A DNA stretch of 62,311 nucleotides, filler included. It is 4 parts of 4 records of this genome, joined end to end, with 100 filler letters (N's around TTAATTAATTAA, not from the genome) between each part and the next. Parts side by side here need not be neighbours in the genome. Positions count along the whole stretch, not along the records: positions 49,061 to 62,311 come from SRR31156797_3699; 3 more parts are not named here. The stretch is one strand, 5' to 3'. Made by a program: the position numbers and the translations under genes. The notes under the pieces were generated by a model. That model saw nothing but the letters and a program-made list of their open reading frames with translations, had not been told where the DNA came from and searched no databases. Positions 1 through 62,311 of this stretch are shown one piece after another (within the stretch, counting starts at the first letter, position 1; every line of letters begins with the position of its first letter).

Positions 1-135
1 AAAAGGGAATCCGGTTAAATTCCGGAACGGGCCCGCCGCTGTAACCGGGGACAAATCTCACAGAAAAAGCCACTGATTGCTAAGCAACTGGGAAGGCGTG
101 GGAGATGAGTGATCCGGGAGTCAGAAGACCTACCT
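1..135 (+). ncRNA. Cobalamin riboswitch (5' end probably clipped by contig start)
   Basis: AAAAGGGAATCCGGT..TCCGGAACGGGCCCGCCGCTGTAA, GCCACTG...GGGAAGG and the B12-box GAGTCAGAAGACCTACC; directly upstream of a cbi operon. Confidence 0.95.
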
Positions 136-193
136 GCAAAACGACCATGCTTCCGGCAAAAAGGTGGTCGTCCGACTCAGGGACTAAAGGGAC

Positions 194-232
194 AACCTGA
201 ATCAACAGCAAAGTTGATTCAGGTTTTTTTTT
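194..232 (+). terminator. Intrinsic terminator, likely expression platform of the riboswitch
   Basis: 13-bp stem AACCTGAATCAAC / GTTGATTCAGGTT running into a T tract, between the aptamer and cbiK. Confidence 0.85.
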
Positions 233-331
233 GGCCAATTACCGGCAGGGGATCATGGTGCATCACAAATATTCACCTTTCAATTCAGGCACCTTTTTTT
301 ATAAGCGAACAGGTTACAAGGGCGAATAAGT

Positions 332-1234
332 ATGGGGCAAAAAAATGCTATAGTGCTTGCCATGTTCGGCACCAGTGCCGAGTCGGCCCTGCCCGGCCTG
401 CTCAATATATACCGCTGTTTCCAGGAAGCATTTCCACTCACACCTATTCGTCTGGCCTTTACGTCCAACATCATCCGCGGTATCTGGAAGAAACGTTTTA
501 TTGATCCTGAGTACCGACCACAAAACACCTCGCTTCCTGACGAAATTTTCAATGTCCAGGGCCAACTGGCTACAATTGCCAACCTGCAAGATCAGGGATA
601 CAGGGCAATAGTAGTCCAGGCGATTCAGATGGCGCCTGCCGAGGAATTCCATGATCTGTCCAGCTATGTCAAGGCACTGGCGGGGATTCGGACCATGAAA
701 CCACATTGGCAGCCATTTGATAGGCTTGTCATCGGGCGGCCGATCCTTGGCACCTACAGTCAAGCTCACCCATACGGAGACGATATCCTGGAATTTGCAA
801 AAACCCTGGAGGACGATGTAAAGCAGGCCGCAACGCAAGGCACAGCTCTAGTCTATATGGGCCACGGCAATCCTATTTTTCCAACCGGCGGACTCTATAT
901 CGAACTCGAATCCAGAATGCGAGCCATGTACCCGCAAGTCCCCATATATATCGGGACTATCGAAGGATATCCGTCCTTGGACGAGATACTCGCAGGACTT
1001 GCGACAAAAGGTGCGCAAAAAGTGATGCTCAAGCCCCTGCTGATCGTTGCAGGCAGCCATGCCCTCAAAGACATGGTCAGCGAGCAGCCAGATTCGTGGC
1101 AGTCACGATTGACCACAGCCGGACACCATGTCATTCCCTTGGTTAAAGGCTTGGGAGAACAAACACCAGTTGCCCGTTTATTTGTTAAACACGCTGCCCA
1201 GGCAGCAATTGATGCCGGTATCGAGTTGCAATAA
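332..1234 (+). CDS. cbiK: Sirohydrochlorin cobaltochelatase
   Basis: AIVLAMFGTS, LAFTSNIIR, YMGHG and PLLIVAGSHA motifs; first gene after the B12 riboswitch. Confidence 0.9.
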   Translation: MGQKNAIVLAMFGTSAESALPGLLNIYRCFQEAFPLTPIRLAFTSNIIRGIWKKRFIDPEYRPQNTSLPDEIFNVQGQLATIANLQDQGYRAIVVQAIQMAPAEEFHDLSSYVKALAGIRTMKPHWQPFDRLVIGRPILGTYSQAHPYGDDILEFAKTLEDDVKQAATQGTALVYMGHGNPIFPTGGLYIELESRMRAMYPQVPIYIGTIEGYPSLDEILAGLATKGAQKVMLKPLLIVAGSHALKDMVSEQPDSWQSRLTTAGHHVIPLVKGLGEQTPVARLFVKHAAQAAIDAGIELQ

Positions 1235-1235
1235 G

Positions 1236-2276
1236 ATGAATATCGTTACCAAAGAATTGTATCCCATCCTTTTTCTATCCACGGTTCTCTTTGTTTTAGT
1301 TGCAGTTTCTGCCACCATGGGATTTCTGTCGGTATCGGTGATGGATGTGATCCGAATCATAGGTGCACAATTATTACAGCAGCCGCTGACAAATATTGAC
1401 CCGGTGGCAGTGACAGTGGTCACCGATGTTCGAATGCCCAGAATTGCGGCGGCAGTACTGGTAGGCGGCATGTTGGGCGTCAGCGGTACAGTTTTCCAGG
1501 CCATTCTCCTCAACCCGCTTGCCGATTCCTACACTCTCGGCATCTCTACAGGTGCTGCTTTCGGGGCCTCTCTGGTCATAGTCCTGCAAATTTTCGGTCT
1601 TGCCCTTCCACCGGCTGTATCTGTTCCCATATTTGCCTTTGCCGGCGGCATCGGCACCCTGCTACTTGTTCTCTTCCTGGCCTCTGGTGACCGCCGGCTC
1701 TCATCAACTAACCTCATCCTTGCTGGCGTCATAGTCGCAGCAATTCTTTCCGCGGCCATCGGCTTTCTCAAATTTTTGGCTGACGAACAGGTGGGGATCA
1801 TCATTTTCTGGCTCATGGGCAGTCTTTCCGGTGTATCCTGGTACAACATTTTTCTCTTGCTCCCCTTTGCCCTGATCGGAACAGGACTGGCCTTTTTTTA
1901 CGGCAGAGACTTAAATATCATGGCGACCGGTGACAGAACCTCTGTTTCACTTGGCGTCAATACTGTCCGCCTCAGAATTTCCCTGCTGGTCTGCTGTACG
2001 CTCATGACAGCACTTTCCGTTGCGGTTGCAGGTATCATAGGTTTTATAGGCCTTATCGTCCCTCACCTGCTACGCCACCTGACCGGACCTGACAATCGAC
2101 GTTTGATCCCTTTTTCCTTTTTTGCAGGTGGAATGCTACTTCTGGTTGCTGATACCATTACCAGAGCAGTGCTTCCGGCAGAGGTACCAATTGGCGTTCT
2201 CACAGCTCTCCTGGGAGGGCCTTTTTTCTGCATCATCTTTAAGAAGAGGCAACAGGATGGTAATGCAGGATTTTAA
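1236..2276 (+). CDS. FecCD/BtuC-family ABC permease
   Basis: RMPRI, NPLADSYTLGISTGA, GIIGFIGLIVPH and EVPIGVLTALLGGPFF; start moved to ATG 1236 just after the cbiK stop. Confidence 0.9.
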   Translation: MNIVTKELYPILFLSTVLFVLVAVSATMGFLSVSVMDVIRIIGAQLLQQPLTNIDPVAVTVVTDVRMPRIAAAVLVGGMLGVSGTVFQAILLNPLADSYTLGISTGAAFGASLVIVLQIFGLALPPAVSVPIFAFAGGIGTLLLVLFLASGDRRLSSTNLILAGVIVAAILSAAIGFLKFLADEQVGIIIFWLMGSLSGVSWYNIFLLLPFALIGTGLAFFYGRDLNIMATGDRTSVSLGVNTVRLRISLLVCCTLMTALSVAVAGIIGFIGLIVPHLLRHLTGPDNRRLIPFSFFAGGMLLLVADTITRAVLPAEVPIGVLTALLGGPFFCIIFKKRQQDGNAGF

Positions 2277-3084
2277 GACGGGCACATCCCCTCTGTGGTC
2301 ACTTTCAGGGATCCGGTTCAACTACGGCAAGACAGAAGTATTACACGATATCAACCTCGAACTTTTTCCCGGCCGCTGTTACGGTATTCTCGGCCCCAAC
2401 GGCAGTGGTAAGACCACCCTTCTCGATATTCTGGCTGGTGTGTTAAAGCCCACATCCGGCACGGTTTCTTTTCAGGAAAAACCGCTCAATCAATGGCCCA
2501 AGAAACAATTGGCCAGGATACTTGGACTCGTACCCCAGGATTTTATGGTTCGATTTGGCTTTACCGTTCGTGAAGCCGTTGAAATGGGACTCCACCCCCA
2601 CATGCACCGATTTGCCACCCCCAGCGAGGCTGACCTCGCCTTAATTGATAGGGCCCTGCTGGAAACAGGCATCAGGGCAATGGCCAATCGTCCGATAACA
2701 CAGTTATCAGGTGGCGAGAAACAACGGGTTGCCCTAGCCAGGACCTTAGCCCAAAATCCAGATGTGCTCCTCCTTGATGAGGCGACTTCTAACCTGGACA
2801 TCCACCACAGTCTGGAGATTCTTCGCCTCATACGACAACGCTATGAAAAAAACAACATCCATGTCGTTGCAGTCATGCATGATCTCAACCTGGCCAGTTT
2901 TTTCTGCGATGAACTTATTTTTATAAAACATGGCAAGATTGTGTACCAGGGAACAACCGACAGTATCCTGACCCCTGATGTGATTGCTGATGTTTACGAA
3001 GTAGAATCAGAGGTCGTATACAACCACTTCACTAACTGCCGTCAAGTGAGCTTTCGCCTGCCAATGGAGAAAAGACAATGCTAG
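2257..3084 (+). CDS. ABC transporter ATP-binding subunit (BtuD/FecE type)
   Basis: Walker A GPNGSGKT, signature LSGGEKQR, Walker B LLLDEAT, H-loop HDLN. Confidence 0.92.
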   Translation: MVMQDFKTGTSPLWSLSGIRFNYGKTEVLHDINLELFPGRCYGILGPNGSGKTTLLDILAGVLKPTSGTVSFQEKPLNQWPKKQLARILGLVPQDFMVRFGFTVREAVEMGLHPHMHRFATPSEADLALIDRALLETGIRAMANRPITQLSGGEKQRVALARTLAQNPDVLLLDEATSNLDIHHSLEILRLIRQRYEKNNIHVVAVMHDLNLASFFCDELIFIKHGKIVYQGTTDSILTPDVIADVYEVESEVVYNHFTNCRQVSFRLPMEKRQC

Positions 3085-3224
3085 TGCCCGCCCATAAATG
3101 GCATTTAGTCCCGATAGCGGCGTTATGCTCAAAATTTTATCCTCGGAATTTCAGTCATATGCCTGTGGTAAAATTTTTCGTATGCCTTGCTCTCACTCCA
3201 AAATCCTCATTATTGGACAGACAC

Positions 3225-4166
3225 ATGCTAACCAGACAGCGTCTTTTTCTACTTTTAATCGCCTGGAGTCTTGTCTCCGTTTCGGTGTTCGCTTCTGCTT
3301 CCATTGCAGCAAACAATGTCATCACGGACAGCGACAAGCGTACATTGGTATTTGACAAGCCATTTCAACGCATCATATCGCTCTACCCTGCCCATACCCG
3401 AAACCTGATGGATCTGGGAGCAACAGACACCATTATTGCAACCGGCAGAAGCGACGATCAACTACCAGACCTGCCAAAAGTACACTTCCGGGATGACCCG
3501 GAACGTCTTATCGCCCTTCGGCCAGATCTGGTCCTTATCCGACCCATGATCAGCAGAAGCTATCCGCAATTAATCAAACGGCTGCAGCAAGTCAACATCC
3601 AGGTTGTTTCACTGCAGCCAGCGGGGATTGATGAGCTGCTTACCTACTGGGGGACACTGGGGAAACTCACCGGCAAAAAGCAGGAAAGTATGGAATTGAT
3701 CCGCCGGTTCAGTCTGCGGCGTCAAGTCCTTCACCAGCAATTGGCAGTCGTTCCCGAGACAGAACGTAAAAGGGTCTATTTCGAAGCCATTCATAAACGC
3801 ATGAAGACTTTTGCTCCCCAATCCATGGCAATTTTTGTTTTAGAGACGGCCGGAGGAATTAATATAGCCGCAGACGCGCCACAGGTGCGCTCCACCAACA
3901 TCGCTGCCTACAGTAAGGAAAGAATTTTGGCTAAGGCAGGCAAGATCGATGTCTTTCTTGCCCAGCACGGCCGCATGAACCCTGTTACTCTTGAAGACAT
4001 ACGAAAGGAAGCCGGGTTTGACATGATCAAAGCTGTTCGTGAAAACCAGATTTATCTGATCGACGAAAAGTTGGTTTCTCGACCAACCATGGGCCTGTTG
4101 GATGCGGCCTCGATAATAATGGAAATTCTTTACCCCGAGATTGCCGACCAAGGAGCTTCGACATGA
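3225..4166 (+). CDS. Periplasmic substrate-binding protein (BtuF-like)
   Basis: Signal peptide MLTRQRLFLLLIAWSLVSVSVFA, RIISLYPAHT, ERLIALRPDLV and SRP motifs. Confidence 0.85.
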   Translation: MLTRQRLFLLLIAWSLVSVSVFASASIAANNVITDSDKRTLVFDKPFQRIISLYPAHTRNLMDLGATDTIIATGRSDDQLPDLPKVHFRDDPERLIALRPDLVLIRPMISRSYPQLIKRLQQVNIQVVSLQPAGIDELLTYWGTLGKLTGKKQESMELIRRFSLRRQVLHQQLAVVPETERKRVYFEAIHKRMKTFAPQSMAIFVLETAGGINIAADAPQVRSTNIAAYSKERILAKAGKIDVFLAQHGRMNPVTLEDIRKEAGFDMIKAVRENQIYLIDEKLVSRPTMGLLDAASIIMEILYPEIADQGAST

Positions 4167-5533
4167 AAAAGCGACCAGCCGTGCTGATTGCTGGAACCCA
4201 TTCCGGATGTGGCAAGACAACGGTCACCTTAGGAGTTATGGCTGCCTTACGAAAACGGGGTTTGCAGGTCCAGCCATTTAAATGCGGGCCTGACTTTATT
4301 GATCCCACCCTACACCAAATGGCAACGGGAAGAGTCTCCAGAAACCTTGACGCCCGCATGTGCGGCCCAGAGTTTACCAAGCGCACCTACCGCCGACACG
4401 CTTCTGATGGCGACTGTTCGGTTATAGAAGGCGTTATGGGACTCTTTGATGGTGGTGAGGGTTCTGCCGCCGCGCTGGCTACCCTGCTCAACTTACCGGT
4501 TATCCTGGTGGTTGATGTTCGCTCTGCTGCAGAATCGGTGGCTGCTGTCATCAAGGGATTTGCCACTCTTGACGAAAAGGTACGATTGGCCGGGGTTATC
4601 TGCAACCGGGTTGGTTCGGATAAACACCGCCAAATGATCACCGATGCCGTAAAGCAACACTGCCAGGTACCGCTTATCGGTTTTCTTCCCCGCAATGAGG
4701 AAATATCTATTCCCTCTCGCCATCTTGGACTTCACATGGGAGAGGAAAATCCACTCCAGCAGGGAGGCATGGACCAGCTGATTGAACTTATGGAAACCCA
4801 TATTGACCTAGATCAACTCCTGATGCTGGCCAAACAAGATGACACCCCGGAAGCAATAAAATATAACCCTGTACCGAAGCAACCGGAACCGGTCACTCCG
4901 GTCCGCATAGGAATAGCACGTGACAGCGCCTTTTGTTTTTATTATGAAGACAATCTTGACCTGCTGGCCGATGCAGGTGCGGAACTTGTCGAATTCAGTC
5001 CTCTTGCAGACAACACCTTGCCTGAAAATATCCAGGGCCTCTACCTGGGCGGCGGGTATCCTGAATTGTATGCAGAGCAGTTGAGCAACAATCACTCCAT
5101 GCGAGCAGCTATAAAAGGGTTCTGTTTTTTGGGCAGGCCGGTTTATGCTGAGTGCGGTGGTTTTATGTACCTGACCCGCTCGATAACCAACCAGGAAGGA
5201 GCGACTCTTCCCATGGCCGGTGTTTTTGAGTTTGATACAACCATGCAACCGAGACTAAGACGCCTTGGTTACAGGCAACCCCGACTTGTAAAGGACTCTA
5301 TCCTTGCACCTCAGGACACAGTTCTTCACGGACATGAATTTCATTATTCAGCAATCATGAACAACACCCCTACCGCCAGCGCCTACGTCCTAGATGACGG
5401 CAGGGCTGAAGGTTACACTTATAAAAACACCTTGGCTGGCTATGTTCATCTGCACTGGGGGCGAACGCCCCAGGTTGCCGAGCATTTTGTACAAACCTGC
5501 CGAAACCCATTGACCACACATACATCATGGTAG
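4163..5533 (+). CDS. cbiA: Cobyrinate a,c-diamide synthase
   Basis: GTHSGCGKTT, FKCGPDFIDP, IEGVMGLFDG, AECGG and GHEFHYS. Confidence 0.95.
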   Translation: MKKRPAVLIAGTHSGCGKTTVTLGVMAALRKRGLQVQPFKCGPDFIDPTLHQMATGRVSRNLDARMCGPEFTKRTYRRHASDGDCSVIEGVMGLFDGGEGSAAALATLLNLPVILVVDVRSAAESVAAVIKGFATLDEKVRLAGVICNRVGSDKHRQMITDAVKQHCQVPLIGFLPRNEEISIPSRHLGLHMGEENPLQQGGMDQLIELMETHIDLDQLLMLAKQDDTPEAIKYNPVPKQPEPVTPVRIGIARDSAFCFYYEDNLDLLADAGAELVEFSPLADNTLPENIQGLYLGGGYPELYAEQLSNNHSMRAAIKGFCFLGRPVYAECGGFMYLTRSITNQEGATLPMAGVFEFDTTMQPRLRRLGYRQPRLVKDSILAPQDTVLHGHEFHYSAIMNNTPTASAYVLDDGRAEGYTYKNTLAGYVHLHWGRTPQVAEHFVQTCRNPLTTHTSW

Positions 5534-6156
5534 AAATTCTTCAGATCGCCCCCCAGGATATCGAAGCTGAAAGCTTTCGCATCATAAGCAAAGAACTTGG
5601 CCCGACCTCGTTTACAACCGATGAATTTGCCGTTGTCCAGCGTACCATCCACGCTACCGGTGATTTCAGTTTTGCCGACAACATGCGTTTTCACAATCAT
5701 GCCGTTGAGGCAGGAATTGCCGCCATTCGTTCCGGGAAAAATATCCTGGTGGATGTAAATATGGCTGCAAGTGGGGTGTCCAAAGCAATGCTAGCGCAGT
5801 TCGGTGGTAAGGTTATCTGCCACATTGGTGAACCAGAAACAGTAGCGATGGCAACAAAAAACGGCACAACCAAGTCAGATGCGGCCATTGTCAGGGCTGC
5901 AGAAGAAAACATAGGCATTGTCGCTGTGGGCAATGCGCCGACCGCGTTACTTAAAGCAATGGAGCTCATCGAGGCAGGGACTTTTTCCCCAGACTTGATC
6001 ATTGGTGCACCAGTTGGATTTGTCAATGCTGCGGAATCCAAGGAACTGTTAGCACAGAAATCATACCCCCACATCGTTGCTCTTGGAAGAAAGGGGGGGA
6101 CACCGGTTGCAGTAGCTTCAGTAAATGCTCTTATCCGTCTTGCCAGCGCTTCTTGA
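5527..6156 (+). CDS. cbiC: Cobalt-precorrin-8 methylmutase
   Basis: IEAESFRII, IHATGD, GNAPTAL, PVGFVNAAESK and GRKGGT. Confidence 0.95.
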   Translation: MVEILQIAPQDIEAESFRIISKELGPTSFTTDEFAVVQRTIHATGDFSFADNMRFHNHAVEAGIAAIRSGKNILVDVNMAASGVSKAMLAQFGGKVICHIGEPETVAMATKNGTTKSDAAIVRAAEENIGIVAVGNAPTALLKAMELIEAGTFSPDLIIGAPVGFVNAAESKELLAQKSYPHIVALGRKGGTPVAVASVNALIRLASAS

Positions 6157-7256
6157 TTGCAGTGACAAAACAAAAAAGAAAATTACGTTCCGGCTACACC
6201 ACTGGTGCCTGCGCAGCAGCCGCTGCCAAGGCAGCAGTGTTGAAGCTTATAACTGGCAGTGCCCCTGAAGAGATAGAGATTCCTTTTCCCGATGAATCAA
6301 GGCATCGTTTTTCCCTGTGTCGATGCCTGGCCACTGATAAAGGGGTATTAGCCACAGTGGTTAAGGATGCTGGTGATGATCCGGACGTCACCAATGGTGC
6401 TGAAATAGGAGCAGAGGTCGAGCTTACCGGAAAAAACAGCGCCCAAAAGGAACAAATTCATCTGATAAACGGAGATGGAGTTGGAATCGTCACCAAACCA
6501 GGTTTAGCAGTTCCAGTTGGCGAGCCAGCCATTAATCCAGTTCCCAGAGAAATGATACAAACAGCAGTTGCCGAATCTCTTGCGGAAACAGGACATCAAG
6601 GGCAACAGCTTACAGTCTCCATATTTATCCGTGATGGAGAGGAACTTGCAAAAAAAACGCTGAACCACCGGTTGGGAGTCATAGGAGGTCTCTCCATTTT
6701 GGGCACTACCGGCATTGTACGACCTATTTCAGCCAAGGCCTGGACCGATACCATTGAGGCATCAATGAGTGTTGCCCGCGCGGCAGGCCTGGAAACAGTC
6801 ATACTCTCTACTGGCCGCACCTCGGAGAAAGCTGCCCAGCAAACGCTGAATCTTCCAGAAGAAGCACAGGTGATGATGGGTGATTACCTACTGTATGCTC
6901 TGGAAGCAGCAAAGCGCCAAGGCTTTTCGGCCATAGTATTATCAGCCATGTGGGCCAAGCTGCTCAAGGCAGCGCTTGCAATTCCCCATACCCATGTTCG
7001 CAATGGTGCCCTGGAACCTATTCAGGCAGCAGAGCTATTGGAAAAATTAGGTCTGGAGAATGAAACGGCACAGGCAATGGCCAGTGCGAACACTGCGCGG
7101 GAAATTTATGACCGCCTCATGGCTGCTGGCCGTGACGATATGGTGGACGCAGTCTGCAAAAAAGCGAAGCAGCAGGCTGAGGAGTGGTCAGGACTGCCAG
7201 TTTCCATCTATCTTGTTACCTCGGAAAATGGAGTTGTACACCATGTCCCGCATTGA
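6153..7256 (+). CDS. cbiD: Cobalt-precorrin-5B C1-methyltransferase
   Basis: LRSGYTTGACAAAA, KDAGDDPDVT, AINPVPR and GGLSILGTTG. Confidence 0.95.
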   Translation: MIAVTKQKRKLRSGYTTGACAAAAAKAAVLKLITGSAPEEIEIPFPDESRHRFSLCRCLATDKGVLATVVKDAGDDPDVTNGAEIGAEVELTGKNSAQKEQIHLINGDGVGIVTKPGLAVPVGEPAINPVPREMIQTAVAESLAETGHQGQQLTVSIFIRDGEELAKKTLNHRLGVIGGLSILGTTGIVRPISAKAWTDTIEASMSVARAAGLETVILSTGRTSEKAAQQTLNLPEEAQVMMGDYLLYALEAAKRQGFSAIVLSAMWAKLLKAALAIPHTHVRNGALEPIQAAELLEKLGLENETAQAMASANTAREIYDRLMAAGRDDMVDAVCKKAKQQAEEWSGLPVSIYLVTSENGVVHHVPH

Positions 7257-8451
7257 ACTTATAGGTATACATAGCTCGGTTCTTGATGAACAGCAACAAG
7301 CACTCATCTCCGGATGCTGTGCGGTTGTAGCCTCGACAAGGCATAAAAAAATGCTGGCCGGAATAACGATACCACTTATTCCCATCGCGCCGATCCAGCA
7401 GATGGTAGACCAGGTCAAGCAGCAACTGTTGACAGGTGATGTGGCGATCCTGGCTAGTGGCGATCCGCTTTTTTTCGGTATAGGTAAAACCCTGCTTAAC
7501 CATTTTGCCCCTTCCCAGCTTTGTATACACCCTGCACTTTCTGCCCTTCAGCTCGCATGTGCACGGTTTAAAGTTCCTTGGGATGATATATCCTGGATCA
7601 GCCTCCATGGCCGACCTGCTGGGGATATAGCAGGCAAAATCCTTGCCCATGGTAAAGTTATTCTCTTTACCGATAACACCAACACTCCTGAGTTCATTGC
7701 ACACCAACTGCTTCTAGCATTACAGGGAACACAGGATCAGAAACGGCTTGACGGCCTGCGGATGCGGGTGGCAGAAAACCTTGGCCTCCCTGACGAAACC
7801 CTCCACGAAGGTAACCTTGAGTATATCAGCAGTAAAAAGTTCAGCCCCCTTAATATGGTTCTCGTGGAGCAAATGATTCCCGAAAAAACAAACTGTTTTG
7901 GGCTAACCCAATCTGACATTCACCACTCTCGAGGATTGATAACTAAGGATGAGGTCAGAGCGGCATCCCTCCATAAACTTTGCTTACCTCAAAAGGGCGT
8001 TTTTTGGGACATCGGCGGCGGCTCAGGCAGTATTTCTCTGGAAGCAGCCAGACTCAACCCGGACCTCACTGTTTACACCATTGAAAAAAAGGCTGAGGAA
8101 CAGGAAAACATCCGCCGCAACATCAGAGAATTCAATACCTACAACATACACCTCGTTTGCGGAGAAGCACCTGAATCCCTGGAGCAACTCCCCCCCCCTG
8201 ATCGAATATTCATTGGCGGCAGCGGTAGTCACCTAGAGGCTATTATTGTTTTTAGTGCAGGAAGAATGAAAAAGGGCGGAAAACTAGTCGTCAATGCAGT
8301 CCTTCAAAAAACTGCTGCTAAAGCGCCCGTCTACCTGCAGCAGCAGGGGCTAATCGTTGAAACGACAACAATTGCAGTGACCCGGCAACAGATGAACGAA
8401 CTACAACCAACCGTTTTTAACCCTATCACTATTATCACAGGCAGCTCATGA
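7243..8451 (+). CDS. cbiET: Fused precorrin-6Y C5,15-methyltransferase (decarboxylating) CbiE-CbiT
   Basis: LASGDPLFFGIG and SLHGR (CbiE); ITKDEVR, WDIGGGSGSIS and PDRIFIGG (CbiT); start at ATG 7243. Confidence 0.92.
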   Translation: MSRIELIGIHSSVLDEQQQALISGCCAVVASTRHKKMLAGITIPLIPIAPIQQMVDQVKQQLLTGDVAILASGDPLFFGIGKTLLNHFAPSQLCIHPALSALQLACARFKVPWDDISWISLHGRPAGDIAGKILAHGKVILFTDNTNTPEFIAHQLLLALQGTQDQKRLDGLRMRVAENLGLPDETLHEGNLEYISSKKFSPLNMVLVEQMIPEKTNCFGLTQSDIHHSRGLITKDEVRAASLHKLCLPQKGVFWDIGGGSGSISLEAARLNPDLTVYTIEKKAEEQENIRRNIREFNTYNIHLVCGEAPESLEQLPPPDRIFIGGSGSHLEAIIVFSAGRMKKGGKLVVNAVLQKTAAKAPVYLQQQGLIVETTTIAVTRQQMNELQPTVFNPITIITGSS

Positions 8452-9206
8452 GTATGGAAAAGACACAGCCGACTGGACACCTCTACCTCGTTGGCATTGG
8501 ACCAGGAGACCCTGAACTTATCACCTATAAAGCTGGACGTATCCTGAATGATACTGCAATATGGGCCGTCCCAAAATCCAAAAATGCCAACGGCTCAAGT
8601 GCCCTGCAGATTGCTGGCGGACTCATAGATGCTTCGGATAAAAAAATTCTTGACCTTGATTTTGCCATGAAAAAGGTCTTTCTGGGAGAGGCGCTTGACC
8701 AACGACTCCTTGATGCCTGGCGTGCTTCCGCTGCAGAAGTAATAAAATATCTTGATCAGGGAGAAGATGTAGTTTTTCCCACCTTAGGCGATCCAACTCT
8801 CTACTCCACAGCCTTTTACCTGCTGCCTATGATCCAGGAAAAACGCCCTGATGTTGAGGTCACGGTAGTCCCAGGAATCACAGCCATGGCTGCTTGTGCA
8901 GCTGGTCAGGCGTCCCCGCTGGCACTTGGCAATGACGTACTCACTGTGGTTCCAGCAACCTTTGACGATGACAGGCTCAGAGATATTCTGACCACCCTTG
9001 ATGCCATAGTCCTCATGAAGGTTCATCGTAAAATGGACGATCTGGTTGCTCTGCTCACCGAGCTGGACCTGGTTGACAATGCAGTACTGTTCGAACGTTT
9101 AGGCCTTCCAGGAGAAAAGGTCTATACCGATATCCGTCACACCTTAGGCAAAGATCTGCATTATTTCTCCACCATGGTTATAAGAAAAAAACAGATACAG
9201 GTATAA
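8448..9206 (+). CDS. cbiL: Cobalt-precorrin-2 C20-methyltransferase
   Basis: GIGPGDPELITYKA, TLGDPTLYST, VLMKV and YFST. Confidence 0.9.
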   Translation: MSMEKTQPTGHLYLVGIGPGDPELITYKAGRILNDTAIWAVPKSKNANGSSALQIAGGLIDASDKKILDLDFAMKKVFLGEALDQRLLDAWRASAAEVIKYLDQGEDVVFPTLGDPTLYSTAFYLLPMIQEKRPDVEVTVVPGITAMAACAAGQASPLALGNDVLTVVPATFDDDRLRDILTTLDAIVLMKVHRKMDDLVALLTELDLVDNAVLFERLGLPGEKVYTDIRHTLGKDLHYFSTMVIRKKQIQV

Positions 9207-9208
9207 CA

Positions 9209-9991
9209 ATGACAGTACAGGAACATGCAACCACTCAGAACCATTCTCACCCTGTTGTTTTTCTTGGTGCTGGCCCCGGAGATCCGGAATTAATCACCGT
9301 AAAAGGACGTCGCCTGCTCGACCAGGCAGACCTGATTATTTATGCAGGGAGCCTGGTGAACAAAGCACTGTTGACCGGTGTACAAGGTGAGTGTTTTGAC
9401 AGTGCTGGGATGGATCTTGAACAAATCCTAAAACACATTATAGCAGGCTACCGTAAAGGGCAAAAAGTTATCCGCCTCCACACCGGCGACCCAGCAATTT
9501 ACGGAGCTATTCGGGAACAAATGCAATGGCTCGACAAGGAAGAGATACCTTACGAGGTTGTTCCTGGAGTCAGCTCTGCCTTTGCCACTGCAGCCACCCT
9601 AAAAAAAGAACTGACAGTGCCTGAAGTGACCCAAACAGTCATCCTCACCCGACAGGCAGGACGAACCCCGGTTCCGGAACGGGAATCTCTCCGGAATCTT
9701 GCAGCCGCCCAGGCCACCATGTGTATTTTTCTCAGTGTCTCCATGATGGATAAAGTTGCTGCTGACCTTATTGCCGGTGGCTACACGCCAGAAACCCCGA
9801 TAGCAGTGGTTGAAAAAGCCAGCTGGCCCGAGGAAAAGAAACTGATTGGAACCTTGGCAGACATTGATGAAAAAATTAAGGCATCTGGCATTAGAAAAAC
9901 GGCTATGATCATCGTCGGACCGGCCCTGGACATGGAGAGCACCATCGCATCAAAGCTCTACGACACCAAGTTCAAGCACGAATACCGATAG
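9209..9991 (+). CDS. cbiF: Cobalt-precorrin-4 C11-methyltransferase
   Basis: GAGPGDPELITVKG, RLHTGDPAIYGAIREQ, ELTVPEVTQTVILTR and SKLYD. Confidence 0.95.
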   Translation: MTVQEHATTQNHSHPVVFLGAGPGDPELITVKGRRLLDQADLIIYAGSLVNKALLTGVQGECFDSAGMDLEQILKHIIAGYRKGQKVIRLHTGDPAIYGAIREQMQWLDKEEIPYEVVPGVSSAFATAATLKKELTVPEVTQTVILTRQAGRTPVPERESLRNLAAAQATMCIFLSVSMMDKVAADLIAGGYTPETPIAVVEKASWPEEKKLIGTLADIDEKIKASGIRKTAMIIVGPALDMESTIASKLYDTKFKHEYR

Positions 9992-10009
9992 CACCCAAAA
10001 ACCATTGCA

Positions 10010-11005
10010 ATGAAATATGCCATATTAGCCATAACCAAAGGTGCCACCCTGCTTGGCGAGCAGCTTGCCGGACAACTGAAAGCCGACTTTTTTCCCTGCA
10101 AAGGAAAGCTGCGAACCACACTGAAGACTGTCTGGACAAAGTACGAAGGCATTATCTGCATCATGGCTACCGGTATTGTAGTCCGCACCGTTGCCCCATT
10201 ACTCAAAGACAAAAGCCAAGATCCAGCAGTGGTAATCTGTGATGAGCAGGGCAAATTTGCGATTTCACTCCTCTCCGGCCACTTAGGTGGAGCTAATGCT
10301 CTGGCAGATATGGTAGCAGCCGAGACAGGCGGCCAGGCAGTGATAACCACTGCCTCTGATGTCCTTGGCCAAACCGCCCTTGACCTCTGGTGCAAGGACC
10401 TGGGGCTGGAGGTCGGCAACAAAACGATATTTACCCAAAAGATGGGGGAATTGGTCGATACCGGTTCGTTGCAGGTATACAGCAACTATCCTTTGCCCCC
10501 GCTCCCTCCTGATCTCATTCAAACAGATACATTGGAGACAGCAGACCTTATCATAACCAGCCTTGCCGTAATCAAAACAGAGGCGGCCTTGCTCCACCCC
10601 AAAACGCTGGTTTTCGGTATCGGCTGCAAACGAGATACCCCGGCAGCGGTTATAAACCGATGCATAGAATCTACCTGTAGCGAGCACAACCTTGCTCCCC
10701 AATCTCTTGCACGCATCGCATCCATCACCTTAAAGCAAGATGAAAAAGGGCTCCTAGCAGCTGCAGCTTCCAGAAAGCTGGACCTTTCTTTTTTTACCAG
10801 CGATGAACTTAACACCGTTCCTGGAATAACAGCATCGCCAACCGTACTGAAAGTAACCGGTGCCAAAGCTGTTGCTGAACCAGCGGCAATGCTTGCAGCA
10901 GGTGCAACATCACTGCTCGTCGACAAAATGAAATGGCAGGGAGCAACCACGGCTGTGGCAGAAATACCCACCCCTTTTAAAGAAATATTAACGAGGAAAT
11001 ACTAA
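10010..11005 (+). CDS. cbiG: Cobalt-precorrin-5A hydrolase
   Basis: MATGIVVRTVAP, DPAVV, SLLSGHLGGAN, GIGCKR and VAEPAA. Confidence 0.93.
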   Translation: MKYAILAITKGATLLGEQLAGQLKADFFPCKGKLRTTLKTVWTKYEGIICIMATGIVVRTVAPLLKDKSQDPAVVICDEQGKFAISLLSGHLGGANALADMVAAETGGQAVITTASDVLGQTALDLWCKDLGLEVGNKTIFTQKMGELVDTGSLQVYSNYPLPPLPPDLIQTDTLETADLIITSLAVIKTEAALLHPKTLVFGIGCKRDTPAAVINRCIESTCSEHNLAPQSLARIASITLKQDEKGLLAAAASRKLDLSFFTSDELNTVPGITASPTVLKVTGAKAVAEPAAMLAAGATSLLVDKMKWQGATTAVAEIPTPFKEILTRKY

Positions 11006-11011
11006 TATAAT

Positions 11012-11782
11012 ATGGCGCACTCAACACCGGATACCCAACCAACACTTTCTGTTGTCGGCCTTGGACCTGGAGCTCATGATCTGATGGCTCCCAGAGCTGA
11101 AAAGGCTATAACCACCGCTGATGTCGTTGTCGGCTATCGTACCTACCTGGATCTGGTGAAAGACTGTATTCCACCAACAGCTGAAGTGATTTCCTCTTCG
11201 ATGATGCAGGAGATCGACCGCTGCCGCAAGGCCTTGGAACTTGCTGAAGCAGGTCAACAGGTGGCACTGGTCTGTGGTGGTGATCCTGGTATTTATGCCC
11301 TGGCAGGGCTGGTGTTTGAACTCGCCAAGTCAGTGGATACTCAAGTCAATATTGAGGTTATTCCTGGTATTGCAGCAATCAATGGTTGCGCAGCCATTTT
11401 GGGTGCACCGCTCATGCATGATTTTGCAGCCATCAGTCTCTCGGATCTGATGACGCCGTGGGAAGTCATTGAAAAACGCCTCCAGGCGGCGGCATCTGCA
11501 GATTTTGTAACAGCGATCTATAATCCCAAATCCAAAAAAAGAACCAGCCAGATTGTGCGTGCCCAGGAAATCTTTATGGAACATCGAGATCCCAACACTC
11601 CGGTCGGCATTGTTCAAGGAGCTTCAAGGGATAACGAATCAGTAGTGCTTGCCACTCTCGAAAACATGCTGGAAAAAGAAATCGGGATGCAGACCACAGT
11701 TATCATTGGTAACTCGCAGACCTTTGTCTGGAAGGATAAGATGATTACCCCACGCGGGTACAGCAAAAAATATGGACTATAA
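11012..11782 (+). CDS. cbiH: Cobalt-precorrin-3B C17-methyltransferase
   Basis: VGLGPG, GGDPGIYALAG, GAPLMHDFAAISLSDLMTPW, YNPKSKKR and TPRGY. Confidence 0.95.
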   Translation: MAHSTPDTQPTLSVVGLGPGAHDLMAPRAEKAITTADVVVGYRTYLDLVKDCIPPTAEVISSSMMQEIDRCRKALELAEAGQQVALVCGGDPGIYALAGLVFELAKSVDTQVNIEVIPGIAAINGCAAILGAPLMHDFAAISLSDLMTPWEVIEKRLQAAASADFVTAIYNPKSKKRTSQIVRAQEIFMEHRDPNTPVGIVQGASRDNESVVLATLENMLEKEIGMQTTVIIGNSQTFVWKDKMITPRGYSKKYGL

Positions 11783-11788
11783 CGCATC

Positions 11789-12373
11789 ATGAGTACAGAA
11801 AAGAAATTTAATCCCAAGAAAATCCATAAACTGACAGATCCCGGCAGAAAGGCTTTTCAGGATCCCGATCTGATATGGGATACCTTGGACCTTTCCGCTC
11901 CTGAGGTGCTGGTTGATATTGGCGCGGGTGCGGGTTTCTTTGCCATGCCTTTCAGCGACAAAGTCCCTATAGCGACCGTCTATGCCTGTGATACTGCTCC
12001 TGAGTTAGTAGACTGGATGGAGACTAATATACCTGCTACCTATGAAGGGCGAATTCGCGTTATCCGTTCAGAAGAGAACAGCGTACCCCTTGCCGACGGT
12101 ATCGCTGATCTTGTCTACATGGTCAACCTCCACCACGAGCTTGATACGCCGCTAACCATGCTCAAGGAATGCTGGCGCCTCCTCAAGCCAGGGGGATCAA
12201 TCCTGATCATTGATTGGAAAAAAGAAGAAACCCCCATGGGACCACCTGTATCAATCAGAATCACCCAGGAGGTGGTAAGGGAACAACTGGAACAGGCAGA
12301 TTTCCACGTAATCACTGAGCATGAGCTTTTGGAATATCATTATTTCGTTACTGCTACAAAACCTCGTCCCTGA
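11789..12373 (+). CDS. Class I SAM-dependent methyltransferase (UbiE-like)
   Basis: LVDIGAGAG motif I, LHHEL and LKPGG..IIDW; 6 bp after cbiH. Confidence 0.85.
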   Translation: MSTEKKFNPKKIHKLTDPGRKAFQDPDLIWDTLDLSAPEVLVDIGAGAGFFAMPFSDKVPIATVYACDTAPELVDWMETNIPATYEGRIRVIRSEENSVPLADGIADLVYMVNLHHELDTPLTMLKECWRLLKPGGSILIIDWKKEETPMGPPVSIRITQEVVREQLEQADFHVITEHELLEYHYFVTATKPRP

Positions 12374-12398
12374 TCTCATCCGTTATTGTCCATAATCT

Positions 12399-12432
12399 TT
12401 GATAAAGTCGGTATACCAACCGACTTTATCAA
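12399..12432. terminator. Hairpin ending the cbi operon
   Basis: TTGATAAAGTCGGT / ACCGACTTTATCAA 14-bp inverted repeat. Confidence 0.65.
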
Positions 12433-12544
12433 TCCATTGTACCTCTCTTTCCACCTCTTCGCTTTACAGCAGGTAATTAACTGTTTTTTCTCAACAAGTG
12501 CTACTCTGCCTCCTTGAAAATCAGACGTTTATTCATACATTTAT

Positions 12545-12612
12545 AAGATAATGCCAAACCTGCCGGAAGACAGGGACGGAAAGCCAGGGGTCTTAGCCCG
12601 GGTTTCCCACCA
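12545..12612 (+). ncRNA. c-di-GMP-I (GEMM-I) riboswitch-like element with shortened P3
   Basis: GCCAAACCTG-CCGGAAGA-CAGGGACGGAAAGCC..GGGGTCT..AGCCCGGGTTTCC matches the GEMM-I core AAACC...GGGACG(C/G)AAAGCC. Confidence 0.75.
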
Positions 12613-12673
12613 GTTCAGGCGGCGTCAAGTTAAAATTTTTTGTTTATGAATAGGTAAACGTAGACTCCGATAG

Positions 12674-12892
12674 TTGGCTATATTCATAGACAAAATACTG
12701 AAGAAAATGATGTTGGATGAACTGACCTTTGGTGAACATTCTGGAGCAATTGTAGCTTCATGTGACTTTGCTCAACAAAAAGAAGTTGTGTGTAATAGAA
12801 CAACTGACACAATGTTCATAAGAAATACGGGGGGAGAGATAGTCGAGTTAACAGTACAAAAGGTAGCCCGGCTATTTTTACGCCCTGCTTAA
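12674..12892 (+). CDS. Small hypothetical protein downstream of the riboswitch (true start may be ATG 12707)
   Basis: ORF track plus position behind the GEMM-I element; no recognised motif. Confidence 0.4.
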   Translation: MAIFIDKILKKMMLDELTFGEHSGAIVASCDFAQQKEVVCNRTTDTMFIRNTGGEIVELTVQKVARLFLRPA

Positions 12893-12983
12893 GATAAGTT
12901 TACATTTAGATTGAAATGGGATCTTACATTCAATAAATGAATCCATTAAAAATATTAGCACTGAATCTTTAGGGGTTCGAGGC

Positions 12984-13253
12984 CTAACCCGAATTTCTCA
13001 TGACCTTTTTGGTTTCAAAGTCAATTAATTGATATTATTATTTAAAAATCAATTGTACAATTAACAGTCTGTTTTTCGTTTTCAATCAAAAAAATTCCCC
13101 CTTCGGGTCAATAGATTTTTCCGCAGTATCTACGTTACAAACCACTTACGGTAGTTTACTACTGGAATCTTCGCTACCCGGAGTCTTCGCTACCTACTGC
13201 GCGGCTTGTGCCTTGCCTAGCGAAAAACTGTATTGATGATAAATCCTGGTTAG
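12984..13253. mobile_element. MITE-like element, 270 bp, copy 1
   Basis: Terminal IR CTAACCCGAATTTCTCAT / ATGATAAATCCTGGTTAG (15/18); a diverged second copy starts at 19268. Confidence 0.75.
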
Positions 13254-13303
13254 TTGGGGAAACAGCTGGTTATGAAAGTATTATTGAAGAGGTTACAGGC
13301 AGT

Positions 13304-15307
13304 ATGACACATAACAATGATCACTCTGAAATGTCAGGGCTTTCACGGCTTGATTTTAAATTATGGAAGGAATACCTGGATATTGCACAGGAATTCTGGT
13401 TGCCACCTGGCCTGAAAAGCAAGACCCGTTTTCTGGTCTTACTTTGCTTCTTGATGGCCTTTGTAGCCTCGCTGCTCTTTTTCTTCATTGCCGCGACGGT
13501 AATGTTTACCCATGCATTTGCACCAGATTTTGTCGCAAAAAATGCACCGGGATTATTGCCATGGGTCAGCGGGCTGTTACATTCCTGGATTTTGTATCTG
13601 ATGATTGCCGGTTTTGTTGGGCCGGTGCTGGTTTTCGGCATTTATTCAAAAAAGCTGAGCGTTTTTCTCAAGCCCTGGGCGGTGCTGGGGATGCTGCTGC
13701 TCCTTTCTTTTACTGTCAGCGGCCTGAACGTGGTGATTAGTTATGTGGGCCGGTTTTTTCAGACTGCGCTGGCGCAAAAGGATGCCCCTACCTTCTGGCG
13801 CTTTCTCTATGTCTATGCCTCGGTTTTTGTGATCGGTACGCCCATTGTGGTGATCTATTCCTATATCAGAAAAAAGATGGGCCTTTTCTGGCGGGAATGG
13901 ATAACAGAGACTTTTATTAGTAATTACCTGAAAAACAGGGCCTATTATGAGCTGACTGCCAACAGGGACATTGATAACCCGGATCAGCGGCTTGCCGAGG
14001 ATTTAAAGGAATTTACGGTTACAAGTTTAAGTTTTCTGCTGATTATTCTGGGAGCTGTCATCGACCTCTTTGCATTTACCGGTATTCTCTGGTCTATCTC
14101 CAAACTACTTTCCGTTATCCTGCTGGTCTATGCCTTTTTTGGTACCCTGATAACGGTGCTGATCGGAAAACGACTGGTCGGGCTGAATTATAATCAGCTC
14201 AGAAAAGAGGCCAATTTCCGTTACGGGCTTATTCATATCCGTGATAATGCCGAGTCTATTGCCTTTTACCAAGGGGAAACCGGAGAGAAAGAACAGATCC
14301 ACAAGCGCTTTTCCCAGGTCCTGAAAAATTTTAATTTTCTGATCGGCTGGCAGCGGAACCTGGATTTTTTTACCACCGGTTATAATTACCTGGTCGTTAT
14401 CCTGCCGGCACTGATTGTGGCGCCCATATATTTTGCTGGTAAGGTTGAGTTCGGGCAGATTTCCCAGGCATCCTTTGCCTTTAGCCAGGTGCTCGGCGCT
14501 TTTTCCATTATCGTCCAGTATTTTGACAGCATTAGTGCTTTTGCCGCCGGCATTAACCGTGTATCGACCTTCAAGGAAAAATTGTATGCTGCCTCAGGTG
14601 CCAAGATGGCGGAAGACAGTTCTTCTGCTGCTCATATTGAGCGAGTAGAACAGGACACTTTTCGCCTACATCAGCTGACCCTGAAAACGCCTGATAATCG
14701 GCAAACCCTGATTCGTGACTTATCCTTTGATCTTGACGAAAGAAAAAGCATTTTAATCATGGGGCATTCGGGGGTTGGCAAAAGCTCGCTGCTCAGGGGA
14801 ATTGCCGGGCTGTGGATGACCGGCAGCGGCATTATCGAGCATCCACCCATGGACCAGGTGCTGTTTTTGCCACAAAAACCCTATATGGTGCTGGGATCTT
14901 TGCGAGATCAACTGCAATATCCTTCTGGAAAGTATTTGAGTGATGAACAGGCTGAAAAGGTGTTGACCCAGGTGAACCTGAATGATTTCTATCGCAAGAT
15001 GCAGGATGGTGCTGAGGGGCAACCTTTGTTGGATATGGAAATCAATTGGGAAGAGGTGCTTTCCCAAGGCGAGCAACAACGGCTGGCCTTTGCCAGGTTA
15101 CTGATCAATAAACCAGGATTTGCCATCCTTGATGAGGCCACCTCTGCTCTTGATATTGCTAATGAAAAGGCCTTGTATCAACTCCTGGCTACGCTTGATA
15201 TACGCTATATCAGTGTTGGCCATCGGCCGTCGCTGGCAGCCTATCATAATCAGATTCTTACGCTGGAATCCGAGGGAGTCTGGTCGCTTCGAGATGAGAT
15301 AGGTTGA
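13304..15307 (+). CDS. Fused permease/ATPase ABC transporter, YddA/Rv1819c/ABCD type
   Basis: DNPDQRLAED, EANFRYGLIHIRDNAESIAFY, GHSGVGKSSLLR, LSQGEQQRLAFAR, LDEATSALD and SVGHR; start at ATG 13304 because the longer ORF runs into the MITE. Confidence 0.9.
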   Translation: MTHNNDHSEMSGLSRLDFKLWKEYLDIAQEFWLPPGLKSKTRFLVLLCFLMAFVASLLFFFIAATVMFTHAFAPDFVAKNAPGLLPWVSGLLHSWILYLMIAGFVGPVLVFGIYSKKLSVFLKPWAVLGMLLLLSFTVSGLNVVISYVGRFFQTALAQKDAPTFWRFLYVYASVFVIGTPIVVIYSYIRKKMGLFWREWITETFISNYLKNRAYYELTANRDIDNPDQRLAEDLKEFTVTSLSFLLIILGAVIDLFAFTGILWSISKLLSVILLVYAFFGTLITVLIGKRLVGLNYNQLRKEANFRYGLIHIRDNAESIAFYQGETGEKEQIHKRFSQVLKNFNFLIGWQRNLDFFTTGYNYLVVILPALIVAPIYFAGKVEFGQISQASFAFSQVLGAFSIIVQYFDSISAFAAGINRVSTFKEKLYAASGAKMAEDSSSAAHIERVEQDTFRLHQLTLKTPDNRQTLIRDLSFDLDERKSILIMGHSGVGKSSLLRGIAGLWMTGSGIIEHPPMDQVLFLPQKPYMVLGSLRDQLQYPSGKYLSDEQAEKVLTQVNLNDFYRKMQDGAEGQPLLDMEINWEEVLSQGEQQRLAFARLLINKPGFAILDEATSALDIANEKALYQLLATLDIRYISVGHRPSLAAYHNQILTLESEGVWSLRDEIG

Positions 15308-15363
15308 AAAAAACAGAGTCCAAAGAGCTCCTCATACATTATAATGCTGTATGGAAACTGCTC

Positions 15364-15449
15364 ACAGGCACCTCATTTTTGGACGGTCACGATCACCCGC
15401 AGAGATAGGCTACCGTAGTCTTCGCTTACCTACGAAAAATAGGGCCTGT
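15364..15449. repeat. REP/REPIN-like imperfect inverted repeat
   Basis: ACAGGCACCTCATTTTT ... AAAAATAGGGCCTGT, enclosing AGTCTTCGCTTACCTAC, a variant of which also occurs in the MITE at 13182. Confidence 0.45.
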
Positions 15450-15464
15450 CCAGGCACTAGGCAC

Positions 15465-15539
15465 CTGTAACGACAAACTGAGAGGTTTTTGAACAAGCGA
15501 AGCGCTGCTCAAAAATCCTCCTCAAGCGTCTTGTTCGAC
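15465..15539 (-). other. Integron attC site, 75 bp
   Basis: Minus strand: R'' GTCGAAC 6 bp after the stop of 15546..16544, L boxes GCTTGAG / CTCAGT with an extra base, long inner stem, R' GTTACAG. Confidence 0.8.
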
Positions 15540-15545
15540 TGTGCC

Positions 15546-16544
15546 CTATTGCAAAGTCCGCAAATCATTAAAATTGAACGTCCATTTCGGATTTTCCGGA
15601 GAGCGGGTTAAGGTATCATTCTGTTTTGCGGGAAATCCCTCTAAAATAGAATAATCCGGAAAATTGGATCGCTGTTTCACAAGGGTTCCTGCCTTAACAA
15701 TGGAATGTTTACCAACCTTGCTGGAATCACAAACGATGCTTCCAGGTTCTACCACTGTGCACTCACCAATTTCACAACCATGAATCATACAACCGGGACC
15801 AATAATGACATGGTCCTCAAGAATCAATTGATTATCAGGTAAAAGGTGTAGAACGGTATTTTCTAAAATTTGAACGTGATTGCCTATTCGAACGGGGCCA
15901 TGAGAATCCCCAATGATTTTCACCCCTGCTCCAATGACGCAATGTTCTCCAATAAGCACATCGCCGGTGATCTCTGAAGAATCAAACAGGAATGTTGTGT
16001 CTCCGATTTGAGGTGATTTGTTTTTATACGAATATACTTTTCCCATAGGTTTTCCTTCCGTTAATAATCCCTGAACAATTTGGTCCGCTCTCTCGGGCAA
16101 GGAAATATCGCCTCCTCGCATTCGCGAGATCATGGCCTGGTCCTCCTCTGTTAATGACCGAATGATTCGACCAGGTCGCCCCACCACCACTGAATATTCA
16201 GGAACGATCATCCCCTCTGGAATAAGGGTTCCCTCGCCCAAAATACACCAATTTCCAAGGGTGGAGCCTGGCATCAAAATACAACCATTGCCGATTTCAC
16301 ACAAATCGCCAATTGTAGCGCCAATGATAAAGGTTCGGTGTCCAAAAACGACTTTGCGCCCCACCGTTGTTTTCAATTCAGGGTGTCCCACAAGGACACA
16401 ATTTTCCAACACAGCACTGTCATTGCCAATAGCGATTCCTTCAGGTACTGATCGTAGGATTGCTCCTTGAGCAAGGTAAGTTTGATGTCCCAACTGAACA
16501 GAACCATAAAGGGATGCTGAGTCTGCTTTTGTAAAATTGTTCAT
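15546..16544 (-). CDS. Tandem (two-domain) gamma-carbonic-anhydrase-like left-handed beta-helix protein, integron cassette
   Basis: Two hexapeptide-repeat domains, each ending in G-x-P (GRPGRIIR, GFPAK); second domain starts MGKVYSYKNKSPQIG like YrdA/PaaY. Confidence 0.85.
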   Translation of the reverse strand: MNNFTKADSASLYGSVQLGHQTYLAQGAILRSVPEGIAIGNDSAVLENCVLVGHPELKTTVGRKVVFGHRTFIIGATIGDLCEIGNGCILMPGSTLGNWCILGEGTLIPEGMIVPEYSVVVGRPGRIIRSLTEEDQAMISRMRGGDISLPERADQIVQGLLTEGKPMGKVYSYKNKSPQIGDTTFLFDSSEITGDVLIGEHCVIGAGVKIIGDSHGPVRIGNHVQILENTVLHLLPDNQLILEDHVIIGPGCMIHGCEIGECTVVEPGSIVCDSSKVGKHSIVKAGTLVKQRSNFPDYSILEGFPAKQNDTLTRSPENPKWTFNFNDLRTLQ

Positions 16545-16629
16545 TTTTGAATTTTAAAAATGGTTTATAGACTATTTGGTCAAGTCGTGACAGGTTGCAT
16601 CTTTATAAAATTGCTTTGGCGTTCCAATT

Positions 16630-16760
16630 GTTGAACGTTTAGCTAAGGGGCGGCAAGTGATACATCCCGAAACTGATTTAATATTTATAAATCTTGATCC
16701 AACATTGAGCTTGGCAAACACCGCGGTCTCTTGCCGTCCCTCTTGAGCGCCGGGTTATGC
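16630..16760 (-). other. Integron attC site, 131 bp
   Basis: Minus strand: R'' GCATAAC, L'' GCTCAAG / L' CTTAGC with an extra base, stem GGGACGGCAAG / CTTGCCGCCCC, R' GTTCAAC. Confidence 0.85.
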
Positions 16761-16771
16761 ATTTATATTTT

Positions 16772-17389
16772 TTATAGTTCTCTGTAGTTTTTATTGAAAA
16801 TGTCTTTTGGTATAGTTTTATCTTTCTTGCAAAATTCAGAAAGAATTGTATCCATAGAATTTAAGTATTTTGTATTTCCAATTCCTCTGGATGTTCTTGA
16901 ATTATGGGATCTTCAAAATCAAATATTTTCGTTTTAGGATGAACTATATCATTTCTTTCTCTAAATAAGTTCTTTACTGCTTTAAACCCCTTATTGTCAT
17001 TTTTAATTATCTCATCAAAGCAGATTTGCCAAATAAGTTTATATTTTTGTGAAGGATTTTTTCTTTCAAGGAGATCTGTGTATAATTGCTCATCAATCCT
17101 TTTCAGTCCGTAATCATTTAAAAAATATTCAATATTTAATGCGCAAAAAATAATTGCGGAATCTGCAAAATGATACGCTTCGTTCGTCATGTTTTGAGTT
17201 TCATGATGTATGTATGCTTCAATAATTGATTAATCATCATCTGTTATTTTTTTTGCATACCTTAATTTCAAAGTCTTTTATCTCTTTTACTACCCGATTG
17301 AAATCTTCAAAGATACGCCAAGCAAATGTGTAATAACCAGTATACGAACTAACCCATGCTCCAATTTGTTGGTATGGTAAAATTTCCAT
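16772..17389 (-). pseudogene. Decayed HEPN-motif cassette gene
   Basis: ATG 17389; frameshift near the A8 run (~17250); in-frame TAA at 17232-17230; RNDIVH (R-x4-H); second frameshift near 16870; ends ...NYREL* 11 bp before attC. Confidence 0.65.
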
Positions 17390-17400
17390 AAGGTTTCAAA

Positions 17401-17419
17401 GCATAACTAGTAATTATAC
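17401..17419 (-). other. Candidate attI simple site
   Basis: Minus strand GTATAAT-TACTA-GTTATGC; R box is the exact complement of the first cassette's R'' GCATAAC, and there is no attC-type hairpin upstream. Confidence 0.55.
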
Positions 17420-17659
17420 AGAAGACTGAGTGAAGTCACCCATACTGTGGGCTTCATCCCTTGAGAAAACTTCACTCAAACTATTAATATTGTGTAATAT
17501 CAGCTAAATAGATTATATTGTTGAGTGCAAGTGTTTCCCCATCTTACTTCCTGGTAACATTACAAAAAAAAGTGTTACAGGTAAGTATATTTAAGAATTT
17601 AGAGACTAGGATTAGCAATGCTAACCATTTAAGCAAGTCCCAAGTTCATTTTATTCCTG

Positions 17660-17808
17660 CTAGGAGCCTGTCGGAGAAAGCTCTTTTGCCCCATTTCTGT
17701 GTTATTGGCAAAAAAATAATGCTCGCAATATTAATTATATGCCTCCGCTTATTTTCCCGCCAATGCCTTGAACTGAACCAAAATAGCAATTCTCCGACAC
17801 ACTCCTAG
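17660..17808. mobile_element. MITE, 149 bp, with CTAG ends
   Basis: Terminal IR CTAGGAGCCTGTCGGAGAA / TTCTCCGACACACTCCTAG (17/19); no transposase inside. Confidence 0.75.
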
Positions 17809-17862
17809 TTACAAATATAAAAAAGTCTTTGGCAAAGCTCCATATCAAGGGCTATTAAAATA

Positions 17863-18308
17863 ATGAAAACGGCTCAAGTTACTCATCATTATTTGAATTT
17901 TATTCATGCTCTTCAAATGGAGAACATCCCGTTGACCGTGCTGCAGAAGGTGGAATGTACCTTGTTGGATAGTTGTGGTGTGACAGCAGCAGGTTCTCGT
18001 ATGAAAGCTGCCAGGATAATGAATACCTTTGCCCGTCAGCATTACGCCCCCCCAACGCTTCTGCAAAAGGGAAGGCGCGATTATTGTTTGATGGAGACAG
18101 TGTTAGTCCAGGTTGGGCAGCGCTAACTGCAGGACAAGCTGCCGATAGCATGGATACACACGACGGCTATCACGAAATCAAAGGGTCCCACATAAGTTCG
18201 GCCTTATTAGGGGGAATACTGGCCTTGGGTGAGGTATTGCCGAACTTCACGGCCCACGCATTCAGACAACAAATGGATGGCGTGTTACCATCTTCCCCAG
18301 CATGTTGA
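17863..18308 (+). pseudogene. MmgE/PrpD-family N-terminal remnant, frameshifted and truncated
   Basis: LLDSCGVTAAGS frame joins the AALTAGQAADSMDTHDGYH..SHISSA frame across the C7 run at 18047-18053; far shorter than a full MmgE/PrpD protein. Confidence 0.7.
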
Positions 18309-18381
18309 AAGATACGATCGGTTGGGGTGCAATGGCTGGAGCATCTATAGCTGCTCCAGCCGCCGGATTGTATCTGGATAA

Positions 18382-19176
18382 TTATACGCTTTCCTGTAGT
18401 TGAAAAATCATATTACACGCTGTTGGTACAAGGTTGAATGCCTGTGGAGGAAGGGTTTCGTGGGAGCCGATGATGAGAAAACCTCCAGGAAGCAGTGACT
18501 GCAGGATCTTGTCTAGGACTATTGATTGAACATTAGGAGAGTGGTAGGTGAGCAGGTTATTACGCAGGAAAACAGCATGAAAGCCTCTGTCCGGCAATGC
18601 ACTGAAAAAGTCATGATGCTTCCAGATAATACCTTTCTTGAATGTCTGCTTGATAAAAAATTCATTTCCATGAACTGACGGGTGAAACCAGTTTAAAAGC
18701 ATGGTCGGTTCCAATTCTCGCAGGCTGCTCTTCGGGTAAATGCCTTTTTGCGCTCGCTCAAGGCATGCATTGTTTGCATCCGTAGCAAGAATTTTTATCG
18801 AAGAGCAAGTAGCCCAATGCACCTGATGCAAGATACTGAGACTGTAAACTTCTTCTCCGCAGCTACAGCCTGCAGACCAGATTTTCAGTGCATCATTTTG
18901 CTCAAGCAAGAAAGGAAAAACAGAATCGGCCAGGCTGGCCCAGAGCTTTCTGTCCCTAAAAAAACGTGAAATGGTGATCTGCAGTAAAGATAGCAGCGTC
19001 TCCTGTTCACCCCGGTTCTCGTCAAGGACATCAATGTATTCTTCCATCGAGCTGCAGCCCAGTGACTCCATATGTTTGCTGATCCGCTTCATCGGGCTTG
19101 TTCGGACTTTTCTATAGCCCTGCCAAGATCGATGGTAGTGGGCAAGCAAAATCCTGAACTCGGAGTCGGTAATCAT
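18382..19176 (-). CDS. cheR: CheR-type protein-glutamate methyltransferase
   Basis: ITISRFFRD, KIWSAGCSCGEEVYSL, LRNNLLTY and GGFLIIGSHE. Confidence 0.88.
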   Translation of the reverse strand: MITDSEFRILLAHYHRSWQGYRKVRTSPMKRISKHMESLGCSSMEEYIDVLDENRGEQETLLSLLQITISRFFRDRKLWASLADSVFPFLLEQNDALKIWSAGCSCGEEVYSLSILHQVHWATCSSIKILATDANNACLERAQKGIYPKSSLRELEPTMLLNWFHPSVHGNEFFIKQTFKKGIIWKHHDFFSALPDRGFHAVFLRNNLLTYHSPNVQSIVLDKILQSLLPGGFLIIGSHETLPPQAFNLVPTACNMIFQLQESV

Positions 19177-19267
19177 TTTCTTATCACTGTGAGTGGACGT
19201 TTGTACAGCTCTGCGGCTGTGAGTGATTTTTAGGATACCCCATGAGTAATATTACCACAGCCTGTAC

Positions 19268-19393
19268 CTAACCCGAATTTCTCATGAGCTTTTTTTTTCG
19301 AGTCAACTGCTTAATATTTAACGAAAAGACGGTGGCGCTAAAAAAACAGACTGTTTTTTCGTTGATAATCAAAAAAACTCACCCTCCGGGTCA
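19268..19393. mobile_element. MITE copy 2, truncated by contig end
   Basis: CTAACCCGAATTTCTCATGA...CTGTTTTTTCGTT..AATCAAAAAAA..CCCTCCGGGTCA aligns to 12984-13110. Confidence 0.75.
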
Positions 19394-19493
19394 NNNNNNN
19401 NNNNNNNNNNNNNNNNNNNNNNNNNNNNNNNNNNNNNTTAATTAATTAANNNNNNNNNNNNNNNNNNNNNNNNNNNNNNNNNNNNNNNNNNNN
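19394..19493. other. Artificial contig linker
   Basis: N-run, TTAATTAATTAA, N-run; 100 bp; stops in all six frames. Confidence 0.99.
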
Positions 19494-19512
19494 AGACGCA
19501 CGGCCGTGCGTC
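19494..19512. repeat. REP-like palindrome at contig start
   Basis: Palindromic AGACGCACGGCCGTGCGTCT. Confidence 0.6.
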
Positions 19513-19614
19513 TATACTGGGTGGCTGGCATATCCTTATGCACATCAAACCCCTATAAATGTTGGTACCAGATTGCAAAGCTTGTATTGTTGTATGTCAA
19601 TATAAATTGAAAAA

Positions 19615-21081
19615 ATGAAGCCTATCGCACACAGATTAAAATTGTTTATTATTCTGAGTCTGACTTTTTCCTGCGCATTCCAGCCATCGCAGGAAACCAG
19701 CCTATCTGTGCAGAATATTGTTAATCAGTTAATCGATGAGTCATCGCTGAACAATGCATCCATTGGCATCCTGATTTCTGATGCTGAAACCACAGAAGTG
19801 ATCGCAGCCCACAATCCCAATAAAAGCCTTGTACCAGCCTCCACACAAAAGCTCTTTATTTCTGGTGCTGCCCTGGAGATCTTAGGTGCCAAACATACAT
19901 TCCGGACCGGTTTGGCCTACTCGGGGAAAGTGAATAAAAATGGCGTTTTAAAGGGTGACATTATTATTGTTGGTGGAGGCGATCCTTCCTTTGGCTCCGA
20001 TGGATTTATTGATCATTATGGTGATGTTGTGGATAAATTTGCCAGTGCTGTTGCACAGGCGGGAATTAAGCAAATAGATGGAAATGTGATTACGGATGCT
20101 TCCATTTTTGGAAGGCCACAAATTCCGGACACATGGATTTGGGAAGACATCGGAAATTACTACGGCAGCCCCGCTTGCGGATTAAATATTTTCGATAATA
20201 CCTATCGGTTAACCTTTTCTTCAGCGGCGCCTGGCGATCTCACGAAAGTGGTAAATGTAGAGCCAAAACTTCCGGGAATCACCTTTCAAAACGTTGTTAC
20301 CTCAGCTCCCAACAATCGTGATAATGCATACATTTTTGGAAGCTACATGTCCACAACCAGGGAAGTTCACGGCACTATTCCGGCCAATCGCGCCCGGTTT
20401 TCCATCAAAGGGAGCATTCCAAATCCCCCACTTCAGGCAGCAACAATGTTGACTGAAAAATTGATCCAAAAAGGGATCAATGTGACTGATGAACCTGATG
20501 TTATCTGGACGGCAGCAGATAGAAGGAAATCAACCACGATTCTGGAAATACAATCGCCATCACTGAATGAAATCGTAAATAAATTAAACATGAAATCCAT
20601 CAACCTGTATGCTGAGGTGCTTTTGCTTCAACTTGCCCGGGAAGAGGAACGGGGTGTTTCGGTTGATGATGGTTATAAATTTCTGACTGAATTCTGGGCA
20701 TCAAAAGGGATGGATACAACTGGGCTGTTTTTGAAGGATGCCAGTGGCTTGTCGCGGACAAACGGAATAACGCCCAATCAGCTGGCTTTTTTGCTTGATT
20801 ATATGAAAAGTGAAAGTTCCGTGTCGAAAACATTTTTGGCTTCTTTGCCGGTGGCAGGTGAATCGGGAAGCCTGGCCAATTCTTTCATTAAGTCAAAGGG
20901 AAAGTTTTCAGCCAAATCCGGGTATATGTCGCGGGTGCTGAATTATGCCGGTTACCTGGAAACCAGTTCAGGAGATCATTTTATTGTGGTTTTGATGGTG
21001 AATAATTATACCTGCTCAGGGTCTGAAATGCGAACGCTTTGGGAGGGTTTTATTGATGAAATATATAATTTGGACCCATGA
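19615..21081 (+). CDS. dacB: D-alanyl-D-alanine carboxypeptidase/endopeptidase (PBP4, peptidase S13)
   Basis: PASTQK (SxxK), GGGDP, SINLYAE (SxN), DASGLSR and AKSGY. Confidence 0.92.
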   Translation: MKPIAHRLKLFIILSLTFSCAFQPSQETSLSVQNIVNQLIDESSLNNASIGILISDAETTEVIAAHNPNKSLVPASTQKLFISGAALEILGAKHTFRTGLAYSGKVNKNGVLKGDIIIVGGGDPSFGSDGFIDHYGDVVDKFASAVAQAGIKQIDGNVITDASIFGRPQIPDTWIWEDIGNYYGSPACGLNIFDNTYRLTFSSAAPGDLTKVVNVEPKLPGITFQNVVTSAPNNRDNAYIFGSYMSTTREVHGTIPANRARFSIKGSIPNPPLQAATMLTEKLIQKGINVTDEPDVIWTAADRRKSTTILEIQSPSLNEIVNKLNMKSINLYAEVLLLQLAREEERGVSVDDGYKFLTEFWASKGMDTTGLFLKDASGLSRTNGITPNQLAFLLDYMKSESSVSKTFLASLPVAGESGSLANSFIKSKGKFSAKSGYMSRVLNYAGYLETSSGDHFIVVLMVNNYTCSGSEMRTLWEGFIDEIYNLDP

Positions 21082-22148
21082 AAATTCTCATAAAGATCCT
21101 GACATTGCTTTCTTTCTTCCTGGGAATCATCATTTCGCTGTTGGTCCTGTTATTGATATTTGCCACAGTTTTTGATTACAGGCCCCCTCAAAATATTAAG
21201 ACCAAAATTTTGAAGTTGACAAATGAAAATGAGCTTCCAAACCGCGAACTAAAACTAATGTCCTGGAACATTGGCTATGCAGGACTGGGAAAGGAGATGG
21301 ACTTTTTTTATGATGGCGGAAAAAAGGTACGGCCATCAAAAAGCCTGAGTCAATCCTACCTGAACTCAATCCTTGGAGTTCTTGGTCAAAATAGGGAAGT
21401 TGATTTTATCCTTTTGCAGGAAGTTGATATAAAATCCAGGAGATCGCACCGGATAAATCAGGCAGAAAAAATTGCAGAAATTTTGCCTGACCACACATTT
21501 TCGTTTGCCAAAAATTACGATGTGCCTTTTGTTCCGGTTCCACCTACCAACCCAATGGGGAAAGTAAAATCGGGTTTGATGACATTATCATTGACCAATC
21601 CTGAGTCTGCTGAAAGGGTTGGTTTCCCGGGAAATTATGCATGGCCCAAAAGCCTCTTCATGCTCGACCGTTGCTTTCTGGTTCAGCGATTTAAAACCAG
21701 CAACGAAAAAGAGTTGGTTTTGGTAAACACGCATAACTCTGCTTTTGATGACGGACAGCTTCGGGAAAAACAAATGGATGCGCTCAGGCGTTTTGCCCTG
21801 GATGAATTTGCCAGAGGGAATTATGTTATCGTTGGTGGTGACTGGAATCAAAACCCGCCGGGTTATACACCTGGAGAAGTTGTGAATGGCGACCATGCTG
21901 TAAAAAACGACATGGGAAATATTCCGCCGGATTTCATGCCTGATGGATGGAAATGGGCTTATGATCAAACATCACCGACAAACAGGTTTGTTGTTGCGTC
22001 TTACGTTATGGGAGAAACACCCACCACAATCATCGATTTCTTTTTAATTTCACCCAATATAAAGATCAAATCTGTTTCAACAACTGGCCTGGGGTTTGCA
22101 TCATCCGATCACAATCCGGTACTGTTAAAAATATTGTTAAAAGATTAA
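21078..22148 (+). CDS. Endonuclease/exonuclease/phosphatase-family protein with N-terminal anchor
   Basis: SWNIGY, LLQEVD, NTHNSA, GGDWN, IDFFL and SDHNP; ATGA overlap with dacB. Confidence 0.88.
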   Translation: MKILIKILTLLSFFLGIIISLLVLLLIFATVFDYRPPQNIKTKILKLTNENELPNRELKLMSWNIGYAGLGKEMDFFYDGGKKVRPSKSLSQSYLNSILGVLGQNREVDFILLQEVDIKSRRSHRINQAEKIAEILPDHTFSFAKNYDVPFVPVPPTNPMGKVKSGLMTLSLTNPESAERVGFPGNYAWPKSLFMLDRCFLVQRFKTSNEKELVLVNTHNSAFDDGQLREKQMDALRRFALDEFARGNYVIVGGDWNQNPPGYTPGEVVNGDHAVKNDMGNIPPDFMPDGWKWAYDQTSPTNRFVVASYVMGETPTTIIDFFLISPNIKIKSVSTTGLGFASSDHNPVLLKILLKD

Positions 22149-22323
22149 CACATATATTTAACATTTTTAATTTAACACCGGAAACTTAAGCAATCACTTG
22201 CAATCAATGAAAATCAAGCATTTATCAGAATAAATGTTTACCGATTTACTTGTATTTTCCTATGCTTTGTTATAACTTTATGCCTCATTTTCATGAGATC
22301 CCTTAAATAGGACCTTAAAACTA

Positions 22324-24888
22324 ATGAAGGCAATTTTAAGACTGATATCATTAATCCTATTGCTGGCATTTTCCCTTATTTCTGCAGGGGAGGTGTCTTC
22401 ATATCCTTATAAAAACACTGCTTTTAAACATGTATTATCACCCAATATCACACATTACAGCCTCACTGAAAACCCTGTTGATCATCCCATTTCCTCCAGG
22501 CTGTATTTGAATAATCCGTTGTTACCCGAACCCTTATCAGGTGGTGATAGCCTTGTACTGTTTGCGGGAAATGACACAACGGTTTGCTTTTCAGGGTTTT
22601 ATGTTGATGTTTACGGAGAGGCCCAAAATTTTTATTACACATCCTGGGCAACAACCGGCGATGGTTTTTTTGCACAGGCCACACAATTACATACCCAGTA
22701 TTTTCCCGGCCCTCAGGACAAAGCCAATGGTATTGCGAATATATATCTCGTAGGCATTTGTGTTGTTCCCGACTACATACGCATAGTTGACTCTATACAG
22801 GTTTCGCTGATTCAAACGCCATCTTGTTTTGCAGGATTGGACGATTTTATTTGTGAAGATGATTCGTATCAAATTATGGCCGAAGCCGGTTCCTATGCTG
22901 AGCTCAATTGGAGTTCAACCGGTGATGGTTCTTTTGATCAGACTGATATATTAAACCCAAAATATTTTCACGGTACCACCGATCTTGCAAACGGCCAGGT
23001 AACACTGGAGCTTGTAGCTTCTGCCATGGAACCCTGCATACTACCGGATGTTAATCAGATGACGCTGTATATTATTAAGAAACCCATGGTAAGTGCAGGA
23101 AACGACACCATTTTGTGTGAAGGCCAGATGTTGCAACTCAATGCAGAAGTTTCCAACGGCAATGGCATTTTCTGGACAAGTGATGGCGATGGAAGTTTCT
23201 CAGAAATAACTGCTACGGATCCGGTTTATAATCCCGGGCCAATGGATATCGAAACAGGTGGTTGTGTGTTGGTGGTTAATGTTGCTCCGGTTTATCCATG
23301 TGACCCATACCCCGGAGATGAGCTTTTACTGGAAATTGTCTCACACCCTGATGTTAGCCTGGGCAGCGATCAAACCATATGTGAAGATGGGGCGCTGGTT
23401 TGTGAATCAACCGTTGAAAATTACGAATCATTGCAATGGCAGGTTCTTGGTGGTAACGGATTTTTTGAGGATTCATCCCAGATGAACACCATCTATCACC
23501 CCGGCGAACACGAAAAAAACACCGGTGTGTTTTTTATCATGTTGATTGTAAATGCCAATGATCCATGTACCTCCGAAATCAGTGCTTACTTTAAAGTGGA
23601 CCTCGTTAATCAGGCCGTAATTTCTGTTGGGGCCGATCAGCTGATTTGCAGCACTGACACAGCAAATCTTTATGGTGTTGGCGAAAATTATGAAAGTGTT
23701 TTTTGGCAAACAAATGGCGATGGCACCTTTTTGGGTGATGACCAGTTAAGCAGAAAATACTTTCCCGGAACCGGGGACAAACAAAATGGATTTACCGAAA
23801 TATTCATCTGCGCCACACCCGTTTCACCATGCGAAATGGTGGTTTGTGATACTATGCAATTGTTGCTTCAGGAGCCGGCTGAAATATTTGCCGGAAATGA
23901 TGTTACAATTTGTCAGGATGTTATGCTGACCGGTGAAGTAGAACATGCCGAATTGGTTTATTGGGTTACAACAGGTGATGGAACATTTGAAAATCAAACC
24001 AGTATCGGCACATTATATCACGCCGGCCCCGGGGACATTGAAGACCGTTCAGTAACCGTATCATTAATTGCTGAATCTTTGTTGCCATGTGAAGCAATTG
24101 CTTCAGATGACATATTCATAACAATCGATAGGCCGGTACTTGAATCAGAAAACTTATCCGATCAGGAATTGCTTGTTGGTGAATCTGCAAACCTGAGCAT
24201 TACAGTTTCTTCTCTTCAGCAGCTTTCCTACCAATGGTTTCATAAAGGTGAAGTATTATCAGGCCAAAATTCACCAGAACTGAATTTAACTGAATGTCAG
24301 CACACGGATGCAGGTCGTTATTATTGTTTGTTTTGGAATGATTGTTTCACTTCTGCAAGTGACACTGCCATGATTACAGTGTTTGCCCCCTCTTCTCAGA
24401 TCATTACGTTAACTGATGGATGGAATGCAGTTTCATCCTATGTTTTACCATCATCATCTGAAATTGAAGTGGTGTTATTGCCAATTATCGATGAGCTTGT
24501 TATTTTATACAGCAATGAAGGGATCTTTTATCCCGGCCAGGACGTTCAAACATTTTCCAATTGGAATGCTAACCATGGATATATTCTTAAAACCACAACG
24601 GCTGATAATTTCACGATTAACGGGTTCATCAAATATCCGTCTGAAGAAATCATCCTTCAGCCAGGCTGGTCATTGCTTCCTGGTGCACAGAGCTGTGCAG
24701 TAACACCAGAAGAATTATTCGGGAGTAACCCTCAAATAGCCGCCATTAAAGAGGTGGGTGGATTCAGGATTTATTGGCCCGAAAAGCATATTTTTACCCT
24801 GGAGAATATAAATCCCGGAAAAGCGTATGCAGTATTTAATGCCTCGGATGAGGTGATTACACTTACCTTTCCGGGATGTGATGATTAA
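22324..24888 (+). CDS. Secreted repeat protein (six ~85-90 aa beta-rich repeats plus an Ig-like domain)
   Basis: Signal peptide; repeated AG.D..(I/V)C ... W.T.GDG.F ... Y.PG..D ... PC; YQWFHKG..DAGRYYC Ig-like domain; C-terminal GWN/GWS modules. Confidence 0.8.
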   Translation: MKAILRLISLILLLAFSLISAGEVSSYPYKNTAFKHVLSPNITHYSLTENPVDHPISSRLYLNNPLLPEPLSGGDSLVLFAGNDTTVCFSGFYVDVYGEAQNFYYTSWATTGDGFFAQATQLHTQYFPGPQDKANGIANIYLVGICVVPDYIRIVDSIQVSLIQTPSCFAGLDDFICEDDSYQIMAEAGSYAELNWSSTGDGSFDQTDILNPKYFHGTTDLANGQVTLELVASAMEPCILPDVNQMTLYIIKKPMVSAGNDTILCEGQMLQLNAEVSNGNGIFWTSDGDGSFSEITATDPVYNPGPMDIETGGCVLVVNVAPVYPCDPYPGDELLLEIVSHPDVSLGSDQTICEDGALVCESTVENYESLQWQVLGGNGFFEDSSQMNTIYHPGEHEKNTGVFFIMLIVNANDPCTSEISAYFKVDLVNQAVISVGADQLICSTDTANLYGVGENYESVFWQTNGDGTFLGDDQLSRKYFPGTGDKQNGFTEIFICATPVSPCEMVVCDTMQLLLQEPAEIFAGNDVTICQDVMLTGEVEHAELVYWVTTGDGTFENQTSIGTLYHAGPGDIEDRSVTVSLIAESLLPCEAIASDDIFITIDRPVLESENLSDQELLVGESANLSITVSSLQQLSYQWFHKGEVLSGQNSPELNLTECQHTDAGRYYCLFWNDCFTSASDTAMITVFAPSSQIITLTDGWNAVSSYVLPSSSEIEVVLLPIIDELVILYSNEGIFYPGQDVQTFSNWNANHGYILKTTTADNFTINGFIKYPSEEIILQPGWSLLPGAQSCAVTPEELFGSNPQIAAIKEVGGFRIYWPEKHIFTLENINPGKAYAVFNASDEVITLTFPGCDD

Positions 24889-24903
24889 AAAAAACAGTTT
24901 TTT

Positions 24904-27063
24904 TTAATCTTCTTTTCTGCTTTCAATCAGAATTTCCAGAATCTTGATTCCGGCTTCAGTTACTACTGTTCCCGGGCCGAAAATGGCTACTGCGCCTGAT
25001 TCATACAGGAAGTCATAATCCTGGTGAGGAATTACGCCCCCTACGATTACCATGATATCTTCGCGCCCCAGCTTTTTCAATTCTGCGATAACTTGTGGGA
25101 CTAATGTTTTATGTCCTGCGGCAAGGCTTGAAACGCCCAGCACATGCACATCATTTTCCACAGCCTGGCGGGCAGCTTCGGCAGGGGTTTGAAATAATGG
25201 CCCGATATCCACATCAAAACCGATATCGGCATAGCCTGTCGAAACAACTTTGGCTCCGCGGTCGTGGCCGTCCTGGCCCATTTTTGCAATCATGATACGC
25301 GGACGCCGTCCTTCGATTTCCGCAAATTTGTCAGCCAGTTCAGTGGCTTTGGCAAATTTTTCGTCTCCTTTGGTTTCTGATGAATACACGCCTGAAATAG
25401 ATCTGATTACTGCTTTATATCTTCCAAAAACTTTTTCACAAGCATCTGAGATTTCACCAAGTGATGCCCTGCGTTTGGCTGCCTCTACCGAGAGTTCCAG
25501 CAGGTTGCCTTCGCCTGTTTCGCAGGCTTTGGTAATGGCTGTCAATGCTTCCTGAACAGCTTCTTCATTACGCTCTGCCCTGAGTTTTTTCAAACGTTCA
25601 ATTTGGGATTTTCTTACAGCCGTGTTATCCACCTCCAGGGTCTCAAGCGGGTCTTCCTTGTCGAGCCGGTATTTGTTAATGCCCACAATGGTGTCCTTAT
25701 GCGAATCGATCCTTGCCTGCTTGCGGGCTGCAGCCTCTTCGATACGCATTTTTGGCACACCGGTTTCGATGGCTTTGGCCATGCCACCCAGCTCTTCAAC
25801 CTCTTCGATTAAACTCCAGGCTTTGTGTGCAATCTCATGGGTGAGTTTCTCAACATAATGTGACCCGGCCCAGGGGTCAACAGCTTTAGTGATATCGGTC
25901 TCTTCCTGGATGTAGATTTGGGTATTTCTGGCAATCCTTGCGGAAAAGTCTGTAGGCAGTGCGATAGCCTCGTCCAAAGCATTGGTGTGGAGTGATTGTG
26001 TATGGCCAAGGGTAGCTCCCAGGGCTTCCACGCAGGTACGTGCCACGTTGTTGAACGGATCCTGCTCGGTAAGGCTCCATCCAGAGGTCTGGCTGTGTGT
26101 ACGCAAAGCCATCGATTTGGGGTTTTTCGGGTTGAAACGTTTCACAATTTTAGCCCATAGTATCCTGGCTGCACGCATCTTGGCAATCTCCATAAAATGA
26201 TTCATACCGACGGCCCAGAAGAAAGACAGGCGCGGTGCAAATGAGTCGATATCCATACCTGCTTCCACACCTTTTCTCAGGTATTCCATGCCATCGGCCA
26301 GGGTGTAGGCCAACTCGATGTCGGCTGTGGCACCGGCTTCCTGCATATGATAACCTGAAATACTGATGGAATTGAACCTGGGCATATGTTGCGAAGTATA
26401 TTGAAAAATATCCGCAATGATCCTCATTGAAGGCAAAGGAGGATAGATGTATGTATTCCGAACCATGAATTCCTTGAGGATGTCGTTCTGGATGGTACCG
26501 GTAAGTTGGTCCAGTTTTGCGCCCTGTTCAAGTCCCGCAACGATGTAGAAGGCCAGAACCGGAAGCACGGCACCATTCATTGTCATGGATACCGACATTT
26601 TGTCAAGTGGTATCTGATCGAAAAGGATTTCCATATCAAGGATCGAATCCACAGCCACACCTGCTTTTCCAACATCACCTTCAACACGTGGGTGATCTGA
26701 ATCATAACCGCGGTGTGTGGCCAGGTCGAAAGCGATGGATAAACCTTTCTGGCCTGCGGCCAGGTTGCGGCGATAAAATGCGTTGGACTCTTCGGCAGTT
26801 GAAAACCCGGCATACTGGCGGATGGTCCAGGGACGTATCACGTACATGGTAGAGTAAGGGCCGCGGAGGTATGGCGGAATCCCGGCAGCATAGTTCAGGT
26901 GTTCCATCTTTTCCAGGTCAGCTTTTGTGTAAACTGATTTTACGGGTATCTGCTCAGGGGTGAGCCAATGTTCTTCGATTTTGTTATCGTGTTCCCACTG
27001 GTGTGCATCGTAACCGGCGGGCGGGGCTGATTTGATATCTATATTTTTGAAATTCGGTTTCAT
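24904..27063 (-). CDS. scpA: Methylmalonyl-CoA mutase, large (catalytic) subunit
   Basis: [22 protein letters not shown] and the B12-binding motif QDGHDRG..SSLAAGH. Confidence 0.97.
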
Positions 27064-27080
27064 AAATTCAGTTTTTAAGA

Positions 27081-28976
27081 TTAAGCAATGCCAAGCATTT
27101 TTTGGAAGTTTGTCAAAGTTTCCAACACATTGGATTTGATATGAATGAAATGCTTCAGTCCTTTTTCCTTTAATTCATCGATGGTATCTTTAGGATAACC
27201 GGCAATGACCACGATGGCTTTGTCTCCCATCTTCTCCAGTATTTCCGGAGCAATCAACGGGTAATCTTCATCTGCAGCGCAGATTACAACGATTTCAGCT
27301 TTGCTTGTCATGGCGGCTTTCACACCATCATCCACAGTTTTAAATCCGTTGTTATCGATGATTTCGTATCCGGCACAGGCAAAAAAGTTTCCTGAAAATT
27401 GTGACCTGGCTCTTCGCATCGAAAGGCTTCCGTAGGTAAGCATGAATGCCGCCGGCCGTTTGTTTTCTTGTGAGAACCGGTCAGTTTTGGCGCGCATCTG
27501 CTCAAATGGCTGGGCTCCGCGATAGGGTTTCAACGTTTCCACAATGGCATTTTCCATGCTGCAATCGATGGGCTCCATTACGAAGTCCCGAATGTTTTCA
27601 TCAAGGTTTTCCGTGTAATTGGGATACTGGTTCGACCCAACCAAAACTTTCTTGCGTGAGGCAATCGCTATGTTGCGGCCCTCAGCATTTTCTTTGATTT
27701 GTTTTTGGATGATGCCTTTTTTGAATGCCTCGATAAATCCACCCTGATCTTCGATTTCAAGGAATAGCTTCCAGGCTTCTTCAATCAGCGAATCTGTCAG
27801 GTTTTCGATGTAATAGGACCCTGATGCCGGATCAACAATTTTATCCAGGTATGATTCTTCTTTAAGCAGCAACTGCTGGTTACGGGCAATGCGTTCCGAA
27901 AATTCGTTGGGTTGTTGATAAATGGCGTTAAACGGTTTAACTGTCAGTGAATTGGTTCCACCGATAATCGCCGACATGCTTTCGGTAGTCGTACGAAGCA
28001 TGTTCACGTAAGGATCGTAAAGTGTTTTGTTCCAGTCGGCCGTAACCGAATGAATGTGTGTACGTGTGATTTCAGCGTTTGACGGGCCATAGGCATTCAC
28101 CACTTTTGCCCAGAGAAAGCGGGCTGCACGCACCTTGGCAATTTCCATAAAATAGCTTGATCCAACAGCAAAATGAAATTTGATGTTCGGAGCGATGTCA
28201 TCTATCGAAATTCCATTTTCGGTGAGCCGGCTTAAGTAAGCGTTTCCGTATGCCATGGCAAAGGCCAGCTCCTGAACGATGTTGGAACCTGAATTCTTGA
28301 AATGTGTTGCATTAACCGACAGTGTGCGGAAATGCGGAATGTGCTTGCTATCTTGGATGATGTCGGCACAATCCTCAAAATCCTGTTCTTCGCTTTGATA
28401 GAAGTTTCCACCAATGATGAGGTTGTTGATGGGATCGAAGTTTACCGCACCATGAATTTTTTGCAGATCGCGATTATATTTTTTAATCAGTTCCAGATAA
28501 ATCTTTAAAATGTTGGGTGCCTGTTTTCCGCAGGTAAAATTCACCTCCACAATCTGGGCATAGATATTTTCCATCAACTGCTCGATGTCATCGATGGTGT
28601 ATTCATGGTTTTGATCAAGCACAAAGCCCAGTGAATCAACACCTTTCATCAGGATGTTAAGCGCTTTTTTATTGGCCTCTTTGATGTCGCTAACACCAAT
28701 GTTCTGGCGAACAAACCAGTTGTTTTCCTTTTTACGGCCGCTGCGTACAAACGGGAAATCGCCCGGGAACACATCCAGATACCCCAGTTTTTCCAGGTCT
28801 TCTTTCCGGTAATATGGGTTTACCTTAAAACCTTCAGGTGTGCGCCAAACGAGTTTCCGCTCGTAATCGGCACCTTTCAGATCCTTGTTAATTACAGCTT
28901 CCCACGCTTCGGTGCTCACCGGCGGGAAGTTTTCGAAGAGCATTTTCTGCGCTTCAGGCTTTTTAATATCATCCAT
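27081..28976 (-). CDS. mutA: Methylmalonyl-CoA mutase, small subunit
   Basis: [38 protein letters not shown] and [14 protein letters not shown]; no DxHxxG. Confidence 0.9.
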
Positions 28977-29051
28977 AATCAACCGCTTTGGTTTTATTTA
29001 ATTTTGATGTTATATACTTAATAAACAACTTGTTTAATCTAAAACTGCCGG

Positions 29052-29059
29052 CAAAATTA
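29052..29059 (-). promoter_or_regulatory. Bacteroidota -7 promoter element upstream of the mutase genes
   Basis: TAATTTTG fits TAnnTTTG; no clear -33 TTTG. Confidence 0.45.
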
Positions 29060-29822
29060 TAATAATAAAAATTGTGGTTTGAGAAGTTGTTGTTAAAGGC
29101 TTAACAATATCGGTTACAAAGTCTAACAGACTTATGAATGGTGAAGATAGAGGATGGAAATTAGCTGGTTAATTGCAGATTAGTGATTGATACTTGACGA
29201 TTTGCCTGACTATGTTAGTGAAATATTTTAAACAGAATCAAGAAAAAAGGATCATGAGATTCAAACAGGATGTCCATCGATCATTGTAAAAGTAATTCTA
29301 TTAAAACAGGAATTTGATAATTGGATAAGTTCTTTGGCGTACATAGCCTTGATCATTTGATGAGCAATCCTGAAATTTTCGAGTGGTGATCGTTCCCCCC
29401 ATTATTTTGGCAGAAGCAGAATTTTCATCTTCAAACGAATTAAAAAACGTCAGGGATTTTCCTTTACATTCGGTTTTGGAAACATCAATATTTACATTTT
29501 TGGTCGTCTTTTCATTTTTACGATTAAAAAAAACTTTAAAATTCTCTATTTACGAATACTAATTTAGCAATTAATCAATTCACAAAAACGATCTTTTTTT
29601 CAGTGACAGTAACGGAAAGACAACTGGTTATCAACAATTGTCAATATCTGAAACCTGAATCCTGTCTTTTTGTCAGCAAAAATGTCAGTAGCATTTCAAG
29701 GTTTGGCGCTGTATTGTGAAACCCGCTAACCCCTTAAAATAAAAGCATACAAAGGTTTTTCCCAGCCATTTACATTTTTCGTGTCATTAAAATGGGTTTA
29801 ATAAACCGGGCATAAATGGCAT

Positions 29823-29837
29823 TGGCACAATGATTGA
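29823..29837 (+). promoter_or_regulatory. Sigma54-type -24/-12 promoter for dnaK
   Basis: TGGCAC-AATGA-TTGA about 60 bp before the ATG (GA instead of GC at -12). Confidence 0.6.
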
Positions 29838-29896
29838 CCATCGGCGGGTCAAATCATAAAATTGAAAATTTAAAAATTTAGAAAGGAAAATATATT

Positions 29897-30277
29897 ATGG
29901 GAAAAATAATTGGAATTGACCTTGGAACCACAAACTCATGTGTGGCTGTTATGGAAGGTAACGAACCTGTAGTAATCCCCAACTCGGAAGGGCGCCGCAC
30001 TACACCTTCAATTGTTGCTTTTACGGAAAATAATGAACGCAAAATTGGTGATCCTGCAAAACGTCAGGCCATCACCAACCCAACCCAGACTGTTTATTCG
30101 ATTAAGCGGTTTATGGGCGAACCCTGGGATCGTGTACAAACCGAAACCAACAGGGTATCATACAAAGTTGAAAAAGGTGAAAACAACACCCCGCGTGTAA
30201 AAATTCAGGATCGTCAATATACACCACAGGAGATTTCAGCCATGGTGCTTCAGAAAATGAAGAAAACTGCTGAAGAT
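29897..30277 (+). CDS. dnaK: Chaperone DnaK (5' part only)
   Basis: [21 protein letters not shown] and [10 protein letters not shown]; cut by contig end. Confidence 0.98.
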
Positions 30278-30377
30278 NNNNNNNNNNNNNNNNNNNNNNN
30301 NNNNNNNNNNNNNNNNNNNNNTTAATTAATTAANNNNNNNNNNNNNNNNNNNNNNNNNNNNNNNNNNNNNNNNNNNN
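30278..30377. other. Artificial contig linker
   Basis: Same N/TTAATTAATTAA spacer. Confidence 0.99.
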
Positions 30378-32172
30378 CGCCATGGCCATGATTCAGCTCA
30401 TGCTCGGCAACATCGGTATCGCCGGTGGTGGTGTTAACGCTCTGCGCGGCGAATGCAATGTTCAGGGGTCTACTGACTACGCTCTCCTGTATCATATCCT
30501 CCCTGGTTATATTGCAACTCCACTTGCTGGACTGGACACTCTTGACCAGTACAACAAGAGATTTGCGCCTGTAACCAAGGACCCAAAGAGTGCAAACTGG
30601 TGGCAAAATTATCCTAAGTACTCTGCGAGCTTGCTCAAAGCTATGTACTCTGATGATGATCCAAGAAATGCTTATAGCTACCTGCCAAAGTTGGAAAACC
30701 ATAAGGCAAGCGAATACTCGTGGATTCCACTTATCGACCGCATGTACAATGGCGGATTCACTGGTGCATGGATTTGGGGTATGAACCCCGCATGCTCCAG
30801 CCCTGACGCTGTAAAGACACGTAAGGCTCTTTCTGAGCTGGATTGGATGGTCAACGTCAACGTTTTTGACTGCGAAACATCAAGCTTCTGGAAAGGTCCA
30901 GGGATGGATCCTGCCAAAGTTAAAACTGAAACATTCTTTATCCCTTGTGCAACAGCTCTCGAAAAAGAAGGTTCGGTTTCAAACTCTGGTCGTTGGATGC
31001 AGTGGCGCTATGCTGGGCCAGAACCCAAAGATGGCGTACTCACAGATGGTCACTACTTCCACGAATTGTGGGAAGAAATGGCCCATCTTTATGAGAAAGA
31101 CGGTGGAGCATATCCTGAACCAATCACCCGCATGAGCTTCGACAATATGTGTGTGGAAAATACCCATGGTCACATGGAGTTTAGCGCACAACAAACCGCA
31201 AGGCTCATTAACGGTTGGTTCACCAAAGATACTGTCGTCAAAGGTAAGCAGTTTAAGAAAGGGCAGCAGGTTCCTAGCTTTGCATACCTTCAGGATGATG
31301 GCTCCACCACATCCGGTAACTGGCTCTATTGTAACTCCGTAAGTGACACGGAAAACAAATCTGAGCGCCACAACTCCAGCCAGTCTCCTCTTCAGGAGAA
31401 GATTGGTTTGTTCCCGAATTGGACATGGTGTTGGCCTGTTAACCGCCGCATCCTCTATAATAGAGCATCCGTCGATCCAAAGGGCAAACCTTGGAACCCG
31501 GAACGAGTTGTTATTAAATGGAATGGTAAGAAATGGGAAGGCGACGTCCCTGACGGTGGTTGGGCCCCAGGCACCAAGCATCCGTTTATCATGCGCAAAA
31601 ACGGTTTCGGTCAGCTCTTTGGGCCAGGTCGCGCTGATGGGCCTTTGCCCGAATACTATGAGCCATTGGAATGTCCTGTTGAAAAGCATCCTTTCTCTGG
31701 CACGCTCCACAATCCGACAGCGGTTCAGGTGAAAAGCGAAGAGAAAGCCGTATGTGATCCACGCTATCCGTTTGTTGGTACTACGTACCGCGTGACCGAA
31801 CATTGGCAAACAGGGTCTATGACTCGCTGGTGTGACTGGTTGGTAGAGGCTGAACCTCAGATGTTTGTTGAGATCAGTCCACAACTTGCTGAACTTCGCG
31901 GTATTGAAAATGGTGAAAAAGTTACCATTGAAAGTGTTCGTGGTTCCTTATGGGCAATTGCAATGGTTACCGAACGAGTTCAGCCATTCAACATTGATGG
32001 TAACGACGTTCATATGGTCGGTATGCCTTGGCACTACGGCTGGGTGAAACCTGTCGACGGTGGCGATTCTGCAAATATTGTAACACCAAACGTTGGTGAC
32101 CCAAATACTGGTATTCCTGAATACAAAGCGTTCATGGTCAACTTACGCAAGTGGAAAGAAGGGGATAAATAA
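30378..32172 (+). CDS. fdhA: Mo/W formate dehydrogenase alpha subunit (3' part only)
   Basis: GGGVNALRGECNVQGSTD, EKEGSVSNSGRWMQW, WPVNRRILYNRAS, TTYRVTEHWQTG and GIPEYKAF. Confidence 0.95.
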
Positions 32173-32924
32173 TGAGTGGTAAAAGCTTTTTTGTTGATCT
32201 GACTCTTTGCACCGCGTGTCGAGGTTGTCAGGTTGCATGTAAGCAGTGGAAAAATCTCCCTGCCGAAAAAACGCGCAATGTTGGCTCCCACCAGAATCCA
32301 CAAGACTTGTCTTCCAAGACTATCCGTCTTGTTCGTTTCCACGAAGAGCGTGATACCAATGGCAAACTGCAATGGAACTTTTTCCCAGAACAGTGCCGTC
32401 ATTGTCTCGAACCTCCTTGTAAGTCCATCGGGAATATGTACTGCGAAAATGGTATTGAACAAGATCCCAAAACTGGGGCTGTTGTTATGAATAGCCGCAC
32501 TTCGGGCATTGGTGACAAGGTTACCAGTGAAGAATTGTGTCCATATAACGTACCCCGCATGGACGAAGAGAGCGGAGAATGGTTCAAGTGCGATATGTGC
32601 TTGGACCGCGTAGAAGCTGGCCTTCTTCCTGCCTGTGTTCAAAGTTGTCCTACTGGCACTATGAACTTTGGGGATCGTGAAGATATGATCGCTCTCGCGG
32701 AAAAACGTTTGGCAGAAGTGAAGAAAACCAACCCGGATGCTTACCTTGCAGACCCTGAGTCTGTTCGTGTCATTTACTTATGTACTGCTTCGCCAGAAAG
32801 CTACAATGGTAATTTGCTTGCATCTTTGGGTGGAAGCAAAATGATGAAAAATGCACAGGCCAAAAGTGGCGTCAATCGACGTGATTTGCTTGCCGGTCGC
32901 TTTGGCTCAAAGGCAAAAGCGTAA
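32172..32924 (+). CDS. fdhB: Formate dehydrogenase beta (Fe-S) subunit
   Basis: CTACRGCQVAC, CRHCLEPPC and KCDMC..PACVQSCPTG. Confidence 0.93.
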   Translation: MSGKSFFVDLTLCTACRGCQVACKQWKNLPAEKTRNVGSHQNPQDLSSKTIRLVRFHEERDTNGKLQWNFFPEQCRHCLEPPCKSIGNMYCENGIEQDPKTGAVVMNSRTSGIGDKVTSEELCPYNVPRMDEESGEWFKCDMCLDRVEAGLLPACVQSCPTGTMNFGDREDMIALAEKRLAEVKKTNPDAYLADPESVRVIYLCTASPESYNGNLLASLGGSKMMKNAQAKSGVNRRDLLAGRFGSKAKA

Positions 32925-32948
32925 ACATACATACGTAAAGGAAATAGT

Positions 32949-33365
32949 ATGAAAAAAGTATTCATCATGTCCCTGCTGTGTGTTTGTTTTACCGCAGTAT
33001 TGGCCTTTGCTCAGACGGAGCTGGTCTCAGCTATTGATGCCCCTGATGATGACCTTGAAATTAATGTCATTGAAGGAAACAGCAAGCGCAACCTCGGGGT
33101 TGTCTTCAATCATTCCAGTCATGAGGACATTGATTGCTTCACCTGTCATCACAAAAACGAAGTAGCAGATGAACCTGAGTCGTGCGCGAACTGCCATACC
33201 GATGTGACTCCGGATGCTCAGGGGCATAAGTCCTACTTCCGTGCAATGCATGTGAAAGGCACTGGAAAAGCGTCTTGTCTCTCTTGTCATCAAGAAGAGT
33301 TTGCTGGCGACAAGGACTTGACTGGTTGCGCTAACTCCTCGTGTCACCCCAATGGGTTGTACTAG
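32949..33365 (+). CDS. Tetraheme cytochrome c3 subunit of formate dehydrogenase (FdhC3-like)
   Basis: Signal peptide, VFNHSSH, heme motifs CFTCHH, CANCH, CLSCH and CANSSCH. Confidence 0.88.
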   Translation: MKKVFIMSLLCVCFTAVLAFAQTELVSAIDAPDDDLEINVIEGNSKRNLGVVFNHSSHEDIDCFTCHHKNEVADEPESCANCHTDVTPDAQGHKSYFRAMHVKGTGKASCLSCHQEEFAGDKDLTGCANSSCHPNGLY

Positions 33366-33484
33366 AGGAATAACAGTATTAGGGCTTCGTGGCATCTTTA
33401 TGCTGAGATCACTGATGTATACGAAATACGTATCATCTACTGAATGCTGACCGATGCCGACAGCTAGTACTAAAACATAAACAC

Positions 33485-33522
33485 TCGGGGCGGAGTACCT
33501 CTCCGCTCCGGGTTTCTTTTAT
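33485..33522 (+). terminator. Intrinsic terminator after the fdh operon
   Basis: TCGGGGCGGAG-TACCT-CTCCGCTCCGGG followed by TTTCTTTTT. Confidence 0.6.
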
Positions 33523-34008
33523 TCCGTTTTACAGTTTGCTCAAAATGTTTGCTGGCAAGACGTTGCAGCAATCAAGGCCACCTCATATTGCTCGTGCGTA
33601 ATGATTTGATCGGTTCGAAGCAAGACAGCCCCGCGAGGATTTTGAAGAAATTGATGAAACACCTCCGTAAGTTGTCGCGCCGGACCTTGCGACACATGAC
33701 TAACGGAGTTTCTTCAGGCCCCACGTAGTGTGCTATTTACGTGGGGCCTATTTATTTAAGAAACCGGATAGATGGAATTGCCTTTTTTTTCGGAGAGAAG
33801 GTCTGTCGCTGTATAACTCAAAGACTTTCTAATACCAAAATACACTGTTTTCTTCATGGCTCAGGCATCAAATATTCAGGCTAGAACATTTGGGGGCGTT
33901 AGATAAAAGGAGTCTCTTGTGGCGGGTGCAGCCCCAGGGTATACAGGATTGTTCATGCATGAATGCTGGAGATATCTGTCAACGGTCTTTTCTTATCTGG
34001 GTGTTTGT

Positions 34009-34785
34009 TTAACGATAATTTTTATTATTCTTTTTTGCGTCATCAATGGGCGTTAGCAAAAGTGTCTTTCTGATGTTTAGGCGATGCAGGAAAGTGTCCA
34101 GTGAACATTTGAGGACCCCAATACCATATTTGCAGGACCGCATGAAACTGATGGAGGACGAATCTTTTTCATACTTTGTTGGGCAGGTTACTTCGCCGAT
34201 TTTGAATCCGGCGTATACGGTCTGGCATAACATTTGGTTGTCAAAAATGAAATCATCAGAATTCTGATCGAGGGGAAGTGTTTCAAGAATTTCACGAGAG
34301 AATGCACGGTAGCCGGTGTGGTATTCGGACAATTTTTCGTTGATAAGCAGGTTTTGGATCAAGGTAAGGAAGCGGTTGGATATATATTTGTACAAAGGCA
34401 TGCCTCCAGTTCGTGCTCCTTTCCCGAGAATGCGAGAACCAAGCATGCAGTCGTGAACGCCTTCGGCAATAGGGGAGACCATGGCCGGAATGAGTTTCGG
34501 GGTGTATTGATAGTCTGGGTGGAGCATGACAACGATGTCTGCGCCGCATTCGAGGGCTTTGGCATAGCATGTCTTTTGATTGCCGCCATAGCCTACATTT
34601 TGCGGATGAACGAATGTTTTGATACCTAATATCTTGGCAATTTCGGCTGTATTATCTTTGCTTTGGTCATCGACTAGGATGGCTTCATCCACGTAGCCGT
34701 TAGGTATTTCATCATAAGTCTTTTTAAGTGTGCTCGCCGCATTGTATGCAGGCATGACTATGACGACTTTTTTCCCGTTCAGCAT
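34009..34785 (-). CDS. GT2 glycosyltransferase (DPM1/polyprenol-phosphate type)
   Basis: VMPAYNAA, LVDDQSKD, NVGYGGNQK, HPDYQY and SEYHTGYRAF. Confidence 0.9.
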   Translation of the reverse strand: MLNGKKVVIVMPAYNAASTLKKTYDEIPNGYVDEAILVDDQSKDNTAEIAKILGIKTFVHPQNVGYGGNQKTCYAKALECGADIVVMLHPDYQYTPKLIPAMVSPIAEGVHDCMLGSRILGKGARTGGMPLYKYISNRFLTLIQNLLINEKLSEYHTGYRAFSREILETLPLDQNSDDFIFDNQMLCQTVYAGFKIGEVTCPTKYEKDSSSISFMRSCKYGIGVLKCSLDTFLHRLNIRKTLLLTPIDDAKKNNKNYR

Positions 34786-34834
34786 TGGGGGTCCCGTTTT
34801 GTCTGTTGTGTATGTTGTCGAAATGACGTGGTAA

Positions 34835-35578
34835 TTAAATACTATAGTTGCGTTTGATTTTAATGAGGTCCATCAGTGATGCAACGTAATCCATGGGAGA
34901 CAGCTTGGAACCATCAATATCGTACCAGTGTTGAAGAGGGACTTCTCGTATGGTTTCAAGTGCCATGCACCGGCCATGAATGATGAGAAAACGAGCTAGA
35001 ATTTCTACATCGAATATCCATGGAGAAATAAAGGGCGGGGAGAAGAGAGCCAATGCCTTATCTGCTCGGAAAATTTTTGCACCGCATTGGGTGTCGTAGA
35101 CCGGTATGGTGAGGATTTGTGAAACAAATGTTGCAAATATTCTGCCTAGATAATGTCGACTTATTGTGCGTTGAATATCTGTGCCAAGTCGTTGGTGTCG
35201 ACACCCCATTAATATATTCCAGTTAGGCGTATCATTTGCTTCGCGCGCGAATATTTGCAGTTCACGAAAAGGGGTGGCCAGATCTGCGTCCCAATATCCC
35301 ACGCAGTTAGCTTCTGATGTCGACAATCCATGCAAAATGCCCGTACGTACCGCTTCCGCTTTTCCTTTATTTTCTTGATGCTTGAGAACCGTTACGGCAC
35401 AAGGATGTTTTTGTTGTATTTTAAGAAGAATATCATGGGTCGCATCACAACTGCCATCGTCAACCATACAAATATGTGTTTTTGACGAATTCTCCAAAAA
35501 ACGAAAGATCGCCTCTATAGGGAGTCGTTTTTCTTCGTTGAAACAGGGGATAACTAGCCACAAACTTGATGAAAACAT
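34835..35578 (-). CDS. GT2 glycosyltransferase (dolichyl-phosphate glucosyltransferase-like)
   Basis: IPCFNEE, VDDGSCD, NKGKAEAVR, DADLATP, DTQCGAKIF and WIFDVE. Confidence 0.9.
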   Translation of the reverse strand: MFSSSLWLVIPCFNEEKRLPIEAIFRFLENSSKTHICMVDDGSCDATHDILLKIQQKHPCAVTVLKHQENKGKAEAVRTGILHGLSTSEANCVGYWDADLATPFRELQIFAREANDTPNWNILMGCRHQRLGTDIQRTISRHYLGRIFATFVSQILTIPVYDTQCGAKIFRADKALALFSPPFISPWIFDVEILARFLIIHGRCMALETIREVPLQHWYDIDGSKLSPMDYVASLMDLIKIKRNYSI

Positions 35579-35827
35579 AGATGGTATTTTGCATGGTTAA
35601 GTGTTGAGTGTGCCGCTTTTTTCTGTTCGGTTTATGTGAAGATGCAACGGCTAAAAAGCTAATTCAAAGATTTTATGTAATTTCTGGATTTTCTTTGCTT
35701 TTGTCAAGTGAATTGGAATCGAAGGGGTGTTGCTTTCTTGCTTTTCGTGTGAGGGTGGTGCTATTGATTCATCAAATTATTCTGATACTCGCAATACTCA
35801 TTCCTAATTTTGTTTTTCGGAGAATAG

Positions 35828-36868
35828 ATGACTGGGCCTTCTACTAACGTCGTTTCTAAATTGGGCGTTTCCAAATCGACTTTTGCCAAGGCCGTGGCTA
35901 TTTCTTTTATCGGTTCTTTTTTCCTTTTGGGAATTGTCATATGGAATGCTGATTGGGACTTACTTCAAGATTCTTTTATCCATATATCTCTTCCATGGTT
36001 CATCGCTAGTGCGTGCTTTATGGTTGCTATTCAATTGAGTGCAGGCTTGCGGTTGGCACACCTTTTACCTGATGAAAATGGAGCCGTACTTCCTGTCTAT
36101 GGAGCTGCCGTTGAGGTGAGCTTCATGTTTCAGGCCCTCATCAAATTGTTACCATTTCGTATGGGAGAAGCTGCCTACTTTTGGTTGGCCAAAAAAAAAC
36201 TTGATGCGTCATTTGAAAAAAATCTGGGTGTTTTCTTACGTTTCAGATTGTGGGATCTGCGTATTATTGCCATCAGTTTTATAATGTGCGGTGGATGGAT
36301 TGTGGTTACCCAATACACGTGGCTAAAAGTGTATGTTTGTATCGCTGCAGGGCTTGGTGTGGCGTTTTTTATGTTGTCCCCCAAACGTATACTCGGCTTG
36401 ATTCAAAAGGTTTTCAAGCTAGTTGCATTGTTGCCGGGGCTTTCTTTTCTGCGTCATTTTACTGAGGTTTTGGATCGATCTGTCGTCCGTATTGATGAAG
36501 ATGAGCATAGGGTGTCCGAGTTGACACTTTTTTGGCAGAGTCTTTTGATTTGGAGCTGCTACTATGGTGTATTTTATTGTTTGATGCGAGGGATTGGTAT
36601 GGAGGTCAGCGTGGTGCTTGCCATTGCAGTCTCTAGTGGAATGACTCTTGTCGGCATAGTGCCTATTCAGACTATCGGAGGCCTTGGACTCGTCGAGATT
36701 GGACAATCTTCAATGTATGTGCTGGCGGGAATCCCTGCGGCTGAGGCGGCGAGTAGAAGTTTGACTGTAAGTTGTCTGTTTCTAAGCTTGAGCATTGTTA
36801 TCCCGTTGTGTCTATGGGGTTGTTTTGTTGGCGTTAAGAAAATTACGAGAATAGGCAGAGCTCGCTAA
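35828..36868 (+). CDS. LPG-synthase-TM / flippase-like membrane protein
   Basis: Multi-TM; LLPFRMGE and PIQTIGGLGLVE motifs; next to the GT2 genes. Confidence 0.75.
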   Translation: MTGPSTNVVSKLGVSKSTFAKAVAISFIGSFFLLGIVIWNADWDLLQDSFIHISLPWFIASACFMVAIQLSAGLRLAHLLPDENGAVLPVYGAAVEVSFMFQALIKLLPFRMGEAAYFWLAKKKLDASFEKNLGVFLRFRLWDLRIIAISFIMCGGWIVVTQYTWLKVYVCIAAGLGVAFFMLSPKRILGLIQKVFKLVALLPGLSFLRHFTEVLDRSVVRIDEDEHRVSELTLFWQSLLIWSCYYGVFYCLMRGIGMEVSVVLAIAVSSGMTLVGIVPIQTIGGLGLVEIGQSSMYVLAGIPAAEAASRSLTVSCLFLSLSIVIPLCLWGCFVGVKKITRIGRAR

Positions 36869-36988
36869 TAATATTGTGTCGATAACAATGACAAGTATAA
36901 GTGTCTGATATCAGATTATAAAATATGTCGTACATGCGTTGAGCAAAAGGGGATAAACGAACGGAATCTTTTTATGGTTAGTTAGTTG

Positions 36989-37041
36989 AATTCAACCCCA
37001 CGTCCTCTTGAATGATATTTGAGAGGACGTGGGGTTGAATT
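36989..37041. terminator. Bidirectional terminator hairpin
   Basis: 20-bp IR AATTCAACCCCACGTCCTCT / AGAGGACGTGGGGTTGAATT between convergent genes. Confidence 0.75.
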
Positions 37042-37110
37042 TTAAAGTTTAACCAGAAAAGAGTTTGAGTTTTAGATAATTACCATATTTTTTGAGGTGT
37101 GGTTATGTTG

Positions 37111-39012
37111 TTAAAACCGTTCGTATCCGTCGCGACCAGCGGTCTGTGTTCCCGTAGGAAGTTGTGCAGGCGAATCATTCCGTCTGACAATCGTCGTCGT
37201 TTGCGAACGAACTTCGCCATTCGCGTGGCCGATATTGAAGAAAGCCACTGTTTCGCTGAGATGTGCAGCTTGTGAACTCAGTTGTTCAGAAGTCGATGAC
37301 ATCTCCTCCGAGGCCGCTGCAGCCTGTTGGATTACCTGATCAAGCTGATGAATAGCCCGATTCACGGTCTCAGCTCCGGCATTCTGTTCATCGCTTGCCG
37401 CAGCTATCTCTTGAATCAGCTCCGAAGTGTGCTGAATGTCAGGGACCATTTTACTTAGCATTTTACCTGCTTCTTCGGCTACGGCGACACTGGATGCCGA
37501 CAAATCGCTGATCTCGGCAGCGGCCATACCGGAACGTTCAGCCAACTTTCGTACTTCGGCTGCAACCACGGCAAACCCTTTGCCATGTTCGCCGGCGCGA
37601 GCGGCCTCAATGGCGGCGTTCAAAGCGAGAAGATTGGTTTGACGAGCGATTTCCTCAATAACGGATATTTTGTCTGCTATTTCCCGCATGGCTTCGACAG
37701 TTTTTGCAACAGCCTTGCCGCCTTTTTCCGCCTCTATGGCAGACTGGCGGGATATGCGTTCGGTTTCTCGCGAATTTTCGGCATTTTGACTGATGTTGGA
37801 AACCATTTCTTCCATGGACGCCGAGACTTCTTCGATACTTGCAGCCTGTTCCGTTGCCCCCTGTGCCAGAACTTGCGCCGTAGAAGAAAGCTCTTCAGCG
37901 CCTCCACTGACCGATAAAACTGTAGAACGGACTTCGCCGACAACTGACAAAAGCTGTTGCCCCATGTTCTTGAGGGATTGCATCAGCTTTCCGATTTCAT
38001 CGTTCTGACTTTTCCCCTCCTCAACATGAGTTAAATCACCTTGCTCAATTCGGCTGAGTCCCGTGTCGACTGTCTCTAGCGGCTTAAAAATAACGGTCTT
38101 TACGAGAAAAGTGAGAATCAGGGCAGACAGGATTAAAGCGACAATCGCCGTAATAATGTTGAAAATCAGATTATCAATGGAATCGGCCTGAATTATATCT
38201 ATCTTTTCATAGGTCCAGACCTTCCAACCAAGAGAATCAATAACGTAGACACTGCCCTCATAGTCTACTCCATTCATTACAAAACGGATTCTGTCGGCTG
38301 AGTTGGAATCCTTGAAATTAGCAAGAGAAGGGACCTCTTCCCAAAGGCTTTTGCCGATTTGCTCTTTGTCCACGCTTGCCATGATGTAGCCATCCGGGCG
38401 TGAAAGGAAAATATTTTTAAAATTAAGTGTATTCTGCGTGATTTCAGTGATGGTTGTTAATGGCAGATTGAGACAGAGAACGCCTTCGGTCTGCCCGGAA
38501 ACAGTGATGGGAACAGCCACGGCCATAACAGTCTGTCCTATTGAAGAGACATACGGTGTGGTTACAATACGTTTTTCTCCGTTGAAAACACGTCTAAACC
38601 ATTCTCGACCTACTTTCTTGGCGTTAAAATTTGGAACCCTGCCTTTGGCGCCAATCGAAAAAGTGCTTCCATCGCTAAGGCAGTAATATGTATCCTTGAC
38701 GCCAGCCTGTTTTGCGAGTTGACCAAGCAAATTCACTCGGTAGGCAAGCTGTTCCTGTTCATCTGAAGCGGTTCCGCCGTTATAGAGATTGGATATGAGT
38801 TCCAGTTCGCTGAAGTAAGTGTTTGTTTTTTCTTTGACAGCCTTACCGACTGCCAAGGAAGCAGTGTCCAGTTCCTTCATATGATTATCATAAGATGAGT
38901 TGCTGAAACTTCTATAGGAAAACACTGTCATAGTTAAAATGATGATCGTGAAAAAAAGAAACACACTCAGAACTATTTTGTTTTTTGCGCTTATGGTCAT
39001 ATTTTTCCTCAT
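37111..39012 (-). CDS. Methyl-accepting chemotaxis protein (dCache-like sensor, HAMP)
   Basis: Two TMs, DEIGKL HAMP and [38 protein letters not shown]. Confidence 0.95.
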
Positions 39013-39057
39013 TTTGCTGAAATCAAGAAATAAATCCGGTGCACAACTTTAAAAAAG

Positions 39058-40002
39058 TTATTCGCCGTCCCACAAATTTTCCGACGTATACGACGAGCCT
39101 TCCATCATCCAGTGAGAGCCGTCGAGAAAACGGTAGCCGGCATCAAGCCCGTTGATCACCGTCATGTCTTTTTCGTCGAGCACAATGTCAGCGGCGGCCA
39201 AATTTTGCTGCAACCGCATGGGATTGGTGGATTTGGGAATAACGGACGTGTTGCGAGTCACTGCCCACCCCAACAAAACAGAGGCGGGTGTCGTGTCATG
39301 CTTTTTTGCTATGGCGATGATGTCTGGATGATCAAGAAGACTTGGTTCGCCTTCTTTGATTTGGTGCGCGGGGCGATGTTTGGAACCAAGAGGAGCAAAG
39401 CCGGTCACGATAATACCGTTATCAGCACAGAATTTACGCATCCTGTTCTGTTGAAGATAAGGGTGCATTTCCACTTGGCTTACCGCCGGCCGAATTGTGC
39501 CATTGTCGAGTAGAATCTGAATTTTCTTGGTGCTGAAATTGGATGTCCCGATGTGACGCACCAGTCCTTCCTTTACGCATTCTTCAAGTGCGCCCCACGT
39601 TTCAAGAGCGTGTTCCGTCGTCCATGGAATAAGGTCGGTGGCGGACTGTGGGTACATAACCATATGTGAAATTTGTACTGGCCAATGAATGAGATAAAGA
39701 TCGAGATAGTCTAGGCAAAGCGCCTTAAGAGAATTGACCAAAGCTGTCCGTACATCTTGAGGCCGCTGGGAATTATTCCAAAGTTTGGACGTAACCCACA
39801 GTTCTTGCCGGGGGACGCGCGTAGATGTCAGGGCTTCTCCGATTTCCGTTTCATTGCCGTAAACATGGGCGCAGTCAATATGGCGATAGCCTATGCTGAG
39901 GGCCTTGGAGACGGCTTGACCGACCTCTCCTTTTGCTGCCTGCCATGTTCCGAGGCCGAGGGCAGGCATTTTGCTGTCAGTGTGCAGTGTCAGATATTTC
40001 AT
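39058..40002 (-). CDS. Aldo/keto reductase
   Basis: LGLGTW, GYRHIDCAHVYGNE, SKLWN, DLYLIHWP, IGTSNF and IPKS. Confidence 0.93.
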   Translation of the reverse strand: MKYLTLHTDSKMPALGLGTWQAAKGEVGQAVSKALSIGYRHIDCAHVYGNETEIGEALTSTRVPRQELWVTSKLWNNSQRPQDVRTALVNSLKALCLDYLDLYLIHWPVQISHMVMYPQSATDLIPWTTEHALETWGALEECVKEGLVRHIGTSNFSTKKIQILLDNGTIRPAVSQVEMHPYLQQNRMRKFCADNGIIVTGFAPLGSKHRPAHQIKEGEPSLLDHPDIIAIAKKHDTTPASVLLGWAVTRNTSVIPKSTNPMRLQQNLAAADIVLDEKDMTVINGLDAGYRFLDGSHWMMEGSSYTSENLWDGE

Positions 40003-40069
40003 GATTCCCCCTACGGAAACGGCCCCGCCAGAAACTGACGGGGCCGGATGTGGTTTGTTGGTGGTTGAG

Positions 40070-41368
40070 CTACTGTCCTGCGCCGAGCACAGAGGGAAGC
40101 CATGTGCTGAGGAATGGGCAGTAAATTACAATGAGAATGCACATCGTAAGGACGAATAGGTATGGCAAAACTGCGAGGGATATTTTTTCCACAGACAGGT
40201 TTGCAATACGGGAAGCCACGAAGAGGTTGACGCCCAAAGGAGGGGTCAACATGGCAACTTCGTTGGTGATAACCATGATAACACCGAAGTGAATAGGGTC
40301 GATACCAAGACCAACAACCATAGGCAGGAGCACCGGGGCCAGGATGATCATTGTGGAGAGGGTCTCCATGAACATGCCCAGGAAGTAAAGGATACCAACA
40401 ATCATCAAAAGGACGATCTCAGGATCTTTCGATACTCCGAAAACCATATTTGCCAAACGCAGCGGCGCCTGTTCATAGGTCAGTATCTTGCCGAAAAGCG
40501 TGGATGCACCGACAATAAAGAGGACCGTACCGCAGAGCATAGCTCCTTCCAGCAGAGACAACTTGATGTGTTTCCACCTCAGCGCCTTGTTGATTACGAT
40601 ACCGACGAACAGAGCCCAGACAATGGCGATAACGGAAGCTTCAACCGGCGTTGCCATACCTGTGTAAATGGAACCCAGGATAATAAAAGGCGTCGCAAGG
40701 GCGAAACCGCCTTTGGAAAGGCTTTTTAAAAAGACTTTTAAGTTGAATGGTGGTTGTTCCACGTCGGCTTTGACACCTTCCAGCTTCGCTTTGAGCATAG
40801 CCATGGAAGTCATACACACTGCAACCATCAGGCCGGGCAGAATGCCTGCTGTGAACATGGCGGTAACAGATACGTTGGCCAGGATGGCAAAGATGATCAT
40901 GGGGTTACTCGGCGGCAGCAGGATACCGATGGTACCACCGGACGAAGCCGATGCCGCAGCGTAAGACGGGGTGTATCCGTTACGAACCATGGATGGGATC
41001 ATCAGGGTGCCGATTGCAGCAACTGTTCCCGGGCCGGAGCCTGAGATGGCAGCAAAGAAAGTACACGCCAGAATAGTTGTAATGCCGAGTCCGCCAGGCA
41101 AACGGCCGACGAGCTGTTTCACGACATCAATAATCTGTTTCGTAATGTTACCGTATTCCATTAGCGTTCCGGCAATGACGAAACAAGGAATTGCAAGGAG
41201 CGGGAACAGGTTCACGCCATCAAACAAAGAGTTGTGAATGATGGACATCGGAAGATAGCCACACGTCGTAATGGCGATGACGGCTGAAATGATCAAGGAC
41301 ATGAAGATGGGCATGCCAATGAAAAAACAGACAATCAGGGATAAGATGGTAATAGCGAGAGTAGACAT
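40070..41368 (-). CDS. dctM: TRAP transporter large permease
   Basis: LLAIPCF, FAAISGSG, GILLPPS, IDPIHFG and TPPLGVNLF. Confidence 0.93.
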   Translation of the reverse strand: MSTLAITILSLIVCFFIGMPIFMSLIISAVIAITTCGYLPMSIIHNSLFDGVNLFPLLAIPCFVIAGTLMEYGNITKQIIDVVKQLVGRLPGGLGITTILACTFFAAISGSGPGTVAAIGTLMIPSMVRNGYTPSYAAASASSGGTIGILLPPSNPMIIFAILANVSVTAMFTAGILPGLMVAVCMTSMAMLKAKLEGVKADVEQPPFNLKVFLKSLSKGGFALATPFIILGSIYTGMATPVEASVIAIVWALFVGIVINKALRWKHIKLSLLEGAMLCGTVLFIVGASTLFGKILTYEQAPLRLANMVFGVSKDPEIVLLMIVGILYFLGMFMETLSTMIILAPVLLPMVVGLGIDPIHFGVIMVITNEVAMLTPPLGVNLFVASRIANLSVEKISLAVLPYLFVLTMCILIVIYCPFLSTWLPSVLGAGQ

Positions 41369-41877
41369 TACGCTTCCCCTCCACCGATTTTAGCAAGACT
41401 CATCAAATCATGGTTCTTGATCAGTTCCCAATATTTCATAACCAATCTCAGGTTCATGAGCAGAAAGCATGCTGGCAGCATGACTTCAACATACCCTTTG
41501 ACAATACCTAACGTTGGGGAAACTTCGGGAAATTCAAATGCGCTCTGCAAAGCCAAACCCGATTGATAAGCGATAAAAAAGTTTGCCGCGATCCAGAGTA
41601 GGTCCGTGAAGATAGTCACGCCGACTCTGATCTTTGGGGGGAAAACCAAAAACTGGGCCGTGATGCGCACATGCTGGCTATGTTTTACGGCCAGTACGCC
41701 TCCCATGTAGACGGACCAGATGAAGCTGTAACGGGACAGCTCTTCAGTCCAAGCGAGAGAGGAGCTCAGAACAAAGCGCATGAAGACTTGGAGAGTGAGG
41801 GCGAACACCATAGTCGCCATCAGAGCCATGCAGGCACTTTCTTCAAAGTTTGCAAAGAATTTTTTCATAATAGTCAT
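41368..41877 (-). CDS. dctQ: TRAP transporter small permease
   Basis: QVFMRFV..WTEELSRY, HVRI; four TMs. Confidence 0.9.
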   Translation of the reverse strand: MTIMKKFFANFEESACMALMATMVFALTLQVFMRFVLSSSLAWTEELSRYSFIWSVYMGGVLAVKHSQHVRITAQFLVFPPKIRVGVTIFTDLLWIAANFFIAYQSGLALQSAFEFPEVSPTLGIVKGYVEVMLPACFLLMNLRLVMKYWELIKNHDLMSLAKIGGGEA

Positions 41878-41935
41878 ATTTTAATTGTGAGTAGGAGGTT
41901 ATGGGCGGGCCGTAGCCCGCCCTTTCAATACTCGT

Positions 41936-42937
41936 CTAGTTCTGACCCATAATCTTCAGGGCGTTGTCGACTTTGTCCTTTCCACCAATGGCTTCGTAGT
42001 ATTCGGGCCATAAGGCACGGGCCTTGGTCATCCACTCAGCTTCATCGGTGAGTTCGTTCAGCTCCATGCCGTGCTTGATGCAATTGTCCAAGGCGACCTG
42101 ATTCTGTTTTGCAACCCATTCCCATTCGTATTGGCAAGCCTCGGTGGCAGCTTTCTGAACGAGGGCCTGAGTGTTTTCAGGCAGACGCTGGAACCACTTT
42201 TCGGAAACGAGCAGCGGGCCGACCCACAGCATGTAATGCAGGTCTGTGATGTATTTCTGTACTTCCCAGAACTTCTGGTCCTGATTGATGGAGTGGGGGT
42301 TTTCCTGACCATCTGCGACACCCTGCTGCAGAGCGTTGAAGGTCTCGGACCAAGCCAAGGGATGCGGCTCTACGCCCCAGGAACGGAAGGAATCAAGCTG
42401 AATGCGGACTTTAGGCACACGAATTTTAAGACCCTGCAAGTCTGCCAGCTTGGTGATGCTGTGCTTGGAGTTGGTCAGCACACGATAACCACCGATAAGC
42501 CAACCCAAAGGACGGGTCTTGCTTTCTGCGGCAACCGAGTCGCCGAGTCCCTTAACGAATTCTTCATTGCTCAGGAGTGTGTAAGCATTTTCGATTTTCG
42601 GGAAGAGATAAGGAAGAATGGAAATTGTAGCGGACGGGGCAAACGGAGTTAAGTTGCCAGCCGCCAAAACTGCTACATGAATTTCAGAGCCACGAAGCTG
42701 TTTTACGTTCGCTTGTTCCGAGCCCATCGAGCCACCCAGGAAAAGATTGACCTGAACTTTGCCAGCGGATTCCTGTTCAACAATTTCCTTGAACTTTTCC
42801 AATGCAACTGCATGAAGGCTTCCGGACGGGTTGGCTGTAGCTGCCATGATCATGGTTCTCTGATAATCTTCCGCAAAAGCAGAAGTAGAGCATACCAACA
42901 AAACTGCGGCTATAAGCGGAATTAGAACTTTTTTCAT
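41936..42937 (-). CDS. dctP: TRAP transporter substrate-binding protein
   Basis: Signal peptide, DLQGLKIRVP, ALQQGVADGQENP and WEVQKY. Confidence 0.93.
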   Translation of the reverse strand: MKKVLIPLIAAVLLVCSTSAFAEDYQRTMIMAATANPSGSLHAVALEKFKEIVEQESAGKVQVNLFLGGSMGSEQANVKQLRGSEIHVAVLAAGNLTPFAPSATISILPYLFPKIENAYTLLSNEEFVKGLGDSVAAESKTRPLGWLIGGYRVLTNSKHSITKLADLQGLKIRVPKVRIQLDSFRSWGVEPHPLAWSETFNALQQGVADGQENPHSINQDQKFWEVQKYITDLHYMLWVGPLLVSEKWFQRLPENTQALVQKAATEACQYEWEWVAKQNQVALDNCIKHGMELNELTDEAEWMTKARALWPEYYEAIGGKDKVDNALKIMGQN

Positions 42938-43449
42938 TTTGCACTCCAGTTTGACGGGTTAAAAAGTATGATTTCAGTAATCGAGTTTGAGAGAATGTTA
43001 ATCATCAGTCATAGGTCCACTTTCTTTTTCAGTGGCATTATCAATTGTCATCGTTGCCCTCCACAGACAGCAAAAATTGAAGCCAATTGACTGTGATTTT
43101 CTTCCCAAGTCATTTAAAATTAGCAATGTTCAAACCTATGGCCCAATGCCTAGTGGTCAGTGTGACATCTAGTTTTTCATTTTCCATTTTGTGTTGGCAC
43201 CAAGGGCCACAATCATTTTGGAAAGAGAAAATGGTGTTTTCTCATCGGAAAAACCAGTGTGCGTTTTTTCACGATGTGCAAAGGGTGTGCCTTGTATGTG
43301 AAAATGATTACTAGGAGGCCTTGTTGTGAAAATAAGTACAATTATTTCAGTGTTTAATAATATGAAATATCAGGTCGGAAAAAAGTTTTTTGTTATTGTT
43401 GAAAATAGAATCAGTAAACTGGCAATTTTTTTTGTTTGAAGTACGAATC

Positions 43450-43477
43450 CACTACTGTGAAAAGTTTCACAGTAGTG
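43450..43477. promoter_or_regulatory. 28-bp palindrome with Rex/CRP-like core TGTGAA-N4-TTCACA
   Basis: CACTACTGTGAAA-AG-TTTCACAGTAGTG upstream of dctP. Confidence 0.55.
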
Positions 43478-43628
43478 TGGCAATCCGACAACATTGGAAA
43501 GGAGAGATGCCTAATCGTGAATGTAAACTATTTAAATAAATGTAAAAATACAAAATTGTTGCAGGTAGGAAACAGTTGCACCGACGCAACAGAGACCTGA
43601 TAATATTCTTGATCAAATTACTCAACAA

Positions 43629-43660
43629 AAAAAAGGAGGAGTCGAAACTCCTCCTTTTTT
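43629..43660 (-). terminator. Terminator after the amidohydrolase
   Basis: A-run GGAGGAGT CGAA ACTCCTCC T-run. Confidence 0.8.
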
Positions 43661-43683
43661 CATTGGAATAGAAAGCGTGTTAG

Positions 43684-44514
43684 TTAGAGTCCGAGAACCT
43701 TTTCCGCATTCTTATACATGATCTGCTCCATGATCTCTTCGGAAAGGCCAAAATCCTTGTACATGGCGATAGCATCACGGAAGTCCGCCCCGGGGTGAGC
43801 GCTGGCAAAAAGAAGCTTGTCACCGATTAAGTTGATTGCGGCTTTTACGTATGATTCTCCGCCGGGGTGTCGCTCATACTCGGATAACTCCATGTACACG
43901 TTCTCGTTGCGTTCCGTGACCATGATTGCCTCTTCAACCCAAGGATATCCGCCATGACTGATGATGATCTTCAATTGCGGGAAGTCACGAGCGACATAGT
44001 CGATGTAACGCGGAGCAGAGTGTTCCATAACGGCACCAGGAACCAATGTTCCCGGTCCTGTGGCAACAACAATGGGAATATCCAACTCGCAGCATTTGCT
44101 GTAAATTGGGTAGTACTTGGCGTCATTGACAAAAATCTTTGCCAGATACGGGTCGATGGCCGCACCGTGCATTCCTTCTTCAGTAATCTGGCGCGTCAAT
44201 TCATAAATGCCGTCCATTCCTTTGTGAGGGTCAACGCCCATGAAGCCAAGAAAGATTTCCGGGAAGTCTTTTACAAAAGAGATGACGCCTTCGTTGTTAG
44301 CAGCGGCATCGTAGGTCATGGAACAATCGCGACCAGTAATGACGGCCTTTACGACGTTTTGTTTTTTGATCATTTCGACAACTTCCGGGACTTCCTGTGC
44401 CACGAGATGAGTTAAGTCGATTTTGGCAAACATGCCTTTGAACATGGTGCTATTGGTGAAACCGTCAATGGTAGCCTGAGTGTTAGGACGAAAACGAAAA
44501 TCAATTATTTGCAC
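43684..44514 (-). CDS. Amidohydro_2-family protein with atypical metal ligands
   Basis: IIDFRFRP, YYPIYSKCCELDIPI, IIISHGGYPW, LLFASAHP and NAEKVLGL; GTG start at 44514 with AGGAGA RBS. Confidence 0.8.
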   Translation of the reverse strand: MQIIDFRFRPNTQATIDGFTNSTMFKGMFAKIDLTHLVAQEVPEVVEMIKKQNVVKAVITGRDCSMTYDAAANNEGVISFVKDFPEIFLGFMGVDPHKGMDGIYELTRQITEEGMHGAAIDPYLAKIFVNDAKYYPIYSKCCELDIPIVVATGPGTLVPGAVMEHSAPRYIDYVARDFPQLKIIISHGGYPWVEEAIMVTERNENVYMELSEYERHPGGESYVKAAINLIGDKLLFASAHPGADFRDAIAMYKDFGLSEEIMEQIMYKNAEKVLGL

Positions 44515-44561
44515 GGTGTATTCTCCTTGATAGTTGTGTGCATGAGATTGTTCCGTAAATA

Positions 44562-44576
44562 GCAAGCGCGATGCCA
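44562..44576 (-). promoter_or_regulatory. Sigma54 promoter for the amidohydrolase
   Basis: Minus strand TGGCAT-CGCGC-TTGC. Confidence 0.75.
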
Positions 44577-44913
44577 TCGCTTCTTCTCACGCCATCATGT
44601 TCAGCCACCCTTTTTACCCTTCTGTGACAATATTCACGCGCCGATTCACCTGCCCATTACATAAAAAAAAGGGGACAACTGTTTTTTTTTACCCAATTAA
44701 AATTTCTGAATTTATGTTGCCTCCCATTTTCTTTCCTATTCAGTTGCAGTTGATCACGCTGTGCAACGATGCAACGCAATAAATAACAGTCTGATATTTA
44801 TTGCTATTTAATGATTTTGTTGCATTTGAGCAACACAAGTGCTTTTTTTCCCAAGGGGGGCGGGGTGAGGAGTGGAATATGGATAAACTATTAAAATCAA
44901 CTGGTTATACGTT

Positions 44914-44928
44914 TGGCACTGTAGTTGC
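44914..44928 (+). promoter_or_regulatory. Sigma54 promoter for the glycyl radical enzyme operon
   Basis: TGGCAC-TGTAG-TTGC, exact -24/-12 consensus. Confidence 0.85.
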
Positions 44929-45022
44929 TCAAGGGGGATAGCGTTGTGAGCGCATGGATTTAACACAACATTGGCAAAAAAATATTGAGTTTAACACAAT
45001 CTCATTTACTAGGAGAACCATC

Positions 45023-47494
45023 ATGACCAACTTTGACTGCTGTCTTTCCCCACAGGAAGAACGTATCGCGAATAGCATCGACACCCGAGAGGGTCGCGAG
45101 CGCGTATACGAAATGCTTGACTCCTTCCACATGACCACTCCGTTCATTGATATCGAACGCGCCCGCTTCTTCACCGAATCCATGAAGAAGACTGAAGGTC
45201 AGCCGCTGGTTTTGCGTTGGGCCAAGGCACTGAAAAATTGTGCCGAGAAAATGTCTGTATACATCACCCCCAAGTCCCTCATCGCCGGCCGTTCCGGCAA
45301 GCTGGGTCGTTACGGCATCCTGTACCCGGAAATCGACGGTGATTTTTATTCCATCCTTAAGGATCTGGACAAGCGCGAAAAGAGCCCCTTCAAGATTACC
45401 CCTGAAGAAGTGGACATCGTTGTTACTGAAATCGCTCCTTACTGGGAAGGCAAGACCTACCATGAGCACCTGAACGGCGCCATGCCTGACGACCTGCGCG
45501 GTGTCACCTACGACGATGATCATGGCCTGAAGTCCAAGTTTGTCGTTTCCGAAACATCTTCCTATCGTTCCGCTCTCCAGTGGGTCCATGACTACGACAA
45601 GGTCCTGAAACGCGGCTTCAACGACATCAAGCGCGAAGCTCTTGAAAAAATGGCTGAACTGGATGCTGAAAGCCCTGTACAGACATGGGAAAAACGTCCT
45701 TTCTACGAAGCCATGGTCATCATCTGCGACGCTATTGTCCTCTGGGCACGTCGTCACGCAGACCTCGCTCGCGAGCAGGCAGAAGTCGAGACCGACAAAA
45801 TCCGTAAGGCCGAGCTGCTTGCAATGGCAGATCGTTGCGAACGTATGCCCGCCGAGCCCGCCAAGGACTTCCGCGACGCTATTCAGTCTCAGTGGTTCGT
45901 ACAGATGTTCTCCCGTATTGAGCAGAAGGCCTCCGCTATTATTTCCAATGGCCGTATGGACCAGTACTTGTTCCCCTTCTATGAGCAGGACATCAAGGCC
46001 GGCACTTTGACCTCTGAGCAGGCCAAGGAGCTTCTGGAAAACATGTGGGTTGAGATGGCTCAGTTCATCGACCTGTACATCAACCCCACAGGTAACGAAT
46101 TCAACGAAGGTTATGCTCACTGGGAAGCTGTCACCATCGGTGGTCAGACTCCTGAAGGCGACGACGCTACCAACGAACTGACCTACCTGTTCCTTGAGTC
46201 CAAGCGTGAGTTCCCGCTGAACTACCCTGACCTCGCAACCCGCATCCACTCCAACTCTCCTGAGCGTTTCCTCGCCGAGATTGCTGAGACCATCAAAGAT
46301 GGTTCCGGTTTCCCGAAACTTATCAACGACGAAGAAATCATTCCGCTGTACACCGCCAAGGGCGCACCTTTTGATCAGGCCATGGACTACTCCGTATCTG
46401 GTTGCACCGAAGCCCGTATGCCCAACTGCGAGACCTACACTTCCGGTTGTGTCTACATCAACTTCGCCACTGCCATGGAAATGACCATGCACAACGGTCG
46501 TATGCTTAAGTACGGCGATGAAGTTGTCGGTCTGGAAACAGGTGACGCCGGTGAGTTCAAGAGCTGGGACGAATTCTACGAAGCTTACCTGAAGCAGCAC
46601 AACAACTTGCTGGTTAAGGCCTTCCGTCAGCAGTACATTGTTGACAGCCTGCGTCCCGAACACTTTGCTTCTCCTCTTGCTTCCGTTCTGCATGACCTGT
46701 GCATGAAGGAAGGCATGGACTTGCAAAGCCAGACCATTCCGGGCGGCCTCGAGTACTCCTACTTCGAGTTCCTCGGTTACGGCACCGTGGTTGATTCCCT
46801 TTCCGCTATCAAGAAGCTGGTTTTCGAAGACAAGAAGCTGACCATGCAGGAAGTCGTGGACGCCCTGAAGGTGAACTTTGAAGGACACGAGGAAACTCGC
46901 GAGATCCTGCGTTCCGCTCCTTGCTACGGAAACAATGACTCCTACGCCGACGCAATTGCCAAGGAAATTGACAGCGTTTGCCAGGAATACGCTCACAAGT
47001 ACTCCGAAGAACGCGGCGTGAACCTCGACGTTCGCTACGTGCCCATTACCTCTCACGTACCTTTTGGTAAGGTTGTTTCCGCAACCCCGAATGGTCGTGA
47101 AGCTTGGACCGCTCTGTCCGATGGTGCTTCCGCATCCCATGGCGCAGACCAGAAAGGCCCGACCGCAGTTCTGATGTCCAACTACCACTCCAAAAACCGT
47201 GGTATGAAGAACCGTGCTTCCCGTCTGTTGAACGTCAAGCTTTCTCCGAAGGTTGTCGAAGGCGAAGCCGGTACCCAGAAGATCGTCGATCTGATTCGTA
47301 CTTGGTGCGACCTGCATCTCTGGCATCTCCAGTTCAACATCATCAACAAGAAAACCCTGCTCGAAGCTCAGGCCAATCCTGACAAGTACCGCAGCCTGCT
47401 CGTTCGTATCGCCGGTTATTCCGCATACTTCTGCGACCTTTCCCGCGACTTGCAGAACGACATCATCAACCGTACTGAACACGTACAGATGTAA
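45023..47494 (+). CDS. hpsG: Glycyl radical C-S lyase, HpsG type (DHPS sulfite-lyase)
   Basis: RIAGYSAYF glycyl loop and SGCTE cysteine loop; [31 protein letters not shown] and VPITSHVP match HpsG as I recall it rather than IslA; ATG 45023 with AGGAG RBS. Confidence 0.8.
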
Positions 47495-47510
47495 TTGATA
47501 CAGTGATATC

Positions 47511-47539
47511 GCGGGGGGCAGGTTCTACCTGTCCCCCGC
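47511..47539 (+). terminator. Intra-operon hairpin between lyase and activase
   Basis: GCGGGGGGCAGG-TTCTA-CCTGTCCCCCGC followed by ATTTT. Confidence 0.55.
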
Positions 47540-47624
47540 ATTTTATAAATCTTCGGGGCAGCCACTACACATTGCACGCTTTTTCCCGGCCTTAATGAAT
47601 TATCTACTCAAGAAGGAAATAGTC

Positions 47625-48548
47625 ATGAGTAACCCGAATGAAGGCATTGTCTTCAATATACAAAATTTTTCCGTGCATGATGGAGCAGGTATTCGAACCA
47701 TTGTGTTCATGAAAGGGTGTCCACTTCGTTGCGCTTGGTGTAGCAATCCTGAGTCTCAGTTCATGAAACCTCAAATGGGATATAATCCGGGTAAGTGTCT
47801 GACTACTGATAAATGTACACGCTGCATACGAATGTGCCCGGAGAACGCGATTTCTTCCACCGAAGACAAGCTGATATCCATTGACCCTAACAAATGTGTT
47901 CAGTGTCATACCTGTGCGGACAATTGTGCTTCCGACGCCCTCTGTGTCTACGGCAAGACAATGACTGTTCGCGAAGTCATAGATGAGGTGGAAAAAGAAG
48001 CGGCCTTTTATGCCCGGTCAGGCGGGGGCATGACCTTGAGCGGTGGAGAAGCATTGTCTCAGCCTCACTTTGCTTTGGCATTACTCAAGGAAGCTAAAAA
48101 ACGTCGTATTAAGACCGCTATGGAAACGTGTGGTTACGCGTCCTATGAAGACCTCAAATCTGTCTGTGAATTTCTTGATGAGTTGATTATTGATATTAAA
48201 GCTCACGACGACGAGAAACACAAAAAGGGTACTGGTGTCAGTAATCGACGTATTCTCGATAATATCAAGCGCTTGGTGGACGATTTTCCGAACCTGCCCA
48301 TCCTGATGCGTACGCCGATTATTCCAGAATTCAACGATACAGTTGAAGAAATTCAGAGTATTATTGACTTCATTCCGGTGCGCCCAAATATTACATACGA
48401 GTTGCTTCCCTATCATCGTATGGGACAACCCAAATACGCCTACCTCGGCATGGAATTCCCCTACGAAGGTATGGCTCTCGACACAGAGATTATGGGTAAA
48501 CTTCGCCCGATTGAAAAAGAGGCGAACGATAGATTTCGAAACGCATAA
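47625..48548 (+). CDS. hpsH: Glycyl-radical activating enzyme (radical SAM with 2x[4Fe-4S] insert)
   Basis: HDGAGIRTIVFMKGCPLRCAWCSNPES, ferredoxin-like Cys clusters, GGMTLSGGE and LLPYH. Confidence 0.85.
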   Translation: MSNPNEGIVFNIQNFSVHDGAGIRTIVFMKGCPLRCAWCSNPESQFMKPQMGYNPGKCLTTDKCTRCIRMCPENAISSTEDKLISIDPNKCVQCHTCADNCASDALCVYGKTMTVREVIDEVEKEAAFYARSGGGMTLSGGEALSQPHFALALLKEAKKRRIKTAMETCGYASYEDLKSVCEFLDELIIDIKAHDDEKHKKGTGVSNRRILDNIKRLVDDFPNLPILMRTPIIPEFNDTVEEIQSIIDFIPVRPNITYELLPYHRMGQPKYAYLGMEFPYEGMALDTEIMGKLRPIEKEANDRFRNA

Positions 48549-48589
48549 CAGGACCCTGTTGCAGGGTCCATGCCTCCTCCCCTGAATAA

Positions 48590-48625
48590 GACGCGCCCCC
48601 GATCTCTTGAGATCGGGGGCGCGTC
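48590..48625. terminator. Bidirectional hairpin
   Basis: GACGCGCCCCCGATCTC-TT-GAGATCGGGGGCGCGTC between convergent genes. Confidence 0.75.
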
Positions 48626-48653
48626 GCATTTATAAATGAATGGGCTGAAATTT

Positions 48654-48959
48654 TTATTGGGCTTTGTATTTTTTCAATTTACGAAATACAGTGGTACGAT
48701 CAAGGCTCAACTCCTTGGCAAGCTTAGCCATGTTCCCCACACGTTCCATACCATTCAGGATGATGGTTTTTTCCACTTCTTCAAGAATTTTCTTCATGGA
48801 TTTTCCGGTAATCTCCATACCACCCAACCCCTCTCCAGTAGAGACTCGTATCTCAGCCGTCGGAGTAAACGGCAGGTCAGCGACTTCGACAACATTTTTC
48901 TTGGATGTAACAACACAACCAAGGATAAGATTCTCCAACTCCCGGACATTACCTGGCCA
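48654..48959 (-). CDS. Sigma54-dependent enhancer-binding protein (C-terminal part only)
   Basis: WPGNVRELEN and Fis-type HTH AKELSLDRTTVFRKL. Confidence 0.9.
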   Translation of the reverse strand, partial: WPGNVRELENLILGCVVTSKKNVVEVADLPFTPTAEIRVSTGEGLGGMEITGKSMKKILEEVEKTIILNGMERVGNMAKLAKELSLDRTTVFRKLKKYKAQ

Positions 48960-48960
48960 T

Positions 48961-49060
48961 NNNNNNNNNNNNNNNNNNNNNNNNNNNNNNNNNNNNNNNN
49001 NNNNTTAATTAATTAANNNNNNNNNNNNNNNNNNNNNNNNNNNNNNNNNNNNNNNNNNNN
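48961..49060. other. Artificial contig linker
   Basis: Same N/TTAATTAATTAA spacer. Confidence 0.99.
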
Positions 49061-49063
49061 ACT

Positions 49064-49090
49064 GTGGTCCAGTTTCTTAGACCCACTTCT
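49064..49090. mobile_element. Probable IS terminal repeat (IS3-like) at contig start
   Basis: GTGGTCCAGTTTCTTAGACCCACTTCT; 20/27 identical to 49801-49827; supplies the stop of the neighbouring ORF. Confidence 0.45.
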
Positions 49091-49712
49091 CTTCATCAGT
49101 CGCAACAAAAACATTTCCACGCCCAAGATCTTCTGGGATATCTACTAGTTTCGTAATTTTAAATGTGTCGTCCAAGTAAACACTATAAACAAACTCATCG
49201 GGAGAAATGACCTTTTCCCCTTCATGTGTGTTCAAAACTATTCTTGCCCGACTAGAAAGATAGTGCTCATCAAAAGGGTAATCTTCGAACAATCCAAACC
49301 CATGATAATCAACAGACTCTGATTCATAATAAGTAACTTCCTCAAACTTATTAATGGCATTTAAATCGAGATGATCGAACAACGCCAATCCAGCAAGCCT
49401 GTCATTTAGGTCAATATAGGCCGACTCATACTCAAATCTATTGCTGATCCATACAGAAACTTTGACCTTGAAATAACCATTTTCAACACCATCAACAGTG
49501 ACCCATATTGCATTTTCTTTTATATCACTCCTGAACCCAGCGTGAGCAATATTGTCTTTGCTATAAAATTCTTGACTGGTATATATATCGACTCCCACTG
49601 CAAACACCCCTACCAATACTGTCAAAAATAAAATTGAAAGCAGCAACATAAATTTTCGCATATATTTTCCTACTAAAAAAAATTTACTTCCGATTAATTT
49701 CTTAATTATCAA
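49077..49712 (-). CDS. Membrane-anchored hypothetical protein with YPFD motif, probably 3'-truncated
   Basis: N-terminal hydrophobic helix and DYPFDEH (DUF4436-like); stop lies inside the IS-end-like sequence. Confidence 0.5.
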   Translation of the reverse strand: MIIKKLIGSKFFLVGKYMRKFMLLLSILFLTVLVGVFAVGVDIYTSQEFYSKDNIAHAGFRSDIKENAIWVTVDGVENGYFKVKVSVWISNRFEYESAYIDLNDRLAGLALFDHLDLNAINKFEEVTYYESESVDYHGFGLFEDYPFDEHYLSSRARIVLNTHEGEKVISPDEFVYSVYLDDTFKITKLVDIPEDLGRGNVFVATDEEKWV

Positions 49713-50006
49713 CGGATTACTAATCGCTCAACAAAAGATGTGAATATTAAAAAATCAAAGGTCGCCTCGTTTTTTCAGACCACCGAGCGGCTAATTTCAG
49801 GTGGTCCAATTTTCTTGGGCCACCTCTTAATGACAAATGGTCATAAGCCCTTTACTTAAAAACTTCTCAAATCAATTCAAGCTATATTCCACACGAAACA
49901 CCTTAACTATATTTGCTTGCGCTTTTCTACTAGTCAAATGCGCCTTACAAACATACAATCCAATACGCACACGGTAAAATTTTAATTCAAAAAAACAGGG
50001 TTTAAT

Positions 50007-53000
50007 ATGCAACTTATCAACTTCAAACAGCTGCGCGATAACCTGACAGATGAGACTCTAGCTGAGTTGCTTCATGACTTAATCCGGGGGACCGTTTCTT
50101 TCGATCAATTCTCTCAATTCGAATTCCCAACTAGCAACCTTTCTGGCGCACATGGATTTGATGCAAAACTTCAGTTGCCAATTGACTTTAATCATCCATT
50201 CCTTCCAAACGGATATTCATGTTGGGAATTAGGGGTAACAACTGGGGTAACAACCAAAGCAAATAGCGATTATAACAAACGCAAACAACACCCAAACGCA
50301 AAAGAAACTTCTTTTGTTTTTGTTACTCCTCAGGAATTTAACAAACGTAAAGAATGGGAAGAGTCAAAAAGGGAAGAGCAAATCTGGCTAAAAGTAAAAG
50401 TACTCAATGGGCATTCCTTAGTCGACTGGTTACAAGAGCTCCCTGCTGTTCAAGCTAAATGGGCAGCAAAATGGAACCTAATAAATTCAGAGGATTCGGT
50501 CTTTTCTATAGAAAACTTCTGGAACAATTGGAACTTAGCCTGCGATGAAAGATTACCAATCAAACTCGTAAAGGCCCTTGGTCAATCCGAAAGACAAACT
50601 GACGAAGATCAGGCGACTCTTGTGGAGAAATGGCTCATATCCAATAACTCTTCCGTTCTTAGAATCGCTGCTGGATCAGTTGACGAATCTCGCCTTTACC
50701 TCGCCGCAGTACTCCTCGACATAAATCACAGCCTTCAAGCTTCTCTACTATCAAAAATAATATGCACAGAGGACAAAACCACTTTTTATAAGTTAGCAGA
50801 ACATGACAAACCGCTCATTATTGTCACCTCACTTCAAGATGCAGGCATCCGCAACCTAGCCCAAAAGAACAATCATCGCGTATGCTTAGTGCTACGCAGT
50901 TCCAACGCTTCAAGAGAAATCAACATAGAATTGCCACTAAGAATAAATCAACATCTTTTTTTTCAAGCTCTCGACAAAGAAGGATTTACCTCTGAAGAAA
51001 GGGCCGAATGGGAGAACAAGAGCGGTAGAAGCCTTTCAGCCCTACGAAATGCTCTCGGACAAGAGCCCCCCTTGTGGACATCCGATCTCCAACAACTCCC
51101 ACTGCTTTCAGCCCTACTTGTAGGAGGATGGGACTCCAATAAAGAAGAAGATCGACTTGCTTTAAAAGAACTCTCCACCGAAAAGAGCTACAACTCCTTC
51201 GAAGAAAAATTAATTCCTATACTAAACATCCCTCAATCCCCTCTTCAGTGCGAATCGCCATATTGGCGTTCAATTTCTCCATATGTAGCTTGGATTAAAG
51301 TTTCGGAATACTTATCCGAACCACTGCTCAACAGATTCAAACAGATTTGCATCAGCATACTAGGAGCTCAGGATGCAATATCAATGCTGTCTCCCGAAGA
51401 ACGTTCAATGGCAGATTTTAAGGGAGTCACCAATCCTTATTCAAAACTAATTCGGCGTTCCTTGGCCGAATCACTAATCTTACTTTCACAAACTCTTGAA
51501 CAGCCTATAAAAACAATTCCTAACCGGTATGGGCGAAGTTTCGTACCAAATCTTATCGAAGAAATCTTAAGTGCACATTCTTTTAATTGGAAATCCGTAT
51601 CGCAAAACTTACCTGAATTGATCGAAGCTGCACCCAATACTGTTCTTGATGCACTTGAAAGAGACATTGATAATCATTGGAATAAGATTTCTTACTTAGC
51701 AACGACTAACACAAATTCCTTTTTCACAGGCGGTTCACTTCATACTCATATACTATGGGCTTTAGAGCTTGTCGCATGGAACGATGAACACATGGCTAAA
51801 GCTTCAAGAATCTTACTAAAGCTTGAAGAATGCTGGAAAGATTTAGCTGACAATGCAGGGAATAGACCCGCTAACAGCTTTGCTGATATTTTCTCTTATT
51901 GGTTGCCCCAGACTAATTCCTCCCTTAAATTACGAATAAAAACACTTACCCAGCTATCAAGACAATTTCCAGATACCATTTGGCCAATCCTGTTAAAGCT
52001 CCTCCCAACTGGTTATGCAACAATGACACATGGTGCGCGCCCTAAATGGCGCTGGGAAGTTCTCGATACACTGCAAACCCAAAACGAAATCTATGAATTC
52101 TGCCATACAGTCTTTTACCTTGCCTTAGATTTAGCAAAGGAATCTGAAAAACCACGATTGGGGTTACTGAGAGCACTTTCTTCACACATTCCTGCCGAGT
52201 GGCGAAATGACCTGTATTCACTATTAGCTAAGTATAGTCCAAAATCAGCTAATCGTTTTCAAATTTGGAACGAACTAAGAGCAACAATTCATCATAACCG
52301 CTCATTCGCTGATGCGGAATGGGCTTTACCTGAAAACGAGATACTTGAGCTTCTTAAAATTTATAAAGACATCAGTCCCAAAAATATAATTAAACAAAAC
52401 TCATGGGTATTTGCTAATACACCGAAATTTTTCGAAGGAGATCTTGTTGGCAAACGCGGATATGAAAAACAACAAGCGTTAGGACAAAAACTTCAGCAAA
52501 AAGCACTTGCTGAAATTTATAACAAAAACCAAGAAGAAAGCTTAATTAACCTATTAAAAGCTTGTCCAGACTCATACAACGCAGGAGATGAAGATTCTTA
52601 TCCCGCCCCTTACACAACTGGCATACAAATTGGCATTTTTTTGACAACAAAAAAAGGGACTGATTGTTTATTTGAATTTATATCTAGAGCACTTGAAAAG
52701 CATATCACAAAGCCTGCATGTTCCAGTTTAATGTCATCACTCATCAAAGAAATGAGAGAAGACAGCCTTTTGTCTGGTTATAAAAAGGCAAAAAATTCCG
52801 GGAAGAATTTTTTCCTCCTGTACTTGTTGGCACTCCCCTTATCGAAAGACTTGCTATCAAAACTCAGCAAAGAATCTGCAGATATTCAAAATCAATATTG
52901 GGAATTATTCTCCGCCTACAGCGTTGAGCCTGATTTGACTCAAGAAGTAGTTAACAAACTAATTAATTCATCTCGACTTGTTGATGCAGCTTCAATTGCA

Positions 53001-53819
53001 TCCCGTAATTCTGAAAATCTGACCTTTACCGATATATTACATCTTTTAGAACAACTGGCTTCAAGTCCTGAGTTAAATACAAATCAAAAAATCCGACAAT
53101 ACGAAATTCAACAGTTATTCAAATTTGCTCGTGGAAAAAAAGATGTAGAACCACAATTGATGGCGAATTTAGAATGGTTGTATTTTCCATTTTTAAAAGA
53201 CGTCCCTGATGGAGTAACTGTATTATTTGATCAACTAACAAGAACACCCGAATTCTTTATCGAATTGTTATCATACGCCTACAAATCCAAAACAAAAAAA
53301 CAAAAATCAAAGATTCGCGAAGACGTCGCACTACAAGCATACAGGGTAATTGAAGCCCAAAAACGTGCTGGAGGGTGGTTGCTAACCACGTTCAAAAGCA
53401 AAAATATCGACTATAGCGAAGAACTGCTTAAATGGATCAACTCAGTAAGAAAAATTGCCCAAAAAGAAGGGTACGTCGAAGTTGCAGATTCTACAATCGG
53501 ACAACAATTAGCATGCTCAGGCAAAGACCCATCAGATGATGCTTGGCCGGAAATTCCAGTGCGCAAAATATTTGAAACCATTACTTCAGAAAAAATGGCC
53601 ACAGGCTTTTTAATCGGTTGGAGTAACAAGCAAGGTGCTTTTTGGGGAAACGCAGTTGATCATTACCGAAAACAAAAAAATGATATCAAAAAAAATTCAA
53701 AAAAAATCGTTGGATCTTATCCTAATACACTTAAATTATTGCAATCATTACTGGAACGAGTTGAACAAGACATAGAATGGGCTATTGAACGCGATAACCA
53801 CAATAGCGTGGTGTCGTAA
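50007..53819 (+). CDS. 1270-aa candidate defence protein: restriction-endonuclease-like N-terminus, degenerate NTPase-like region, long helical C-terminus
   Basis: GFDAKL..SCWELG..KANSDYNKR..FVFVTP..W..VKVLNG..LVDWL; no canonical Walker A; AT-rich cargo. Confidence 0.6.
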   Translation: MQLINFKQLRDNLTDETLAELLHDLIRGTVSFDQFSQFEFPTSNLSGAHGFDAKLQLPIDFNHPFLPNGYSCWELGVTTGVTTKANSDYNKRKQHPNAKETSFVFVTPQEFNKRKEWEESKREEQIWLKVKVLNGHSLVDWLQELPAVQAKWAAKWNLINSEDSVFSIENFWNNWNLACDERLPIKLVKALGQSERQTDEDQATLVEKWLISNNSSVLRIAAGSVDESRLYLAAVLLDINHSLQASLLSKIICTEDKTTFYKLAEHDKPLIIVTSLQDAGIRNLAQKNNHRVCLVLRSSNASREINIELPLRINQHLFFQALDKEGFTSEERAEWENKSGRSLSALRNALGQEPPLWTSDLQQLPLLSALLVGGWDSNKEEDRLALKELSTEKSYNSFEEKLIPILNIPQSPLQCESPYWRSISPYVAWIKVSEYLSEPLLNRFKQICISILGAQDAISMLSPEERSMADFKGVTNPYSKLIRRSLAESLILLSQTLEQPIKTIPNRYGRSFVPNLIEEILSAHSFNWKSVSQNLPELIEAAPNTVLDALERDIDNHWNKISYLATTNTNSFFTGGSLHTHILWALELVAWNDEHMAKASRILLKLEECWKDLADNAGNRPANSFADIFSYWLPQTNSSLKLRIKTLTQLSRQFPDTIWPILLKLLPTGYATMTHGARPKWRWEVLDTLQTQNEIYEFCHTVFYLALDLAKESEKPRLGLLRALSSHIPAEWRNDLYSLLAKYSPKSANRFQIWNELRATIHHNRSFADAEWALPENEILELLKIYKDISPKNIIKQNSWVFANTPKFFEGDLVGKRGYEKQQALGQKLQQKALAEIYNKNQEESLINLLKACPDSYNAGDEDSYPAPYTTGIQIGIFLTTKKGTDCLFEFISRALEKHITKPACSSLMSSLIKEMREDSLLSGYKKAKNSGKNFFLLYLLALPLSKDLLSKLSKESADIQNQYWELFSAYSVEPDLTQEVVNKLINSSRLVDAASIASRNSENLTFTDILHLLEQLASSPELNTNQKIRQYEIQQLFKFARGKKDVEPQLMANLEWLYFPFLKDVPDGVTVLFDQLTRTPEFFIELLSYAYKSKTKKQKSKIREDVALQAYRVIEAQKRAGGWLLTTFKSKNIDYSEELLKWINSVRKIAQKEGYVEVADSTIGQQLACSGKDPSDDAWPEIPVRKIFETITSEKMATGFLIGWSNKQGAFWGNAVDHYRKQKNDIKKNSKKIVGSYPNTLKLLQSLLERVEQDIEWAIERDNHNSVVS

Positions 53820-54877
53820 TGAGTTACTCTTACACTGTATGCATTTTGCCAAATATTCCCTCAGAAAAAGAACTGGAAAACATCATCAAAAACCTTCTCA
53901 CAGAAGGCGATGAGGAGGCGCTCAAAAAACAGTATTTGTGCTTAATCAGAACAATTTGTGTAGAATTCCTTGGCGACAAGATTGGTAGCCCCACTGAACT
54001 TATAAAACAAACCATAGATCATCCTGCATTGAACCAATTACCCAAAAAATTAGCAAGGACTATCTCATCTAACCTATCGTCATCGTTATTACTTCTTGAA
54101 GATCTTGAAGACGAATCCTTCGATATTTATACCTTAGACAGTCCAGGCTCTCTCTTGATGAACTTTTTTAAAACAATACTGTCCTCCATATCTTTGCTCA
54201 AAAATTCAGCAGGTACAAAAAAAATAACCACACGTACCGTCGAAGTGATTCAGCAACAAGCCCCAGAAACAAAAATAGAAATCCAAATAGATCGATTACC
54301 AAACTCAATTTATGCCTTATTAGAAACTGAAACAGATGAAGGTTTTTTCCAAGCAATCCAAGAAGGAATTCGTTTCTTTGCCCGAGAAGTAGTCATCGAC
54401 CAAAGTGCAAATGAAGGATTTTGGAGAGGTAATGCTTTTCCTGAAGATGAAAACACCTGTACCAGTAAGCTCATTGGATATTTGAAAATGTTTTTTGCCA
54501 ACCTTGGTATTAAAATCAAATCCGAATATTATATTGGTAATGACAGATGTGATTTGTGCTTCTCATTCAAAAATTGGCTGATTCCATTAGAAGCAAAAGT
54601 TCAAAACAACCGCGAGGTTTGGACTGGAATAAAACAACAACTAGTTGCTAAGTACATCATGCAAAATAAGACATGTGATTATGGATTATTCTTAGTATAC
54701 TGGTTCGGTGTTATAGGTAATGGACGGAATTTAGCATCTCCGCCACGAGACTCTACGCACAACTTACCAACATCAAATGAAATGCTCGAACAAGTACTGA
54801 CAGAATATTATATACCAGAAGAATACAAAAAAAATATCGAAGTGGTCTGCTTAAACTGTGCAGTAGCTGCCCAATAA
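53819..54877 (+). CDS. Protein with C-terminal PD-(D/E)xK-like nuclease domain
   Basis: DENTC..SEYY..DRCDL..IPLEAK..QLVAKY..YGLFLVYWFG; TAATG-coupled to the upstream gene. Confidence 0.65.
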   Translation: MSYSYTVCILPNIPSEKELENIIKNLLTEGDEEALKKQYLCLIRTICVEFLGDKIGSPTELIKQTIDHPALNQLPKKLARTISSNLSSSLLLLEDLEDESFDIYTLDSPGSLLMNFFKTILSSISLLKNSAGTKKITTRTVEVIQQQAPETKIEIQIDRLPNSIYALLETETDEGFFQAIQEGIRFFAREVVIDQSANEGFWRGNAFPEDENTCTSKLIGYLKMFFANLGIKIKSEYYIGNDRCDLCFSFKNWLIPLEAKVQNNREVWTGIKQQLVAKYIMQNKTCDYGLFLVYWFGVIGNGRNLASPPRDSTHNLPTSNEMLEQVLTEYYIPEEYKKNIEVVCLNCAVAAQ

Positions 54878-54897
54878 AAAAAGCAAAGGAATTAATT

Positions 54898-55179
54898 ATG
54901 GATTACATTAAAAACCGAATATCTGAAGTAATTGAATCATTTAACGTCCACAATGATTCTTCAATTGGTGCTAATGAGATTCTCGATCCTTTTGTTCGGG
55001 ACCATTCAAACTATGACTCCTTTGACAACCTGGCAAAGAGCGCTAATCTAAATGAAGACTATAAAGGAATTGATCCTGAAAAATTTGATAGCTTTATTTT
55101 CAATAATATTGACCATGTTAAAGTATCAGATCTACACAGCCTCATAACACAAGCGATGAACAAATATCATGATATCTAA
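54898..55179 (+). CDS. Small acidic hypothetical protein
   Basis: AAGGA RBS, 20 bp after the preceding stop. Confidence 0.6.
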   Translation: MDYIKNRISEVIESFNVHNDSSIGANEILDPFVRDHSNYDSFDNLAKSANLNEDYKGIDPEKFDSFIFNNIDHVKVSDLHSLITQAMNKYHDI

Positions 55180-55290
55180 AGAGTATAGAGACACCACAAA
55201 AAACATTCAAAACGATTACCGAAGCAGAAATGTTAATCTCTAAGCATATGGTACATTTATTTACATATTTACTTTTTACTCTCTAGTTTA

Positions 55291-56004
55291 ATGATCATCA
55301 TTGTCGGAGACATCCACGCCGCTTGGGGGCGATTCAATCAGCTGATTCTGGAACAACAGCCGGACATAATTCTGCAATGCGGTGATTTTGGCTTTTGGCC
55401 AGGACACCGCTTTTATGATCCGGCGACTAAGTTGCAGCCAGGCTCCACACTCGTTCATTGGATCGACGGCAACCACGACGACCACTACGCCATTCAGGCA
55501 AGGCTAAAAGCCAACCAGCTATTTTTATCTGATGAGCTGCCTGATGTAGTGTTTCAACCACGAGGCTCTATTGTGACACTGCCCGATGGCAGGATTGTAC
55601 TATTTGCGGGGGGAGCATTTTCTGTAGACAACCGTATCCGGTTGCCTGGAAAAGATTGGTTCCCCGATCTAGAAATACTGACCGAAGAAGATTTGAAGCG
55701 GTTCCCTGATCCAGACTCCACCGAAATTGATATCGTAATTAGTCACACCGCACCCAACGAATTTTCAGCCAAAGGCCTTCCGCTTGAGCAGTGGCCGGAC
55801 TGGTGGGATCAAGATAAGGACCCATCGGCCGACATTCTCAGCAAAGTTCTTCAAGCCTACAAGCCATCTCAATGGTTCTTCGGTCACTTTCATCTCTATC
55901 AGGAAGGCTCCTATAATGGCTGCGATTGGTACGCCTTGGATCATGCCCAAGGCGACACGCGTTGGTGGATGGAACTTCCTAAACAAAAAATTAAGACATT
56001 ATGA
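55291..56004 (+). CDS. Calcineurin-like metallophosphoesterase
   Basis: GDIH, GDFG, GNHD, SHT and GHFH motifs. Confidence 0.9.
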   Translation: MIIIVGDIHAAWGRFNQLILEQQPDIILQCGDFGFWPGHRFYDPATKLQPGSTLVHWIDGNHDDHYAIQARLKANQLFLSDELPDVVFQPRGSIVTLPDGRIVLFAGGAFSVDNRIRLPGKDWFPDLEILTEEDLKRFPDPDSTEIDIVISHTAPNEFSAKGLPLEQWPDWWDQDKDPSADILSKVLQAYKPSQWFFGHFHLYQEGSYNGCDWYALDHAQGDTRWWMELPKQKIKTL

Positions 56005-56582
56005 AGAATATTAGACAGTACAATGATGGGTATGCGGACTTCGACAAAGGAGGTTGCAGTATCGTTGAGTTAGTTGACAACGTTACCCCCGGATTAATTG
56101 GCAATTATTCTGTAGGGGATGCTGAATTTGATAATTGGCTCCAAACCGAAAAATTCACATACTCATTTATGTACCCAAGATGTGCTTTGTTACAGGAGGA
56201 TCTGAATATTTTATTAACCTGTTGCAAAGAGCTCTTTTTGAAGCATGAAAGGCAAAGACAATTTTGCATAATCCGAAAGGCCAAGTTCACCAACCTAGCG
56301 ACGAAGCTCTTTCTCAAACTACAAGACCTTCAGGTCGCTGCCGAGTCAAATAAATTACAAATTTCAAGCAAAGCCATCGAAGAAACCATCTCCACAACAG
56401 GGGTGCCTATTTATACGTTTCAAAACGCATTTATATCCATCTGTATCAACTTTCCTTCCCTTAAATTTATGAAAATAGATTATGGTCAAAGGGTTAGATC
56501 CTTTCTTTCAAGCGTAACACCTGTAGAGCATAGGATGCAGCGAAGAGTTCTCCAAAATTTCCTCCGAAAAAGAACAGTATAA
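56001..56582 (+). CDS. Hypothetical protein
   Basis: ATGA overlap with the phosphoesterase; no recognised motif. Confidence 0.55.
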   Translation: MKNIRQYNDGYADFDKGGCSIVELVDNVTPGLIGNYSVGDAEFDNWLQTEKFTYSFMYPRCALLQEDLNILLTCCKELFLKHERQRQFCIIRKAKFTNLATKLFLKLQDLQVAAESNKLQISSKAIEETISTTGVPIYTFQNAFISICINFPSLKFMKIDYGQRVRSFLSSVTPVEHRMQRRVLQNFLRKRTV

Positions 56583-56767
56583 AAATCTATATGCTACTGT
56601 CCGTGGAAGAGAGAACTGCAACTGGATAGATATGTTCTAAATGCCTGCCGCAAAAAGCCACGCAGACTCATTGGCGTAAATTATTCATAAAAATGAGATA
56701 GATACCCCCCCCCTCAATCTGTCCTAGCACCTTACTTACACATCGATTTTGTTTGAACTCTCCACGA

Positions 56768-57118
56768 TTATATATCGAGGGCTTCTCTCAACCCCAAAAC
56801 GTTTGTGGCTAAAGTATCAAATTGCTCTTGTAATTCTTCCAATGTGTCGACGATTTGGTCGGTCGAAAGCGGATGGTTCGCATTCATCTTATATGCGATC
56901 TGATTTAGATTCGAACCTACGCCATGAAACTCCTTTCTCCATGAATTAAACTCATCCACCATTTCACGGGTGAGCTGCGGTTGATCGCTTTTAAAATAGA
57001 GTTCTATAGCCTCCCTAATCAGGGCTGACCTGTCGCGAATCTTAAGTTCATTTTTTCTTTTGTCGAGATTTGCAACCATCTCTTGAGACATGCGAATAGG
57101 TATCATCTTATTCTTCAT
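56768..57118 (-). CDS. mobC: MobC-like ribbon-helix-helix relaxosome accessory protein
   Basis: MIPIRMS..RSALIREAI (RHH) and GVGSNLNQIAYKMN; ATG 57118 with AGGAG RBS. Confidence 0.8.
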   Translation of the reverse strand: MKNKMIPIRMSQEMVANLDKRKNELKIRDRSALIREAIELYFKSDQPQLTREMVDEFNSWRKEFHGVGSNLNQIAYKMNANHPLSTDQIVDTLEELQEQFDTLATNVLGLREALDI

Positions 57119-57174
57119 TTCTTCTCCTGGTCGGGACCCTTTAGGGAAGGCTCTTGCGGGTGAACTGGCCTCAG

Positions 57175-57270
57175 CCAGTGAGGGGGGCACCCCCTCCCTT
57201 ATCAGCTGATAAGGCAGGATTGGCGTAGCCAATAGCACGATGTAATACAAAGTGCGTATCCTGCCCTTAG
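57175..57270. other. oriT candidate with IncP/MOB_P-type nic site
   Basis: TATCCTG|CCC at 57257-57266, inverted partner AAGGCAGGAT near 57211, hairpins TTGGCGTAGCCAA and GAGGGGGGCACCCCCTC; upstream of mobC. Confidence 0.65.
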
Positions 57271-57400
57271 TAAAAAGTGTCTACAAACTTTTTACGTTAC
57301 CTTTCCTACGAGGACCTCTTGCAGCATAATAATACAACATCTACTTGATATTGTTAAATTTAAAGCAAATTAGTCTCTAAAAATTGACATTTCCTTAAAA

Positions 57401-57520
57401 TGCGTCCCTACCTATTTTGTGATGCGTCCCCCCTCTTTTTACCGTGCGTCCCTACCCGAAACCTTATGCGTCCATGGGGTAATTGGTATGCGTCCAATAG
57501 GGAAAAGGCATGCGTCCCTA
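57401..57520 (+). repeat. Six iteron-like repeats with exact 22-bp period
   Basis: TGCGTCC at 57401, 57423, 57445, 57467, 57489 and 57511, preceded by an AT-rich stretch. Confidence 0.85.
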
Positions 57521-57792
57521 TAAAAACGATTCCCTAGAGGCAAACACCGCTTTACCGATCTTGCGCCCGTCATGATTCTGGGAAAACGGCTTGCAAGGCC
57601 GCGCCAGGAGTTCGTGCGCTGCGCTTCCTCTACTCCTGTCACTTTGCCCTTGCCGCCCCCAGGATCATGCCAAGCGAAGATCGGGCGGCTGTGCCAAACA
57701 AACCCCGACAGGGTGAGGGGGCCAAAAGCTTGTGAGCCCCCCACCCCCTGCCGGGGGATCGTGGTGGGGAAAGAAAAAGGAGCAATAAAAAA

Positions 57793-57942
57793 ATGACTCA
57801 AATTGAAATTAATGCCCTCATTAAAAGAAGAGACGCATTTCTGAAAAGGATAGCAAAAAAGGCTAAGCCATCAGCCCGAGATCGAAGAGAATTTTGCAAA
57901 CTACGAGAAGAGGTTCAGAAGGTTATCCAACAACAGTGCTAG
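57793..57942 (+). CDS. 49-aa basic small ORF (not in the ORF track)
   Basis: AAAGGAG RBS; MTQIEINALIKRRDAFLKRIAKKAKPSARDRREFCKLREEVQKVIQQQC*. Confidence 0.45.
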   Translation: MTQIEINALIKRRDAFLKRIAKKAKPSARDRREFCKLREEVQKVIQQQC

Positions 57943-58078
57943 TTCACTAAACTCGTGTTCAATCAAGGGGGGGGGCCAGGGGGCTTGCCCCAAGCTCTCG
58001 ACCGGAGGGAGGACAGAACCGCCCTCCGGTTCGAGGTTTTGAACCTCAAAGTACAAAATGCAGCTTCTATAGGAGCTA

Positions 58079-59137
58079 TCATTTTGCATTTCGATCCCTT
58101 TTTAACCTTTCAAGGGCATTCATTCCTCCTTCACCCATTTTATCAGCTCCCCATTTCGCTCCCTTCCATGCTGCACCACCTGCAGCTCCACCGGCCATTT
58201 TACTGCCAACAAACAAACCACCGGCCAGAGCCGACGTGCCAGCAGAAAGAGCTCCGGCAATTCCAGATGTTGAACCAGCTATGGTGCCCGTCATATGAGC
58301 GGCAAAGTCAGGAGATTTTAAGATCATGGCGAGGCAGAATGCACACCAAATCAAGATTTTGAGGTAGGAATCAGAGACAATAATGGAGACAGTTTCTGAT
58401 TGCATTGTAAATGCTAAGACGGCTTCACTAATGCCTTTCCCACAAATGCCCATGACAATAGCGGCCAAAGCAGCAAGAAGCATATAGTTCAAAAGGCCTC
58501 GGCACCATGTGATAAAAATGTGCCGTGTCTCTTTAAAGGCAACAAAGAGGAAGCAGGGCCCACCCATAATAAAAAATATAAACATTGAAAAAAAGGCGAT
58601 TCCAAATATCACAAAAAACGAAGCATACATGGCCATGAAAATGGTAAACAAAGGAATCATGGCTAGAATAAAACAAAAATATCGCCATGCGTTAGTGAGG
58701 AAATTTCCCTTAGGGGACAAGTCTTCAATCGCACGGAAAAAATCTATCACAGTTTGATCAAGACTCCTGAATACCTCATGAACATTACCAAATCCTTCAC
58801 TACCTCCAGATGTTGGCGCAGAGGAAATAAAAAATGAGGACGCATCCAGGGTCAAATTGACCGCCGTTTCAATCACGAAATCATAATACCAAGTCCATTC
58901 AAAAATTACCGCGTAAAGGCTGGATGCGATTATACAAGAGATAAGCAGGTCATAAACCGACATCTTACTTTCTGCCTTGTAAAATTTATACCCTGTACAA
59001 ACGATATAGAGGGTGACAAAGGCCCGAAAAAACATTCCGAAGGACTCCATCAATTCACCATAAATCGCTGATACGTATTGAGTGTTCATCAAAATTAAAT
59101 TTGAAAATATATTGGCTGAAACCCCATAATCTTCCAT
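58079..59137 (-). CDS. VirB6/TrbL-family type IV secretion membrane protein
   Basis: Multi-TM, MGGPCFLFVAFKETRHIFITW, Gly/Ala-rich tail; follows the VirB5-like gene. Confidence 0.8.
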   Translation of the reverse strand: MEDYGVSANIFSNLILMNTQYVSAIYGELMESFGMFFRAFVTLYIVCTGYKFYKAESKMSVYDLLISCIIASSLYAVIFEWTWYYDFVIETAVNLTLDASSFFISSAPTSGGSEGFGNVHEVFRSLDQTVIDFFRAIEDLSPKGNFLTNAWRYFCFILAMIPLFTIFMAMYASFFVIFGIAFFSMFIFFIMGGPCFLFVAFKETRHIFITWCRGLLNYMLLAALAAIVMGICGKGISEAVLAFTMQSETVSIIVSDSYLKILIWCAFCLAMILKSPDFAAHMTGTIAGSTSGIAGALSAGTSALAGGLFVGSKMAGGAAGGAAWKGAKWGADKMGEGGMNALERLKRDRNAK

Positions 59138-59158
59138 GTTCTTTCCTTTTCGTTGAAA

Positions 59159-59992
59159 TTATTTCGCAATTGCTTTTTTCATAAGAGACTTGATGTCCGT
59201 GATGTCCGAGACTCCCGCTTCACGAAAGTTCGACAACTCGTAATCAAGCACGTCCTTACGTTCCACGACCGTTTTGATAGCCGTAGCTCTTGCCTCAATG
59301 GATTCATCTGTAACGCCGGAATAATGGGATAAAGCCATGGCCTGCTCAAAACGCATAGACATGGATAATTGTTCTTGAAGAACAATCAAAATTTCAAGAA
59401 GGATACTGTTGGTGAGAGCTTGCGATTCTTTAGTGTCTTTGCCTTTGCCAATCCTGGCTCCAAGCGTATTTATTTTGTCAATACGCCCTGACATGGAGGC
59501 TAATAAGCTTTCGCTATCCTCGATGGCTTTTTTGAAAGCTTGTTGACGAACCTGATATTCCTTTTCTGCTCGTCTGCGATCTTCTGCAGAAGTGGACGTG
59601 CGTGGATCTCCAAAGACATTTTCAAGCAAATCTTTAACCGTCTCAATATCACCTTGATCCGGGTCGGATAGATCCTCATAGAGATCTTTGTAATGCCCAT
59701 ACTGACGCATGACGGTGTTATATGAGTCATTGAGGAAGGCCTTGGTTTGCAATACGTCGTCGTAAACACCCGTCACACGATCATAGGTTCCAGTAATCGC
59801 CTCGTATGACTTGGTTAGGGTTTCATTGGCCTTTATTGCCTCATCAAGTTGAGACTGCATGCTTTCGAGTTGTTTGGTGAGATTTTTAACCTCTTCGGCC
59901 ATGTAAATATAAGAAGTCGGATCTGAAACAGTGAACGCCGAAGCCGTGCCAGAAAGCATTACTATGATTATCATTAGAACTATCCTAATCAT
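59159..59992 (-). CDS. VirB5/TrbJ-like secreted protein
   Basis: Signal peptide then TVSDPTS, coiled coil QLESMQSQL..YEAITG, and KDTKESQAL. Confidence 0.75.
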   Translation of the reverse strand: MIRIVLMIIIVMLSGTASAFTVSDPTSYIYMAEEVKNLTKQLESMQSQLDEAIKANETLTKSYEAITGTYDRVTGVYDDVLQTKAFLNDSYNTVMRQYGHYKDLYEDLSDPDQGDIETVKDLLENVFGDPRTSTSAEDRRRAEKEYQVRQQAFKKAIEDSESLLASMSGRIDKINTLGARIGKGKDTKESQALTNSILLEILIVLQEQLSMSMRFEQAMALSHYSGVTDESIEARATAIKTVVERKDVLDYELSNFREAGVSDITDIKSLMKKAIAK

Positions 59993-60105
59993 CTTGCCCT
60001 TCCTTTGAATGGTGTTGGGAATAAGACCAAGGGGTGCCAGTCTATTTCGGCCGCTCTATGGTCTTGTTTTGATCCCAAATTTATTTTTGCCAATAAAAAA
60101 GGGCA

Positions 60106-61575
60106 CTAAGTTTCATGGCTTTCCTCTGGTGGCCCAACTACGAGCGGCCTCCAAAATCCTTCCGAACCTTTACGTCCCCATTCGATTCCTTCGATTTCTT
60201 TACCTGACTTCTTCCAATATGCTCGTTTTTCGTTAACCCACTTGACTTGTTTTGTTTTTGGATTCCATTGGCGGCCATAAGTCCGTTTGACTACAACCAA
60301 CTCTTCCTTTTCAATTTCTGGTTCTGGATCTTCAACATACTCAACGCCTAATCTTTCCGCATACTTATTCCATGCCTTCAAAAGGCCATATGACCTAAGG
60401 TCTCGCTGAGATCGAATCCAACTCCACCGATGCACGATTTGTTCAACTGTATATAGACCATACCCATTCTTTCCAGCTCTCAGCACGGCCAACTGACTTG
60501 ATTGATTAAAAAACAATGGTGCCAATTCAACATCTTTCCCAAACCCTCTAAGGTCATAGCTAAGTCTATGATTAAGCCGAGGAATAGTACTCTTATTGTT
60601 AAGCGGGATATATCCAGCTTTAAATTGTACTTTCCCTCTCTGGGTCACAGGGAAAACCATTTTTAAAATAGCTTCTAACCAAATCAGGGCTTTAGATGTG
60701 TCGATTAAATCTTCAACGTCACAGTGAAAAAAATGAGTTTCTCCCTTCAAACGTCGACCGGCGAATGGCAAAACCCCCATATGAACATGAAAACGATCAC
60801 GCATGAGGTCAGAATCCCCTACGGGATGGATATTGGCGTAAAAAAAGAGTCCATCTTTTGCCCGAAGTCCAAAAAGCTTACGTACCCATTTACCCAGCTC
60901 ATTCATGAACTTCTTGCGGGTATTCGACCCTTTTGGAATCATGTTCTCAACCTCTCTGGGAAGAGTCACAACTAAAGTCCAAAAACGACCTATATTTTGA
61001 ACTTTACTCAGAGAGAGTATTTTGTTGCCCCATCTTGTAGCGGTCCTTCTCTTGTCGGCATCACAGCACTTTGTACAAGATGATTCGCTACAACTAAGAC
61101 CGGCTATCCTCTGTGTTTTGTCCGCGTATGTGATCAGCTTGCCTGTTGACCATTTAGCTCCACAAAATTCGTAATTCTTTTTACGAAAAGGTTTATATTC
61201 AGAGTTCTCAATGTTCTCGACTTCTCGGTTGATTGATCGAAAACAATCCAGCCAGCGAGAAATGTTTTGAGGAGACAGGCTAGTAAAATCTCGGTCACGG
61301 AAGCCCTGTTCTCGCAACATGGCATAAAGCCAGTTGCGCAAAGCCCAGGGTCTTTCTCGCAAATCAGGCTCGACGGGGCAGCCGCGAATATGCTGGACAG
61401 GCAAAAAAGCAGAGGGGTCTCGACATGAGTGGAGTATCTGTCCCGCATTGTTCGGGGATAAAGGTTTAAGAGAATTCCAATAGGAAAAGAGAACTTCACC
61501 ACAAAAATCTTCATGGATGTCAGCTAGGCCATTTGCGATTGCAACATGCCGCCGCTCTGTGGTCGAAAGGTACAA
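60106..61575 (-). CDS. HUH-superfamily replication initiator (rolling-circle type, divergent)
   Basis: CSESSCTKC, motif I-like LVVTLP, motif II RFHVHMG, candidate catalytic Tyr in RLSYDLR, LRSYG; TTG start with GGAGG RBS. Confidence 0.7.
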   Translation of the reverse strand: MYLSTTERRHVAIANGLADIHEDFCGEVLFSYWNSLKPLSPNNAGQILHSCRDPSAFLPVQHIRGCPVEPDLRERPWALRNWLYAMLREQGFRDRDFTSLSPQNISRWLDCFRSINREVENIENSEYKPFRKKNYEFCGAKWSTGKLITYADKTQRIAGLSCSESSCTKCCDADKRRTATRWGNKILSLSKVQNIGRFWTLVVTLPREVENMIPKGSNTRKKFMNELGKWVRKLFGLRAKDGLFFYANIHPVGDSDLMRDRFHVHMGVLPFAGRRLKGETHFFHCDVEDLIDTSKALIWLEAILKMVFPVTQRGKVQFKAGYIPLNNKSTIPRLNHRLSYDLRGFGKDVELAPLFFNQSSQLAVLRAGKNGYGLYTVEQIVHRWSWIRSQRDLRSYGLLKAWNKYAERLGVEYVEDPEPEIEKEELVVVKRTYGRQWNPKTKQVKWVNEKRAYWKKSGKEIEGIEWGRKGSEGFWRPLVVGPPEESHET

Positions 61576-61680
61576 AAGAACCTCCGAATCGCTATGGTTG
61601 AAAAATAACCACTCGATGCGAGAAGCGGGTGTGACAAATCACACCTTGTATTTTCCGTGTATTTAGGGGAAAATTAGAAA

Positions 61681-61757
61681 CGCTTCCGCTTTCGAGCGGA
61701 CAAGTGACCAGAAGAGAGCTGCGCTATCTGCCAGGATGCGGGCAGCTCTCTTCTTTT
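61681..61757 (+). ncRNA. Candidate counter-transcribed RNA in the alpA-rep spacer
   Basis: TTGTAT-N17-GAAAAT upstream; hairpin TCCGCT-TTCG-AGCGGA; terminator stem AGAAGAGAGCTGC / GCAGCTCTCTTCT followed by T residues. Confidence 0.45.
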
Positions 61758-61761
61758 ACCT

Positions 61762-62022
61762 TTATGGACATGACGAGCCCTCTGTTTTGCGAGGACGGCC
61801 AGGCCTGCGCTTGCGGACTACAGGCTGGCCGGCTTCCCATTTATCATTGATAAACGACATAATTTTTTTCTCAATCCATTTGAAGCGGCCTCCGACCTTC
61901 ACTGGCCTAGGGATCTCAGACCAGTTGCGCCGTGAGACATGACAACTCAACGCTTGAGGAGTCATGCCGAGCATCTCCGCAGCCTCGACCCTGCCGATCA
62001 ACTTAAATTTCTCCATTTTCAT
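61762..62022 (-). CDS. AlpA/excisionase-like HTH protein
   Basis: LIGRVEAAEMLG..IPRPVKVGGRFKW..I..FI; C-terminal RRPGRPRK. Confidence 0.85.
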   Translation of the reverse strand: MKMEKFKLIGRVEAAEMLGMTPQALSCHVSRRNWSEIPRPVKVGGRFKWIEKKIMSFINDKWEAGQPVVRKRRPGRPRKTEGSSCP

Positions 62023-62119
62023 TTTTTTCTCCTTTGTTTAAACTTCTTAATTAGCCTATGCATGTTTCAAAAAACTATGTCAAATATTTGTTTTTTAAAG
62101 CAATATTGAAATATTATAC

Positions 62120-62169
62120 TATTACAATATTACAATATCACAACAGATAATTGGGACAAATTTGGGACA
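62120..62169 (+). repeat. Candidate Xis and integrase arm-type sites
   Basis: TATTACAA-TATTACAA-TATCACAA tandem at 62120-62143; TTGGGACA twice, 11 bp apart (62151, 62162). Confidence 0.55.
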
Positions 62170-62282
62170 TCAAAGATGAAAAAAGAGATGATTATTGAAA
62201 AAAATGACAACTCAAGAGATACTAAAAACTGAATAATACCAACAATAATGCCGCAATATGTTGAAAAGACTAATTATACAAA

Positions 62283-62311
62283 ACTGATTCGTAATCAGTA
62301 GGTCGTCGGTT
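62283..62311 (+). mobile_element. att site: duplicated 3' part of tRNA-Thr(CGT)
   Basis: Anticodon arm ACTGA-TTCGTAA-TCAGT, variable loop AGGTC, T-arm start GTCGGTT; no acceptor stem or D arm upstream. Confidence 0.8.

Follow-up and report, generated by a model that had tools for sequence, protein, structure and literature searches.

Three co-oriented genes in a 62,311-nucleotide stretch of DNA, filler included (hereafter, the window), raise the question whether they encode an undescribed anti-phage system, in which a possibly inactive STAND-like scaffold senses the phage and activates a separate nuclease, as the original prediction proposed. Our analysis leads to a different verdict: the locus is best classified as a variant of a known system, comprising an Avs8-type receptor and a conserved accessory protein, which is a predicted nuclease.

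The locus and its mobile element

The genes and the element that carries them are:

49061..62311, no strand assigned: mobile element of 13.25 kb with MobC, VirB6/TrbL, VirB5-like and HTH genes and a tRNA-Thr(CGT) piece at its end
50007..53819, + strand: gene 1, 1270 aa, putative Avs8-related receptor with a degenerate STAND domain
53819..54877, + strand: gene 2, 352 aa, stand-alone protein, its start overlapping the gene 1 stop (TAATG)
54898..55179, + strand: gene 3, acidic ORF of 93 aa, no relative found

The open reading frames, the one-base overlap of genes 1 and 2 within TAATG and the AT-rich composition agreed with the original prediction; the GC contents of genes 1, 2 and 3 are 39.3, 36.5 and 33.0%, compared with 47.6% at 43001-48960 and 44.8% in the element backbone. 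The genes are also island cargo, as had been proposed. The nearest genome, G001, matched 43001-48960 at 98%, whereas its sole matches to 49061-62311 were pieces of 28 bp and 30 bp, the latter being part of a tRNA-Thr(CGT) gene, and mobility genes are present in the element. Positions 49061-58000 are identical to part of a single 13,251-bp contig of run X1, a possible source of this DNA and no independent occurrence. The element and the upstream chromosomal DNA are joined across N gaps only (48961-49060). Further co-oriented genes lie past gene 3, a metallophosphoesterase gene (55291-56004) and a gene encoding 193 aa (56001-56582), and a scan for promoters and terminators gave a result at chance level.

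Gene 3 is indeed acidic (17 D+E vs. 8 K+R), and its proposed membership in the system was not upheld. With the window copy as query, none was found in 201 genomes, in G400 and G401, or in 206 loci, and it is absent from the two other loci that carry the gene pair, L014 and L051, the latter ending 318 bp past gene 2. Judging by sequence, gene 3 is a passenger and no conserved part of the pair.

Gene 1, a distant relative of Avs8A

Gene 1 had no match in PADLOC, Pfam or NCBIfam, a sequence search of solved structures returned nothing below E 0.4, and an Atlas look-up led to unnamed clusters only. The structure model of residues 1-700 was confident (pLDDT 87.6), and its domains resemble Mrr-like nucleases and AAA+ folds. 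The top Foldseek rows were Avs3, SAMD9 and Avs5, and the N-terminal domain aligned with 1y88 over 108 residues (Z 9.3, rmsd 2.5). Three regions can be told apart:

50007..50477, + strand: gene 1 residues 1-157, Mrr-like PD-(D/E)xK nuclease fold, in which D52, E74 and K84 are conserved across the family
50535..51059, + strand: gene 1 residues 177-351, fold of the P-loop/AAA+-STAND type, where AAGSVDES aligned with GxxGxGKT of Avs8A-like proteins
51060..53816, + strand: gene 1 residues 352-1270, helical region, of which 531-1270 is homologous to the Avs8A sensor

In profile-profile comparison the gene 1 family matched Avs8A/PD-lambda-4A end to end (probability 99.75, 1115 columns). The similarity to the Avs8A-like profile, which comprises seven rows with only two full-strength PD-Lambda-4_A matches, is remote (13% identity of profiles), colinear and of equal length. 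Compared piecewise with this profile, the sensor region 531-1270 scored a probability of 98.6 (E 1e-15, 654 columns) and the nuclease region 79.5 (E 1.5e-5); three of the six regions (161-350, 351-530 and 1001-1270) had no significant stand-alone match. The control profiles, Erebus and Dsr1, did not match the gene 1 regions (about 1%). Regarding a possible homologue of the bilobed TPR sensor of Avs7/Dsr1, gene 1 had no similarity to the Dsr1-like pieces with which its sensor half was compared by sequence. Genes 1 and 2 did not directly match the PADLOC PD-Lambda-4 models, which gave 1080 bits for the positive control L175, and PD-Lambda-4_A matches among the gene 1 alignment members were few (5/35) and weak (best E 4.7e-7). 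The absence of a PADLOC hit, regarded in the original prediction as a sign of novelty, was thus found for both genes, yet by profile-profile comparison gene 1 is an Avs8A homologue. We conclude from these profiles that gene 1 is related to Avs8A, distantly but over its full length, with a predicted Mrr-like nuclease, STAND fold and helical sensor.

Avs8A binds the capsid protein and cuts dsDNA, and its companion Avs8B is dispensable; purified Avs8A needed ATP (10.1101/2025.07.02.662641). The locus resembles Avs8/PD-lambda-4 in the length and domain order of gene 1, in its homologous nuclease and sensor, and in having a second gene downstream. It differs in that gene 1 has no Walker A motif and carries E-x-G plus K84 where EcAvs8 has Q-x-K (catalytic residues Q78/K80; PMC13581612), and in that gene 2 is a predicted nuclease that matches no PADLOC model. 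The label 'undescribed' is not supported for gene 1 on a further count, as an Avs8 protein with a degenerate ATPase is in print. According to the Extended Data Fig. 11 legend of PMC13581612, KpAvs8 has degenerate Walker A/B motifs and is triggered by capsid protein; the passages on it report cell killing with the capsid genes of ZL19, Pal001, T1 and Pal008 and, in contrast to the presence of gene 2 beside gene 1, mention no partner nuclease. Likened to gene 1 by description only, KpAvs8 would be the likeliest tested relative of the gene 1 family.

The motifs that had suggested an inactive protein, WELGV (W73-V77) and LRIAAGSVDES (218-228), are present in gene 1. A STAND-type fold without Walker A, as originally proposed, was corroborated by Foldseek and the domain matches, the motif being found in 0 of 54 rows of the gene 1 family vs. 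3 of 3 Avs8A-like outgroups. The canonical Q/E-x-K is absent from gene 1, which has E74-L-G76 and a conserved K84 instead. The view of the gene 1 nuclease as inactive and reliant on another effector was not supported, in light of two observations: E-x-G/S plus K84 is the norm across the family (D52 is conserved in 50/51, E74 in 51/51 and K84 in 49/51), and none of the 10 genomes of the order sample that carry the family had a gene 2 match. Since the family as a whole shares the WELG sequence and the lack of Walker A, and D52, E74 and K84 are conserved, the predicted nuclease of gene 1 is probably active, and we infer that K84 stands in for the missing lysine. Without Walker A, gene 1 may not bind ATP, whereas purified Avs8A depended on it, and such a receptor offers a test of the need for nucleotide binding in STAND activation.

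Gene 2, a predicted nuclease behind a helical bundle

Two domains were recognized in gene 2:

53849..54214, + strand: gene 2 residues 11-132, HEPN-like helical bundle without an Rx4-6H motif
54329..54874, + strand: gene 2 residues 171-352, Erebus/Avs10-type PD-(D/E)xK nuclease; E211, D245, E258 and K260 invariant

The DEN, D, EAK, QL, KY and YGLFLVYWFG motifs reported earlier are present, D245/E258/K260 are intact, and the catalytic residues are invariant in all nine stand-alone copies. Residues 199-346 matched positions 1173-1316 of the Erebus/EruA profile NF058535 (E 9e-29; 100 bits at a cut-off of 1000), and gene 2 is 34% identical to an EruA-like protein over 153 aa. These matches bore out the original statement that such a domain usually forms the C-terminal end of large NACHT defence proteins, here EruA. 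Gene 2 shares with Erebus/EruA (Avs10) the C-terminal PD-(D/E)xK domain with intact D and E-x-K; in Erebus/EruA, however, NACHT, sensor and nuclease form one chain of ~1320 aa, whereas gene 2, of 352 aa, lacks the NACHT and sensor parts and begins with a bundle of its own, and gene 1 is not Erebus-like. In EhAvs10, toxicity was lost in the E1263A-K1265A mutant (PMC13581612).

The bundle model aligned with 3o10 (sacsin HEPN) over 104 residues with Z 8.3 and rmsd 3.1, a middling value in the range of generic bundles, and several weaker HEPN structures followed. HEPN-REase fusions are described as arising repeatedly (PMC3710099), and gene 2 resembles them in joining a HEPN-like bundle to a restriction-endonuclease fold; it differs in its middling fold match, in the lack of a Pfam HEPN match at its N-terminus, and in the Rx4-6H RNase motif, which is absent from gene 2 and unconserved in the alignment. 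This N-terminal domain was found only in stand-alone copies, and an Atlas look-up with it reached 0.80 at best.

A word-based search for gene 2 homologues returned nothing; an exhaustive one found seven stand-alone proteins. In the metagenome scan 127 of 168 stretches were related, and among the best 80 of these 127 there was no full-length stand-alone copy. The viral scan gave 2/24, with the C-terminal domain alone, and none of 11 plasmid records covered 80% of gene 2. Genome searches gave two matches in 81 relatives of G400, both already known copies, and two in 201 genomes of its family, one known and one a 1406-aa fusion. Among the 150 gene 2 matches listed, none matched the gene 1 profile, as a fusion of gene 1 to the gene 2 domain would.

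Pairing of the genes and models of their action

Both stand-alone gene 2 copies with readable context outside the window (L014 and L051) follow a gene 1 homologue, joined via TAATG as in the window, and the predicted co-occurrence of the two genes was thus seen. The window and these loci are similarly divergent in the two genes (30% and 27-28% identity). L014 and L051 are 90% identical in gene 1 and, being close kin, bring the pair to two lineages. The linked gene 1 copies fall in one clade (SH-like 99) with a remodelled C-terminal tail: its five members all lack the C-terminal motif of the family (e.g., G1217, E1220, A1224 and Y1252) and have new invariant residues in the tail and in residues 24-51 and 225-297. 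We found no description of the pair in the literature; the large supplements of PMC13581612, outside our search, may list it.

The best explanation as a whole, which we favor with modest confidence, is that a Walker A-less Avs8-type gene 1 is self-sufficient and gene 2 an accessory. It builds on homology, folds, motif conservation and gene order; from these we infer the trigger, oligomerization, the nuclease activity of both proteins and any contact between them. Gene 1 likely works alone. Its helical sensor would recognize a protein of the phage, in all likelihood the major capsid protein; the STAND-fold domains would then oligomerize with no turnover of ATP and bring together the N-terminal Mrr-like nucleases, whose cleavage of DNA would be lethal to the infected cell. 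Gene 2, which one subclade has conserved as an accessory, is a predicted second DNase of Avs10 type behind a HEPN-like bundle. Once the receptor is activated, gene 2 would most likely either join it or be set free from it and so add to the killing, and it is probably dispensable for defence. Several points speak against this explanation: the missing canonical E-x-K lysine of gene 1, the lack of a direct PADLOC match, the three regions without a significant match of their own, the small Avs8A-like profile, the ATP requirement of purified Avs8A, the possible existence of a closer family with another trigger, and the reliance of the pair on two lineages.

The recurrent order with its one-base overlap and similar identities, the single clade with its lost motif and new residues, and the invariant catalytic residues of gene 2 could also reflect an obligate two-part system, in which the subclade receptor passes its signal in trans and gene 2 is the main killing nuclease, activated by docking on the receptor oligomer or freed like a toxin from its antitoxin. 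This we find doubtful, as common ancestry by itself leads one to expect clade-specific residues, the stand-alone copies with readable context give only two independent lineages, and all five clade members keep D52, E74 and K84, so that their own nuclease shows no decay. The predicted complex of gene 1 (1-352 and 985-1270) with gene 2 scored 0.00 in both runs, done without alignments and folded controls. That gene 1 activates gene 2 at all is put forward only tentatively; if it does so in trans, effector modules would move between Avs families as free partners, beyond fusions. Rather speculative, too, is the picture of an ATPase-dead Avs8-type subclade in which the C-terminal tail was reshaped as a docking site for a free-standing nuclease derived from Avs10/Erebus, with NLR-like, inflammasome-like recruitment in trans in addition to its own nuclease.

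Gene 2 might instead be a nuclease that defends independently, or a passenger that can be dispensed with, as Avs8B can; either way it would be cargo of the island with no physical link to gene 1. Its own N-terminal domain could serve as its switch, and defence genes cluster on mobile elements, as in L014, a mobilisable element with adjoining restriction-modification genes. We consider this unlikely, as genes 1 and 2 have stayed adjacent, TAATG overlap included, at a divergence of about 70%, and every other neighbouring gene is different. Quite improbable is the placement of gene 1 in another Avs sensor cluster (Avs11-24 or unnamed) with a non-capsid trigger: the Avs8A similarity is remote, and D47A and D53A, single changes that inactivated HjAvs13 and ApAvs15 (PMC13581612), lie at positions like D52 and may mean a similar nuclease variant, but the match to Avs8A-like proteins is colinear end to end and the degenerate-Walker member in that source is described within Avs8.

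The self-sufficient receptor that we favor belongs to a widespread family; the order sample of 301 genomes has it in 10, and it occurs in 24 plasmid records. Given this spread, and the lack of PADLOC, Pfam and NCBIfam matches for the window protein, such defence genes are likely under-counted. With the subclade alignment, 0/595 metagenome stretches and 0/43 in the viral scan matched, and 401 phylum genomes gave four matches, whose scores of 256-379 bits are what ordinary members of the family reach. In L008, L009 and L010 the sensor shared with gene 1 is joined to other N-terminal domains, that of L010 matching the Avs4 nuclease (E 3e-43), as expected from a receptor with exchangeable effectors.

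Gene 1 and its relation to Avs8A

The three open reading frames, the TAATG overlap of the first two, low GC content and the motifs quoted in the original prediction were all found in the sequence. Gene 1 (50007-53819, 1270 aa) had no match in Pfam or NCBIfam at E 0.1, and PADLOC, proposed earlier as a check, returned only a chance-level row. A protein homologue search reported 36 relatives at 23-44% identity, of which some carry an HTH at the N-terminus. Of the 301 genomes sampled from the order, 10 contain the family. Residues 1-700 gave a confident AlphaFold2 model (pLDDT 87.6), for which the top Foldseek rows were Avs3, SAMD9 and Avs5 (E 3e-7 to 5e-5, TM-scores low). A wide structural search identified an Mrr-like PD-(D/E)xK nuclease fold at residues 8-157 (1y88, Z 9.3) and an AAA+ fold at 177-351 (Z about 8).

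For comparison with Avs8A, the sensor of Avs8 (PD-lambda-4), seven fetched Avs8A-like proteins were aligned into a profile. The gene-1 profile matched it with probability 99.75 (E 2e-27) along 1115 columns, placing AAGSVDES of gene 1 under GxxGxGKT and WELG under FQ-x-K. Taken alone, residues 1-160 (E 1.5e-5), 531-700 (E 8e-14) and, weakly, 701-1000 (E 3e-4) matched, as did 531-1270 as one region (E 1e-15); 161-350, 351-530 and 1001-1270 were each not significant, and Erebus-like and Dsr1-like control profiles matched no region. Against PADLOC PD-Lambda-4_A, 5 of 35 gene-1 alignment members gave weak matches; L175, an Avs8A-like locus, reaches 1080 bits against PD-Lambda-4.

The missing Walker A and the E-x-G are both present as described, but they are family-wide traits rather than peculiarities of gene 1: among 57 alignment rows only three Avs8A-like outgroups carry the Walker A pattern, and 48 of the 51 rows used for nuclease residues have G or S at position 76. 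These 51 leave out the outgroups and loci L008, L009 and L010, which have other N-termini, and retain protein P0192, which also has one. D52 (50/51), E74 (51/51) and K84 (49/51) are conserved, which would not be expected of a dead nuclease; the suggestion that gene 1 is possibly inactive is thus disfavored, and K84 probably takes the place of the usual catalytic lysine.

In L008 (682-4194), L009 (1528-5007) and P0192 the sensor region (from about residue 350) is fused directly to another N-terminal domain, some 275 aa long, which by its motif may be Cap4-like. These fusions are without the STAND nucleotide-binding domain, paralleling the Avs7/Dsr1 relation. L010 (1006-4851), where the family's STAND and sensor follow an Avs4-type nuclease (NF041815, E 3e-43), is by its predicted domains an effector exchange within the family. 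Three tandem Dsr1-like copies, some broken, lie within 13 kb at G465:C1:20503-32957 (L185, L187, L189, L191-L194).

Gene 2 and its pairing with gene 1

Residues 199-346 of gene 2 (53819-54877, 352 aa) align with the C-terminal part of EruA (E 9e-29). An exhaustive protein search found 976 relatives at E 0.001; among the 150 listed, 82 have at least 1150 residues and seven (P0037-P0043) share the N-terminal domain. In a structural search with the model (pLDDT 73.7), residues 171-352 adopt a BamHI/OkrAI-like nuclease fold (Z 8.8) and 11-132 a helical bundle nearest to HEPN (a middling Z 8.3) with no Rx4-6H; Foldseek returned nothing under E 0.001. E211, D245, E258 and K260 are invariant in all nine stand-alone sequences. 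HEPN-REase fusions are described as having arisen repeatedly (PMC3710099), and EhAvs10 E1263A-K1265A as having lost toxicity (PMC13581612).

Co-occurrence of genes 1 and 2 elsewhere held in two loci, L014 and L051, but in none of the ten gene-1-family genomes of the order sample. The 301 genomes contain a single gene-2 match, a fusion protein of 1406 aa from a genome outside those ten, and this locus also turned up in the G400 family sample. Nor does a gene-2-like ORF come after the gene-1 homologue in 14 loci from outside the clade described below (two with <300 bp of flank). Among the best 80 of 315 genome loci related to the gene-2 domain, L014 and L051 hold the two full-length stand-alone copies, both directly after a gene-1 homologue and joined by TAATG. 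Identity to the window is 30% for gene 1 and 27-28% for gene 2; between the two loci it is 90% and 73%, and we therefore count them as one lineage. Metagenome, viral, phylum-genome and G400-relative/family searches added no further such locus. L014 lacks gene 3 (54898-55179), and a gene 3 query detected no copy in 201 genomes, G400, G401 or 206 loci. The L014 pair lies between mobilisation and restriction-modification genes, and by eye there seems to be a short tRNA-like remnant after gene 2, on the other strand (L014:7915-7945).

The window, P0001, P0187, L014 and L051 form one clade (FastTree SH-like 99, sensor region). In all five the C-terminal motif of the family is gone, and 46 invariant residues are specific to the clade, with a higher density in 1-300 and 1214-1256; shared descent alone can suffice for both features.

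Proposed mode of action

Nagy et al. (10.1101/2025.07.02.662641) describe Avs8A as an Mrr nuclease with a STAND domain that binds capsid protein and, given Mg and ATP, degrades dsDNA; they report Avs8B to be dispensable. KpAvs8 is an Avs8 described as having degenerate Walker motifs (PMC13581612). Among 13 of the 23 capsid rows in the source data of that study, by Lee et al., KpAvs8 survival was 0 to 0.0004 with capsid genes of ZL19, Pal001, T1 and Pal008, and 0.87-1.5 with those of lambda, T5, HK97 and P22. KpAvs8 presumably belongs to the gene-1 family.

On balance we favor gene 1 as a self-sufficient Avs8-type receptor-nuclease: capsid protein would trigger it, receptor and nuclease would reside in one protein sufficient alone, and gene 2 would serve as an accessory DNase. 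Gene 1 may work as Avs8 does; it differs in failing the canonical motif and PADLOC tests, and we therefore term it an Avs8-related variant, not a canonical member. What is new is the conserved, predicted second nuclease, not the receptor. The readings may overlap with one another. An obligate relay, with gene 1 as receptor signaling to gene 2 as effector, is rather unlikely, and so, to a similar degree, is a gene 2 that only co-travels with gene 1. A different trigger for gene 1 is less probable still.

The mobile element and its surroundings

49061-62311: mobile element of 13.25 kb, carrying genes 1-3 with MobC, VirB6/TrbL, VirB5-like and HTH genes
55291-56582, co-oriented with genes 1-3: gene for a metallophosphoesterase (PF00149 in Pfam, GC 49%) and, overlapping it, a 193-aa gene without a family assignment
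60106-61575, minus strand: 489-aa protein whose similarity to an IS91 transposase is only faint (E 0.06)
44954-48548: 846-aa gene with RIAGY as a C-terminal motif, then a CxxxCxxC protein; pair also present in G001

The metallophosphoesterase and 193-aa genes are further element cargo, with no relative among the first comparison loci. The 489-aa protein is possibly the element's rolling-circle replication protein, and no integrase was recognised among the ORFs scanned. The element is linked to upstream DNA only via N gaps. The region 43001-48960 has a 98% match in G001, the nearest genome, which has only two pieces of the element, of 28 bp (49064-49091) and 30 bp (62282-62311, part of tRNA-Thr(CGT)). 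These matches at the two ends, which lie about 4.8 kb apart in G001, one within the tRNA gene, suggest a variable integration site. The motifs of the 44954-48548 pair suggest a glycyl-radical enzyme with its activase.
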